Assembly (NCBI GenBank): GCA_046723385.1
Contig: JBKOUM010000124.1
Span: 1 to 39,924 of the forward strand
Source: Actinomycetota bacterium
GTDB taxonomy: Bacteria > Actinomycetota > UBA4738 > HRBIN12
Length of the DNA: 39,924 bases
Direction of reading: 5' to 3'
Shown here: positions 1 to 39,924 of the stretch, piece by piece
Layout of the letters: each line of letters starts with the position of its first letter
Position numbering within the stretch: position 1 is the stretch's first letter
Position numbers and translations under genes: made by a program
The notes under the pieces: model-generated
Told to the model about the DNA's origin: nothing
The model's input: only the letters and a program-made list of their open reading frames with translations
Database searches by the model: none

Positions 1-208
1 CGGCCGGATGGCCGCCGCCGACCTCGAGCAGGCCGGCGTCGACGCCGGAGTCGCGCAGGATGTCGCGCGTGCGTTCCGCGCTCGCCCTGACGTTCGCAGG
101 GTCGTAGCCCTCGTAGCCGACGGACGGGATCGCCACGAGGCTCGAGAGCTCGTCGATCACGCGGGGCATGTCGTCGTGGTTGGCGCGTCGGAGCGGGTCG
201 TGGTCCAT
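1..208 (-). CDS. M20/M25/M40 family metallopeptidase (dipeptidase-like), 5' part only, runs off the window
   Basis: Not in the ORF track. Manual translation from ATG at 208 gives MDHDPLRRANHDDMPRVIDELSSLVAIPSVGYEGYDPANVRASAERTRDILRDSGVDAGLLEVGGGHPA. 'L..LV.IPSV' and 'G.HPA' are typical of the M20 dipeptidase N-terminus. Confidence 0.75.
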   Translation of the reverse strand, partial: MDHDPLRRANHDDMPRVIDELSSLVAIPSVGYEGYDPANVRASAERTRDILRDSGVDAGLLEVGGGHPA

Positions 209-230
209 GGCGCGGGAGGCTATCGCGTCG

Positions 231-884
231 TCAGGGAGCGAGGCGCTCGACGCGCCATCCCGTCGCCGAGGCCGGATCGCGGCGGTACCGGAACCGGTCG
301 TGGAGCCTGAACGGCCGGCCCTGCCAGAACTCGATCGTGTCGGGGGTGAGGCGGTAGCCGCCCCAGTGCGGCGGACGCGGCACCTCCGTGCCATGGAACC
401 GCTCCTCCTCCGCCGCGACCCGGCGCTCGAGCTCGTCGCGATCGGCGAGCGCTTGGCTCTGGGGAGACGCCCACGCGCCGATCTGGGCTCCTCGAGGCCG
501 CGTGGCGAAGTAGGCGTCGGCCTCGTCGTCGGTGACCCGGTCGACGTCCCCGGTCACCGTCACCTGTCGATCGAGCTCGCGCCACAGGACGACGAGTGCC
601 GCGTGCGGGTTCTCGGTGAGCTGCCGACCCTTCCGGCTCTCGTGGTTCGTATAGAAGACGAACCCGCGGTCGTCGGCCGCGCGCAGCAAGACATGCCGTA
701 CGGACGGCCGGGCCTCCGCATCCGCGGTCGCGAGCGCCACCGCGTTCGGTAACGCGATCCCCGCGGTTCCGGCGTCCTCCAGCCAGGTGAGGAACTGCGC
801 GATCGGATCGTCCAGGAGATCGGAGCGATCCAGCGCCCGGTGCTCGTGCGAGGCCTCGCCCTCGATCCGGTCGGCCGGCGGCAT
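231..884 (-). CDS. pdxH: Pyridoxine/pyridoxamine 5'-phosphate oxidase
   Basis: C-terminal part of ORF 231..1175 from MPPADRIEG. Motifs GFVFYTN..SRKG, QIGAWASPQS, PPHWGGY, EFWQGRPFRLHDR. Confidence 0.95.
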   Translation of the reverse strand: MPPADRIEGEASHEHRALDRSDLLDDPIAQFLTWLEDAGTAGIALPNAVALATADAEARPSVRHVLLRAADDRGFVFYTNHESRKGRQLTENPHAALVVLWRELDRQVTVTGDVDRVTDDEADAYFATRPRGAQIGAWASPQSQALADRDELERRVAAEEERFHGTEVPRPPHWGGYRLTPDTIEFWQGRPFRLHDRFRYRRDPASATGWRVERLAP

Positions 885-886
885 GG

Positions 887-1552
887 CTATGTCGAGGAGC
901 CGGCGTGGGCGCGCGAGGCGAGCGCCGCGATCTTGCCGAGCCAGCCGTCGAGAGCCACGGCCGCCGCCGCCACGCCGAGGTAGAGGAGGCCGACCCACAC
1001 GGCGTTCACCAGGCCCTTGGCGTATCCCAGTCGGATCACGTCGACGAAGGGATACGCGTAGTAGTCGACGATCGCGCCGCGGATCAGGGCCAAGACGAAC
1101 CACCCGAGCGGGAACAGGAGGGAGAGCCACATGATGCGGCGCGAGGTTCGACCCCTCGGCCCGAAGACGATCCACGTCCCGACGGCCAAGAACGGGACCA
1201 CCGTATGCACGATCACGTCACCGACGAACGCCCAGCTCTCGAGGTCGAACAGCGAGCGGAGGGCCCCGTGGTAGACGACGCCGGTGATCGTGATCGCCGC
1301 GATCCCGATCAGCCGGAAGGTGTCGAACGTCGTCGACGTCCGGCGAGGGTCGATCGCGAGCAGGAGACACGTGACGCCCACGATCAGGTTCGATTGGACC
1401 GTGAAGAAGCTGAACACGTTGAACACGCGTCCCGCAGCGGTCGTGAAGAACCCGCCGGTCGTGGTCGCCGCCACCGCGACGCTCACGACGATCCCGAAGG
1501 CGACGGCCGCCGCCGTGAGTCCGAACCACCACCGAGCTTTCGCGGTGTCCAT
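887..1552 (-). CDS. Pr6Pr / FAR-17a-AIG1-like integral membrane protein
   Basis: From MDTAKARWW. About 6 hydrophobic segments, with motifs FSFFTVQSNL, ITGVVYH, H.VVP and YAYPFVD. Confidence 0.8.
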   Translation of the reverse strand: MDTAKARWWFGLTAAAVAFGIVVSVAVAATTTGGFFTTAAGRVFNVFSFFTVQSNLIVGVTCLLLAIDPRRTSTTFDTFRLIGIAAITITGVVYHGALRSLFDLESWAFVGDVIVHTVVPFLAVGTWIVFGPRGRTSRRIMWLSLLFPLGWFVLALIRGAIVDYYAYPFVDVIRLGYAKGLVNAVWVGLLYLGVAAAAVALDGWLGKIAALASRAHAGSST

Positions 1553-1811
1553 CCGCGAGGACCCTATCCCAGGGGCCTGATCGTGCGCGACGGTCTCCGC
1601 AACGAAGGCTTCCTGAGATGCCCCAGGCGGGAACCGTACGAACGGGACGAAAGCTGCCGGAGACGTCCGTGCAGGTGTGGAAGGGACATACTTGAGCCGA
1701 CCGAAGTCCACCGACGTGCGTGCGTCCCTTCGGCCCCACCAAGAGACGAGCGATGAGTTCCTCCCTTCGCCGAGGTCTCACCCTTCGACCGGTCGAGGAA
1801 GGAGGACCGTG

Positions 1812-2693
1812 ATGCCGCACGAGCCAACCGTCGGGGAGACTCGGGTTCTGTTGAGCGGTCTCGGCATGGGTGAGTCACCGCGGTGGCACGACGGGCGTCT
1901 CTGGTTCTCCGATTGGGGAACCAACGAGATCGTGGCGGTCGACCTCGAGGGGAACAGCGAGGTCATCGCGCCCGGCGGTGGGGGCAGCGGCTGGGCCGTC
2001 AAGCGGCTTGCTGATGGGCGGATGGTGATCACCGGCGAGGAGCTCATCCGCGTGGAGCCAGACGGGTCTCGCGTCAGGCACGCCGACCTGAGCCGTATCT
2101 CGCCGTACGGCTGGAGCGAAATCACCGTCGACGGACGCGGCAACATGTACGTCAACTCGATCAACTTCGACTTCGCCGATTTCGGCGACATCTTGGAGAG
2201 TGGAACGTCGCCGGGGAAGATCGCGCTCGTCACGGCCGATGGGAAGGCCCGCGAGGTCGCCGACGATCTGGCCTTCCCCAACGGCATGGTCGTGACGCCG
2301 GACAACACCACGCTGATCGTGGCCGAGTCGTTCGCTCGCCGGCTCACGGCCTTCGACATCGTCGCCGACGGCAGCTTGTCGAACCGGCGCATGTGGGCCG
2401 ACGTCACGGGCGACGGGATCTGCCTCGATGCCGAAGGGGCCGTGTGGTGCAGCGACGTCGGACCGGATGGAGGCGGTGTGTGTCTCCGGGTCCGCGAAGG
2501 CGGCGAGGTGGCCGATCGGATCGAGCTCGACCGCTCCTGCTACGCGTGCATGTTGGGCGGCGAGGACGGCAGGACGCTCTTCATGGCGGTGGCGAAGTGG
2601 TTCGGTCCGGACCGGATGGAGGAGCTGATCCAGGCGAGAACGGGTCAGATCTTGACCACCCGCGTGGCCACGCCGCACGCCGGCTGGCCATGA
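1812..2693 (+). CDS. SMP-30/gluconolactonase/LRE family protein
   Basis: AGGAAGGAGG RBS before ATG 1812. Motifs GESPRWHDGRLWFSD, FPNGM and DGICLDAEG of the six-bladed propeller lactonases. Confidence 0.9.
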   Translation: MPHEPTVGETRVLLSGLGMGESPRWHDGRLWFSDWGTNEIVAVDLEGNSEVIAPGGGGSGWAVKRLADGRMVITGEELIRVEPDGSRVRHADLSRISPYGWSEITVDGRGNMYVNSINFDFADFGDILESGTSPGKIALVTADGKAREVADDLAFPNGMVVTPDNTTLIVAESFARRLTAFDIVADGSLSNRRMWADVTGDGICLDAEGAVWCSDVGPDGGGVCLRVREGGEVADRIELDRSCYACMLGGEDGRTLFMAVAKWFGPDRMEELIQARTGQILTTRVATPHAGWP

Positions 2694-2855
2694 GGCACGC
2701 TGCGCGCCATCTCACCGATCCGGATCGGAAGCGGGTGGCGCCCGGTATCTCGATCGACGGTTCCCCCGCAGTCGATCGTGCGCCGATAGGAAGTGGGCAG
2801 GCAGGAGTGATGGGATCCGGAGAAGACTCCTCCTTGGATCCACATCCCTCCCCAG

Positions 2856-2927
<72 letters not shown>

Positions 2928-2939
2928 GAGCAAGCATCG

Positions 2940-2945
2940 AGTCTA
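2940..2945 (-). promoter_or_regulatory. Probable -10 element (TAGACT) for tRNA-Arg
   Basis: TAnnnT hexamer 12 nt upstream of the tRNA 5' end, divergent from the TATGCT at 2973-2978. Confidence 0.5.
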
Positions 2946-2985
2946 GCGGTCGGACCCGAGCTCCCCTGACCGTATGCTCCGAGTC

Positions 2986-3345
2986 GTGGCCACGGTGCTC
3001 CTCGTCGACGACGATCCGGCGATCCTCCGGCTGCTGGAGGTGAACTTCCGGCTGGAAGGCTTCGACACCCTCACCGCCGCCCGTGGCCCCGAGGCGATCG
3101 CCCTCGCGGCGCGCGTCCCCGATGCGATCGTCCTGGATCTGATGCTCCCGGAGATGGACGGCCACCAGGTCTACCGCAAGCTGCGGGAAGACCCGGCGCT
3201 CCGGGCGATCCCCGTGACCTTCCTGACGGCGCGCGCCCTCGACACCACGCCGATCGACCCGGGGGTGCGATACGTCACGAAGCCCTTCGACACCGCGGCG
3301 TTGATCGAGACGGTCCGCGCCTCGATCGCGGGGGGCGAGGCGTGA
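2986..3345 (+). CDS. Single-domain (CheY-like) response regulator
   Basis: VLLVDDD, phosphoacceptor Asp in IVLDLMLP, FLTA and KPF all present, with no output domain. GTG 2986 chosen because TATGCT lies 7 nt upstream (the ORF track starts at 2974). Confidence 0.88.
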   Translation: MATVLLVDDDPAILRLLEVNFRLEGFDTLTAARGPEAIALAARVPDAIVLDLMLPEMDGHQVYRKLREDPALRAIPVTFLTARALDTTPIDPGVRYVTKPFDTAALIETVRASIAGGEA

Positions 3346-5024
3346 TCGAGGACGACCTCCGTGCCTGGTTCCGTTCGGGTCTGGAGGCCGCCGCCCCCGG
3401 TCTGGGGCTGGACGGCGATCTTCCCGACCCCGAGGTGATGGAGCCTCGGCAGAAGGAGCACGGCGACTTCGCGACGAACGTCGCGCTCGCGGTGGCGGGT
3501 CGGCTCGGCGCGCCGCCCCGGCGCGTCGCGGAGACGATCGCCGCGGCGCTCCCCGAGGCGTCGTTCGTCCGATCCGTCGAGGTCGCCGGTCCCGGCTTCA
3601 TCAACGTCTTCCTCACCGAGGGGTGGCTCTACGACGTCCTGCGAAGGATCGCCGAAGAAGGCGAGCGGTTCGGGACCGCGCCCCGGAACGGGCAGCGGCT
3701 CCAGGTCGAGTTCGTGAGCGCGAATCCGACGGGTCCCCTGCACGTGGGGCACGCGCGCAACGCGGTCCTGGGCGACGCGATCGCGCGACTCCTGGACGCG
3801 GCCGGCTCCGACGTGGAGCGCGAGTACTACTACAACGACGCGGGCGGCCAGATGGACCGCTTCGGCGCGTCGGTCGACGCTGCGTACCTGACCCACCTCG
3901 GAAGACCGACGGCGATCCCGGAGGACGGCTACCACGGGGCGTACATCGATGACCTGGGGCGCGAGCTGGCCGGATCGTCGCCGGAGTGGGCCGAGGGATC
4001 GGACGACGAACGGTTCTCGGCGGTCCGGCACGCGGCCGCCGAGCAGGTCTTGGGCTGGATCGATGGAACCCTCGCGAGGTTCAACGTCCGCTTCGACTCC
4101 TACGTGTCGGAGGCCGAGCTGGCCGAGGCAGGCGAGATCGAAGAAGCGATCCGCCGTTTGCGCGAGGCCGGGGTCGCCTACGACGAGGAGGGTGCGGTGT
4201 GGTTCCGCTCGACGGCGTTCGGGGACGACAAGGATCGCGTCCTCGTGCGGTCGAACGGCCGGCACACGTACTTCGGCGCCGACTGCGCGTACCTGATCCA
4301 CAAGTTCAACCGCGGCTTCGATCGGGCGATCTACGTCTGGGGGGCCGACCACCACGGCGACATCGCGCGCGTGCGCGGCGCCGTCCAAGCCCTCGGGTAC
4401 GACCCGACCGCGGTCGAGTTCGTGATCTACCAATGGGTGTCGTTCCTCCGCGCGGGCGAGCCCGTGCCCATGAGCAAGCGCGCCGGAACCTTCGTCTCGC
4501 TCGACGAGCTGATCGACGAGGTCGGGACCGACGCCGCTCGGTTCCACCTGCTGCTGTTCGGGAACGACCACTCGATGCGGTTCGACATCGACGCGGTCAA
4601 GCGGCAGTCGATGGAGAACCCCGTCTACTACGTCCAGTACGGACATGCCCGCATCGCCTCGATCCTGCGCAGGGCGGAGGAGGCAGGGATCACGATGCGA
4701 CCGATCGCCGAGGTGGATCTGGGCTCACTGGTCGATCCCGCCGAGGTGGACCTGCTGAAGGCGCTCGCCGACATCCCGGCCACGATCGCGAAGGCGGCGG
4801 AGCTCCGCGCCCCCCACCGGGTCGCCCACGCCTCCCAGGACGTGGCGGCGCGCTTCCATCGCTTCTACACCGACTGCCGCGTCGTCTCCGACGACGCCGA
4901 GCTCACGCAGGCGCGCCTGTGGCTCTGCCGCGGGTCGAAGGCCGTGCTCGCGAACCTCCTCGCGCTCGTCGGGGTCTCGGCGCCGGAACGGATGGACCGC
5001 GACGATGGCTCGGAGCCCGCGTGA
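3342..5024 (+). CDS. argS: Arginine--tRNA ligase
   Basis: VEFVSANPTGPLHVGHAR (HIGH), GADHHG, MSKRAG (KMSK-like), YYVQYGHARI. Confidence 0.97.
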   Translation: MIEDDLRAWFRSGLEAAAPGLGLDGDLPDPEVMEPRQKEHGDFATNVALAVAGRLGAPPRRVAETIAAALPEASFVRSVEVAGPGFINVFLTEGWLYDVLRRIAEEGERFGTAPRNGQRLQVEFVSANPTGPLHVGHARNAVLGDAIARLLDAAGSDVEREYYYNDAGGQMDRFGASVDAAYLTHLGRPTAIPEDGYHGAYIDDLGRELAGSSPEWAEGSDDERFSAVRHAAAEQVLGWIDGTLARFNVRFDSYVSEAELAEAGEIEEAIRRLREAGVAYDEEGAVWFRSTAFGDDKDRVLVRSNGRHTYFGADCAYLIHKFNRGFDRAIYVWGADHHGDIARVRGAVQALGYDPTAVEFVIYQWVSFLRAGEPVPMSKRAGTFVSLDELIDEVGTDAARFHLLLFGNDHSMRFDIDAVKRQSMENPVYYVQYGHARIASILRRAEEAGITMRPIAEVDLGSLVDPAEVDLLKALADIPATIAKAAELRAPHRVAHASQDVAARFHRFYTDCRVVSDDAELTQARLWLCRGSKAVLANLLALVGVSAPERMDRDDGSEPA

Positions 5025-6310
5025 CGGCCCCCGAGGTTCGGATCGGGATGCTCGGGTGCGGGACCGTCGGGAGTGCGGTCGCGCGGATGCTCTCCGAGCA
5101 CGCTGACGATATCGAGCGTCGCGCGGGCGTCCGGTTGCGCGTCTCCCGCGTGGCCGTCCGGGACCCTGGGCGCGAACGGGACGTGCCCCTGCCTGCGGAT
5201 GCGTTCACGAGCGACGGTGCGTCGGTCGCGGTCGACCCCCACATCGACGTCGTCCTGGAGCTGCTGGGGGGGCTCGAACCGGCTCGGGCCTTGCTGCTGC
5301 GGGCGCTCGGGGCGGGGAAGCCCGTGGTCACGGCGAACAAGGAGCTCCTCGCCGCAGCCGGGAAGCAGCTGTTCGAGACCGCCGACTCGGCAGGCCGCGA
5401 CCTCCGGTTCGAAGCTGCGGTCGCCGGGGGGATCCCGCTGATCGCTCCGTTGAAGGAATCGCTCGCCGGCGAGCGCATCGAGCGCGTGCTCGGGATCGTG
5501 AACGGAACGACGAACTACGTCCTGACGCAGATGTCCGACCGCGGCTCGACGTTCGACGAAGCGCTGGCGGACGCCCAGCGGCTCGGGTACGCGGAGGCCG
5601 ACCCGACCGCTGACATCGACGGGTTCGACGCCGCCGCCAAGTGCGCGATCCTCGCGTCGATCGCGTTCGACACCCGCGTCGTGGGCGACGACGTGTACCG
5701 GGAGGGGATCGCCGGCGTGACGCCGCAGGACATCGCCGACGCGACCAGGCTGGGGTACGTCGTGAAGCTGCTCGCGATCGCGGAGCTGGAGGACGGTGAG
5801 GTCTCCGCCCGGGTCCATCCGGCGATGATCCCGGCGTCCCACCCGCTGGCGTCGGTGCGCGACGCGTTCAACGCGGTGTTCGTCGAGGGCGCCAGGGTCG
5901 GGCAGCTGATGTTCTACGGCCGGGGCGCGGGCGGCGACCCGACCGCCGCGAGTGTCGTCGGCGACCTGGTCGCCGTCGCCCGGAACGTCGCCTTCGGCGG
6001 CCGAGCGATCGGCTGCACGTGCGCGCTCGACCGGCCGATCCGTTCGATGGATCACACGACCGGTCAGTACTACCTCAACCTCGACGTCGAGGATCGCCCC
6101 GGCGTCCTGGCGGAGATCGCCGAGGCGTTCGGCCGCAACGGCGTCTCGATCGAGCGGGTGTGGCAGGAGGGCTTCGGTGAGGAGGCCACGCTCGTGTTCA
6201 TCACCCACCGGGCACGCGAGGGAGCGTTCCAGGACGCCGTCGCCGAGCTCCGCGGGCTCCCGAGCGTCCGCGCGGTCGCGAGCATGCTCCGCGTCGAGGG
6301 GGAGGAATGA
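5021..6310 (+). CDS. hom: Homoserine dehydrogenase with C-terminal ACT domain
   Basis: GTG 5021 overlaps the argS stop. Motifs [37 protein letters not shown], and ACT motif DRPGVLA. Confidence 0.96.
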
Positions 6311-7374
6311 CGGAGCCGGCCCGTCCCCATCAGTGGCGGGGCATCATCGAGGAATACCGGGCGCGACTGCCCGTTTCGGCCGGCACACCGATCGTCACGC
6401 TCCGCGAAGGGGGGACCCCGCTCGTCCGCTCCGATCCGATGTCGCTCGAGACGGGATGTGAGGTCTGGCTCAAGTACGACGGCGCCAACCCCACCGGGTC
6501 GTTCAAGGACCGAGGCATGACGCTCGCGATCTCGAAGGCGATGGAGGAGCACGCGAAGGCCGTCGTCTGCGCGTCGACCGGCAACACGAGTGCGTCCGCC
6601 GCCGCGTACGCCGCGAAGGCCGGGATGACCTGTGCGGTGCTCGTCCCCAAGGGGAAGGTCGCGCTGGGCAAGATGGCCGCGACGCTCGTCCACGGAGCGA
6701 AGATGCTCGAGGTCAACGGCAACTTCGACGCATCGCTCGACGTCGCCCGAGACCTGGCGGACCGATACCCCGTCACGCTCGTGAACAGCGTCAACCCGTT
6801 CCGCCTCGAGGGCCAGAAGACCGCGGCGTTCGAGGTCTGCGACGCGCTCGGGCGAGCGCCGGACGTTCACTGCGTCCCGGTCGGCAACGCGGGGAACATC
6901 TCGAGCCACTGGATGGGCTACTCGGACTACCTGCGGGACGGCGCGATCGCCGAACCACCCCAGCTCTTCGGGTTCCAGGCAGCGGGTGCCGCACCGATCG
7001 TCCGGGGGGCACCGGTCGCGGACCCGCAGACGATCGCGACCGCGATCCGGATCGGCAACCCCGCGTCGTGGGAGAAGGCGACGGCCGCCGCGACCGCGTC
7101 CGAAGGGGCGATCGAGGCGGTCACCGACCGGCAGATCCTGGCCGCGTATCGGCGCGTTGCCCGCGAGGGTCTGTTCGTCGAACCTGCGAGCGCCGCGAGC
7201 GTCGCCGGCATGTTGCAGCTCCACGCCGAAGGTCGCCTGCCCGCCGGGAGCACCGTGGTCTGCATCCTGACCGGCCACGGCCTCAAGGACACGGAGTGGG
7301 CGATCGCCGGCGCCGCGCACCCGACGACGGTCGCCGCCGACGCCGGGGCGGTGGCGGCGGCACTCGGTCTGTAG
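6307..7374 (+). CDS. thrC: Threonine synthase
   Basis: [10 protein letters not shown] (PLP lysine), [31 protein letters not shown]. Confidence 0.97.
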
Positions 7375-7399
7375 CGCCCGCGATACGCTCCGCGCCACC

Positions 7400-8278
7400 A
7401 TGCGCGTCACCGTTCGCGTCCCCGCGACCGCCGCCAACCTCGGACCGGGGTTCGACAGCTTCGGTCTCGCGCTCGACCTCTGCAACGAGGTGAGCGTGGA
7501 CACGTCCGGTCCCGCAGGGATCGTCTGGGAAGGCGAGGGCGCCTCCGAGCTCCCGGTGGACGGATCCGATCTGATCGGGCGGGTGATGGCGGCCGTCGCC
7601 GGGCGGATGTCGCTCCCGATCGCCCCGCACCACCGGTTCGCGCGGAACCGGATCCCCCTCGCTCGTGGCCTCGGCTCGTCCTCGGCCGCGACGGTCGCGG
7701 GCATCGTCCTGACCTCGGTGATGCTCGACCTGGGCATCCACCACGACCCGACCTCCGTCTTCGCGATCGCGTCCGAGATCGAGGGGCATCCCGACAACGC
7801 GGCCGCCGCGTCCTTCGGCGGATTCACGATCGCCCTCCCGGAGGGAGGTGTTCACCGGCTCGACCCACACCCCGACCTCCGTCCCGTGATGTTCGTCCCG
7901 GACGTGCGCGTCTCGACGAGCGAGGCGCGCGTCGGGCTGCCCGACCCGGTGCCGCGCGCGGCGGCGGTGTCGAACATCGCCCACGCCGCGCTCACCGTGC
8001 AGGCGCTTTCGCGCGATCCGTCGCTGCTGCCCGTGGCGCTCGTCGACCGGCTGCACGAGGACGTCCGGCTCGCGGCCGTCCCTGAGGTGGCCGCGGTGGC
8101 CGACGAGCTCCGTCGGTCGCACGTCCCGGTCTGCCTCTCGGGCTCGGGGCCTTCCCTCCTGGCGTTCGAGCGCGACGACCGGCCCCCGCTCAGCCTCGAG
8201 TCGGCCGCCGCCCCTCCGTCGTGGCGGATCCTTCGCCCGGGCGTCCGTTCGCGAGGGTTCGAGGTGGCGGGGGCGTGA
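7400..8278 (+). CDS. thrB: Homoserine kinase
   Basis: VPAT.ANLGPGFD, IPLARGLGSSSA (GHMP motif), EGHPDN, LSGSGPS. Confidence 0.96.
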   Translation: MRVTVRVPATAANLGPGFDSFGLALDLCNEVSVDTSGPAGIVWEGEGASELPVDGSDLIGRVMAAVAGRMSLPIAPHHRFARNRIPLARGLGSSSAATVAGIVLTSVMLDLGIHHDPTSVFAIASEIEGHPDNAAAASFGGFTIALPEGGVHRLDPHPDLRPVMFVPDVRVSTSEARVGLPDPVPRAAAVSNIAHAALTVQALSRDPSLLPVALVDRLHEDVRLAAVPEVAAVADELRRSHVPVCLSGSGPSLLAFERDDRPPLSLESAAAPPSWRILRPGVRSRGFEVAGA

Positions 8279-8314
8279 ACGGACGAACGCCGGCGGCTCG
8301 GTAGGGTGAGGACC

Positions 8315-9109
8315 GTGGCCACGATCGCCCACATCTCCGACCCGCACGTCGGGTCTCCGCATTTCGTCCCGAACCTGATGAACCGCGTGATCTCCGAGCT
8401 GAACGAGCTCAGCCCCGACGTCGTCGTCGTCTCGGGCGACCTGACGACCGACGGGTTCCGACCTGAATACAAGGCCTGGCTCGCGTACGCCGACCGGATC
8501 GAGGCGCCGCTCCTCACCGTCCCGGGCAACCACGACTCACGGAACGTCGGATACCTCCACTTCGAGGATCTGATCGGCCCGCGGATGTGGGCCAAGGACG
8601 CGGGGGACGTCCGCATCGTCGGCGTGGACTCGAGCGAACCCGACCTGAACGAAGGCCAGGTCGGCCGCGTCCACTACGACTGGATCAGCGATCAGTTCGC
8701 CGGTCCGGCGGCGCTGAAGGTCTTCGTCCTGCACCACCACCTGCTCCCCATCCCCGGCACCGGCCGGGAGCGATCGACCGTGATGGACGCTGGGGACCTG
8801 CTCGAGGTGCTCGTCCACGCGGGCGTCCACGTCGTGCTGTCGGGCCACAAGCACGTGCCGTACGTCTGGCGGATCGAGGACCTCTACATCGCGAACGCCG
8901 GGACCGTGTCGTCGCTGCGGCTGCGCGGATACGGCAAGCCGTGCTACAACGTCCTCGAGTTCGACGGGGACGAGGTCTCGATCTACCGCGTGTTCCCGTT
9001 CGAAGGTGAGCGGCACCTGATGGCCCGGTTCGTGCTGTTCGAGGCCGCTCGGCATCATCGCGAGGCACCCGTCCAGCAGGTGGCGGCGACGCCCGAAACA
9101 GCCCAGTAG
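8315..9109 (+). CDS. Calcineurin-like metallophosphoesterase (CpdA/Icc-like); candidate cDPG hydrolase
   Basis: All five metal motifs present: ISDPH, SGDLT, GNHD, LHHH, GHKH. Start GTG 8315 lies 7 nt after TAGGGT (8302-8307); the ORF track starts at 8306. Confidence 0.9.
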   Translation: MATIAHISDPHVGSPHFVPNLMNRVISELNELSPDVVVVSGDLTTDGFRPEYKAWLAYADRIEAPLLTVPGNHDSRNVGYLHFEDLIGPRMWAKDAGDVRIVGVDSSEPDLNEGQVGRVHYDWISDQFAGPAALKVFVLHHHLLPIPGTGRERSTVMDAGDLLEVLVHAGVHVVLSGHKHVPYVWRIEDLYIANAGTVSSLRLRGYGKPCYNVLEFDGDEVSIYRVFPFEGERHLMARFVLFEAARHHREAPVQQVAATPETAQ

Positions 9110-9158
9110 GGACCTTCCGCCGCCCCCGGGCGCGAGAGAGAGGCAGAGGGCACACCGG

Positions 9159-10523
9159 ATGCGTGCGATCGTCCTCGTCGACGGCGAGCACTCCGTGCCG
9201 GTCACTCGGTGGGCGCTCGACATCGCGCGCGCCCGAGGGATCGAGGTCGTCGGGGGCCTGCTCGTCGGCGGCATCGAGAAGCTGCCGGCGGGCCGCCTGC
9301 CCGATCTGGGGATCCCGCTTCGAACGGCCCCGGAAGACCGGGGGGAGGCATTGCGTGCGGCGATCCTGGGATGGCGCCCCGACCTGATCCTCGACGTCTC
9401 CGACGAACCGGTGCTGGGGTACCGCGAGCGGATGGAGATCGCCTCGACCGCCCTCGCGATGGGCGTGCCGTACGAGGGGGCGGACTTCCGGTTGGACCCG
9501 CCGCCGGCGGACCCGCCGCCGGCGGGGATCCCGACGCTCGCGGTCTTCGGGACCGGCAAGCGGACGGGCAAGACGGCGATCGCGGGCGAGCTGGCGCGGC
9601 GGGCGGCCCGCCGCGACCTCTCGCCGATCGTGATCGCGATGGGTCGCGGCGGCCCGCCGACCCCGCAGGTCGCCGACGCCGGATCGGTGACCCTCGACGG
9701 CCTCCTCGCGATCGTCCAGGCGGGGGAGCACGCCGCCTCGGACTACCTGGAGGACGCCCTGACGACCGGGGTGACCACGATCGGGGCCCGGCGTGCCGGC
9801 GGCGGGCTCGCCGGCGCGCCGTTCGCGACGAACGTGTCGGAGGCCGTCGCGCTGGCGGCAGCGCGACGCCCCGGCCTCCTGCTCCTGGAAGGCAGCGGAT
9901 CGGCCCTCCCGACCGTCGCGTGGGACGCGGGGGTCCTCGTCGTCCCCGGCTCTTGCCCGCCGGAGTACGTCGCAGGGTATCTGGGTGCCTATCGGCTGTT
10001 GCGAGCCGACCTCGCGGTTGTTACCATGGCTGCGAGCCCGGTTCCCGGGTCCGAGAACCTCTCCCACCTCACCGCACACCTCCGTCGTGCATTGGGCGAT
10101 GCGCGGGTCCTGGTGACCGACTTCATCCCGGTGCCCCTCGCAGATGTGCGAGGTCGAGATGCGTTCTTCGCAACGACGGCTCCGAGCCTCGTCGCCACCC
10201 GCCAGGTGGCGCACCTCGAAGAGGCTTCCGGGGTTCGGATCGTGGCGTGGAGCGCGCGGCTCGCCGATCGGGCGGGCCTGGCGGAGGACCTGGAGGCCGC
10301 GCCCAGCTACGACGTGCTCCTCACGGAACTGAAGGCGGCGGCGGTCGATGTGGCCAGTCAGCACGCGGTGGAACGAGGCGTGGACGTCGTGTTCGTCGAC
10401 AACCGCGCGGTGATGCTCGAGGGGGCGACCGATCTCGAGGTGGCGTTCGCGGACGTGATCGAGCTCGCGATCGCCCGCGGATCGACCCGGGGCGGGGCTC
10501 CGGTCGGAAGGAACGAAGGTTGA
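9159..10523 (+). CDS. cpgS: Cyclic 2,3-diphosphoglycerate synthetase
   Basis: 454 aa. Family motifs VDGEH, DVSDEPVLGYRER, YEGADF, GTGKRTGKTA (P-loop-like), AMGRGGP, HAASDYLEDA, EGSG, TELKAAAVD. Adjacent to 2-phosphoglycerate kinase. Confidence 0.88.
   Translation: MRAIVLVDGEHSVPVTRWALDIARARGIEVVGGLLVGGIEKLPAGRLPDLGIPLRTAPEDRGEALRAAILGWRPDLILDVSDEPVLGYRERMEIASTALAMGVPYEGADFRLDPPPADPPPAGIPTLAVFGTGKRTGKTAIAGELARRAARRDLSPIVIAMGRGGPPTPQVADAGSVTLDGLLAIVQAGEHAASDYLEDALTTGVTTIGARRAGGGLAGAPFATNVSEAVALAAARRPGLLLLEGSGSALPTVAWDAGVLVVPGSCPPEYVAGYLGAYRLLRADLAVVTMAASPVPGSENLSHLTAHLRRALGDARVLVTDFIPVPLADVRGRDAFFATTAPSLVATRQVAHLEEASGVRIVAWSARLADRAGLAEDLEAAPSYDVLLTELKAAAVDVASQHAVERGVDVVFVDNRAVMLEGATDLEVAFADVIELAIARGSTRGGAPVGRNEG
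9999..10027 (+). promoter_or_regulatory. Putative internal sigma-A promoter inside cpgS (TTGCGA-17 nt-TACCAT, extended -10 TGn)
   Basis: TTGCGA at 9999-10004, 17-nt spacer ending TGT, TACCAT at 10022-10027. Local codons (TAT, TTG CGA, GTT GTT, GCT) depart from the G/C-ending codons used elsewhere. Confidence 0.5.
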
Positions 10524-11536
10524 CGGAACGCACGAGGACCGCCCAGATCGTGATCTCGGATCGCGAGCCGGGCCTGCCGTTCTCGAAGGGCTTGCTCGCG
10601 TCCCAGGTCATGGTGACGGGGCTCTCTCCCTACCGCTCCTACCAGGTGGCGGAGGAGGTCGAGATCCGGTTGCTCGAGCGGCGGCGGGCGTCGGTCACGT
10701 CGGCCGAACTCGCGGAGGTCGCGCTCGAGGTGATCGGTCAGCTCGCCGGCGACCGATACGCCACCAACTACGTCCGGTGGCGGCAGATCGAGGAGCTCGA
10801 CGTCCCGCTCGTGATCTTGATCGGGGGTGCGACGGGCGTCGGGAAATCGACGATCGCCACGCAGCTCGCGGCGCGGCTCGGGATCGTCCGGGTCGTCGCC
10901 ACGGACGCGATCCGCGAGGTCATGCGGGCGATGCTGTCGGCCGAGCTGATGCCGACCCTTCACGTGTCGTCGTTCCAAGCGGACAAGGCGCTGCGTGAGC
11001 CGCCGACCAAGACGGCCGACGCGTTGACGCTGGGGTTCCGCGAGCAGACCGCGGCGGTCTCGGTCGGGATCAACGCGTTGATCGAGCGCGCGGCTGAGGA
11101 GGGGACGAGCATCGTGATCGAGGGCGCACACGTGGTCCCGGGATTCTTCGAGACCGATGTGCACGCGGCTCGGATCCTCGCGGTTCCGTTCGTCGTCGGC
11201 GTCGACGACGAGGAACGCCATCGGTCGCACTTCGCCGCCCGCGAAGACGCGATCGCCGATCGTCCGGCCGCGCGGTACGAGGAAGGGTTCGAGGGCATCC
11301 GCAGGCTCCAGCGCTACATCAAGAGCCAGGCCCTCGCCCACGGGGTCCCGGTGATCCCCAACTACAGCTTCGACCAGTCGATCGCCGCGGTGATCGACCT
11401 GGTCATGGAACACGCGACCGATCGCGCAGGTTCTGCTCCCGCAGGTCCGTCCGCCGCGAGCACGGGCGACGGGCACGGGGACCCACGACAGACAGAAGGC
11501 CCCAGAGAGGGCCAGAGAGAAGGAATAACGGCATGA
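10520..11536 (+). CDS. pgk2: 2-phosphoglycerate kinase (archaeal type, ATP-cone-like N-terminus plus P-loop kinase)
   Basis: TTG 10520 overlaps the cpgS TGA, with purine-rich GGAAGGAACGAAGG upstream. Motifs LPFSKGLLA, LIGGATGVGKST, TDAIREVMR, PTLHVSS, SIVIEGAHVVPG. Confidence 0.88.
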   Translation: MTERTRTAQIVISDREPGLPFSKGLLASQVMVTGLSPYRSYQVAEEVEIRLLERRRASVTSAELAEVALEVIGQLAGDRYATNYVRWRQIEELDVPLVILIGGATGVGKSTIATQLAARLGIVRVVATDAIREVMRAMLSAELMPTLHVSSFQADKALREPPTKTADALTLGFREQTAAVSVGINALIERAAEEGTSIVIEGAHVVPGFFETDVHAARILAVPFVVGVDDEERHRSHFAAREDAIADRPAARYEEGFEGIRRLQRYIKSQALAHGVPVIPNYSFDQSIAAVIDLVMEHATDRAGSAPAGPSAASTGDGHGDPRQTEGPREGQREGITA

Positions 11537-12201
11537 AGCTCTTCCTCGACACGGCAAGCATCGACGAGATCCGCGAGATCAACCGCTGGGGTGTCCTCGG
11601 GGGCGTGACCACGAACCCGTCGCTCCTGGAGAAGGAAAGCTCCGACCCCGCCAAGGTCTGGCGGCAGATCCTGGATGAGGTCTCCGGTGACGTGTCCCTC
11701 GAGGTCACCGCCCCGGACGCCGATGAGATGGTGACGCAGGGCACCGCCCTCGCGCAGATGGGACCCAACGCGATCGTCAAGGTCCCGATGACACCGGACG
11801 GACTCGAGGCCGGAACCCGGCTCGTTGCTCAGGGGATCAGGATCAACGTGACCCTCGTCTTCTCACCGGCGCAAGCCATCCTGGCCGCGGAGGCCGGGGC
11901 GTACATCGTGTCGCCGTTCCTGGGGCGCGTGGACGACGTGGCGAGCGACGGGATGGCGGTATTGCGTTCGATCTGCGATATCTATGCTGTCCAGGGCTAC
12001 GACACCAAGGTCCTGGCCGCATCGCTCCGACACCCGATGCACGTGGTGGAGTCGGCGCTCGCTGGGGCCGATATCGCCACGATGCCGTACGACGTCTTCA
12101 CGAAGCTCGTGAAGCACCCGCTCACGGATCTCGGCATGGAACGGTTCCAGGCCGACTGGCAGAAACTCCAGCACCTGCTGGAGGGAGAGGCATCCAACTG
12201 A
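11533..12201 (+). CDS. tal: Transaldolase (small TalC/FSA-like family)
   Basis: FLDTA, GVTTNPSL and Schiff-base Lys in VKVP. Glu in SLEV and Phe in SPFLGR are the transaldolase rather than FSA signatures. Confidence 0.9.
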   Translation: MKLFLDTASIDEIREINRWGVLGGVTTNPSLLEKESSDPAKVWRQILDEVSGDVSLEVTAPDADEMVTQGTALAQMGPNAIVKVPMTPDGLEAGTRLVAQGIRINVTLVFSPAQAILAAEAGAYIVSPFLGRVDDVASDGMAVLRSICDIYAVQGYDTKVLAASLRHPMHVVESALAGADIATMPYDVFTKLVKHPLTDLGMERFQADWQKLQHLLEGEASN

Positions 12202-13820
12202 TGGATACGACGATGGAGCGCAGCGACCTGGAAGCGAAGCTGCTGCCTGAGCTGCAACAGATCGCCCAGACGCTCGGCGTAGAGGGAACGCAGAAGCTTC
12301 GGAAGGCGGGGCTGATCGACGCGATCGTGTCCGCCTCCGGGAACGGCGAACGGCCGTCGACACGCAACGGCGAGGACGCCGGCGGTCAGGCGACCACGAC
12401 CACGACGGCCGATGAGGAGCCGCGGCGCGACCGCGGTGGCCAGGCCGTCGAGGGAAGGGACGATCGCGAACGCGGCGGCGAGGCCGACGAGCGACGGGAC
12501 GACCGTGACCGCGGGGAGCCGCGCCGGAACGACCGCAACGACCGGCCCGCCGGACAGGGCGGCCAGCGCCCGGCGGGACAGGGCTTGAGCGACGGCGGCG
12601 AACGCGACCGGCGGCGACGCCCGTCCCGCGAGGAGCGCCGCCGGTCGCGCGAGGAGCGTCGGGTCCGCGACGAGCAGGATCGCGTGGAGGAGCTGAAGAC
12701 CGCCCCGACACGCACAGGCATCCTGGACGTCCTGCCCGAGGGCTACGGCTTCCTCCGGTGCTCGGGCTACCTGCCCGGGTCGGACGACGTCTACGTGTCG
12801 CTCTCGTACGTCCGCCGGCACCAGCTCCGGAAGGGCGACACGGTGATGGGCAAGATCCGGGAGCCCAAGAACAACGAGAAATACCCGGCGCTGCTGTCGG
12901 TGGAGTCCGTGAACGACATGGATCCCGAGAAGGCGGCCGGGCGGCCGGTCTTCGACAAGCTGACGCCGCTGTTCCCGAACGAGCGGTTCCGGCTCGAGAG
13001 CGGTCCGACGGCGATCGCCGAGCGGATCGTCGACATGGTCGCCCCGATCGGCAAGGGGCAGCGCGGCATGATCGTGGCGCCACCCAAGTCCGGGAAGACG
13101 ACGATCCTGAAGCAGATCGCGAACGGGATCATCCACTCCAATCCCGAGACGCACGTGATCGTGCTCCTCGTGGACGAGCGGCCCGAGGAGGTCACCGACT
13201 GGCAGCGGACGGTCGAGGCGGCCGAGGTGGTGTACTCGACCTTCGACAAGCCGACCGACCAGCACATCCAGGTGACCGAGCTCGTGCTGGAGCGCGCGAA
13301 GCGGATGGCGGAGACCGGCGGGGACGTCGCGATCATCCTCGATTCGCTGACGCGGCTCACGCGCGCCTACAACCTGGGGATGCCGGCGTCCGGCAAGATC
13401 CTCACGGGCGGCATCGACGCCTCGGCGCTGTACCCGCCTCGTCGCTTCTTCGGAGCGGCGCGGAACATCGAGGAGGGCGGTTCGCTCACGATCATCGCCT
13501 CGGCGCTCGTAGAGACCGGCTCCCGGATGGACGACGGGATCTTCGAGGAGTTCAAGGCGACGGGGAACATGGAGCTGCGTCTTGACCGGCAGCTCGCCGA
13601 GAAGCGGTTGTTCCCGGCGATCAACGTCGACCCTTCGGGCACGCGCAAGGAGGAGCTCCTGCTCCCGCCCGAGGAGCTCGCGCTCGTGATCCGGCTCCGG
13701 CGGGTGCTCCACGCCCTGGAACCCGGCGCCGCGCTCGAGCTGCTGATCGACAAGCTCCGGTCGACCAAGTCGAACGAGCAGTTCCTGAAGGACATCGCGA
13801 AGGCACCGACCGGGAGCTGA
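12201..13820 (+). CDS. rho: Transcription termination factor Rho with R/D/E/G-rich N-terminal insertion
   Basis: GYGFLR, LTPLFP, PIGKGQRG, PPKSGKT, DERPEEVT, FEEFKATGNMEL, SGTRKEELL. Confidence 0.98.
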   Translation: MDTTMERSDLEAKLLPELQQIAQTLGVEGTQKLRKAGLIDAIVSASGNGERPSTRNGEDAGGQATTTTTADEEPRRDRGGQAVEGRDDRERGGEADERRDDRDRGEPRRNDRNDRPAGQGGQRPAGQGLSDGGERDRRRRPSREERRRSREERRVRDEQDRVEELKTAPTRTGILDVLPEGYGFLRCSGYLPGSDDVYVSLSYVRRHQLRKGDTVMGKIREPKNNEKYPALLSVESVNDMDPEKAAGRPVFDKLTPLFPNERFRLESGPTAIAERIVDMVAPIGKGQRGMIVAPPKSGKTTILKQIANGIIHSNPETHVIVLLVDERPEEVTDWQRTVEAAEVVYSTFDKPTDQHIQVTELVLERAKRMAETGGDVAIILDSLTRLTRAYNLGMPASGKILTGGIDASALYPPRRFFGAARNIEEGGSLTIIASALVETGSRMDDGIFEEFKATGNMELRLDRQLAEKRLFPAINVDPSGTRKEELLLPPEELALVIRLRRVLHALEPGAALELLIDKLRSTKSNEQFLKDIAKAPTGS

Positions 13821-13888
13821 TCCGGGCGGAATAGGCGGGCGTTGAAGGGGATAGCATCCGGGACACGCTCGAAGGAGACATGACGACC

Positions 13889-14119
13889 ATGAAGCAAGGC
13901 ATCCATCCCGACTACCAGATCGCGAACGTCCACTGCTCGTGCGGCAACACGTTCCAGACGCGCTCGACCGTCAGCGAGATCCGCTCCGACATCTGCTCCA
14001 ACTGTCACCCCTTCTACACGGGGAAGCAGAAGCTCGTGGACACGGGTGGACGAGTGGAGCGGTTCCAGCGTCGGTACGCCAAGACGCAGCAGGCCCAGCA
14101 GGCCGCGAAGCAGGGCTGA
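13889..14119 (+). CDS. rpmE: 50S ribosomal protein L31 (zinc-binding C+ form)
   Basis: [12 protein letters not shown]...[22 protein letters not shown] spacing favours ATG 13889 over 13880. Confidence 0.97.
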
Positions 14120-14126
14120 CCAGCCG

Positions 14127-15029
14127 GTGGGCCAGCAGCCCGCGGCCGCGAACCACCTGTACGGGGGTCAGGCCGTCGTCGAGGGCGTGATGATGCGCGG
14201 CGCCGACCATTGGGCGGTCGCCGTTCGTGAGCCCGCGGGCTCCGTGTACGTCGAGTCCCACGCGATCGAGTCGATCGCCGACCGGCACCCGATCTGGCGC
14301 AAGCCGTTCCTCCGAGGGATCCTCGTCCTCGGTCAGTCCCTGTCGATCGGCGTGCGAGCCCTGCTGATCGCGACGAACCACGCCGTCGAGGAGGAGCAGC
14401 AGCTCACGCGCCGCCAGATCGGCGTCTCGCTCACCGTGGCGATGATCCTGTTCATCGCCGTGTTCATCCTCGGACCGACCGCCCTGTTCACCTGGGCGGA
14501 GCACCGGACGGACGCGAACGGGATCGTGGCGAACGTCGCCGAGGGCCTGTTCCGTGTGGCGCTGTTCGTCGGCTACCTCTGGTTGATCGGCCGGACCAAG
14601 GACATCCGGAGGGTGTTCGCGTACCACGGCGCGGAGCACAAGACGATCGCCGCCTACGAACACGAGGACGAGCTCACGCCGGATCGGATCGATCGGTACC
14701 CGAAGGAGCACGTGCGCTGCGGCACGAACTTCCTGATCATCGTGATGATCATCACGATCTTCGTGTTCGCGTTGTTCGGGACCCCCGGGCTGCTCTGGCG
14801 GCTGGTCTCCCGGCTCATCGCGATCCCGGTGATCGCCGGCGTGGCGTACGAGGCGCTCCGCCTGGGCGCGCGGTTCCCGCGATCCGTGGTGATGCGCGCG
14901 CTGATGGCGCCCGGGATCTGGCTGCAGAAGATCACCACGCGGGAGCCGGACGCCGGCCAGATCGAGGTGGCCGTGACCTCCTTCAGGGAGGTCCTGCGTC
15001 GCGAGGCCGAGGCCGCGGGTACCGCCTGA
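14127..15029 (+). CDS. DUF1385 (YqhQ-like) membrane protein
   Basis: YGGQAVVEGVMMRG, FAYHGAEHKTI, HVRCGTNF, LQKITTREP. The family is commonly found between rpmE and prfA/prmC. Confidence 0.9.
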   Translation: MGQQPAAANHLYGGQAVVEGVMMRGADHWAVAVREPAGSVYVESHAIESIADRHPIWRKPFLRGILVLGQSLSIGVRALLIATNHAVEEEQQLTRRQIGVSLTVAMILFIAVFILGPTALFTWAEHRTDANGIVANVAEGLFRVALFVGYLWLIGRTKDIRRVFAYHGAEHKTIAAYEHEDELTPDRIDRYPKEHVRCGTNFLIIVMIITIFVFALFGTPGLLWRLVSRLIAIPVIAGVAYEALRLGARFPRSVVMRALMAPGIWLQKITTREPDAGQIEVAVTSFREVLRREAEAAGTA

Positions 15030-15075
15030 GGGCGGGGCCTGAGGGCGAGGCCAGAGGGCGAGGCCAGAGGGCTAG
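15024..15075 (+). repeat. 4 x 13-bp degenerate tandem repeat GCCWGAGGGCKRG
   Basis: gcctgagggcggg / gcctgagggcgag / gccagagggcgag / gccagagggctag. The first unit contains the DUF1385 stop codon. Confidence 0.9.
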
Positions 15076-15087
15076 GACGGACGGTCG

Positions 15088-15116
15088 TTGCATCCCCTGC
15101 TCTCCACGCCCAAGAT
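15088..15116 (+). promoter_or_regulatory. Putative sigma-A promoter for the DivIVA-domain gene
   Basis: TTGCAT (15088-15093), 17 nt, CAAGAT (15111-15116), upstream of a GAGGGGG RBS and ATG 15169. Confidence 0.45.
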
Positions 15117-15168
15117 GACGTGTCCGAGCGATCGGGCGTGCTGGCGTTGAACACCGAGGGGGATCCCG

Positions 15169-15942
15169 ATGACGAGCAACATGAAGAACGACCTCGACCT
15201 GCCGTTGCTCCCCAGTGCCGAGCAGATCCGGCGGAGGGAGTTCGCCACGGTCCGGCGCGGCTACGACCCCGACCAGGTGCGGGAATACCTCCAAGGGGTC
15301 GCCGGCCAGGTCGAGACGCTGGAACGTGAACTCCGGGAGCGGCGGAAAACGACGCCGCCTCCGTCGCCGGGCGACGCTCCCTCTTCCGAAGCCGCCCCGG
15401 CGGCCTCGTCCCCGGACGCAGCGATCGCGACACCCTCCCCGGACGCGTACGAGGAGATCGCGAAACGGTTCGCCGGCCTCCTCGAGACGGCTGACAAGGA
15501 GGCGACCGCGGCGGTCGCCACGGCCAAGGCCGAAGCGACCCGGATCGTCGAGGAGGCGCGCTCCGAGGCCGACCGGATCCAGCTCGACGCGCAGTCCAAA
15601 GCGGAGGCCGCCAAGCAAGAGAGCAGCGACACGCTCGCGAACGCCAAGCGCGAGGCGGACACGATCCTCGGTTCGCTGGCGGAGCGCCGCGAGAGCCTCG
15701 TCTCGCAGATGCACGACATGCAGACCAGACTTCTGTCGGTGGCCAAGGACCTCGAGACGTCGCTGGGAGACGCGCCGGAGGGGGCTGGCCAGCACGCCGT
15801 CGAGAGCACCCCGGCCGACGACGACGCGGTCGATCCCCGGTACGAAGACATGTGGGCACTGCCCAAGGGCAAGCACATGGTCGACATCCCCAACCTGGCT
15901 TCCTTGGACGTCGACTTCGAGGACGAGCGCCCCTCCGAGTAG
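15169..15942 (+). CDS. DivIVA domain-containing coiled-coil protein
   Basis: IRRREFATVRRGYDPDQVREYL is the DivIVA N-terminal motif (I...F....RGY...EV..FL). It is followed by a Pro/Ala linker, an A/E/K-rich coiled coil and an acidic tail. Confidence 0.85.
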   Translation: MTSNMKNDLDLPLLPSAEQIRRREFATVRRGYDPDQVREYLQGVAGQVETLERELRERRKTTPPPSPGDAPSSEAAPAASSPDAAIATPSPDAYEEIAKRFAGLLETADKEATAAVATAKAEATRIVEEARSEADRIQLDAQSKAEAAKQESSDTLANAKREADTILGSLAERRESLVSQMHDMQTRLLSVAKDLETSLGDAPEGAGQHAVESTPADDDAVDPRYEDMWALPKGKHMVDIPNLASLDVDFEDERPSE

Positions 15943-15993
15943 CGCGGGGCCGCCGCTCGGTCGCCTTCGCCGGGTCCTGCGACGATAGGTCGC

Positions 15994-17082
15994 ATGGCGT
16001 CGCAGATCGAACCACGGCTCGAGGAGATCGAAGCGGGCTACGAGCGGGTGACGGCCGAGATGGCCGAGCCAGAGGTGGCGAGCGATCCCGATCGGCTCCG
16101 CGGGCTCGGGAGACGCTTCGCCGAGCTCGAGGCGATCGTCGTCCCGTACCGCGAGTACAAGGCTGCGCGGGATCAATCGCGGGAGGCCCGCCAGCTCGCC
16201 AAGGCGGAGACGGATCCCGAGATGGCCGCCATGTTCACCGATGAGGCCGACCGGCTCGACGAGCGCGTCGCCGAGCTCCATCGACGGCTCGAGCTGCTGC
16301 TGATCCCGAAGGACCCGAGCGAGGGCAAGGACGTCATCGTCGAGATCCGCGCCGGAGCGGGGGGGCAGGAGGCGGCCCTGTGGGCCGGCGACCTGTTCGA
16401 GATGTACCGGCGGCTCGCGGAACGCCACCGGTGGAAGACGGAGGTGCTCGCGTCCTCGCCGTCGGACGTGGGCGGCTTCAAGGAGATCTCGCTCGAGGTT
16501 CGCGGACGCGACGCGTACGGCCGGTTGAAGCATGAGGCCGGCGTCCACCGGGTGCAGCGCGTCCCCGCGACCGAGTCGCAGGGCCGGATCCACACGTCGA
16601 CGGCCACCGTGGCGGTGATGCCCGAAGCGGAGGAGGTCGAGGTCGAGGTGCGCCCCGAGGATCTGCAGATCGACGTCTACCGCTCGAGCGGCCCGGGAGG
16701 GCAGTCGGTGAACACCACGGACTCCGCGGTCCGGATCGTGCACAAGCCGACCGGGATCAAGGTGGAGATGCAGGAGGAGCGCTCCCAGCTCCAGAACCGC
16801 GAGAAGGCCCTGCGGTACCTGCGCGCCCGGCTGTACCAGCTCGCCGTCGACGAAGCCCACGCCAAGGAGGCGGCCGTCCGCCGTGCGCAGCTCGGGACGG
16901 GAGAGCGGTCGGAGAAGATCCGGACGTACAACTTCCCGGAGCAGCGCGTCACCGATCACCGGATCAAGCACGTGTCGCACCAGCTCCAGGACGTGCTCGC
17001 CGGCGGCGAGGAGCTGGACGGCTTCGCCGACCGCCTCCTCGCCGCCGAGCGAGCGGCGCAGCTCGCCGACGAGGAGGGGTGA
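15994..17082 (+). CDS. prfA: Peptide chain release factor 1
   Basis: GVHRVQRVPATES (PxT, RF1 type), SGPGGQSVNTTDSAVR, SEKIRTYNFP. Confidence 0.98.
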   Translation: MASQIEPRLEEIEAGYERVTAEMAEPEVASDPDRLRGLGRRFAELEAIVVPYREYKAARDQSREARQLAKAETDPEMAAMFTDEADRLDERVAELHRRLELLLIPKDPSEGKDVIVEIRAGAGGQEAALWAGDLFEMYRRLAERHRWKTEVLASSPSDVGGFKEISLEVRGRDAYGRLKHEAGVHRVQRVPATESQGRIHTSTATVAVMPEAEEVEVEVRPEDLQIDVYRSSGPGGQSVNTTDSAVRIVHKPTGIKVEMQEERSQLQNREKALRYLRARLYQLAVDEAHAKEAAVRRAQLGTGERSEKIRTYNFPEQRVTDHRIKHVSHQLQDVLAGGEELDGFADRLLAAERAAQLADEEG

Positions 17083-17089
17083 CGCGCGC

Positions 17090-17923
17090 GTGCGTCCGGC
17101 CGAGGTCGTCCGGCGAGGCACCGCGTACCTCGAGCGGCACGGCGTCGACTCGCCGCGCGTGAGCGCCGAGGAGCTGATGGCGCGCGTGCTCGGGACCGAC
17201 CGCGCGTCGATCTACGCCCGTGGCGACGGCCTCACGACCGCGGAGGCCCGCGCCTACGGACGGGCGCTCTGCCGTCGCTGCACCGGGACGCTCCTACAGC
17301 ACCTCACGGGGGAACAAGGGTTCCGGCGGCTCGTGCTCTCCGTCCGGCCGGGCGTCTTCGTCCCACGGCCGGAGACCGAGATCCTCGTCGACGTGGCGCT
17401 GGAGGCGCTCGAAGGTGCGGAGGCGCCGGTCGTCGTGGACCTCTGCACCGGGTCCGGCGCGGTGGCGCTCGCGATCGGCGACGAGCGGCCGGGGGTGCAC
17501 GTCTGGGCGACCGACGTCTCGCAGGACGCGATCACGCTCGCGCGGGAGAACGCCGCCCGGCTGGGCCTGCCGATCGAGGCGCTCGTCGGTGATCTCTTCG
17601 AGCCGCTCCCTCCGGGGCTCCGCGGGACGGTCGACCTGGTCGTCGCGAACCCCCCGTACCTCGCCGAGGAGGAGGAGCCCACGCTGCCCGTCGAGGTGCG
17701 CGCGGAGCCGCCCGTGGCGCTGTACGGCGGACCGGAGCTGACGGAGCGGATCCTCCGGGGTGCGACCGCCTGGCTGCGACCCGGCGGCACGGTCGCGATC
17801 GAGATCCGCGAGGACACCGTGGACGTCACCGTCGCCGCGACGCGGGCGCAGGGGTTCGTGGACCCGTTCGTCCGGAAGGACCTGGCGGGGCGCGACCGCG
17901 TCGTCGCCGCCCGCGCGCCGTGA
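17090..17923 (+). CDS. prmC: Release factor glutamine methyltransferase
   Basis: PGVFVPRPETE, DLCTGSGA, NPPY. Follows prfA. Confidence 0.95.
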   Translation: MRPAEVVRRGTAYLERHGVDSPRVSAEELMARVLGTDRASIYARGDGLTTAEARAYGRALCRRCTGTLLQHLTGEQGFRRLVLSVRPGVFVPRPETEILVDVALEALEGAEAPVVVDLCTGSGAVALAIGDERPGVHVWATDVSQDAITLARENAARLGLPIEALVGDLFEPLPPGLRGTVDLVVANPPYLAEEEEPTLPVEVRAEPPVALYGGPELTERILRGATAWLRPGGTVAIEIREDTVDVTVAATRAQGFVDPFVRKDLAGRDRVVAARAP

Positions 17924-18519
17924 TCGACGACGCCGCGATCGAGGCGGCCGCCGCCGCCGCGCGGTCCGGAATGCTCATCGTGTTCCCGACCGACACCGTG
18001 TACGGAGTCGGGACGCGACCGGACGATCCGCGCGCGACCGCGGCGGTGTTCGCGGCAAAGGGACGACCGCAGGATCTGACGCTTCCGGTGCTCGTGGCGT
18101 CCGACGACGAGGCGCGCCGTGTCGCCGTCTTCGACGAGCGCGCGGCGCGCCTCGCCGCCGCCTACTGGCCGGGGTCCCTGACGATCGTCCTGCCGAGGAC
18201 GGAGCTCGCTGGAGGGTGGCACCTCGGCGGAGACGGTGCCTCGATCGGCGTCCGCGTCCCGAACGACGAGCGTGCGCTCCGTCTGCTCGGGCGGACGGGA
18301 CCGCTCGCGGCCACGTCGGCGAACCGATCGGGGGAGCCGCCCGCGGAGGATCGTGACGGCCTCGTCGCGATCTTCGGCGACCGCGTCGCCGTGTACCTCG
18401 CCGACGACGGAGGACCGCTCGGCGCAGCCTCCACCATCATCGACCTAACCGGTCCCCGGGCCACGATCCTCCGGAACGGCGACCTCGATCCCGCCCAGGT
18501 GCTGGCTCTGGCGGGATGA
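17920..18519 (+). CDS. tsaC: L-threonylcarbamoyladenylate synthase (YrdC/Sua5 family, short form)
   Basis: FPTDTVYG, KGR, WPGSLT, TSANRSG, STIID. Confidence 0.93.
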   Translation: MIDDAAIEAAAAAARSGMLIVFPTDTVYGVGTRPDDPRATAAVFAAKGRPQDLTLPVLVASDDEARRVAVFDERAARLAAAYWPGSLTIVLPRTELAGGWHLGGDGASIGVRVPNDERALRLLGRTGPLAATSANRSGEPPAEDRDGLVAIFGDRVAVYLADDGGPLGAASTIIDLTGPRATILRNGDLDPAQVLALAG

Positions 18520-18604
18520 CCTCGTCGCCGGCGAGCGGGTTCTCGGAGCGCGGAACCCCGCTGCTAGACTCGCGCGTTCCGAGAGACCGTCCGGAGGATC
18601 CGAC

Positions 18605-19051
18605 GTGCGCATCGTGCTGGCCAGCGACCACGCCGGTTTCCCGCTGAAGCAGACGCTCACGCCGATCCTGGCGGCAGCGGGACACGACGTCACGGACGTC
18701 GGCACGAACTCCGACGCTCCCGTCGACTATCCGTTGTTCTGCGCGGCCGCCGCCCACGCGGTGGCGCGCGGCGAGGCGGATCGCGGGATCGTGCTGGGGG
18801 GCTCGGGACAGGGCGAGCAGATCGCCGCGAACAAGGTCGACGGGATCCGCGCCGCGCTCTGCCATGACGTCTACCTGGCTCGCCTGTCGCGGGAGCACAA
18901 CGACGCGAACGTCCTCAGCATGGGCGCGCGGATCGTTGCGCCGACCCTGGCGGAGGAGATCGTCTGGGTCTGGCTGTCGACGCCCTTCGAGGGAGGGCGA
19001 CACGTGCCGCGGATCGAGCAGATCGCGGCGATCGAACGAGGGGAGCTGTAG
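18605..19051 (+). CDS. rpiB: Ribose-5-phosphate isomerase B
   Basis: SDHAG, VDYP, GGSGQGEQIAANKV (actinobacterial Glu-type active site), HNDAN, FEGGRH. GGAGG RBS present. Confidence 0.95.
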   Translation: MRIVLASDHAGFPLKQTLTPILAAAGHDVTDVGTNSDAPVDYPLFCAAAAHAVARGEADRGIVLGGSGQGEQIAANKVDGIRAALCHDVYLARLSREHNDANVLSMGARIVAPTLAEEIVWVWLSTPFEGGRHVPRIEQIAAIERGEL

Positions 19052-19053
19052 CG

Positions 19054-20319
19054 ATGCGCGAGTACGCGGCCGATTGGGAGGCGCTGAAGCGGACGGACCC
19101 GGAGGTCGCCGAGGCCGTGGCCGGCGAGCTCGAACGCGAGCGGACGACGCTGCGTCTGATCGCGTCGGAGAACTACGCGAGCCCGGCCGTCCTGGCTGCG
19201 GTCGGCTCGACCATGAACAACAAGTACGCCGAGGGCTACCCCGGGCGCCGTTACTACGGCGGGTGCCGGTATGTGGACGTCGTGGAGCAGCTCGCGATCG
19301 ACCGCGCGAAGGAGCTCTTCGGCGCCGAGCACGCGAACGTCCAGTCCCACGCGGGAGCGACCGCGAACATGGCCGTGTTCGGCGCCTTCTTGCAACCCAA
19401 GGATCCGGCTTCGAAGGTCCTGGGGATGGTGCTCGCGCACGGCGGGCACCTGACGCACGGCTCGCCCGTCAACGTCTCGGGGATGTGGTTCAACTTCGTC
19501 GGGTACGAGGTCGAGCGCGAGACCGAGCAGCTCGACATGGACCGGATCCGCGACCAGGCGCTCCGCGAGCGGCCGCGCATCATCCTGGCCGGCTACACGG
19601 CGTACCCGCGAACGATCGACTTCGCCGCGTTCCGCCGGATCGCCGACGAGGTCGGCGCGCTGTTCTGGGTCGACGCCTCACACTTCATCGGGCTCGTCGC
19701 TGGGGGCGCGTTCCCCAACCCGGTGCCCCACGCCGACGTGGTGACGTTCACCACCCATAAGGCGCTTCGGGGACCGCGCGGCGCGATGATCCTCTGTACG
19801 GAGGAGCACGCGAAGGCGATCGACAAGGCCGTCTTCCCCATGATGCAGGGCGGTCCGATCGAGAACAACATCGCGGGTAAGGCCGTCGCGCTCAAGGAGG
19901 CGATGACACCGGAGTTCCGCGACTACGCCGAGCGGATCGTCCGCGATGCCCGCGCGCTCGCGGCGGGACTCGCGGACGAAGGCCTGCGGATCGTCTCCGG
20001 TGGGACCGACTCGCACCTCGCGCTCGTGGACGTGCGGCCGCTCGGGGTGGACGGCAAGGCCGCCGAATCGCTCTGCGACGACGTCGGGATCACCCTCAAC
20101 AAGAACCAGATCCCGTACGACCCGAACCCGCCCTCGTCCCCCTCGGGGATCCGCGTCGGAACGCCGGCGTGTTCGACGCTCGGGATGGACGAGCCGGAGA
20201 TGCGGGAGGTCGCCGGGATCATCGGCGACGTTCTGCGCCAACCCGATGACGACGGCGTCAAGGAGAAGTCGCGGGCGCGGGTGCGTGACCTGATGCAGCG
20301 GTTCCCGCCCTACGCGTAG
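19054..20319 (+). CDS. glyA: Serine hydroxymethyltransferase
   Basis: LIASENY, KYAEGYPGRRYYGG, HGGHLTHG, TTHKALRGPRG, SGIRVGTPA. Confidence 0.98.
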   Translation: MREYAADWEALKRTDPEVAEAVAGELERERTTLRLIASENYASPAVLAAVGSTMNNKYAEGYPGRRYYGGCRYVDVVEQLAIDRAKELFGAEHANVQSHAGATANMAVFGAFLQPKDPASKVLGMVLAHGGHLTHGSPVNVSGMWFNFVGYEVERETEQLDMDRIRDQALRERPRIILAGYTAYPRTIDFAAFRRIADEVGALFWVDASHFIGLVAGGAFPNPVPHADVVTFTTHKALRGPRGAMILCTEEHAKAIDKAVFPMMQGGPIENNIAGKAVALKEAMTPEFRDYAERIVRDARALAAGLADEGLRIVSGGTDSHLALVDVRPLGVDGKAAESLCDDVGITLNKNQIPYDPNPPSSPSGIRVGTPACSTLGMDEPEMREVAGIIGDVLRQPDDDGVKEKSRARVRDLMQRFPPYA

Positions 20320-20365
20320 CCGGGGGTTGCCGAGGAGCCGCCGCGGCGCCCAGACTCCCTAGGTC

Positions 20366-21634
20366 GTGAGCGCGTCCGTGGCCGTGGTCGTCAGCGCCGG
20401 ATTCGATGCGTACGCCAAGCTCTTCCTGACGGCCTTCGCCGTGACCTTCGTCGCGACGCCGCTGGTCCGGCGCTTCGTGATCAGGGCCGGCGCGATCGAC
20501 CATCCATCGGACCGCAGCGTCCATCCCAAGCCGACCCCCACGATGGGCGGTCTGGCGATGTACACGGGGTTCCTGGCGGCCCTCGCGGTCTCGCGGTTCC
20601 TTCCCTTCTTCCGCGACGTCAACCTCTCGACGCCGGAACCGCTGGCAGCGCTCGTTGGGTGCACGTTGATGGTCGGGCTCGGTGCGATCGACGACACGCG
20701 CGGCACGACCCCGATCTCGAAACTCACCGCGCAGATCTTCATCGCCGGTGTGGTCGTGTTGTTCGGGGTCCAGTTCGCGTATTTCTTCTTCCCCTTCGTG
20801 CGGGGCCCGGTCGTGCTCTCGGGCGACCTCCCGGTGATCCTGACGATCGTCTGGGTCGTCGCCGTCGCGAACGCCGTCAACCTGGTCGACGGCCTCGACG
20901 GGCTGGCCGCGGGGATGGTCGCGATCGCGTCATCGGCGCTCTTCTTCTACGTCGTCCGGAGCCCCAGCCTGTTCGGCGAACAATCCCAGGCGGCCCTCTT
21001 ATCGGCGATCACCGCCGGCATCTGTCTGGGGTTCCTGCCCTGGAACTTCTATCCCGCGAAGATCTTCATGGGGGACACCGGCTCGATGCTGCTCGGGATG
21101 CTCCTGTCGATCGCGACGATCTCGGGGATCGGCCGAAACCCTATCCCTCCGTCCACCGACGACCGGGTCGCGATCGCGGGCAGCGTCGCCGTGCTGCTCC
21201 TCGTCCTCGCGATCCCGTTCCTCGACGTTGCGCTCGCGATCGTCCGGCGAACGCGCCGCGGTCAGGGGATCGGGCACGCGGACAAGGAGCATCTCCATCA
21301 CCGCTTGGTGGACATCGGCCACGGGCACCGGCAGGCGGTGCTGCTGATGTACCTCTGGAGCGCGTTGATCTCCGGCTGTGGCCTCGTCGTCGGGCTGATC
21401 ACCGGCCGCTTCCTGGTCGGTGTGATCATCGCCGGCGCGGTCGTGCTCTTCATCGCGACGGCCTTCCCACGCCTCGCCCGGCCGCGGAACGGCGCCCACG
21501 TCGAGCTCTCGGTGCTGAGCAACGGATCCGAGCAGCCGGGGGAGGTCGTCGACCTCACGGAACGCTCCGGCGTCGATCCTTCCGACGAGCGGCCTCGCGG
21601 CGCGACCGGCGGTTTCCCTCCGGCGGCACCTTGA
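20366..21634 (+). CDS. wecA: WecA/TagO-like polyprenyl-phosphate GlcNAc-1-phosphate transferase (MraY family)
   Basis: H..PTPTMGG, G.IDD, NAVNLVDGLDGL, NFYPAKIFMGDTG, D..HLHHRL. Multiple TM segments. Confidence 0.88.
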   Translation: MSASVAVVVSAGFDAYAKLFLTAFAVTFVATPLVRRFVIRAGAIDHPSDRSVHPKPTPTMGGLAMYTGFLAALAVSRFLPFFRDVNLSTPEPLAALVGCTLMVGLGAIDDTRGTTPISKLTAQIFIAGVVVLFGVQFAYFFFPFVRGPVVLSGDLPVILTIVWVVAVANAVNLVDGLDGLAAGMVAIASSALFFYVVRSPSLFGEQSQAALLSAITAGICLGFLPWNFYPAKIFMGDTGSMLLGMLLSIATISGIGRNPIPPSTDDRVAIAGSVAVLLLVLAIPFLDVALAIVRRTRRGQGIGHADKEHLHHRLVDIGHGHRQAVLLMYLWSALISGCGLVVGLITGRFLVGVIIAGAVVLFIATAFPRLARPRNGAHVELSVLSNGSEQPGEVVDLTERSGVDPSDERPRGATGGFPPAAP

Positions 21635-21779
21635 GATCCGTCCCGTTGTCCAAGCCGTACAAGAGGTCGAGGGAAGCTTCCCGCTGAAGGCTGTTCAAGG
21701 TGGTCGGGATCATGTGATGATCGCCGCCACCGTGCCACCGGCGCGCCGGACGTGGCCGGATCCGGGGGAGGAGGTGGAC

Positions 21780-22904
21780 GTGACCGAGATCGACGTGCGG
21801 CTGGAACGCGTCTCGAAGTTCTTCGGGGACGTCGCGGCCGTCGACGATCTGTCCCTGGACATCGCGGAGGGCGAGTTCTTCAGCATGCTCGGACCGTCCG
21901 GCTGCGGGAAGACGACCACCCTCAGGATGATCGGCGGGTTCGAGGATCCCTCGGTCGGGACCGTCTACCTGGGAGGGCGGGACGTCACCGACCTCCCCCC
22001 GTATCGGCGCGACGTCAACACGGTGTTCCAGTCCTACGCGCTGTTCCCCCACCTTGACGTGTACGAGAACGTCGCCTTCGGCCTGCGTCGCAAGAAGGTC
22101 AACAAGAGCGACATCGACGAGCGTGTGCGCGAGACGATGCGGCTCGTCGACCTGGAAGGGTTCGAGTCGCGCAAGCCGTCGCAGATGTCGGGAGGCCAGC
22201 AGCAACGCGTGGCGCTCGCTCGAGCGCTCGTGAACAGCCCCAAGGTCTTGTTGCTGGACGAGCCCCTCGGCGCCCTCGACCTCAAGCTCCGCAAGCAGAT
22301 GCAGCTGGAGCTCAAGCGCATCCAGGAGGAGGTCGGCATCACGTTCATCTACGTGACGCACGACCAGGAAGAGGCCATGACGATGTCCAACCGGTTCGCC
22401 GTCATGCGCCACGGCAAGATCGAGCAGATCGGCCCGCCCGAGGCCGTCTACGAGTCCCCCGCGACGGAGTTCGTGGCCGGATTCCTTGGCGCATCGAACC
22501 TGCTGGACGGCGAGCTCGACGGGAGTCAAGGCGACGTAACCACCGTGCGCCTCACGACCGGGCAGGACATCCACATGCCGGCGTCCAAGGTCCCCTCCGA
22601 CGTCGACACGGTCGTCAAGGTCGGCGTCCGGCCCGAGAAGATCAGCATCGAGCTCGACGAAGGGGAGCCGCCCACCGGCGCGAACTGGGTCTCCGGTCTT
22701 CTGCGCATGTCGACCTACATCGGCGTCAGCAACCAGTACAAGGTCGAGGGACCCGGGGGGACCGAGTTGACGGTCTACGTCCAGAACCTCGGCGACGCGG
22801 AGGTCCCCGCGCCCGGCCGGAAGGTGCGCCTGACGTGGCGTCCGGAGCACACCTTCGTCGTCAAGCCGTCCATCCCACTGTCTCCCGAGGAGGAGGAGGA
22901 ATGA
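21780..22904 (+). CDS. potA: Spermidine/putrescine ABC transporter ATP-binding protein (PotA-like, TOBE domain)
   Basis: GPSGCGKTT, NTVFQSYALFPH, MSGGQQQR, LLDEPLGALD, YVTHDQEEA. GGAGGAGG RBS before GTG 21780. Confidence 0.88.
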   Translation: MTEIDVRLERVSKFFGDVAAVDDLSLDIAEGEFFSMLGPSGCGKTTTLRMIGGFEDPSVGTVYLGGRDVTDLPPYRRDVNTVFQSYALFPHLDVYENVAFGLRRKKVNKSDIDERVRETMRLVDLEGFESRKPSQMSGGQQQRVALARALVNSPKVLLLDEPLGALDLKLRKQMQLELKRIQEEVGITFIYVTHDQEEAMTMSNRFAVMRHGKIEQIGPPEAVYESPATEFVAGFLGASNLLDGELDGSQGDVTTVRLTTGQDIHMPASKVPSDVDTVVKVGVRPEKISIELDEGEPPTGANWVSGLLRMSTYIGVSNQYKVEGPGGTELTVYVQNLGDAEVPAPGRKVRLTWRPEHTFVVKPSIPLSPEEEEE

Positions 22905-24142
22905 CCGAGCAGCAGCCGATCGATCCCGCGCTCTGGCGTGGGCTCACGCAGTCCCGAACATCCCGACGAGGGTTCCTCAAGGCGGCCGGCGCCGGTGCCG
23001 GCGCGCTCAGTCTTTCGTCGATCCTGGCGGCCTGCGGCACGAGCGGTGTCAGCACGAACGCTTCCACCGAGAACGGCGTCGGGTCGGCGGCCTGGTGGAG
23101 CCAGCAGCAGGAGACGACGACCCTGAACTACGCCAACTGGCCGTACTACATCGACGTCGCGCACGGGAAGCACCCGTCCCTCGATCAGTTCACGCAGGAG
23201 ACGGGCATCGAGGTGAACTACGACGAGCCGATCAACGACAACACGTCCTTCTTCACCAAGATCCGGCCGGATCTCCAAGCGGGGAACTACATCGGATGGG
23301 ATGTGATCGTCCTGACCAACAGCGACCCGCCGCTCGCCCAGCTGATCGGGGCCGGCTGGGCCGTCCCGCTCGATCAATCGCGCATGACCAACTTCAAGCA
23401 GTACGCGAGCCCGCTCGTTTCCGATCCCGCGTGGGATCCGGGGAACAAGTACACGATGGCGTGGCAGTCCGGGTACACGTGCATCGGCTACAACACGAAG
23501 TACATCACCGAGGAGATCACGTCGATCCAGTCGCTCTTCGACCCGAAGTACGAGGGGAAGATCGGCATGATGGGGATCTCGACCGAGCTCGGCAGCGCGG
23601 GGCTGCTCGCGATCGGGGTGGATCCAGCATCGTCAACCCCAGACGATTGGAGCAAGGCGGCTGAAAAGCTCAACGAGCAGAAGCCTCTCGTGCGTAGCTA
23701 CTACGACCAGGACTACATCAAGGCGCTCAAGAACGAGGACATCTGGATCTCCATGGTGTGGTCGGGAGACGTCTTCCAAGCGGCGAACTACCAGGGATAC
23801 GACACGCTGAAGACGGCGATCCCCCAGGAAGGGGCGATGTTCTGGACGGATAACCAACTGATCCCCGTGGGTGTGGAGAACCCGGTGGCCGCGATGACGT
23901 TCATGGACTACGTCTACGACCCGAAGGTGCAGGCGTTGATCGAGGCGTACAACGCGTACGTCTGCCCGGTGCCGTCGGCGAAGCCGCTCATCGCGAAGGC
24001 TGGGTCCCCGGAAGTCGCGAACAGCCCAACGGTGTTCCCCGACGCACAACAGGCGGCCGTCTCGAAGCCGTACTTCCAGTTCACGACGGCCGACGAGCTG
24101 GACACGTGGAACACGACGTTCGAGCCGATCTACACGGGGTAG
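22901..24142 (+). CDS. potD: Polyamine ABC transporter substrate-binding lipoprotein (PotD/PotF-like), Tat signal
   Basis: SRRGFLK twin-arginine motif, LAAC lipobox, NWPYYID, WSGD, PQEGAMFWTD. Confidence 0.82.
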   Translation: MTEQQPIDPALWRGLTQSRTSRRGFLKAAGAGAGALSLSSILAACGTSGVSTNASTENGVGSAAWWSQQQETTTLNYANWPYYIDVAHGKHPSLDQFTQETGIEVNYDEPINDNTSFFTKIRPDLQAGNYIGWDVIVLTNSDPPLAQLIGAGWAVPLDQSRMTNFKQYASPLVSDPAWDPGNKYTMAWQSGYTCIGYNTKYITEEITSIQSLFDPKYEGKIGMMGISTELGSAGLLAIGVDPASSTPDDWSKAAEKLNEQKPLVRSYYDQDYIKALKNEDIWISMVWSGDVFQAANYQGYDTLKTAIPQEGAMFWTDNQLIPVGVENPVAAMTFMDYVYDPKVQALIEAYNAYVCPVPSAKPLIAKAGSPEVANSPTVFPDAQQAAVSKPYFQFTTADELDTWNTTFEPIYTG

Positions 24143-25014
24143 CTCCTCCGCGTCGGCACGGGCGTGTCGGCCGGACGCTCAGCCCATACCTGCTGGGCGC
24201 TCCGGCCATCCTCTGGCTGGCCGTGTTCTTCGTCATCCCGCTCTTCACGATGCTGTCGCTGTCGATCCAGACCTGCAACTCGTTCACGTTCGCGTGCACG
24301 ATGACGTGGCACTTCGCAGAGTTCCCCAAGGTGATCGACCAGTACAGCGACACGCTCGCCCGTTCGTTCGTCTACGCGGGCGCCGCGACGCTCACGACGT
24401 TGGTCGTGTCGTTCCCCGTGACCTACTGGATCGCTTTCCGGGCCAAGCGGAAGAACTTCTTCTTGCTGATGCTCCTGGTGCCCTTCTTCGTCTCGTTCGT
24501 GATCCGGACGACGGCGTGGCAATTCCTCTTGTCTGACCAGGGCATCATCGTCGGGACCCTCAAGAACATCGGTCTCCTCCCGGAGAACTTCCACATCTTG
24601 GCGACGGGCTGGGCGGTCATCGCGGGGATCGCGTACAACTACCTGCCGTTCACGGCGTTGCCGCTGTACGTCGCTCTCGAGCGGATCGACCGACGCGTGC
24701 TGGAGGCTTCGAGCGACCTGTACTCCACGCGAAGAGAGACGTTCACCCGGGTCGTCCTTCCCCTCTCCATCCCGGGCATCTTCGCTGCGTTCCTCCTGAC
24801 GTTCGTGCCCGCGGCGGGCGACTACGTGAACGCATTCATCCTCGGCGGCACGAACAACTTCATGATCGGCAACGTGATCCAGAAGAAGTTCCTCGAGGCT
24901 GCGGACTATCCGGCTGCCTCCGCGCTCTCGGCGATCTTGCTCGTCCTGATGCTCGTGGGGATCGCGCTCTACGCGAAGTTCCTCGGCTCGCGGACGATCG
25001 AGGAGTACGTGTGA
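24106..25014 (+). CDS. potB: Polyamine ABC transporter permease (PotB-like); start uncertain
   Basis: PFFVSFVIRT.AW, YNYLPF..LP, EAS.DL loop, F.PA.GDYV. The only in-frame canonical start before the first TM segment overlaps the potD end. Confidence 0.82.
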   Translation: MEHDVRADLHGVAPPRRHGRVGRTLSPYLLGAPAILWLAVFFVIPLFTMLSLSIQTCNSFTFACTMTWHFAEFPKVIDQYSDTLARSFVYAGAATLTTLVVSFPVTYWIAFRAKRKNFFLLMLLVPFFVSFVIRTTAWQFLLSDQGIIVGTLKNIGLLPENFHILATGWAVIAGIAYNYLPFTALPLYVALERIDRRVLEASSDLYSTRRETFTRVVLPLSIPGIFAAFLLTFVPAAGDYVNAFILGGTNNFMIGNVIQKKFLEAADYPAASALSAILLVLMLVGIALYAKFLGSRTIEEYV

Positions 25015-25898
25015 GCACCACCCTCGCCCACGAGGTGCCGGTCCCCTCGGCGAAGGAGCTCGCTCCCGCCCCGCGCGAGACCAAACGTCGTTGGACGTAC
25101 TACGTCCTACCGGTCTACTCGGCCGGCTTCTTCCTGTACCTCCTGGTGCCGATCGCGTTCATGATCGTGTACAGCTTCAACCAGTCCCACTCGGCCCTCC
25201 CGCAGGTCACCTTCAAGTGGCAAGGGTTCACGACGGAGTGGTATCACGAGTGGAACGGGATCCCGGGCCTCGGAGACGCGTTCTTCCTGTCGATCAAGCT
25301 TGCCTTGGCCGCCACCGTGATCTCCGCGACGCTCGGGACGCTGCTCGCGCTGTCGCTCGTTCGGTACCGGTTCCGTGGGAAGGCGGTCACCGAGCAGGTG
25401 ATGTTCGCGAACATCGCGGCCCCGGAGATCGTGCTGGGAGCGTCCCTGCTCGGCTTCTACATCACCCTGAACCTCGATCGGGGGTTCGGGACGCTGCTGA
25501 TCGCGCACGTGATGTTCTGCGTCGCGTACGTGACGATCACCGTGCGCGCGCGGCTGTCTGGGTTCGACCCGATGCTCGAGCAAGCGGCCCAGGACCTGGG
25601 GGCGACGCCGTGGGTCACGTTCTGGAAGGTCACTCTGCCGTTGATCTTCCCGGGGATCCTGGCCGGGGCCCTGCTCGCGTTCGCGCTGTCGATCGACGAC
25701 TTCGTGACGTCGAACTTCGTCGCGGGACAGACGGTCACGTTCCCGTTGTGGGTGTACGGAGCGGTCAAGGTCGGCATCCCACCGCAGGTGTTCGTGCTCG
25801 GGACCGCGATCTTCATGGCGGGCCTCGTGCTCGCCGTCCTCGCCCTCATCTTCCAGGGCCGTGCGAAGAAGGCCCGGCCGGAGCCCGAAGAACCCTGA
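25011..25898 (+). CDS. potC: Polyamine ABC transporter permease (PotC-like)
   Basis: YSFN, PEIV.G, AH..F, LEQAAQDLGA (EAA loop), FALSIDDFV. Confidence 0.85.
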   Translation: MSTTLAHEVPVPSAKELAPAPRETKRRWTYYVLPVYSAGFFLYLLVPIAFMIVYSFNQSHSALPQVTFKWQGFTTEWYHEWNGIPGLGDAFFLSIKLALAATVISATLGTLLALSLVRYRFRGKAVTEQVMFANIAAPEIVLGASLLGFYITLNLDRGFGTLLIAHVMFCVAYVTITVRARLSGFDPMLEQAAQDLGATPWVTFWKVTLPLIFPGILAGALLAFALSIDDFVTSNFVAGQTVTFPLWVYGAVKVGIPPQVFVLGTAIFMAGLVLAVLALIFQGRAKKARPEPEEP

Positions 25899-25907
25899 CC
25901 TCGGCGC

Positions 25908-25925
25908 TCGTGAAACATTTCACAA
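25908..25925. promoter_or_regulatory. Rex operator (ROP)-like palindrome upstream of the atp operon
   Basis: TCGTGAA-ACAT-TTCACAA, one mismatch from the Rex consensus TTGTGAA-N4-TTCACAA. Confidence 0.7.
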
Positions 25926-25972
25926 GCGGATCGTCTATAGGCTCTGACCTGCGGAAACGCGGCTCGGCGACT

Positions 25973-26002
25973 TTGACGTGATCGGAAGCGCCCGCCTATA
26001 CT
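25973..26002 (+). promoter_or_regulatory. Sigma-A promoter of the atp operon
   Basis: TTGACG (25973-25978), 18 nt, TATACT (25997-26002). The ATG of the first atp gene is 10 nt later with no Shine-Dalgarno. Confidence 0.75.
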
Positions 26003-26012
26003 GCCCGCGCTC

Positions 26013-26243
26013 ATGACCGGGGACACGCGGCGAGACAGCGCCTGGTCGGGCATGGGCACCGGGTGGTCCATCACCTCGACGCTCATCGCCGGGATGCTGG
26101 CCTGGGGAGGCGTCGGCTACCTGGTCGATAGGCTCGTCGGGTTCCACGAGGTGTTCCTGCCGATCGGGATCATCGTGGGCGGGGCGGGCGGCGTCTACAT
26201 CGTCTATCTGCGGTACGGGAGGGGCAACCGTGGCGAACGTTGA
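26013..26243 (+). CDS. AtpZ/AtpI family small membrane protein
   Basis: 76 aa, two TM segments, G..GY.VDR motif. First gene of the atp operon. Confidence 0.8.
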   Translation: MTGDTRRDSAWSGMGTGWSITSTLIAGMLAWGGVGYLVDRLVGFHEVFLPIGIIVGGAGGVYIVYLRYGRGNRGER

Positions 26244-26646
26244 GCCGGAACGCGAAGCGATCCGCCGTGTCGTTCCGCTGGCACCGATCGCCCTGATCGT
26301 CGCGTTCATCGTCGGCGGCGTGATCGGTGGCATCGACGCCGCCTGGTCGGCGGGGATCGCGGTCGTGATCGTGTTCCTCAACTTCGTCGCAGCCGCCCTG
26401 TCCGTCGCGTGGGCCGCTCGCATCTCGCCGATGATCCTGTTCGCGGTCGCGATGGGAGGCTTCGTCGCCCGTCTGATCGTCTACACGATCGCCCTGGTGG
26501 TCCTGAACACGCTCGAGTGGTTCTCACCGCTCGCGTTCGCCCTCACGCTCGTCCCGGTCACGATCGGCCTGCTCGTCATCGAGGCGAGAACGCTCTCCGG
26601 ACGGCTCCAGGCGGACATGTGGTCGCTCGAGGGAGCCGCCCGTTGA
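26230..26646 (+). CDS. atpI: ATP synthase protein I (four TM segments)
   Basis: Four hydrophobic helices with 'NF' and 'R' motifs, positioned before atpB. Confidence 0.7.
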   Translation: MANVEPEREAIRRVVPLAPIALIVAFIVGGVIGGIDAAWSAGIAVVIVFLNFVAAALSVAWAARISPMILFAVAMGGFVARLIVYTIALVVLNTLEWFSPLAFALTLVPVTIGLLVIEARTLSGRLQADMWSLEGAAR

Positions 26647-27440
26647 TCTCGGGCGTCCTGGCGGCGACGTTCGAGGCGCCGAGCACGCGGGACTTCGTCT
26701 ACGGCTGCTGGGGCCCCGGACTCGAGCTGGGCGGCTGGCACCTGTGCCTGAACTTCATCACGTTCCTGGTGCTCCTCACGTTCGTGATCTTCCTGGCGTT
26801 GTTCTACCGTGCCTTCCGGAGCCCGACCGTCGTGCCGGGCAAGCTCCAGACGATGTTGGAGCTCGGGATCGCGTTCGTCCGGGAGCAGATCGCGATCCCG
26901 GTGCTCGGTCAGGACGCGGACCGGTTCCTTCCCCTCCTCGCCTCGCTGTTCTTCTTCATCCTGATCGGCAACCTCTTCGAGGTGGTCCCGGGCTTCAACT
27001 TCTCGGCGAACAGTCGCGTGGCGTTCCCGCTCACGCTCGCGATCATCGCGTGGTTCACGTACAACATCGTCGGGATCCGCAAGCACGGATTCTTCGGCTA
27101 CCTGAAGCACACGTGCATCATCGGCGACGCTCCGTGGTGGCTGCGCTACACGATCCTGATGGTGATCGAGTTCGTCTCGAACATCATCATCCGGCCGATC
27201 ACCCTGACGGTCCGTCTCACCGCCAACTTCCTCGCCGGGCACTTCCTGTTGGCGATCTTCTTCCTGGGGACGGTGTTCTTCCTCGAGGGTGGTCCCAAGA
27301 CGTGGGCGCTCGTCCCGGTCTCGTTCGCGTTCTCGGTCATCCTCGTGGGGTTCGAGATCTTCGTCGCGGTCCTGCAGGCATTCATCTTCGCGATCCTCAC
27401 CGGCTCATACATCGGCAGCGCGATCGCCGAGGATCATTAG
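26643..27440 (+). CDS. atpB: F0 ATP synthase subunit a
   Basis: TTG 26643 with GAGGGAG RBS. Motifs VPGKLQ..LE, IRPITLTVRLTANFLAGH (essential Arg), LQAFIF.IL. Confidence 0.95.
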   Translation: MISGVLAATFEAPSTRDFVYGCWGPGLELGGWHLCLNFITFLVLLTFVIFLALFYRAFRSPTVVPGKLQTMLELGIAFVREQIAIPVLGQDADRFLPLLASLFFFILIGNLFEVVPGFNFSANSRVAFPLTLAIIAWFTYNIVGIRKHGFFGYLKHTCIIGDAPWWLRYTILMVIEFVSNIIIRPITLTVRLTANFLAGHFLLAIFFLGTVFFLEGGPKTWALVPVSFAFSVILVGFEIFVAVLQAFIFAILTGSYIGSAIAEDH

Positions 27441-27701
<261 letters not shown>

Positions 27702-27714
27702 GGAGGACGGGACC

Positions 27715-28266
27715 GTGCTCGGAGCCATCGCCGTCCTCGCGCAAGAAACGGTCAGCGACAAGGAAGACCTCTATCCGCACGCGAGCGAGCTGATCGTCGG
27801 CGCGCTCGCGTTCGCGGTCGTGTTCGTCTTCATGTGGAAGTGGGTGCTCCCGCGGGTGAACGCGCTCCTCGAGGAGCGCCGACAGCAGATCCAGGGCCAG
27901 CTCGAGAGCGCGGAGCAGACGCGCCAGCAGGCCGAGAGCGAGCTCGCCGACTACCGGTCGCAGCTCGCCGGCGCGCGAGAGGAGGCGAACCGGATCATCG
28001 AGGAGGCGCGCGCGACCGCGGAGCAGTTCCGCCACGACATGCAGGGCAAGGCCGAAGAGGAGTCACGCCTGATCGTTGCGCGGGCGCAGGACGAGATCCG
28101 GGCGGAGCGCGACCGCGTGTTCAACGAGCTGCGCACGCAGGTCGGTGACATCGCGGTCGAGCTGGCCGGGCGGGTGGTCGGCGCGGAGCTGGACACCAAG
28201 TCGCACGAGCGCCTGATCGATGACTACATCGATCAGGTCGCCTCGGGCGCGGACGGACGGAACTGA
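27715..28266 (+). CDS. atpF: F0 ATP synthase subunit b
   Basis: N-terminal TM segment, KWVLP...LEER, long coiled coil. Confidence 0.93.
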   Translation: MLGAIAVLAQETVSDKEDLYPHASELIVGALAFAVVFVFMWKWVLPRVNALLEERRQQIQGQLESAEQTRQQAESELADYRSQLAGAREEANRIIEEARATAEQFRHDMQGKAEEESRLIVARAQDEIRAERDRVFNELRTQVGDIAVELAGRVVGAELDTKSHERLIDDYIDQVASGADGRN

Positions 28267-28273
28267 GCTTCGG

Positions 28274-28834
28274 ATGCCCGAGATCCTCGACCGGCTCTTC
28301 GGGAAGAACGACCGCGTCCGCGGCTACGCCGCGGCGCTCGTCGCGGTCGCGGACGCCGAAGGCGTCCTCGCCCGCGTCGGCGATGAGCTGTTCGCGTTCT
28401 CCAAGGCGGTCGAGCAGGACCCCAAACTGCGGGACGCCCTTGCGGACAAGGCGCTCCCGCTCGAGAACCGGCGGGCGCTTATCCGCGACATCCTGGGCGG
28501 CCGCGCCCACGACGCCACCGTGACCCTCGTCTCGTTCCTCGTGGAGTCGGGCCGCGCTCGGGACCTGGGCAAGATCGCGGAGGGCGTCGCGGCGCTCTCG
28601 GCGGAGCAGCGCGAACAGGCCGTTGCGGAGGTTCGCTCGGCCGTTCCGTTGAGCGACGCTCAGAGGAAGCGACTCGAGGCCGCGCTCTCGAGCGCGACCG
28701 GCCGGAAGATCGAGGCGAAGGTCGTCGTCGATCCCACCCTCGTCGGCGGCGTGGTCTCGCGCGTCGGCGATCTCGTCTTCGACGGCTCGATCGCGAGCCG
28801 GCTCGAAGACGCGAAGCAAGCACTCGGGAGCTGA
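28274..28834 (+). CDS. atpH: F1 ATP synthase subunit delta (short 186-aa form)
   Basis: [25 protein letters not shown]. Confidence 0.92.
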
Positions 28835-28841
28835 AGACCTG

Positions 28842-30533
28842 ATGGCACTCAACCTGGACCCCGCCTCGATCACCGAGGCGCTTCGCAAGAACGTCGAGAG
28901 CTGGACCCCGTCGGTCGAACGGCAAGAGATCGGCGAGGTGATCGAGAGCGGCGATGGGATCGCCCGCGTCTCCGGTCTGCCGCAGACGATGGCGAACGAG
29001 CTGCTCGAGTTCCCCGGCGGCTTGCTCGGCCTCGCTTTCAACCTGGACGAGGACGAGATCGGCTGCATCATCTTCGGCGACGCGACGTCGATCGAAGAGG
29101 GCGACCCCGTGAAGCAGACCGGGCGGATCCTGTCCGTCCCGGTGGGGGACGCGTTCCTCGGTCGCGTCGTAGACCCCCTGGGGCAACCGCTCGACGACAA
29201 GGGCTCCATCTCCTCGGACGACAGTCGTCCGCTCGAGGTTCAGGCGCCGAACGTGGTCTCCCGCCAGCCCGTGAAGGAGCCGCTGTACACCGGCATCACC
29301 GCGATCGACGCGATGACGGCGATCGGGCGCGGACAGCGCCAGCTGATCATCGGCGACCGTCAGACGGGCAAGACGGCCGTCGCGCTCGACACGATCCTGA
29401 ACCAGAAGCAGTACTGGGGGACCGACTCCGCCGTGAAGTGCATCTACGTCGCGGTCGGACAGAAGGCGAGCACCGTCGCCGAGGTGGTCGAGACGCTCCG
29501 CGAGCAGGGCGCGATGGACTACACGGTCGTCGTGAACGCGAGCGCCAAGGATCCGGCGCCGTTCCAGTACATCGCTCCGTACTCCGGAGCCGCGATCGGC
29601 GCGCACTGGATGGAGAACGGCGACCACGTCCTGATCGTGTACGACGACCTGTCGAAGCAAGCGGTCGCGTACCGGGAGATCTCGCTGCTGCTGCGCCGTC
29701 CGCCCGGTCGCGAGGCCTACCCGGGTGACGTCTTCTACCTGCACTCCCGCTTGTTGGAGCGCTCCGCCAAGCTTTCGGACGAGCTCGGCGGCGGTTCGAT
29801 GACGGCGCTGCCGATCATCGAGACGAAGGGCGGCGACATCTCCGCGTACATCCCGACGAACGTGATCTCGATCACCGACGGGCAGCTCTTCCTGGAAGCC
29901 GAGCTCTTCTTCTCGGGGGTCCGGCCGGCGATCAACGTGGGGGTCTCGGTCTCCCGCGTCGGGGGCGCGGCGCAGGTCAAGGCGATGAAGGACGTCGCCG
30001 GCCGCCTCCGGCTCGACCTCGCCCAGTACCGAGCGCTCGAGGCGTTCGCCCAGTTCGGCTCCGAGCTGGACCGCGCGTCGCAGCAGCAGCTCGCGCGCGG
30101 GGCCCGCGTCGTCGAGGTGCTCAAGCAGCCGCAGTACCAGCCGCAGCCCGTCGAGCGGCAGGTCGTAGCGATCTGGACCGTCACCGGTGGACACCTGGAT
30201 GCGTTCCCCGTCGAGGACGCCAAGCGGTTCGTCGAGGAGTTCCAGGAGGCGCTCGAGGCCCGCCACCCCGAGGTGTTCGAGACGATCCGCTCGTCCGGCA
30301 GGCTGGAGGACGCGACCCTCGAGACCCTCGGCGCTGCGATCGAGGAATTCAAGGCGACGTTCATGGCGACCGGCGAGGAGCCGGGCTCGGAGTCGGCGCT
30401 CGGCCGTACGACCCCGAAGGACGAGGTCCGGGCCGATGTCGGCTGGGATCGGATGTCGTCCGCCGACGACGAGGACGAGCACGAGAACGAAGACGAGGAA
30501 GGCGACGCCCCCGCGCCGACCAAGGCCGGGTAG
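28842..30533 (+). CDS. atpA: F1 ATP synthase subunit alpha with C-terminal extension
   Basis: [42 protein letters not shown]. Confidence 0.98.
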
Positions 30534-30535
30534 GC

Positions 30536-31429
30536 GTGGGCGCCAAGCTCCGCGTCGTCCGCCGACGGATCCGCTCGGTCCAGTCGACGAAGAAGATCAC
30601 CCGTGCGATGGAGCTGATCGCATCCTCGCGGATCGTCCGTGCGCAGCAGCGGGTGGAGTCGTCACGACCCTACGCGGAGCGGCTCACGAGGGTGATGGAG
30701 GACGTGGCGTCCCACTCGGCATCGCTCGACCATCCGCTGCTCGAGGAGCGCGAGTCGCCGTCCAAGATCGGTGTGCTGGTGGTGACGTCGGACCGCGGGC
30801 TCGCCGGCGCGTACAACGCGAACGTGCTCAAGATCGCCGAGCAGCTGGTGCGCGACGTGCGCGGCCGTGGCCTCGAGCCGGTCCTGTACGTCGTGGGCAA
30901 GAAGGGCGTCGGGTACTTCCGGTTCCGCGGCGTCCCGATGGAGGAGTCGTGGCAAGGCTTCAGCGAGGTCCCTCCGTACGAGAAGGCCGAGGAGATCGGC
31001 CGCCGGCTGATCGAAGACTTCGCCGACCGCGCGATCGACGAGCTGTCGTGCGCCTACACCGACTTCCGGTCCGCCTTCACGCTGCGGGCGACCGCCCAGC
31101 GGTTCCTTCCGATCGCCCCCGAGGAGGTCGGCGGGACGGGGTCGGACACGGTGCCGGCGGAGTATCTCTTCGAGCCGGAGCCCGCACAGATCCTGGAGCA
31201 CCTGTTGCCCCAGTACCTGATCACCAAGGTGTACGCGGCGATGTTGGAGTCCGCCGCGTCGGAGAACGCCGCGCGACGCCGAGCGATGAAGGCGGCGACC
31301 GACAACGCGGACGAGCTGATGAAGGTCCTCACGCGTCAAGCGAACCGGGCGCGGCAGGACGAGATCACGACCGAGATCCTCGAGATCGTCGGTGGGGCCG
31401 AGGCGCTCGGCGACACCGCGGAGGGCTGA
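30536..31429 (+). CDS. atpG: F1 ATP synthase subunit gamma
   Basis: KITRAMEL, TSDRGLAGAYN, AM..ATDNA, RARQ..IT.EI.EIV.GA. Confidence 0.97.
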   Translation: MGAKLRVVRRRIRSVQSTKKITRAMELIASSRIVRAQQRVESSRPYAERLTRVMEDVASHSASLDHPLLEERESPSKIGVLVVTSDRGLAGAYNANVLKIAEQLVRDVRGRGLEPVLYVVGKKGVGYFRFRGVPMEESWQGFSEVPPYEKAEEIGRRLIEDFADRAIDELSCAYTDFRSAFTLRATAQRFLPIAPEEVGGTGSDTVPAEYLFEPEPAQILEHLLPQYLITKVYAAMLESAASENAARRRAMKAATDNADELMKVLTRQANRARQDEITTEILEIVGGAEALGDTAEG

Positions 31430-33255
<1,826 letters not shown>

Positions 33256-33290
33256 GCCGCCGGCCCGTCCGCGTGCCCTACCATCCAGCG

Positions 33291-34586
33291 ATGGACCGCC
33301 TCTTCGTGACGGGCGGAGCGCCGCTCACCGGTTCCCTCCGGGTCTCCGGCGCCAAGAACTCCGCGCTCAAGCTGATGGCCGCGGCGATGCTCGCCCCCGG
33401 CCGCAGCGTGGTGCGGAACGTGCCGCGGATCCGCGACTGCGCGGTCATGGCCGACCTGCTCGGACACTTCGGGGTGGGCGTCGAACTCCGCGGCGGGATC
33501 GCGGAGCTCGACGCGACCGACGTGCGCGGTTCCGAGGCGCCGCACGACCTCGTGGGGCAGATCCGCGCGTCGATCGTGGTGCTGGGTCCGCTGCTCGCTC
33601 GGACCGGGCACGCCCGCGTCTCCCTCCCAGGCGGCGACGAGATCGGCGCGCGACCCGTGGAACTCCACGTCCGCGGTCTGGAGCGGATGGGCGCGACCGT
33701 CAGGTCCGAGCACGGATTCCTCGTCGCGGACGCGCCGTCGCTCCACGGCGCGATGATCACGCTCGACTACCCGAGCGTGACGGCGACCGAGAACCTCCTG
33801 CTCGCCGGGGTGCTCGCCCGGGGCACGACCGTGATCGACAACGCCGCCCGCGAGCCGGAGGTGGCGGACCTCGCCGACTTCCTCGTCTCGATGGGCGCCC
33901 GCGTGCACGGCGCCGGGAGCAGCACCGTGGTGGTCGACGGCGTGGACGGCCTCCATGCCGCCGACCACGACGCCGTGCCCGACCGGATCGAGGCGGGGAC
34001 GTGGGCCGCCGCCGCGGTCGCCACCCGGGGGGACATCACGCTCGAGAACGCCCGTCCCCAGCACCTCGACCTGTTCCTCACCAAGCTCGAGGACGCCGGG
34101 GCAGAGATCACGCGAGAGCCGGACGGAGGGGTGGGGCTACGCGTGCGGCAGCACGCGCAGCCCCGCGCTCTGGATTTCGTCACGCTCCCGTACCCGGGGA
34201 TCGCCACGGACTTCCAGCCGATCCTGCTCGCGATGCTCGCCGTCGCCGACGGGACGAGCATCGCGACCGAGAACGTCTTCGAAGGGAGGTTCACCTACGT
34301 GGGCGAGCTCAGACGGATGGGTGCCGACATCAGCACCGAGGGTCACCACGCCGTGATCCGCGGCGTGCCACGGCTCTCCGCGGCCCCCGTGCGGGCGCCG
34401 GACATCCGCGCCGGGGCCGCGCTGGTGCTCGCCGGGCTCGTCGCGGACGGGGTCACGGAGGTGGCCGACGTGCATCACATCGACCGCGGCTACGAGGACT
34501 TCGAAGCCAAGCTGGTGGCGCTCGGCGCTCGCGTCCGGCGCGACGACGGCCCGGTCGTGATCCGCGACCGGGCGGAGCTCGGGTGA
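33291..34586 (+). CDS. murA: UDP-N-acetylglucosamine 1-carboxyvinyltransferase (Asp-type)
   Basis: [57 protein letters not shown] 33291 lies 6 nt after TACCAT. Confidence 0.96.
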
Positions 34587-35377
34587 CCCTCGAGCTTCCG
34601 CTGCCACCTCCTCCGCCCTCGGAGCCGCCGGGTGGCGGGCCTCGCGGCCTCCCCGACGTCACCTGGGGTCTCTGGCAGGCGCTGGCGGTCTTCCTGCTCG
34701 GCAACCTGGTGATCGCCCAGTTCGTCGTCGGTACCGTGGTGCTCCTGGCGATGGGGGTCGACGTGGGGGAGCCGATCGAGGGCCTCCCGCAGATCGCCGC
34801 ATCGGTCGCGGCCGACGCCGCCTTCCTCGCCGTGATGCTCGTGTGGCTCCGATGGCGCGCGGGCGACTGGCCGCGCCGGATCGGGATCAGGTTCGGGCGC
34901 GAGGGGCTCCGGGATGCCGTGATCGGAGCCGTGAGCGGTCTGGTCCTGTACGGGGTCATCGCGTTCGCGATCGGCGTGCCGCTCCTCGCCCTGTTCCGGC
35001 TGCTGTTCGGCGAAGGCGTGGTCCCACCGGAACAGATCCCGGGGCACCTGTCGACGAACGCGAAGGCGCTCACCGTGTTCCTGGCGCTCGTGCTGGCGCC
35101 GATCACCGAGGAGCTCTTCTTCCGTGGGATCCTCTACCGCGGCGTCCGGGACCGCCACGGCGTCGCGCTCGGGATGCTCGTCTCCTCGGTGCTGTTCGGC
35201 GCGACGCACCTGGTCCAGGCGCCGTGGCGGGACGCGCTGTTCCTCCAGACCCTGATGGTGTTCACCGGCCTCGGGCTCGCGGCGATCTACGAACGGCGCG
35301 GCAACCTGGTCGCGGACATCGCGGCGCACACGGCGTTCAACGTGATCGGCATCGTGTTCATCTTCGCCGGTCGATAG
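34583..35377 (+). CDS. CPBP (CAAX/Abi) family intramembrane glutamic protease
   Basis: API.EELFFRG, FGATH, AH..FN. GTG overlaps the murA stop. Confidence 0.88.
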
Positions 35378-35420
35378 CCGGTCGATAGCCGGTCCATGGC
35401 CGGTCGGGAGCCGGTGGGAA
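35366..35420 (+). repeat. 5 x 11-bp degenerate tandem repeat with GCCGGT core
   Basis: gccggtcgata / gccggtcgata / gccggtccatg / gccggtcggga / gccggtgggaa. Begins across the CPBP stop codon. Confidence 0.85.
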
Positions 35421-35460
35421 GCCGCACCGTATCCTTGGGCCCGCCGACGAGGAGGACCGC

Positions 35461-35880
35461 GTGCCGACGTTCCCGACCGACCAGTGGTTCCAGGCGTTCA
35501 TCGTTCGGATCAACGACTCGGACGAATACAAGGTCGCAGCCGCGGACTGGGAGGGTGACATCGCCTTCCTGGTCCAGGCGGAGCCCGACGTCGGCTTCCC
35601 CGAGGACGTGTGGGGCTACCTCGACCTGTGGCACGGCGTCTGTCGCGGTGGCGGGGTGGTCGGCCCGGAACGCGGAGCGGGCGCCGCGTACCTGCTCAGC
35701 GCCCCGTACAGGCGATGGAAGGACATCGTCGTGGGGGACCTCGATCCGATCAAGGGGATGATGCAGGGCAAGTTGAAGGTGCGAGGCGATCTCCCGACGA
35801 TCGTCCGGTACGTCCGGGCGGCGAACGAGTTGGTGCGTCTGACCGGCGAGGTCAACACCACGTTCCCCGACGAGACCTAA
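35461..35880 (+). CDS. SCP2 sterol/lipid-binding domain protein
   Basis: GGAGG RBS. Motifs FP...W, N....Y...A..WEGD, W..IV.G.LDPIKGMMQGKLKVRGDL typical of stand-alone SCP2 proteins. Confidence 0.82.
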   Translation: MPTFPTDQWFQAFIVRINDSDEYKVAAADWEGDIAFLVQAEPDVGFPEDVWGYLDLWHGVCRGGGVVGPERGAGAAYLLSAPYRRWKDIVVGDLDPIKGMMQGKLKVRGDLPTIVRYVRAANELVRLTGEVNTTFPDET

Positions 35881-35881
35881 C

Positions 35882-36922
35882 GTGCGCGCCGTCGTCTTCG
35901 ACGCCGTCGGGAGCGTGCGCGTGGCGGAGGTTCCCGAACCGCGGATCGTGGCGCCGACGGATGCGATCGTTCGCGTCACGACCACGGCGATCTGCGGCTC
36001 GGACCTCCACTTCTTCCACGGCAAGGCGCCGATCGACGCCGGCGAGGTCCTCGGGCACGAGGCGGTGGGGATCGTGGAGAGCGTCGGCGACGGCGTGGAG
36101 CGCGTGCGCACGGGCGACCGCGTCGTCGTCTCGTTCCACATCGCGTGCGGCCGGTGCTGGTTCTGCCTTCGGGGGGAGACGTCGCTGTGTGACGATCATG
36201 CGATCCTGGGCGCGGGACCGTTCGGCGGAGGGCTCGCCGGCGCCCAGGCCGAGCGGGTGAGGATCCCCGCGGCCGGATTCAACCTCCTGCCGGTCCCCGA
36301 CGCGGTCGACGACGAGCGCGCCGTGTTCGTCGGAGACGTCCTCACGACCGGCGTCTACGCCGCCGATCTGGCCCATGCGGTCGAAGGAGACGCGGTCGCG
36401 GTGCTCGGGATCGGCCCGGTCGGGTTCTGCACGGTGCAGGCGCTGCAGGCCGGAGGGGTCGGGCCGGTCTACGCGGTGGACGTGGATCCGGGCAGGGTCC
36501 GGCTCGCGGAGACCACCGGCGCGATCGCGATCGATGCCGGTCACACGAATCCGGAGATGGCACTCGCCCGCGTCACGGGGGACCGGGGTGCCGACGTCGT
36601 GATCGAGGCGGTCGGCGCGCCGTCCGCGTACGAGACCGCGCTCGGCGTCGTCCGCCGGGGCGGGCGCGTCGTCGTCGTGGGCATGTACGCGGGCGAGGTG
36701 GCCGACCTGCAGCTCGGCGTCTACTGGGCACGCGCGCTGGACGTGCGCTTCGCCGGCCTCTGTCCCGTCCACGCGTTCTGGGAGCGGGCGATGGCGCTCG
36801 TCGCCGAGGGGCGGATCGATCCGCTTCCGCTCGTCAGCCACCGGCTCGCGCTCGAGGACGCCCCGAAGGGATACGAGCTGTTCGATCGTCGGGAAGCCAC
36901 GAAGGTCCTCCTGAACCCGTGA
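35882..36922 (+). CDS. Zinc-dependent medium-chain alcohol dehydrogenase (FDH-like)
   Basis: ICGSDLH, GHE.VG, CGRCWFC...C structural zinc site, D...TG, GIGPVG. Confidence 0.92.
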   Translation: MRAVVFDAVGSVRVAEVPEPRIVAPTDAIVRVTTTAICGSDLHFFHGKAPIDAGEVLGHEAVGIVESVGDGVERVRTGDRVVVSFHIACGRCWFCLRGETSLCDDHAILGAGPFGGGLAGAQAERVRIPAAGFNLLPVPDAVDDERAVFVGDVLTTGVYAADLAHAVEGDAVAVLGIGPVGFCTVQALQAGGVGPVYAVDVDPGRVRLAETTGAIAIDAGHTNPEMALARVTGDRGADVVIEAVGAPSAYETALGVVRRGGRVVVVGMYAGEVADLQLGVYWARALDVRFAGLCPVHAFWERAMALVAEGRIDPLPLVSHRLALEDAPKGYELFDRREATKVLLNP

Positions 36923-37317
36923 GCGCGTCCGATCCCGGGGACGACGGGCTCGCGGCGCTGGTCATCGGTCTGCTCGTTCAGAACGTCGAACGCGATCCTT
37001 CCCGGCGCCGTCTGTTGCGGGGCGGGACCGTGGTGATCGCAGCGACCGACGCCGAGGTGGCGGTGCGGCTCGAGTTGGTGCCGGGTCTCCCGTGGGTCGA
37101 GGGGTGGCCGCTGGATGCGCCCGTCGAGGTCCGCGCGGGATCGGGCACCCTGCTGGAGGTCTCGGCGGCGCCGCTTCGGTTCGGGCTGCCCGACCCGTTC
37201 GCGCAGGAGGGCCGCCGCATCATCGGCGGGATCGCCCGGCGCAGGATCCGCGTGCGCGGGCTCGTCGGCCACCTGCCCACGGTGCGCCGCCTTACGATGC
37301 TGCTCTCGGCGCGCTGA
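36919..37317 (+). CDS. Hypothetical protein, possibly SCP2-like fold
   Basis: GTGA overlap with the ADH gene. C-terminal 'RIRVRG...L...RRL..LLS' resembles SCP2 C-termini. Confidence 0.6.
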   Translation: MSASDPGDDGLAALVIGLLVQNVERDPSRRRLLRGGTVVIAATDAEVAVRLELVPGLPWVEGWPLDAPVEVRAGSGTLLEVSAAPLRFGLPDPFAQEGRRIIGGIARRRIRVRGLVGHLPTVRRLTMLLSAR

Positions 37318-37355
37318 CCGCGGGCCGTCGTCGACCGAAGGAGGGGCCGCCGGGC

Positions 37356-37925
37356 ATGTCCGCCGATCCATCGGCGACGTCCGCTCGACCCGCCCGGCGA
37401 GCGCGCCGATGGCTCCCCGTGCTCGCCGTCTTGGCCGTGATCGCCTTCGTCGACGGCGGCGCGAAGCTCGCCGGGGCGGCGCAGGACGAGGCGGCCGGAC
37501 CCACGCGCGTGGTGGGGGGCGCCGTGCGGATCCGGCCGCTGCCCGGATGGGCAGCGGCGGAGCCGCTCGGCGCCCCCCTCACCGAGCTGGTCCTCACGAG
37601 GGGAGCCGTGACGCTGGACGTGTCGGCGGTGCCGGGGGCGGGCAGCGCGGACGAGCTCGCGGCTCGCTACGTGCACGAGGTGCTTCGGCCTCGTTTCGAG
37701 GGACTCACGCTCGGTCAGCAGGATGCCGGGACGCTCGCCTCGGGTCTCCCGGCGCTGCGGTTCGGGTACATCGGGATCGCGGACGGCGTCTCCATCGAAG
37801 GCGTCGCCACGGTCGCGGTCGTCACGACGACCGGAGCGGTCTTCGACGCGTTCGCCCCCAAGGGCGACCTCGCCTGGGCCGCGTCCGATCTGGACACGAT
37901 GATCGACGGCGCGGAGGTCGGTTGA
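37356..37925 (+). CDS. Hypothetical membrane-anchored or secreted protein upstream of PrsW
   Basis: AAGGAGG RBS. Basic N-terminus, one hydrophobic segment (WLPVLAVLAVIAFV), then P.PGW and a beta-rich domain. Confidence 0.7.
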   Translation: MSADPSATSARPARRARRWLPVLAVLAVIAFVDGGAKLAGAAQDEAAGPTRVVGGAVRIRPLPGWAAAEPLGAPLTELVLTRGAVTLDVSAVPGAGSADELAARYVHEVLRPRFEGLTLGQQDAGTLASGLPALRFGYIGIADGVSIEGVATVAVVTTTGAVFDAFAPKGDLAWAASDLDTMIDGAEVG

Positions 37926-37926
37926 G

Positions 37927-39147
37927 GTGGCGAGCGCCTCCGTCGAGCGGCAGGTGCTGCGGCGGTCGCTCTTCCGACCACGGGAGCCGGCGTTCTGGGT
38001 CTACCTCGCCTTCGTGACGTACGGGGCGTTCCGGATGATCGGCGCGCTCGTGGAGCTCACGGAGATCTCGCGCTCGGGGTGGGCCCTGTCATGGGTCCTC
38101 GTGATCGTGTACGCGCTGCCGCTCGGCGTGCTGATCTACCGGCTCGACCTCTACGAGCGCGAACCGATCTCGCTCGCGATCGGGGCGTTCGCGTGGGGTG
38201 CGTTCGCGGCAACCGCGCTCGCGCTGGACGCGGCCGGATGGGACCAGCTCGTGGGGCGCGTGTTCGGTCAGGACGTCGCGGCGCGGTGGGGCCCGGCCCT
38301 CACCGCCCCGATCATCGAGGAGCTGCTCACCGGTGCGGGCGTCGTCCTGATCTGTCTGATCGGCCAGGACGAGATCGACGACGTGATGGACGGGTTCGTC
38401 TACGGCGCGCTCTGCGGTCTGGGGTTCGCGGTCGTGGAGGACGTCCTGTACTTCATGGCGGCGTTCGGCGGGAGCCCTGAGGGTGTGCTGGAAGGCTTCT
38501 ACGTCCGGGTCGTCTCGAGCGGTCTGTACGGACACGTGTTGTACACGGGGCTCACGGGCATGGGGATCGGCTACCTCGTCTCTCGGCGGGAGGACGTGCC
38601 CACGAAGAAGCGTGCGGCGGTCGCCGTCGCCCTGTTCCTGGCGGCCGTGCTCGGACACGCGCTCTGGAACGCACCGGTCCTCGACCTCGGCCCGACACCA
38701 CCGTTCAGCCTGGCGGACCGGCTCCTGCTGCCGGTCGACCTGGCGGTCAAGGGGTTGCCCTTGCTCCTCGTCGTCGTGATCGGAGTCTCCCTCGCCCGGG
38801 ACCGCGAGCGGCGATGGCTCGACCGTTCGTTGATGCCAGAGATCGGGGGAGAGGGGATCTCGGCCGAGGAGTTCGAGATCCTCCGGGATCCGAAGCTCCG
38901 CCGGCGCGCCCTCGCGGAGATGCGGCGACGCGCCGGGCGGCGGGCCGCGGCGTTGCTCCGACGGCTCCAGCGGGAGCAGGTCAACCTGGCGATGGTCGTG
39001 TCGCGCGCCCCGAGCCGGGACGATCCCGCGATCGAGCGCGAGCGCGAGTACTGCCGGTCGCTCCGCGACGCGCTCGCCGCGATCCCGGGCGCCGCATCCG
39101 CCGACGCCGCCGGCACGTTCGTGGAGCGTCCCGCCCGCGGCGGATAG
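37927..39147 (+). CDS. PrsW family intramembrane metalloprotease
   Basis: LDLYEREP, APIIEE, DGFVYGA..GLGFA..ED, GH..YT, H.LWN. Confidence 0.88.
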   Translation: MASASVERQVLRRSLFRPREPAFWVYLAFVTYGAFRMIGALVELTEISRSGWALSWVLVIVYALPLGVLIYRLDLYEREPISLAIGAFAWGAFAATALALDAAGWDQLVGRVFGQDVAARWGPALTAPIIEELLTGAGVVLICLIGQDEIDDVMDGFVYGALCGLGFAVVEDVLYFMAAFGGSPEGVLEGFYVRVVSSGLYGHVLYTGLTGMGIGYLVSRREDVPTKKRAAVAVALFLAAVLGHALWNAPVLDLGPTPPFSLADRLLLPVDLAVKGLPLLLVVVIGVSLARDRERRWLDRSLMPEIGGEGISAEEFEILRDPKLRRRALAEMRRRAGRRAAALLRRLQREQVNLAMVVSRAPSRDDPAIEREREYCRSLRDALAAIPGAASADAAGTFVERPARGG

Positions 39148-39158
39148 GCTCGCCGCCG

Positions 39159-39924
39159 ATGGAGGTCCCCGGCGACGTCGAGACCCTCGTCGCGGGCGTG
39201 CTCGCGGGCGAGCGCCGCGCGGTCGCCCGCGCGATCTCCCTCGTCGAGGACGGCCGTCCCGAGCTGGAGACGCTGTCCGCGGGGATCTACGGAGCCACCG
39301 GACGCGCCCTCACGGTCGGGATCACCGGCGCTCCCGGGGTCGGGAAGTCCACCCTGGCGGCGGCTCTCGTGGGCGCGGCACGCGCCCACGAGCGCCGGGT
39401 CGCCGTGCTCGCGATCGATCCGACGTCGCCCTACACCGGAGGCGCGTTGTTGGGCGACCGCGTGCGCATGCAGGAACATGCGACCGATCCCGACGTCTTC
39501 ATCCGCTCGATGGCCACCCGGGGCCACCTGGGAGGGATGGCGCTGGCGGCTCCGGAGGGCGTGCGGATCCTCGACGCGGCCGGCTACGACCTGATCATGG
39601 TCGAGACCGTCGGCGTCGGGCAGGCCGAGGTCGACGTTGCGGCGGCCACCGATTCCACGCTCGTCGTCCTCGCCCCGGGGCTCGGCGACGCGGTCCAGAT
39701 GGCGAAGGCCGGGATCCTCGAGGTGGCCGACGTGTTCGTCGTGAACAAGGCGGATCGCGACGGCGCCGCCGACGTCGCCCGAGAGCTCCGCCAGATGCTC
39801 CACCTTGGACCCGCGCGGGCGCACGATCCGCCGGTCCTGCGCGCCGCCGCGTCGCTCGGCGAGGGGGTCGCCGAGGTCTGGGCGGCGATCCAGGAGCACC
39901 TGTCGTGGGCTGAGGCCTCGGGCG
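39159..39924 (+). CDS. meaB: Methylmalonyl-CoA mutase-associated GTPase MeaB/ArgK, runs off the window
   Basis: Not in the ORF track because there is no stop. MEVPGDVETLVAGVLAGERRAVARAISLVE..., GITGAPGVGKST, DPTSPYTGGALLGDRVRM, RSMATRGHLGG, ETVGVGQ, NKAD. Confidence 0.93.
   Translation, partial: MEVPGDVETLVAGVLAGERRAVARAISLVEDGRPELETLSAGIYGATGRALTVGITGAPGVGKSTLAAALVGAARAHERRVAVLAIDPTSPYTGGALLGDRVRMQEHATDPDVFIRSMATRGHLGGMALAAPEGVRILDAAGYDLIMVETVGVGQAEVDVAAATDSTLVVLAPGLGDAVQMAKAGILEVADVFVVNKADRDGAADVARELRQMLHLGPARAHDPPVLRAAASLGEGVAEVWAAIQEHLSWAEASG

What the first reader, a model, noticed from the sequence alone, without database searches (positions are those of the whole stretch)
8315..11536. 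Complete archaeal-type cyclic 2,3-diphosphoglycerate (cDPG) pathway in an actinobacterial core locus
Seen: adjacent, overlapping (TTGA at 10520-10523) genes carry cDPG synthetase motifs (DGEH, GTGKRTGKTA, AMGRGGP, HAASD) and 2-phosphoglycerate kinase motifs (PFSKG, GGATGVGKST, TD.IREVMR). Known: 2PGK then cDPGS make cDPG from 2-phosphoglycerate, a compatible solute or thermoprotectant studied mainly in methanogenic and hyperthermophilic archaea. I recall annotated homologues in a few bacteria such as Rubrobacter, but no demonstration of cDPG accumulation in this kind of actinobacterium. Inference: this organism makes cDPG as an osmolyte, stress protectant or phosphate/energy store. Codon style matches the host and no mobility genes flank the module, which suggests an old, domesticated acquisition.
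Basis: partly seen in the sequence, partly recalled or inferred. Interest (0 to 1): 0.85.

Follow-up and report, generated by a model that had tools for sequence, protein, structure and literature searches.

The report
cDPG pathway gene trio in Actinomycetota
A soil actinobacterium carries, among housekeeping genes, intact relatives of the two archaeal enzymes that make the heat-protectant cyclic 2,3-diphosphoglycerate, plus a tightly linked phosphoesterase; this trio is common in the phylum, although the compound itself has only been reported from heat-loving archaea.

Summary
Window 9159-10523 encodes a 454-aa protein that aligns end to end with the crystallised Methanothermus fervidus cDPG synthetase (E 5e-83). 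It keeps 10 of the 11 ligand-contact residues that could be mapped. Window 10520-11536 (TTG start inside TTGA) encodes a 338-aa 2-phosphoglycerate kinase homologue (NF003259, 297 bits, below NCBI's 343-bit cut-off).

The three genes sit between hom-thrC-thrB and fsa-rho.

They are not rare. In an even sample of 301 genomes of the phylum, cDPGS, 2PGK and this esterase were found in 176, 175 and 174; 173 hold cDPGS with 2PGK and 173 hold cDPGS with the esterase. 2PGK follows cDPGS in 115 of 120 loci, and the esterase precedes it in 91 of 115. Thermococcus loci carry the same three genes in a different order.

Public pipelines already name these proteins. I found no paper on bacterial cDPG.

Best reading: an old, vertically inherited cDPG synthesis module, with the esterase as its likely hydrolytic arm. 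The product is unproven, and an archaeal origin is not shown.

The parts
8306..9109 (+). Metallophosphoesterase (MPE), 267 aa, GpdQ/Rv0805-like. Proposed hydrolytic arm of the module (cDPG or 2,3-DPG hydrolase).
   Evidence: PF00149 71.4 bits. Nearest solved structures are GpdQ 2zo9/2dxl (E 6e-10) and Rv0805. The DxH, GD, GNHD, HHH and GHxH motifs, plus R79, the TGRER loop (G153, E155, R156), R207 and Y214, are invariant in 33 orthologues, including Thermococcus-type ones. It lies directly upstream of cDPGS in 91 of 115 loci. Same phyletic pattern as cDPGS: 174 against 176 of 301 genomes, 173 shared. 40% identical to the MPE next to cDPGS-2PGK in a Thermococcus-type locus.
9159..10523 (+). [quoted passage not shown]
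   Evidence: E 5e-83 and 282 bits to M. fervidus cDPGS 8ork/8oru over residues 3-438; 1.1e-80 to 9sxb. Equivalents of E45, K46, K145, R146, K149, T150, D208, T353, E404 and K406 are kept. 39% identical to the Thermococcus-type enzyme. Single copy in the genome.
10520..11536 (+). 2-phosphoglycerate kinase (2PGK) homologue, 338 aa; its TTG start overlaps the cDPGS stop (TTGA)
   Evidence: NF003259 296.9 bits, E 1.7e-88, profile positions 3-294 of 306, below the 343-bit cut-off. 36% identical to the Thermococcus-type 2PGK. Directly downstream of cDPGS in 115 of 120 loci. Found in 175 of 301 genomes, 173 shared with cDPGS.
11533..12201 (+). Fructose-6-phosphate aldolase / short transaldolase (FSA/TalC type). 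Neighbour, probably housekeeping and not part of the module.
   Evidence: TIGR00875 265.7 bits, above the cut-off of 245.95. Its ATG lies in an ATGA overlap with the 2PGK stop (coordinates). Downstream within 2 kb in 88 of 109 loci. It is retained next to rho in locus L209, where the trio is missing.
7400..8278 (+). Homoserine kinase thrB (upstream flank, with thrC 6307-7374 and hom about 5021-6310)
   Evidence: TIGR00191 192.5 bits, thrC TIGR00260 299.2 bits; Homoserine_dh 225.7 bits.
12201..13820 (+). Transcription termination factor Rho (downstream flank)
   Evidence: TIGR00767 600.5 bits.

Best explanation
The window carries a working three-gene phosphoglycerate module.
- 2PGK phosphorylates 2-phosphoglycerate to 2,3-diphosphoglycerate (2,3-DPG).
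- cDPGS uses ATP to close the two phosphates into the cyclic pyrophosphate cDPG.
- The upstream binuclear metallophosphoesterase most likely opens the ring again, or dephosphorylates 2,3-DPG. The cell could then both build and draw down the pool.

The module is ancient in Actinomycetota, inherited vertically, and sits between thrB and fsa-rho. Because its carriers are soil and other non-thermophilic lineages, the likely role is a phosphate, energy and carbon reserve or a general stress protectant, not heat protection.

Shown: homology, residue conservation, gene order and co-occurrence. Inferred: the reactions, the product pool, the esterase's substrate and the physiological role.
For: 1. cDPGS. 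End-to-end match to the enzyme whose activity and structure are published (PMC10690619, abstract and section 8 read). Of the 12 residues that paper names at the 2,3-DPG, Mg and ADP sites, 10 are identical in the window protein. These 10 are invariant or nearly so in 52 diverse family members.
2. 2PGK. Its best family is 2PGK, 297 bits against 75 for the nearest differently named kinase. Translational coupling to cDPGS through TTGA.
3. Linkage. 2PGK follows cDPGS in 115 of 120 loci, and MPE precedes it in 91 of 115.
4. Co-occurrence in one sample of 301 genomes of the phylum: cDPGS 176, 2PGK 175, MPE 174. Comparing the listings by eye, 173 hold cDPGS and 2PGK, and 173 hold cDPGS and MPE. Families without an adjacent MPE (f9, f16) or an adjacent 2PGK (f19) still hold one elsewhere.
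5. A second lineage with a different gene order. Loci whose proteins sit in clusters named Thermococcus litoralis and T. sibiricus read cDPGS-2PGK-CBS-MPE. Identities to the window proteins are 39%, 36% and 40%. Their cDPGS is the type crystallised as 9sxb (798.8 bits).
6. The MPE subfamily keeps all metal-binding motifs plus several invariant arginines. That fits a polyanionic substrate (inference).
7. cDPG-hydrolysing activities are described in M. thermautotrophicus in a review, which names no gene for them (PMC1224877, passages).
8. Joint loss. In genus g25 (genomes of 1.3-1.6 Mb), none of the three was found in 3 of 3 genomes. In one of them the hom-thrC-thrB and fsa-rho flanks remain.
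9. Weak hint of expression. Contigs from three soil RNA libraries lie on cDPGS, 2PGK and fsa at 95-97% likeness. DNA carry-over is not excluded.
Against: - No metabolite or enzyme data exist for any bacterium in the library searched. The M. fervidus structure paper states in its abstract that cDPG is found exclusively in hyperthermophilic methanogens.
- 2PGK scores below NCBI's equivalog cut-off (296.9 against 343). The same model also rings in Thermus, Deinococcus, Haloferax and Sulfolobus control genomes. 2PGK occurs in mesophilic methanogens that lack cDPGS (PMC2686161, passage). A 2PGK-like fold alone therefore does not prove this reaction.
- E305 of the M. fervidus enzyme, an adenosine contact, is replaced in the window protein. 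It is also missing in the Thermococcus type.
- A distant sister family, ArcE arginine synthetase, shows that this fold can do other chemistry (PMC11032458, passages).
- The MPE's substrate is pure inference. Its nearest solved relatives are a promiscuous glycerophosphodiesterase and a cyclic-nucleotide phosphodiesterase.
- The co-occurrence counts come from related genomes and follow whole families, so the number of independent events is small and unknown. Where the genes are adjacent, joint absence can be one deletion or one assembly gap (G122 and G084 also lack rho).
- In 6 metagenome loci 2PGK lies upstream of cDPGS with no MPE hit. In others cDPGS stands alone within about 6 kb.
Confidence: 0.6

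Rival explanations
1. Same fold, different chemistry. The bacterial 'cDPGS' and '2PGK' have drifted to another phosphorylated substrate or another ATP-dependent ligation, as ArcE arginine synthetase did. The database names would then be over-annotation.
For: ArcE is a homologue of cDPGS with a wholly different reaction and is widespread in bacteria (PMC11032458). 2PGK scores below the curated cut-off, and 2PGK-like genes ring in organisms not known to make cDPG. E305 is not kept. No biochemical data exist for any bacterial member.
Against: The paper describes ArcE-cDPGS similarity as 'low', while the window protein scores 282 bits end to end against true cDPGS. All residues that touch 2,3-DPG (E45, K145, R146, K149) and Mg (T150, D208) are kept. 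The neighbour is a 2PGK homologue, not arcB or arcC. The same pairing occurs in Thermococcus-type loci whose cDPGS was crystallised under that name.
Confidence: 0.2
2. The pair makes 2,3-DPG or cDPG, but the phosphoesterase is an unrelated neighbour, for example a cyclic-nucleotide or glycerophosphodiester phosphodiesterase. It would travel with the locus for historical reasons only.
For: The nearest solved relatives are GpdQ and Rv0805, and NCBIfam gives only weak CpdA/SpdA-type hits. MPE is not adjacent in 24 of 115 loci. It is absent from the flanks of 6 loci with the order 2PGK-cDPGS, and from solitary cDPGS loci. Co-occurrence among kin overstates linkage.
Against: The orthologue at E<=1e-25 was found in only 1 of the 125 sampled genomes without cDPGS, and was missed in 3 of the 176 with it. 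It is kept elsewhere in the genome in families where it is not adjacent (f9, f16). It is clustered with cDPGS-2PGK in a different order in Thermococcus-type loci with no thrB or rho nearby.
Confidence: 0.15
3. Recent horizontal acquisition from archaea: an 'archaeal-type' island domesticated in this lineage.
For: The only characterised members are archaeal. Archaeal and bacterial rows are intermixed in the family tree.
Against: The same position between thrB and rho recurs across more than 25 family-level groups of the phylum. GC3 equals that of the neighbours. The window sits in a 99%-supported clade of 23 Actinomycetota and 7 unnamed rows with no archaeal member. A tree with all 36 actinobacterial rows held together is not worse (p-AU 0.54). 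An ancient transfer in either direction is not excluded.
Confidence: 0.05

Closest known systems
Methanothermus fervidus cDPG synthetase (PDB 8ORK apo, 8ORU with ADP/Mg/2,3-DPG; De Rose et al. 2023, PMC10690619)
   Same: Same length class (454 against 460 aa) and alignable from residue 3 to 438. Same P-loop with K and R inside it. The 2,3-DPG, Mg and phosphate contacts are kept. The N-terminal domain that supplies E45/K46 to the partner subunit is present.
   Different: About 40% identity only. E305 is replaced. The host is a high-GC soil actinobacterium, not a hyperthermophilic methanogen. Here the gene is translationally coupled to 2PGK and preceded by an MPE. Activity is untested.
Thermococcus-type cDPGS cluster (9SXB-like enzyme; loci L194 and L205; P. 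yayanosii PYCH_14390-400 in PMC4890121)
   Same: cDPGS immediately followed by 2PGK with a 4-nt overlap, and an MPE of the same subfamily in the same cluster. The adjacent pair is reported as stress-regulated in P. yayanosii (passage).
   Different: The order is cDPGS-2PGK-CBS-MPE rather than MPE-cDPGS-2PGK. The MPE is a 506-aa tandem whose second half has degenerate motifs. The 2PGK carries a detectable ATP-cone. There are no thr or rho neighbours. No metabolite data were seen for Thermococcus either.
2-phosphoglycerate kinase of M. fervidus (Lehmacher & Hensel 1994, cited; NCBIfam NF003259)
   Same: Near full-length match to the family profile (positions 3-294 of 306), Walker A GxxGxGKS and the TDxIREVMR block.
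   Different: Scores 46 bits under the curated equivalog cut-off. Pfam sees only generic AAA_33 in the window protein. The paper itself was not read.
ArcE arginine synthetase (T. kodakarensis TK2200; PMC11032458)
   Same: Distantly related P-loop fold. Also widespread in bacteria, and long mis-annotated or left unannotated (passages).
   Different: Its reaction is citrulline + ATP + NH3 <-> arginine + ADP + Pi, and its neighbours are arcB and arcC. The window gene has a 2PGK neighbour and the DPG-binding residues. No ArcE sequence was available here for a direct comparison.
GpdQ (Enterobacter aerogenes glycerophosphodiesterase, 2ZO9/2DXL) and Rv0805 (M. tuberculosis phosphodiesterase): nearest solved MPEs
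   Same: Binuclear metallophosphoesterase core with all five motifs.
   Different: Only E 6e-10 to 2e-9 over about 180 residues. The window subfamily has its own invariant R79, TGRER loop, R207 and Y214, and is genomically tied to cDPGS.
cDPG hydrolase activities of Methanothermobacter thermautotrophicus (review PMC1224877 citing van Alebeek 1994 and Sastry 1992)
   Same: They provide the reaction that the MPE is proposed to catalyse, cDPG -> 2,3-DPG (passage).
   Different: The review names no gene for these activities, and one of them is membrane-bound. The window MPE shows no obvious signal or membrane segment (by eye). I could not test whether methanogens hold this MPE subfamily.

Membership tests
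cDPG synthetase (cDPGS) | End-to-end sequence homology to the biochemically and structurally characterised M. fervidus enzyme | tested here: met
   E 5e-83, 282 bits, query 3-438 against chain 7-453 of 460.
cDPG synthetase (cDPGS) | Walker A/P-loop GxxGxGK[T/S] that also carries the substrate-contacting K145 and R146 | tested here: met
   GTGKRTGKTA at 131-140. K134 and R135 are invariant, K138 and T139 nearly invariant, in 52 members.
cDPG synthetase (cDPGS) | Other residues named at the 2,3-DPG, Mg and ADP sites: E45, K46 (from the partner subunit), D208, T353, E404, K406 | tested here: met
   Window E40, K41, D195, T340, E390 and K392 align to them. P335 of the paper could not be mapped (chain index 335 is F); the flanking prolines are kept.
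cDPG synthetase (cDPGS) | E305 (adenosine/ribose contact) | tested here: not met
   M. fervidus TMCEEP aligns to window TMAASP. It is also missing in the Thermococcus-type enzyme, so it is probably not family-defining.
cDPG synthetase (cDPGS) | Membership of the Pfam model for the family (PF27272) | tested here: inconclusive
   The local Pfam and NCBIfam copies gave 0 hits. PF27272.1 is the precomputed label on all 120 listed homologues, including one 95% identical.
cDPG synthetase (cDPGS) | Catalysis: 2,3-DPG + ATP -> cDPG + ADP + Pi | not testable with these tools
   Needs an enzyme assay.
2-phosphoglycerate kinase (2PGK) | Score over the curated equivalog cut-off of NCBIfam NF003259 | tested here: not met
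   296.9 bits against a cut-off of 343.
2-phosphoglycerate kinase (2PGK) | 2PGK is the best-scoring named family, ahead of related small-molecule kinases | tested here: met
   NF003259 296.9 and NF008994 287.6 bits, against mevalonate-3-phosphate 5-kinase NF008996 at 75.3.
2-phosphoglycerate kinase (2PGK) | N-terminal ATP-cone-like domain followed by a P-loop kinase domain | tested here: inconclusive
   Pfam finds only AAA_33 and similar from residue 94 on in the window protein. ATP-cone is detected in the Thermococcus-type 2PGK and is precomputed on some close relatives. The N-terminal 90 residues align to the profile.
2-phosphoglycerate kinase (2PGK) | Genomic and phyletic coupling to cDPGS | tested here: met
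   TTGA overlap. Adjacent in 115 of 120 loci. 173 genomes hold both, out of 176 and 175.
2-phosphoglycerate kinase (2PGK) | Catalysis: 2-PG + ATP -> 2,3-DPG + ADP | not testable with these tools
   Needs an enzyme assay.
Calcineurin-like metallophosphoesterase superfamily | Pfam PF00149 over the gathering score, and the five metal-binding motifs | tested here: met
   71.4 bits against 21.5. D12/H14, G44/D45, G74-D77, H143-H145 and G180/H181/H183 are invariant in 33 orthologues.
cDPG hydrolase (an activity with no gene named in the review read) | Hydrolysis of cDPG to 2,3-DPG | not testable with these tools
   Only gene linkage and co-occurrence support it.
ArcE arginine synthetase (considered) | Neighbourhood or co-occurrence with arcB (OTC) and arcC (carbamate kinase) | tested here: not met
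   The neighbours are thrB, MPE, 2PGK, fsa and rho. A direct sequence comparison with ArcE was not possible.
Fructose-6-phosphate aldolase / TalC-type transaldolase | TIGR00875 over its cut-off | tested here: met
   265.7 bits against 245.95.

The most novel reading that the evidence does not exclude
MPE, cDPGS and 2PGK together form a complete make-and-break cycle for cyclic 2,3-diphosphoglycerate, and the cycle is ancestral to a large part of Actinomycetota. On this reading cDPG is not a curiosity of hyperthermophilic methanogens. It would be a common phosphate and energy store or stress solute of mesophilic soil and water bacteria. The TGRER-loop metallophosphoesterase would be the gene for the cDPG hydrolase activity that the review read here reports without naming a gene.
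Probability: 0.33. Interest if true: 0.8.

Novelty: new member of a known kind. Interest (0 to 1): 0.55.

Why it matters
The papers I could read treat cDPG as an extremolyte of a few hyperthermophilic archaea and tie it to heat protection. If the trio found here is active, more than half of the sampled species of a major soil phylum could make and recycle the compound at ordinary temperatures.

That would have three consequences:
- It would change the view of what cDPG is for: phosphate and energy buffering, or desiccation and oxidative stress, rather than heat.
- It would add a large pool of mesophilic enzymes for the industrial synthesis that is now being built on the M. fervidus enzyme.
- It would give a concrete candidate gene for the cDPG hydrolase.

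The gene names themselves are already in public annotation. The value lies in the scale, the conserved core-locus position and the third gene, not in spotting the pair.

Tried and rejected
- Local Pfam and NCBIfam libraries gave no family for the cDPGS. The Pfam label PF27272 is known only from precomputed columns.
- A 52-sequence alignment (A1) was too diverse for a locus scan. A 13-sequence one (A2) worked, but its best 80 loci were all actinobacterial, so no named archaeal genome loci were obtained.
- A metagenome scan with the single M. fervidus-like protein P0147 found nothing. The permitted second scan, with alignment A3, gave 80 loci.
- The ArcE comparison could not be made.
- I could not test whether methanogens that accumulate cDPG hold the MPE subfamily. 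The Atlas look-alikes (clusters of 246-503 aa, 'commonest Methanobacteriota') and the generic 'metallophosphoesterase' labels are leads only.
- The promoter and terminator scan of 5000-14500 found no promoter-like site. It found two terminator-like sites, both on the minus strand, no more than in shuffles. It gives no information on operon boundaries.
- Absence of the trio in G122 and G084 is rejected as evidence, because rho was not found there either. The locus is probably unassembled.
- RNA-library contigs. Parts of the stretch without cover are not interpreted, and depth is not used. One 179-nt contig of X20 spans the 2PGK/fsa junction, but a contig across two genes does not show a single transcript.
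- Sequencing-run shares of 0.19-0.36 in soil metagenomes. Only X1 was laid among the DNA runs. It holds pieces with no differences, but it may be the source sample, so 'soil' rests on run labels only.
- No structure or complex prediction was run. A 40%-identical solved structure already exists for cDPGS, and I make no claim of physical binding.
Matussek et al. 1998 (PMC107676) is not held.
- Supplements are closed. SI Figs S10-S11 of PMC11032458 (ArcE distribution and tree with cDPGS as outgroup), which I could not see, may bear on the bacterial range of cDPGS homologues.
- That bacterial cDPG is not in print rests on the searches only.

Unpublished genomes:
- The tallies include genomes flagged as unpublished.
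- In the phylum sample these are G029, G164, G180, G208, G240, G275, G300, G324, G370, G381 and G404.
- Without those 11, the counts are 165, 165 and 163 of 290.
- Locus L004 (G017, unpublished) is among the 125 loci counted.

Duplicates:
- Some loci are the same place fetched twice through different tools (for example L002/L047, L013/L081, L015/L095, L022/L110).
- The counts are therefore of loci, not of species.

Full report
WHAT IS THERE

On the + strand the window reads:
- argS (3342-5024)
- hom (about 5021-6310)
- thrC (6307-7374)
- thrB (7400-8278)
- a 267-aa metallophosphoesterase, MPE (8306-9109)
- a 454-aa cDPGS homologue (9159-10523)
- a 338-aa 2PGK homologue (10520-11536)
- a TalC/FSA-type aldolase (11533-12201)
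- rho (12201-13820)
- a DUF1385 gene, a DivIVA-like gene, prfA, and further on glyA, atpA and atpD

Gaps are small: 27 nt between thrB and MPE, and 49 nt between MPE and cDPGS. cDPGS/2PGK and 2PGK/fsa overlap by 4 nt, and fsa/rho by 1 nt (coordinates). Bases 10520-10523 are TTGA, preceded by a purine-rich stretch. GC3 of the three genes (0.87-0.91) matches the neighbours.

IDENTITY OF THE TWO ENZYMES

The 454-aa protein hits only three distinct PDB sequences at E<=0.01, all deposited as cyclic 2,3-diphosphoglycerate synthetase. They are 8oru/8ork (M. fervidus; E 5e-83, residues 3-438 on 7-453 of 460) and 9sxb (1.1e-80).

The structure paper (PMC10690619; abstract, outline and section 8 read) names twelve residues at the 2,3-DPG, Mg and ADP sites: E45 and K46 of the partner subunit, K145, R146, K149, T150, D208, E305, P335, T353, E404 and K406.
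- In the alignment, ten are identical in the window protein: E40, K41, K134, R135, K138, T139, D195, T340, E390 and K392.
- The same ten are invariant or at least 90% conserved in an alignment of 52 diverse family members.
- E305 is replaced. It is also missing from the Thermococcus-type enzyme.
- P335 could not be mapped (chain index 335 is F).

The 338-aa protein's best families are NCBIfam 2-phosphoglycerate kinase NF003259 (296.9 bits, positions 3-294 of 306) and NF008994 (287.6). This is far above mevalonate-3-phosphate 5-kinase (75.3), but below NCBI's equivalog cut-off of 343. The model also rings in Thermus, Deinococcus, M. jannaschii, Haloferax and Sulfolobus control genomes, over the cut-off in one of them. 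A genomics paper notes 2PGK in mesophilic methanogens without cDPGS (PMC2686161, passage). 2PGK-likeness alone is therefore not proof of the reaction. The coupling to cDPGS carries the weight.

HOW COMMON IT IS

The gene is single-copy in the window's genome, a 2.69-Mb assembly of 225 contigs, 88.9% complete. cDPGS was found as follows:

| Sample | Genomes with cDPGS | Threshold |
|---|---|---|
| Genus and order relatives | 39 of 41 | E<=0.001 |
| Class | 145 of 151 (97 of 100 high-quality) | E<=1e-20 |
| Phylum, even sample | 176 of 301 (122 of 198 genera) | E<=1e-20 |

- Close homologues carry NCBI names such as '[Actinomycetota bacterium]'. JGI and NCBI already call them cDPG synthetase.
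- At least 7991 clusters at 90% identity, and 961 at 50% identity (226 at E<=1e-30), belong to the family.
The best 80 carry Actinomycetota-type titles (Acidimicrobiia, Euzebyaceae, Ca. Aquicultor and unclassified), apart from one labelled plain 'bacterium', one 'uncultured bacterium' and one Burkholderiales.
- Relatives also carry names from Cloacimonadota, Abyssubacteria, Poribacteria, Hydrogenedentota, Planctomycetota, Coatesbacteria, Asgard archaea, Methanobrevibacter and Thermococcus.
- The 2PGK homologues are likewise named '2-phosphoglycerate kinase' by JGI and by some NCBI records; others are named 'AAA family ATPase'.

THE THIRD GENE

I compared 125 loci from relatives with the window's proteins by tblastn. 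Some of these loci are the same place fetched twice, and one comes from an unpublished genome.
- 2PGK lies directly downstream of cDPGS in 115 of 120 loci with room.
- The MPE lies directly upstream in 91 of 115.
- fsa lies within 2 kb in 88 of 109.
- thrC/thrB and rho commonly flank the set.

In the same 301-genome draw, 2PGK was found in 175 and the MPE orthologue (E<=1e-25) in 174. I compared the complete lists of matching genomes by eye:
- 173 genomes hold cDPGS and 2PGK. cDPGS only: G036 (at a contig end), G404, G408. 2PGK only: G248, G327.
- 173 genomes hold cDPGS and MPE. cDPGS only: G181, G344, G414. MPE only: G272.

Whole families are either positive or negative for all three, for example 0 of 17, 0 of 13, 0 of 10 and 0 of 9 in f14, f15, f20 and f27. 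Families where the MPE is not adjacent (f9, f16) keep one elsewhere. Family f19, where 2PGK is not adjacent, keeps a more divergent one elsewhere. These genomes are kin, so the number of independent events is small. The pattern is suggestive, not a statistic.

INDEPENDENT SUPPORT FROM ANOTHER DOMAIN

A metagenome scan seeded with M. fervidus-like proteins gave 80 loci. Seven show the order cDPGS, 2PGK, a gap, then an MPE hit: L138, L144, L150, L151, L194 and L205 at GC 0.38-0.44, and L191 at GC 0.62.
- The cDPGS and 2PGK of L194 and L205 are exact members of clusters named Thermococcus litoralis group and T. sibiricus.
- L194 reads cDPGS (434 aa), 2PGK with an ATP-cone (299 aa, 4-nt overlap), a CBS-pair protein, and a 506-aa tandem MPE.
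- Its cDPGS scores 798.8 bits on 9sxb, so that structure is of the Thermococcus type.
- The window proteins are 39% (cDPGS), 36% (2PGK) and 40% (MPE, N-terminal half) identical to these. The second MPE half is 25% identical and has lost the DxH motif.
- The adjacent pair is reported as stress-regulated in Pyrococcus yayanosii (PMC4890121, passage).

Results against a universal trio: six loci have 2PGK upstream of cDPGS and no MPE hit, and several low-GC loci have cDPGS alone within about 6 kb.

WHAT THE MPE LOOKS LIKE

It has all five metallophosphoesterase motifs. Its nearest solved relatives are GpdQ and Rv0805 (E about 1e-9). Across 33 orthologues, including the Thermococcus-type ones, the metal ligands and also R79, G153/E155/R156 of a TGRER loop, R207 and Y214 are invariant. 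Several fixed arginines fit a highly anionic substrate; this is inference.

A review states that M. thermautotrophicus has a membrane-bound cDPG hydrolase inhibited by K+ and phosphate, and cites a study of its enzymatic degradation to 2,3-DPG. It names no gene (PMC1224877, passage). From memory, unverified: members of this superfamily cleave phosphoanhydrides as well as diesters.

LOSS

Within the window's own family, genus g25 (genomes of 1.3-1.6 Mb, 87-92% complete) gave no match for cDPGS, 2PGK or MPE in 3 of 3 genomes, while rho is present. In locus L209, hom-thrC-thrB and fsa-rho are in place, and an opposite-strand CvpA plus trypsin-like protease gene fills the gap. fsa therefore does not depend on the trio. 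The three genes are adjacent in this class, so this may be a single deletion.

ORIGIN

A quick maximum-likelihood tree of 74 rows puts the window in a 99%-supported group of 23 actinobacterial and 7 unnamed rows. No archaeal row is inside it. Other actinobacterial rows fall elsewhere on short, weakly supported branches.

With named rows only (36 Actinomycetota against 15 others, including Methanobrevibacter, Thermococcus and Asgard), a tree holding Actinomycetota together is slightly better than the free tree, with p-AU 0.54. I had already seen the first tree when I ran this test. Both trees are unrooted and have no ArcE outgroup. Together with the conserved position, this fits old vertical inheritance. 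It says nothing firm about an archaeal donor.

EXPRESSION AND HABITAT (WEAK)

Words of the stretch occur in many runs labelled soil metagenome (shares 0.19-0.36). X1 holds pieces without any difference, but it may be the source. Contigs from three RNA libraries of three studies lie on the 3' part of cDPGS (277-346 nt, 8-14 differences), on 2PGK (310 nt, 14 differences) and on fsa. One 179-nt contig crosses the 2PGK/fsa junction. They come from relatives, and DNA carry-over is not excluded.

LITERATURE

- Searches for cDPGS, 2PGK, cDPG and hydrolase terms, with and without Actinobacteria or Rubrobacter, found no paper on a bacterial cDPG pathway.
- The 2023 structure paper says in its abstract that cDPG is found exclusively in hyperthermophilic methanogens. 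The 2025 synthesis paper says 'certain hyperthermophilic methanogenic Archaea'.
- The ArcE paper uses cDPGS homologues only as an outgroup. Its supplementary figures could not be seen.

VERDICT

What is worth carrying forward is the phylum-wide, core-locus conservation in non-thermophiles, and the linked phosphoesterase as a candidate for the breakdown step.

Noticed in passing
L194:6013-10203 (also L205:5995-10186): Thermococcus-type cluster reading cDPGS, 2PGK (ATP-cone), CBS-pair protein and a 506-aa tandem metallophosphoesterase. The second half of the esterase has lost the DxH motif. A tungstate/molybdate-type ABC transporter lies upstream on the other strand.
   Followed up: partly
L209:3715-5667 (+), between fsa and thrB of genome G116: In small-genome genus g25 the MPE-cDPGS-2PGK trio is missing from its usual place. 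An opposite-strand CvpA (Colicin_V) plus trypsin-like protease gene sits there instead. The thrB match in this locus is split into two pieces in different frames (6507-6217 and 6211-5723), a possible frameshift.
   Followed up: partly
protein P0497: A 427-aa database protein carries both the 2PGK kinase domain (PF13671) and TAL_FSA (PF00923). It is either a real 2PGK-aldolase fusion or a gene call that read through the ATGA overlap.
   Followed up: no
family f19 genomes (e.g. L020, L025, L026, L040; G174, G216, G306): MPE-cDPGS are adjacent, but 2PGK is elsewhere in the genome and more divergent (E 1e-45 to 1e-54). These genomes hold 2-3 MPE-subfamily matches.
   Followed up: partly
L123: A contig whose title says Burkholderiales carries a cDPGS 46% identical to the window's, with thrC upstream and 2PGK downstream as in Acidimicrobiia-type loci. 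It is possibly a mis-binned or mislabelled contig.
   Followed up: no
window 14046-15029 and 15169-15942: A DUF1385 protein (265.6 bits) and a protein with only a short DivIVA N-terminal match lie between rho and prfA. No function is assigned.
   Followed up: no
window 887-1711 (-): A 274-aa ORF with host-like GC3 (0.87) and no Pfam family at E<=1e-4.
   Followed up: no
L128, L129, L130, L132, L159, L176: Metagenome loci (GC 0.56-0.65) of unknown taxon where 2PGK lies upstream of cDPGS and no MPE hit is seen in the flanks. This is a third arrangement of the pathway genes.
   Followed up: no

Follow-up and report, generated by a model that had tools for sequence, protein, structure and literature searches.

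Operons for reserve compounds, such as ppk–ppx for polyphosphate and the glg operons for glycogen, pair synthesis with breakdown, and the size of the pool is set post-translationally. For cyclic 2,3-diphosphoglycerate (cDPG), a hydrolase activity was reportedly described in Methanothermobacter thermautotrophicus by Sastry et al. in 1992. In PMC1224877, the archaeal activity is described as membrane-bound and inhibited by phosphate, cDPG is viewed as a phosphate reserve, and the compound is made by a kinase and a synthetase. The synthetase by itself suffices for enzymatic synthesis in one step (bioRxiv 10.1101/2025.02.21.639460). The 2-phosphoglycerate kinase is assigned to all class I methanogens and the synthetase to a subset only (PMC2686161), and cDPG is described as confined to hyperthermophilic methanogens in the abstract of PMC10690619. 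Our literature search, with most subscription journals outside its coverage, returned no paper assigning a gene to cDPG hydrolysis, in agreement with a preliminary description of the DNA studied here, and no relevant report of cDPG in Rubrobacter or other actinobacteria.

We analyzed a 39,924-nt stretch of DNA from a soil bacterium of the Actinomycetota (the window), in which a metallophosphoesterase (MPE) gene heads a cDPG synthetase homolog, cpgS, and a 2-phosphoglycerate-kinase-like gene, pgk2 (Table 1). By analogy with ppk–ppx and glg, a synthetic enzyme and a hydrolase would be co-transcribed, although neither the proteins nor the compound is related to those of the two operon types. The cpgS product matches the M. 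fervidus cDPG synthetase (PDB 8ORU/8ORK, 5e-83, residues 3-438; 9SXB, 1.1e-80); its close relatives are named cDPG synthetase in the sources, with the precomputed Pfam domain PF27272. The pgk2 product matches NCBIfam NF003259 (1.7e-88, 296.9 bits), under the equivalog cut-off of 343. New here are a conserved TANNNT box upstream of the MPE, counts of its linkage to cpgS, the co-occurrence of the two genes, including in lineages where they are unlinked, and the grouping of linked MPEs in a single well-supported clade.

Table 1. Features of the MPE–cpgS–pgk2 region, in window coordinates
Feature	Position	Strand	Description
TAGGGT	8302..8307	+	-10-like TANNNT hexamer, 7 nt 5' of GTG 8315; proposed leaderless promoter
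MPE CDS	8315..9109	+	Metallophosphoesterase, 264 aa, 29.3 kDa, pI 5.6; from ORF, Pfam and model
HHHLLPIPGTGRER	8732..8773	+	Residues 143-156; metal-ligand histidines, then TGRER loop
MPE–cpgS spacer	9110..9158	+	49 nt, purine-rich ahead of ATG
cpgS	9159..10523	+	Cyclic 2,3-diphosphoglycerate (cDPG) synthetase homolog, 454 aa
pgk2	10520..11536	+	2-phosphoglycerate-kinase-like; 4-nt overlap with cpgS
fsa/talC-type gene	11533..12201	+	Fructose-6-phosphate aldolase or transaldolase; 4-nt overlap with pgk2

An intact metallophosphoesterase behind a promoter-like box

The longest open reading frame for the MPE spans 8306-9109 on the forward strand (267 aa, GTG start in the ORF listing), and residue numbers given here refer to it. 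The GTG at 8315, where the preliminary description begins the gene, is the better start: 76 of 107 distinct orthologous loci have GTG, ATG or TTG at the aligned position, and several orthologs carry an in-frame stop just 5' of it. The preliminary description had claimed an intact binuclear enzyme with D.H, GD, GNHD, HH and GHKH motifs, and the translation contains all of them: D12-x-H14, G44-D45, G74-N75-H76-D77, H143-H144-H145 and G180-H181-K182-H183. Every member of the conserved metal-ligand set (D12, H14, D45, N75, H76, H143-145, H181, H183) is present. Two alignments, one of 28 and one of 46 relatives, show the motif positions and HHHLLPIPGTGRER to be invariant or nearly so, H143-H145, G153, R154, E155 and R156 included. 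Pfam Metallophos (PF00149) matches residues 6-185 (E=1.8e-19, 71.4 bits against a cut-off of 21.5). The AlphaFold2 model has a mean pLDDT of 92.7 and 388 PDB matches at E <= 0.001 with Foldseek; the 46 matches listed are all, judging by their names, presumably of metallophosphoesterase fold, and the model is assigned the beta-sandwich architecture of these phosphoesterases. By model score, motifs and fold alike, the MPE is a member of the calcineurin-like metallophosphoesterase superfamily. Its TGRER loop is modeled without regular secondary structure, with a mean pLDDT of 83 over residues 151-160.

Narrower families fit less well. Seven NCBIfam families were matched, none at its own cut-off; the CpdA/Icc equivalog NF008359 scored 40.9 bits against a cut-off of 225, and LpxG was among the weak matches. 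Phosphoanhydride-cleaving enzymes, for example the LpxG/LpxH-type diphosphatases, belong to the superfamily, a point in favor of cDPG ring opening. Among solved structures, GpdQ, a glycerophosphodiesterase from Enterobacter aerogenes (2ZO9, 3D03, 2DXL), is the best sequence match (6e-10) and a top fold match. It is a binuclear enzyme of comparable size and a promiscuous diesterase, and it belongs to a glycerophosphodiester uptake operon and not to a cDPG unit; it is 21-22% identical to the MPE, with neither a third histidine nor a TGRER loop. Rv0805, a class III cyclic-nucleotide phosphodiesterase of M. tuberculosis (2HY1, 3IB7), is the best fold match, at a Foldseek E of 4e-17 with a TM of about 0.7-0.8, and is matched at 1.6e-9 by sequence, with the GD, GNHD, HH and GH.H motifs aligned. 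However, its identity is 22-23% and it has no cpgS context. Where the MPE has HHHLLPIPGTGRER, the alignments place HHPP.P in both proteins (HHPPIP in Rv0805), followed by residues unrelated to the TGRER loop. The MPE has no hydrophobic segment, the 19-residue Kyte-Doolittle maximum being 1.28 and no stretch reaching 1.6. The clusters retrieved from Protein Atlas were all of the generic "metallophosphoesterase" kind and most frequent in Actinomycetota.

Two further claims, that the gene has its own -10 element (TAGGGT) and lies 49 nt from cpgS on the same strand, were also borne out. A TANNNT hexamer stands 6-9 nt 5' of the start codon in 60 of 72 distinct loci with an MPE identity of at least 64%, compared with only 2 of 35 more distant loci at the equivalent distance; no other upstream position has it in more than five loci. 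This exceeds what is expected by chance, and we propose the box as a leaderless-type promoter of the MPE gene. A scan for the sigma-70 consensus, which does not model TANNNT-only promoters, gave no promoter-like sites. The MPE stop codon ends at 9109 and the cpgS ATG begins at 9159, and no terminator-like site was detected on the forward strand between 7300 and 14200.

Linkage, co-occurrence and clade structure

Of the 34 loci from the window's order, 33 have the MPE immediately 5' of cpgS. The cpgS start lies no more than 400 nt 3' of the MPE in 78 of 80 species-genome loci and in 54 of 71 bacterial metagenome loci, with six more at 1.6-3.7 kb; two loci have no cpgS within 1.65 and 2.98 kb, respectively, 3' of the MPE. 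The flanks of the pair vary by lineage, with thrB..rho in the window, other genes in Gaiellales-labeled loci and hisD/xseA/rsmH in a bacterium of 29% GC. Gene order also varies, being MPE–pgk2–cpgS in locus L193, and in genome G267 the MPE and pgk2 are divergently oriented. Measured against the window's proteins, MPE identity is above that of cpgS in all of 78 loci, by a median of 12.8 points, and above that of pgk2 in 56 of 71; the MPE is the most conserved gene of the trio.

Across 301 genomes of the phylum, 173 carry both cpgS and a strong MPE match (E of 1e-50 or better), one carries the MPE only, four cpgS only and 123 neither, a table that overstates the number of independent events, as cpgS-positive and cpgS-negative genomes are phylogenetically clustered. 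The synthetase gene is found in 177 of these genomes and pgk2 in 175, whereas cDPG has been described as a trait of hyperthermophilic methanogens. Of the 124 cpgS-negative genomes of the phylum, only one has a strong MPE. In family f9 and part of another family, both genes are present but unlinked, and the distance between them is 600 kb in one genome and 293 kb in another. Presence and absence also go together within families, as two members of one family have no cpgS and only weak MPE matches while five others carry both, a single genome of a second family has neither gene, and three of four genomes of a third have both. Among individual genomes, one that is 98% complete has a strong MPE with no cpgS or pgk2, one that is 95% complete has cpgS and pgk2 with only a weak MPE match, and G128, which alone carries a pgk2-like gene in the absence of cpgS, has only a weak MPE match of 3.2e-15.

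In the family tree, cpgS-linked MPEs form one clade (41 rows, support 100/99) that includes the window's protein. Its sister clade consists of unlinked but co-occurring copies together with the MPE of L193. The unlinked copies have no neighborhood conserved across families; their neighbors are plsC and gpsA in f9 and HlyIII or LigD elsewhere. In loci L037 and L038, a copy of the sister-clade or paralog type is divergent beside a gene for a cNMP-binding-domain protein.

The pattern HHH..P.P.TGRER, which the preliminary description used to name a subfamily for profiling against cpgS and pgk2, does not mark a cDPG-specific subfamily. R154, E155 and R156 are conserved at 80-100% in every clade of the MPE family, and the loop and the other basic residues are also conserved in clades with Thermococcus, Asgard and DPANN names. 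The TGRER-bearing clades include two-domain proteins of about 500 aa (Thermococcus and Asgard records) and single-domain proteins (DPANN records). To our knowledge, these organisms lack cpgS and are not known to make cDPG. Since the loop and the basic residues are kept there, the ancestral substrate of the family was probably something other than cDPG.

The family clusters and co-occurs with cpgS and pgk2 in the bacteria surveyed, whereas none of the archaeal MPE-family loci examined is linked to either gene. Names within the family include Methanobrevibacter and Methanobacterium; Methanothermobacter was not among the names seen. In Methanobacteriaceae-like loci, the MPE member adjoins a PhoU-domain HTH regulator in all six with enough flank, and PstS is near it in three of the six. 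A multi-pass membrane protein is a conserved neighbor in archaeal loci, and the archaeal relatives themselves have no hydrophobic segment (19-residue Kyte-Doolittle maximum 0.76-0.93).

Proposed reaction and competing readings

The substrate, reaction and regulation of the MPE are what we infer from this setting. The protein is a good, if unproven, candidate for the enzyme of cDPG breakdown. From its sequence and context, it is probably a phosphohydrolase dedicated to the pathway, and we tentatively take ring opening of cDPG to be its most likely reaction. It would be a soluble, cytoplasmic, binuclear-metal enzyme whose gene stands first in an MPE–cpgS–pgk2 unit and is read from a leaderless-type promoter of its own. 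A metal-bridged hydroxide, as in other metallophosphoesterases, would hydrolyze the cyclic pyrophosphate to 2,3-diphosphoglycerate (2,3-DPG), the conversion also ascribed to the M. thermautotrophicus hydrolase. The polyanion would be held by the conserved R154 and R156 of the TGRER loop and by K182, R205 and R207, and the clade-specific R27, R121 and R228 may add to binding. Enzymes of synthesis and breakdown would be produced together, which requires an as yet assumed control step, with the pool set after translation, for example by phosphate. cDPG would then be a mobilizable reserve of phosphate and carbon, not only a static solute.

The archaeal relatives bear on this proposal in both directions. 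Their PhoU/PstS context fits cDPG as a phosphate reserve, and phosphate inhibition of the reported hydrolase fits that neighborhood as well. The reported activity is, however, membrane-bound, while the MPE is predicted to be soluble and its archaeal relatives share its lack of a hydrophobic segment, which weakens the assignment; peripheral binding is possible.

The main rival, which we consider unlikely, has the MPE take one phosphate off 2,3-DPG to give 2- or 3-phosphoglycerate, either to continue breakdown by a further step or, valve-like, to limit 2,3-DPG, which the kinase makes and the synthetase consumes. Many metallophosphoesterases are monoesterases, and the linkage and co-occurrence data fit a 2,3-DPG phosphatase no less well, since cpgS and pgk2 occur in almost exactly the same genomes. 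The divergent pair in G267 points the same way, as do the Methanobrevibacter and Methanobacterium members, which suit a kinase present in all class I methanogens (PMC2686161). Yet G128, with its pgk2-like gene and no cpgS, has only a weak MPE match, no archaeal locus has pgk2 beside the MPE, and the nearest structural relatives, Rv0805 and GpdQ, are diesterases. Those same two structures, the closest solved, argue for a phosphodiesterase of the ordinary Icc/CpdA type that has cyclic nucleotides, 2',3'-cyclic phosphates or glycerophosphodiesters as substrates, with the place 5' of cpgS reflecting shared regulation or inherited order and not a common substrate. Relatives named CpdA or Icc in the sources agree with such an enzyme, as do the cNMP-binding-domain neighbor in L037 and L038, the catalytic and loop residues common to archaeal clades outside any cDPG context, and a phosphate-scavenging neighborhood in archaea of the kind found for many generic phosphoesterases. 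We nevertheless judge it improbable, given the low identity to Rv0805 and GpdQ, the score far below the CpdA equivalog cut-off, a linkage that persists across changed flanks, gene order and GC content, a co-occurrence that persists where the genes are unlinked, and the near absence of strong members from cpgS-negative genomes.

A role in synthesis itself, which seems to us very improbable, would have the MPE remove inhibitory by-products or mis-phosphorylated glycerates as metabolite repair, or bind or regulate the synthetase. Its place at the head of the unit, its conservation within the trio and the scarcity of cpgS-bearing genomes without an MPE would suit this. However, a hydrolase is not known to be required anywhere in cDPG synthesis, which is described as the work of kinase and synthetase (PMC1224877; bioRxiv 10.1101/2025.02.21.639460), and the retention of all catalytic residues argues against a purely structural role.

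Hydrolysis of cDPG stays our leading candidate, and a named gene renders the question of its breakdown directly testable with a small soluble protein, enzymatically made cDPG and the residues listed above. If true, the assignment completes the cDPG pathway and would explain control of the pool. It would also bear on biotechnological cDPG production, where a co-expressed hydrolase is unwanted. A bolder generalization, possible but doubtful in our view, is that TGRER MPEs are the long-missing breakdown enzymes for phosphoglycerate phosphate stores (cDPG, 2,3-DPG) in both domains, tied to the synthesis genes in Actinomycetota and to a phosphate-starvation regulon in Methanobacteriaceae. Under this generalization, soil bacteria would widely keep cDPG as a reserve of phosphate and energy with dynamic turnover, and the compound would not be an archaeal heat-protection curiosity.

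Composite proteins, soil RNA and a companion gene

By precomputed Pfam domains, 37 of 80 longer proteins listed combine MPE and cpgS parts, and all 20 of the 80 that were compared contain both. All 37 occur as lone sequences, on one contig or without a recorded contig. The MPE match in most of the 20 compared ends 20-60 residues early, and the cpgS part is often shortened as well. We read these proteins as frameshift or gene-calling artifacts of error-prone assemblies and set them aside as "Rosetta stone" evidence.

Two soil RNA libraries contained short contigs 96-97% alike to cpgS (10127-10463 and 10141-10354) and pgk2 (10959-11114). None bridges the MPE–cpgS junction, and the contigs come from relatives, with DNA carry-over possible; they were rejected as evidence of co-transcription.

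The fsa/talC-type gene scores 265.7 bits against TIGR00875 (cut-off 245.95). It follows pgk2 in the window's order and is absent from Gaiellales/Thermoleophilia-labeled loci; it is a lineage-specific companion that stands outside the core trio of MPE, cpgS and pgk2.

The phosphoesterase gene, its start and its fold

The window has a high GC content and represents a core region of an actinobacterial genome (gene order argS, hom, thrC, thrB, four inserted genes, rho, rpmE, prfA, glyA, atp genes); its relatives are MAGs from soil that carry the label Actinomycetota. The metallophosphoesterase gene, present as one copy in the genome, matches the Pfam Metallophos model at 71.4 bits (cut-off 21.5). 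Its translation confirmed the preliminary description of an intact enzyme with all metal-ligand motifs, and cpgS indeed lies 49 nt downstream. The cpgS product is a clear homologue of cyclic 2,3-diphosphoglycerate (cDPG) synthetase (PDB 8ORU, 5e-83, residues 3-438). The 2-phosphoglycerate-kinase-like gene pgk2 (NF003259, 296.9 bits, under the cut-off of 343) overlaps cpgS by 4 nt and is itself overlapped by an fsa/talC-type aldolase gene. Actinobacterial Rho proteins often carry an N-terminal insertion of the kind listed for rho in the table.

Upstream regions were aligned for 107 distinct orthologous loci. The codon aligned with window position 8315 is GTG, ATG or TTG in 76 of them, and several have a frame that closes immediately 5' of this codon. 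A TANNNT hexamer with its first base 12-15 nt 5' of the start codon occurs in 60 of 72 loci with a protein identity to the window's of 64% or more, and in 2 of 35 more distant loci; at every other upstream position, it is found in at most 5 loci. Leaderless actinobacterial transcripts have a -10 box at such spacing from the start codon, and we therefore took 8315 as the start. Given this conservation, the proposal of a -10 element belonging to the gene itself is accepted, and a conserved leaderless-type promoter is added to the description. No terminator-like site was found on the + strand between 7300 and 14200, which makes co-transcription of the phosphoesterase gene with cpgS likely.

The AlphaFold2 model is confident (mean pLDDT 92.7), with a low score for the last 25 residues and a somewhat lower one for the TGRER loop, which lacks regular structure. 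Rv0805 and GpdQ are the top PDB fold matches (21-23% identity), followed by purple acid phosphatases, and they likewise lead the sequence search (1e-9 to 6e-10). Both have HHPP.P followed by unrelated residues, whereas the window's protein has HHHLLPIPGTGRER at the same place (residues 143-156, numbered on the longest reading). None of the NCBIfam models reaches its own cut-off on the protein (CpdA, 40.9 versus 225), and no hydrophobic segment was found in it.

Coordinates of features in the window and in comparison loci
Feature	Location	Strand	Details
-10-like hexamer TAGGGT	window 8302-8307	+	7 nt before the GTG at 8315
Phosphoesterase ORF, longest reading	window 8306-9109	+	267 aa, intact
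Phosphoesterase from start 8315	window 8315-9109	+	264 aa, 29.3 kDa
rho	window 12201-13820		Starts on the final base of the fsa stop codon; long Arg/Asp/Glu-rich insertion near the N-terminus
Phosphoesterase-cpgS-pgk2 trio	L156:9971-13137		Bacterium of 29% GC; phosphoesterase and cpgS ORFs overlapping
Sister-clade-like phosphoesterase and pgk2	G267:C35:5556-7257	opposite	52% identical phosphoesterase; head to head, ~95 nt between
cNMP-binding-domain protein	L037:8280-8717		~145-150 aa; divergent beside unlinked sister-clade phosphoesterase
cNMP-binding-domain protein	L038:2875-3327		As for L037
Locus with membrane-protein neighbour	L121:8125-10801		216 aa, multi-pass; likewise L122-L125, L128

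Association with cpgS and pgk2

We sampled the phylum evenly, taking 301 genomes with a completeness of 85% or more. A strong phosphoesterase match (E ≤1e-50) and cpgS (E ≤1e-10) were both present in 173; the former occurred with cpgS not found in 1, cpgS without the former in 4, and neither in 123, a table inflated by relatedness among the genomes. All 11 unpublished genomes fall among those with both genes, leaving 162, 1, 4 and 123 of 290 without them. The distribution of pgk2 (175/301) tracks that of cpgS almost exactly. Among the cpgS-only genomes, the contig of G229 stops right after cpgS, cpgS of G304 is close to a contig end, and that of G211 is partial only; G059, at 95% completeness, seems to be a genuine exception. 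The converse case, G153 (98% complete), has neither cpgS nor pgk2.

Co-occurrence without linkage was a new observation. Throughout family f9 and in part of f16, the sole phosphoesterase copy is 47-48% identical and unlinked to cpgS, at distances of 600 kb (G313) and 293 kb (G092) or on separate contigs (G101, G116), and despite this all 21 genomes of f9 hold both genes. Both are absent together from members of otherwise double-positive families, namely f36 (G085, G127), f1 (G331) and f13 (both genes in 3/4), which points to joint loss or gain.

Within the window's order, cpgS and the phosphoesterase (E ≤1e-3) are each found in 39 of 41 genomes, counts that take in the unpublished G017, G029 and G037. 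Of 34 loci fetched from this order, 33 have the phosphoesterase gene immediately before cpgS (30/31 without those three genomes); the exception is G030, whose sole copy is 48% identical and elsewhere in the genome. A one-genome-per-species scan matched >600 places; in 78 of the best 80 (57-92% identical; labels including Gaiellales, Thermoleophilia, Geothermincola and Euzebyaceae), cpgS starts within 400 nt downstream. For the remaining two, one contig stops 86 nt past the phosphoesterase and the other (L096) has 1.65 kb downstream with no cpgS. Among 71 bacterial metagenome loci, cpgS lies within 400 nt in 54 and 1.6-3.7 kb away in 6; the other 11 comprise 7 with <300 nt downstream, 3 of the sister clade, and L137, with 2.98 kb and no cpgS. 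Co-occurrence and clustering with cpgS, which the preliminary description proposed to check, are supported in these bacteria.

Flanking genes vary by lineage; those of the L156 trio are hisD, an aminotransferase, a pterin-binding enzyme, an ABC ATPase, xseA and rsmH. The order is phosphoesterase-pgk2-cpgS in L193, and the G267 layout is a third arrangement linking the phosphoesterase family to the pathway. The phosphoesterase is the most conserved gene of the trio, exceeding cpgS in identity to the window's protein in 78/78 loci and pgk2 in 56/71. Many predicted ORFs within P0531-P0584 join the phosphoesterase to cpgS. All are singletons, each on one contig or none on record, and their phosphoesterase portion stops short; we newly read these apparent fusions as probable frameshift artefacts of long-read assemblies. 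In a second ORF set of this range, the partner of the phosphoesterase is a pterin-binding domain (PF00809).

Family structure and archaeal loci

A whole-library search returned 5668 proteins at E ≤1e-3 and 189 representative clusters at 1e-30. In a tree of 88 rows, non-redundant at 80% identity, the cpgS-linked proteins form one clade (41 rows, support 100/99, including L156 and L144). Sister to it is a clade of 19 rows (96/75) with the unlinked actinobacterial copies and L193, and the two join at 100/96. L037 and L038, listed in the table with cNMP-binding neighbours, are from two genomes of the window's order. Outside both clades, where many branches are long and placement is unsure, stand WOR-3, DPANN-type and other archaeal single-domain proteins, a tight Methanobacteriaceae-like clade (100/100) and a clade of two-domain proteins (97/96; ~500 aa; representatives P0126-P0161). 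The latter have a complete TGRER phosphoesterase as first half and a degenerate second half without metal motifs, under the names Thermococcus, Methanomicrobia, Methanofastidiosa, Asgard archaea and one Acidobacteria record. Names across the outer rows are Methanobrevibacter, Methanobacterium, Altiarchaeales, Diapherotrites, Micrarchaeia, Wukongarchaeota, Thermococcus, Methanomicrobia, Methanofastidiosa, and Heimdall-, Hod-, Hermod- and Promethearchaeota.

This clade structure is also new, as is the family-wide spread of the TGRER loop, which the preliminary description had singled out. Its R154, E155 and R156 are 80-100% conserved in every group, so the motif is a family trait and no mark of cDPG specificity. 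Conservation of K182, R205 and R207 extends to most but not all groups (for instance, residue 207 is His in half of the Methanobacteriaceae-like rows, and 205 is Lys in the two-domain proteins); R27, R121, R228 and P231-F232 reach at least 95% conservation in the linked clade only.

Nine low-GC loci encode proteins 54-70% identical to that of a record named Methanobacterium. Clustering with cpgS or pgk2 did not appear in them, neither gene being found in flanks reaching up to 10 kb to each side. In all six loci with enough flank, the family member adjoins a PhoU-domain HTH regulator and a multi-pass membrane protein (order rearranged in two), and a PstS-like phosphate-binding protein lies a few genes away in three, a phosphate-regulon context newly noted here. 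According to PMC2686161, every class I methanogen has the kinase and only some of them have the synthetase.

Candidate reactions

A functional tie between the phosphoesterase and the cDPG genes is highly probable. The bond that it cuts is inferred, and we tentatively place cDPG ring opening first. Four points favour this reaction: it matches an existing orphan activity precisely, phosphoanhydrides are among the bonds cut by the superfamily, the relatives in archaea lie in phosphate-starvation neighbourhoods, and a reserve compound must have a controlled way out. Dephosphorylation of 2,3-DPG, inseparable from ring opening on genomic grounds, seems rather unlikely. We give an equally low rating to a generic diesterase, a reading sustained by the family-wide TGRER motif, by the cNMP-binding protein beside two copies from the sister clade, and by the individual exceptions to the cpgS association.

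Our search, with most subscription journals outside it, found no paper pairing "cDPG" with "metallophosphoesterase" and no gene named for cDPG hydrolase. A review (PMC1224877) describes cDPG as a carbon and phosphate store and the Methanothermobacter (M.) thermautotrophicus hydrolase as membrane-bound and inhibited by K+ and phosphate. It is speculation that the 216-aa membrane neighbour of the Methanobacteriaceae-like loci accounts for the membrane-bound activity.
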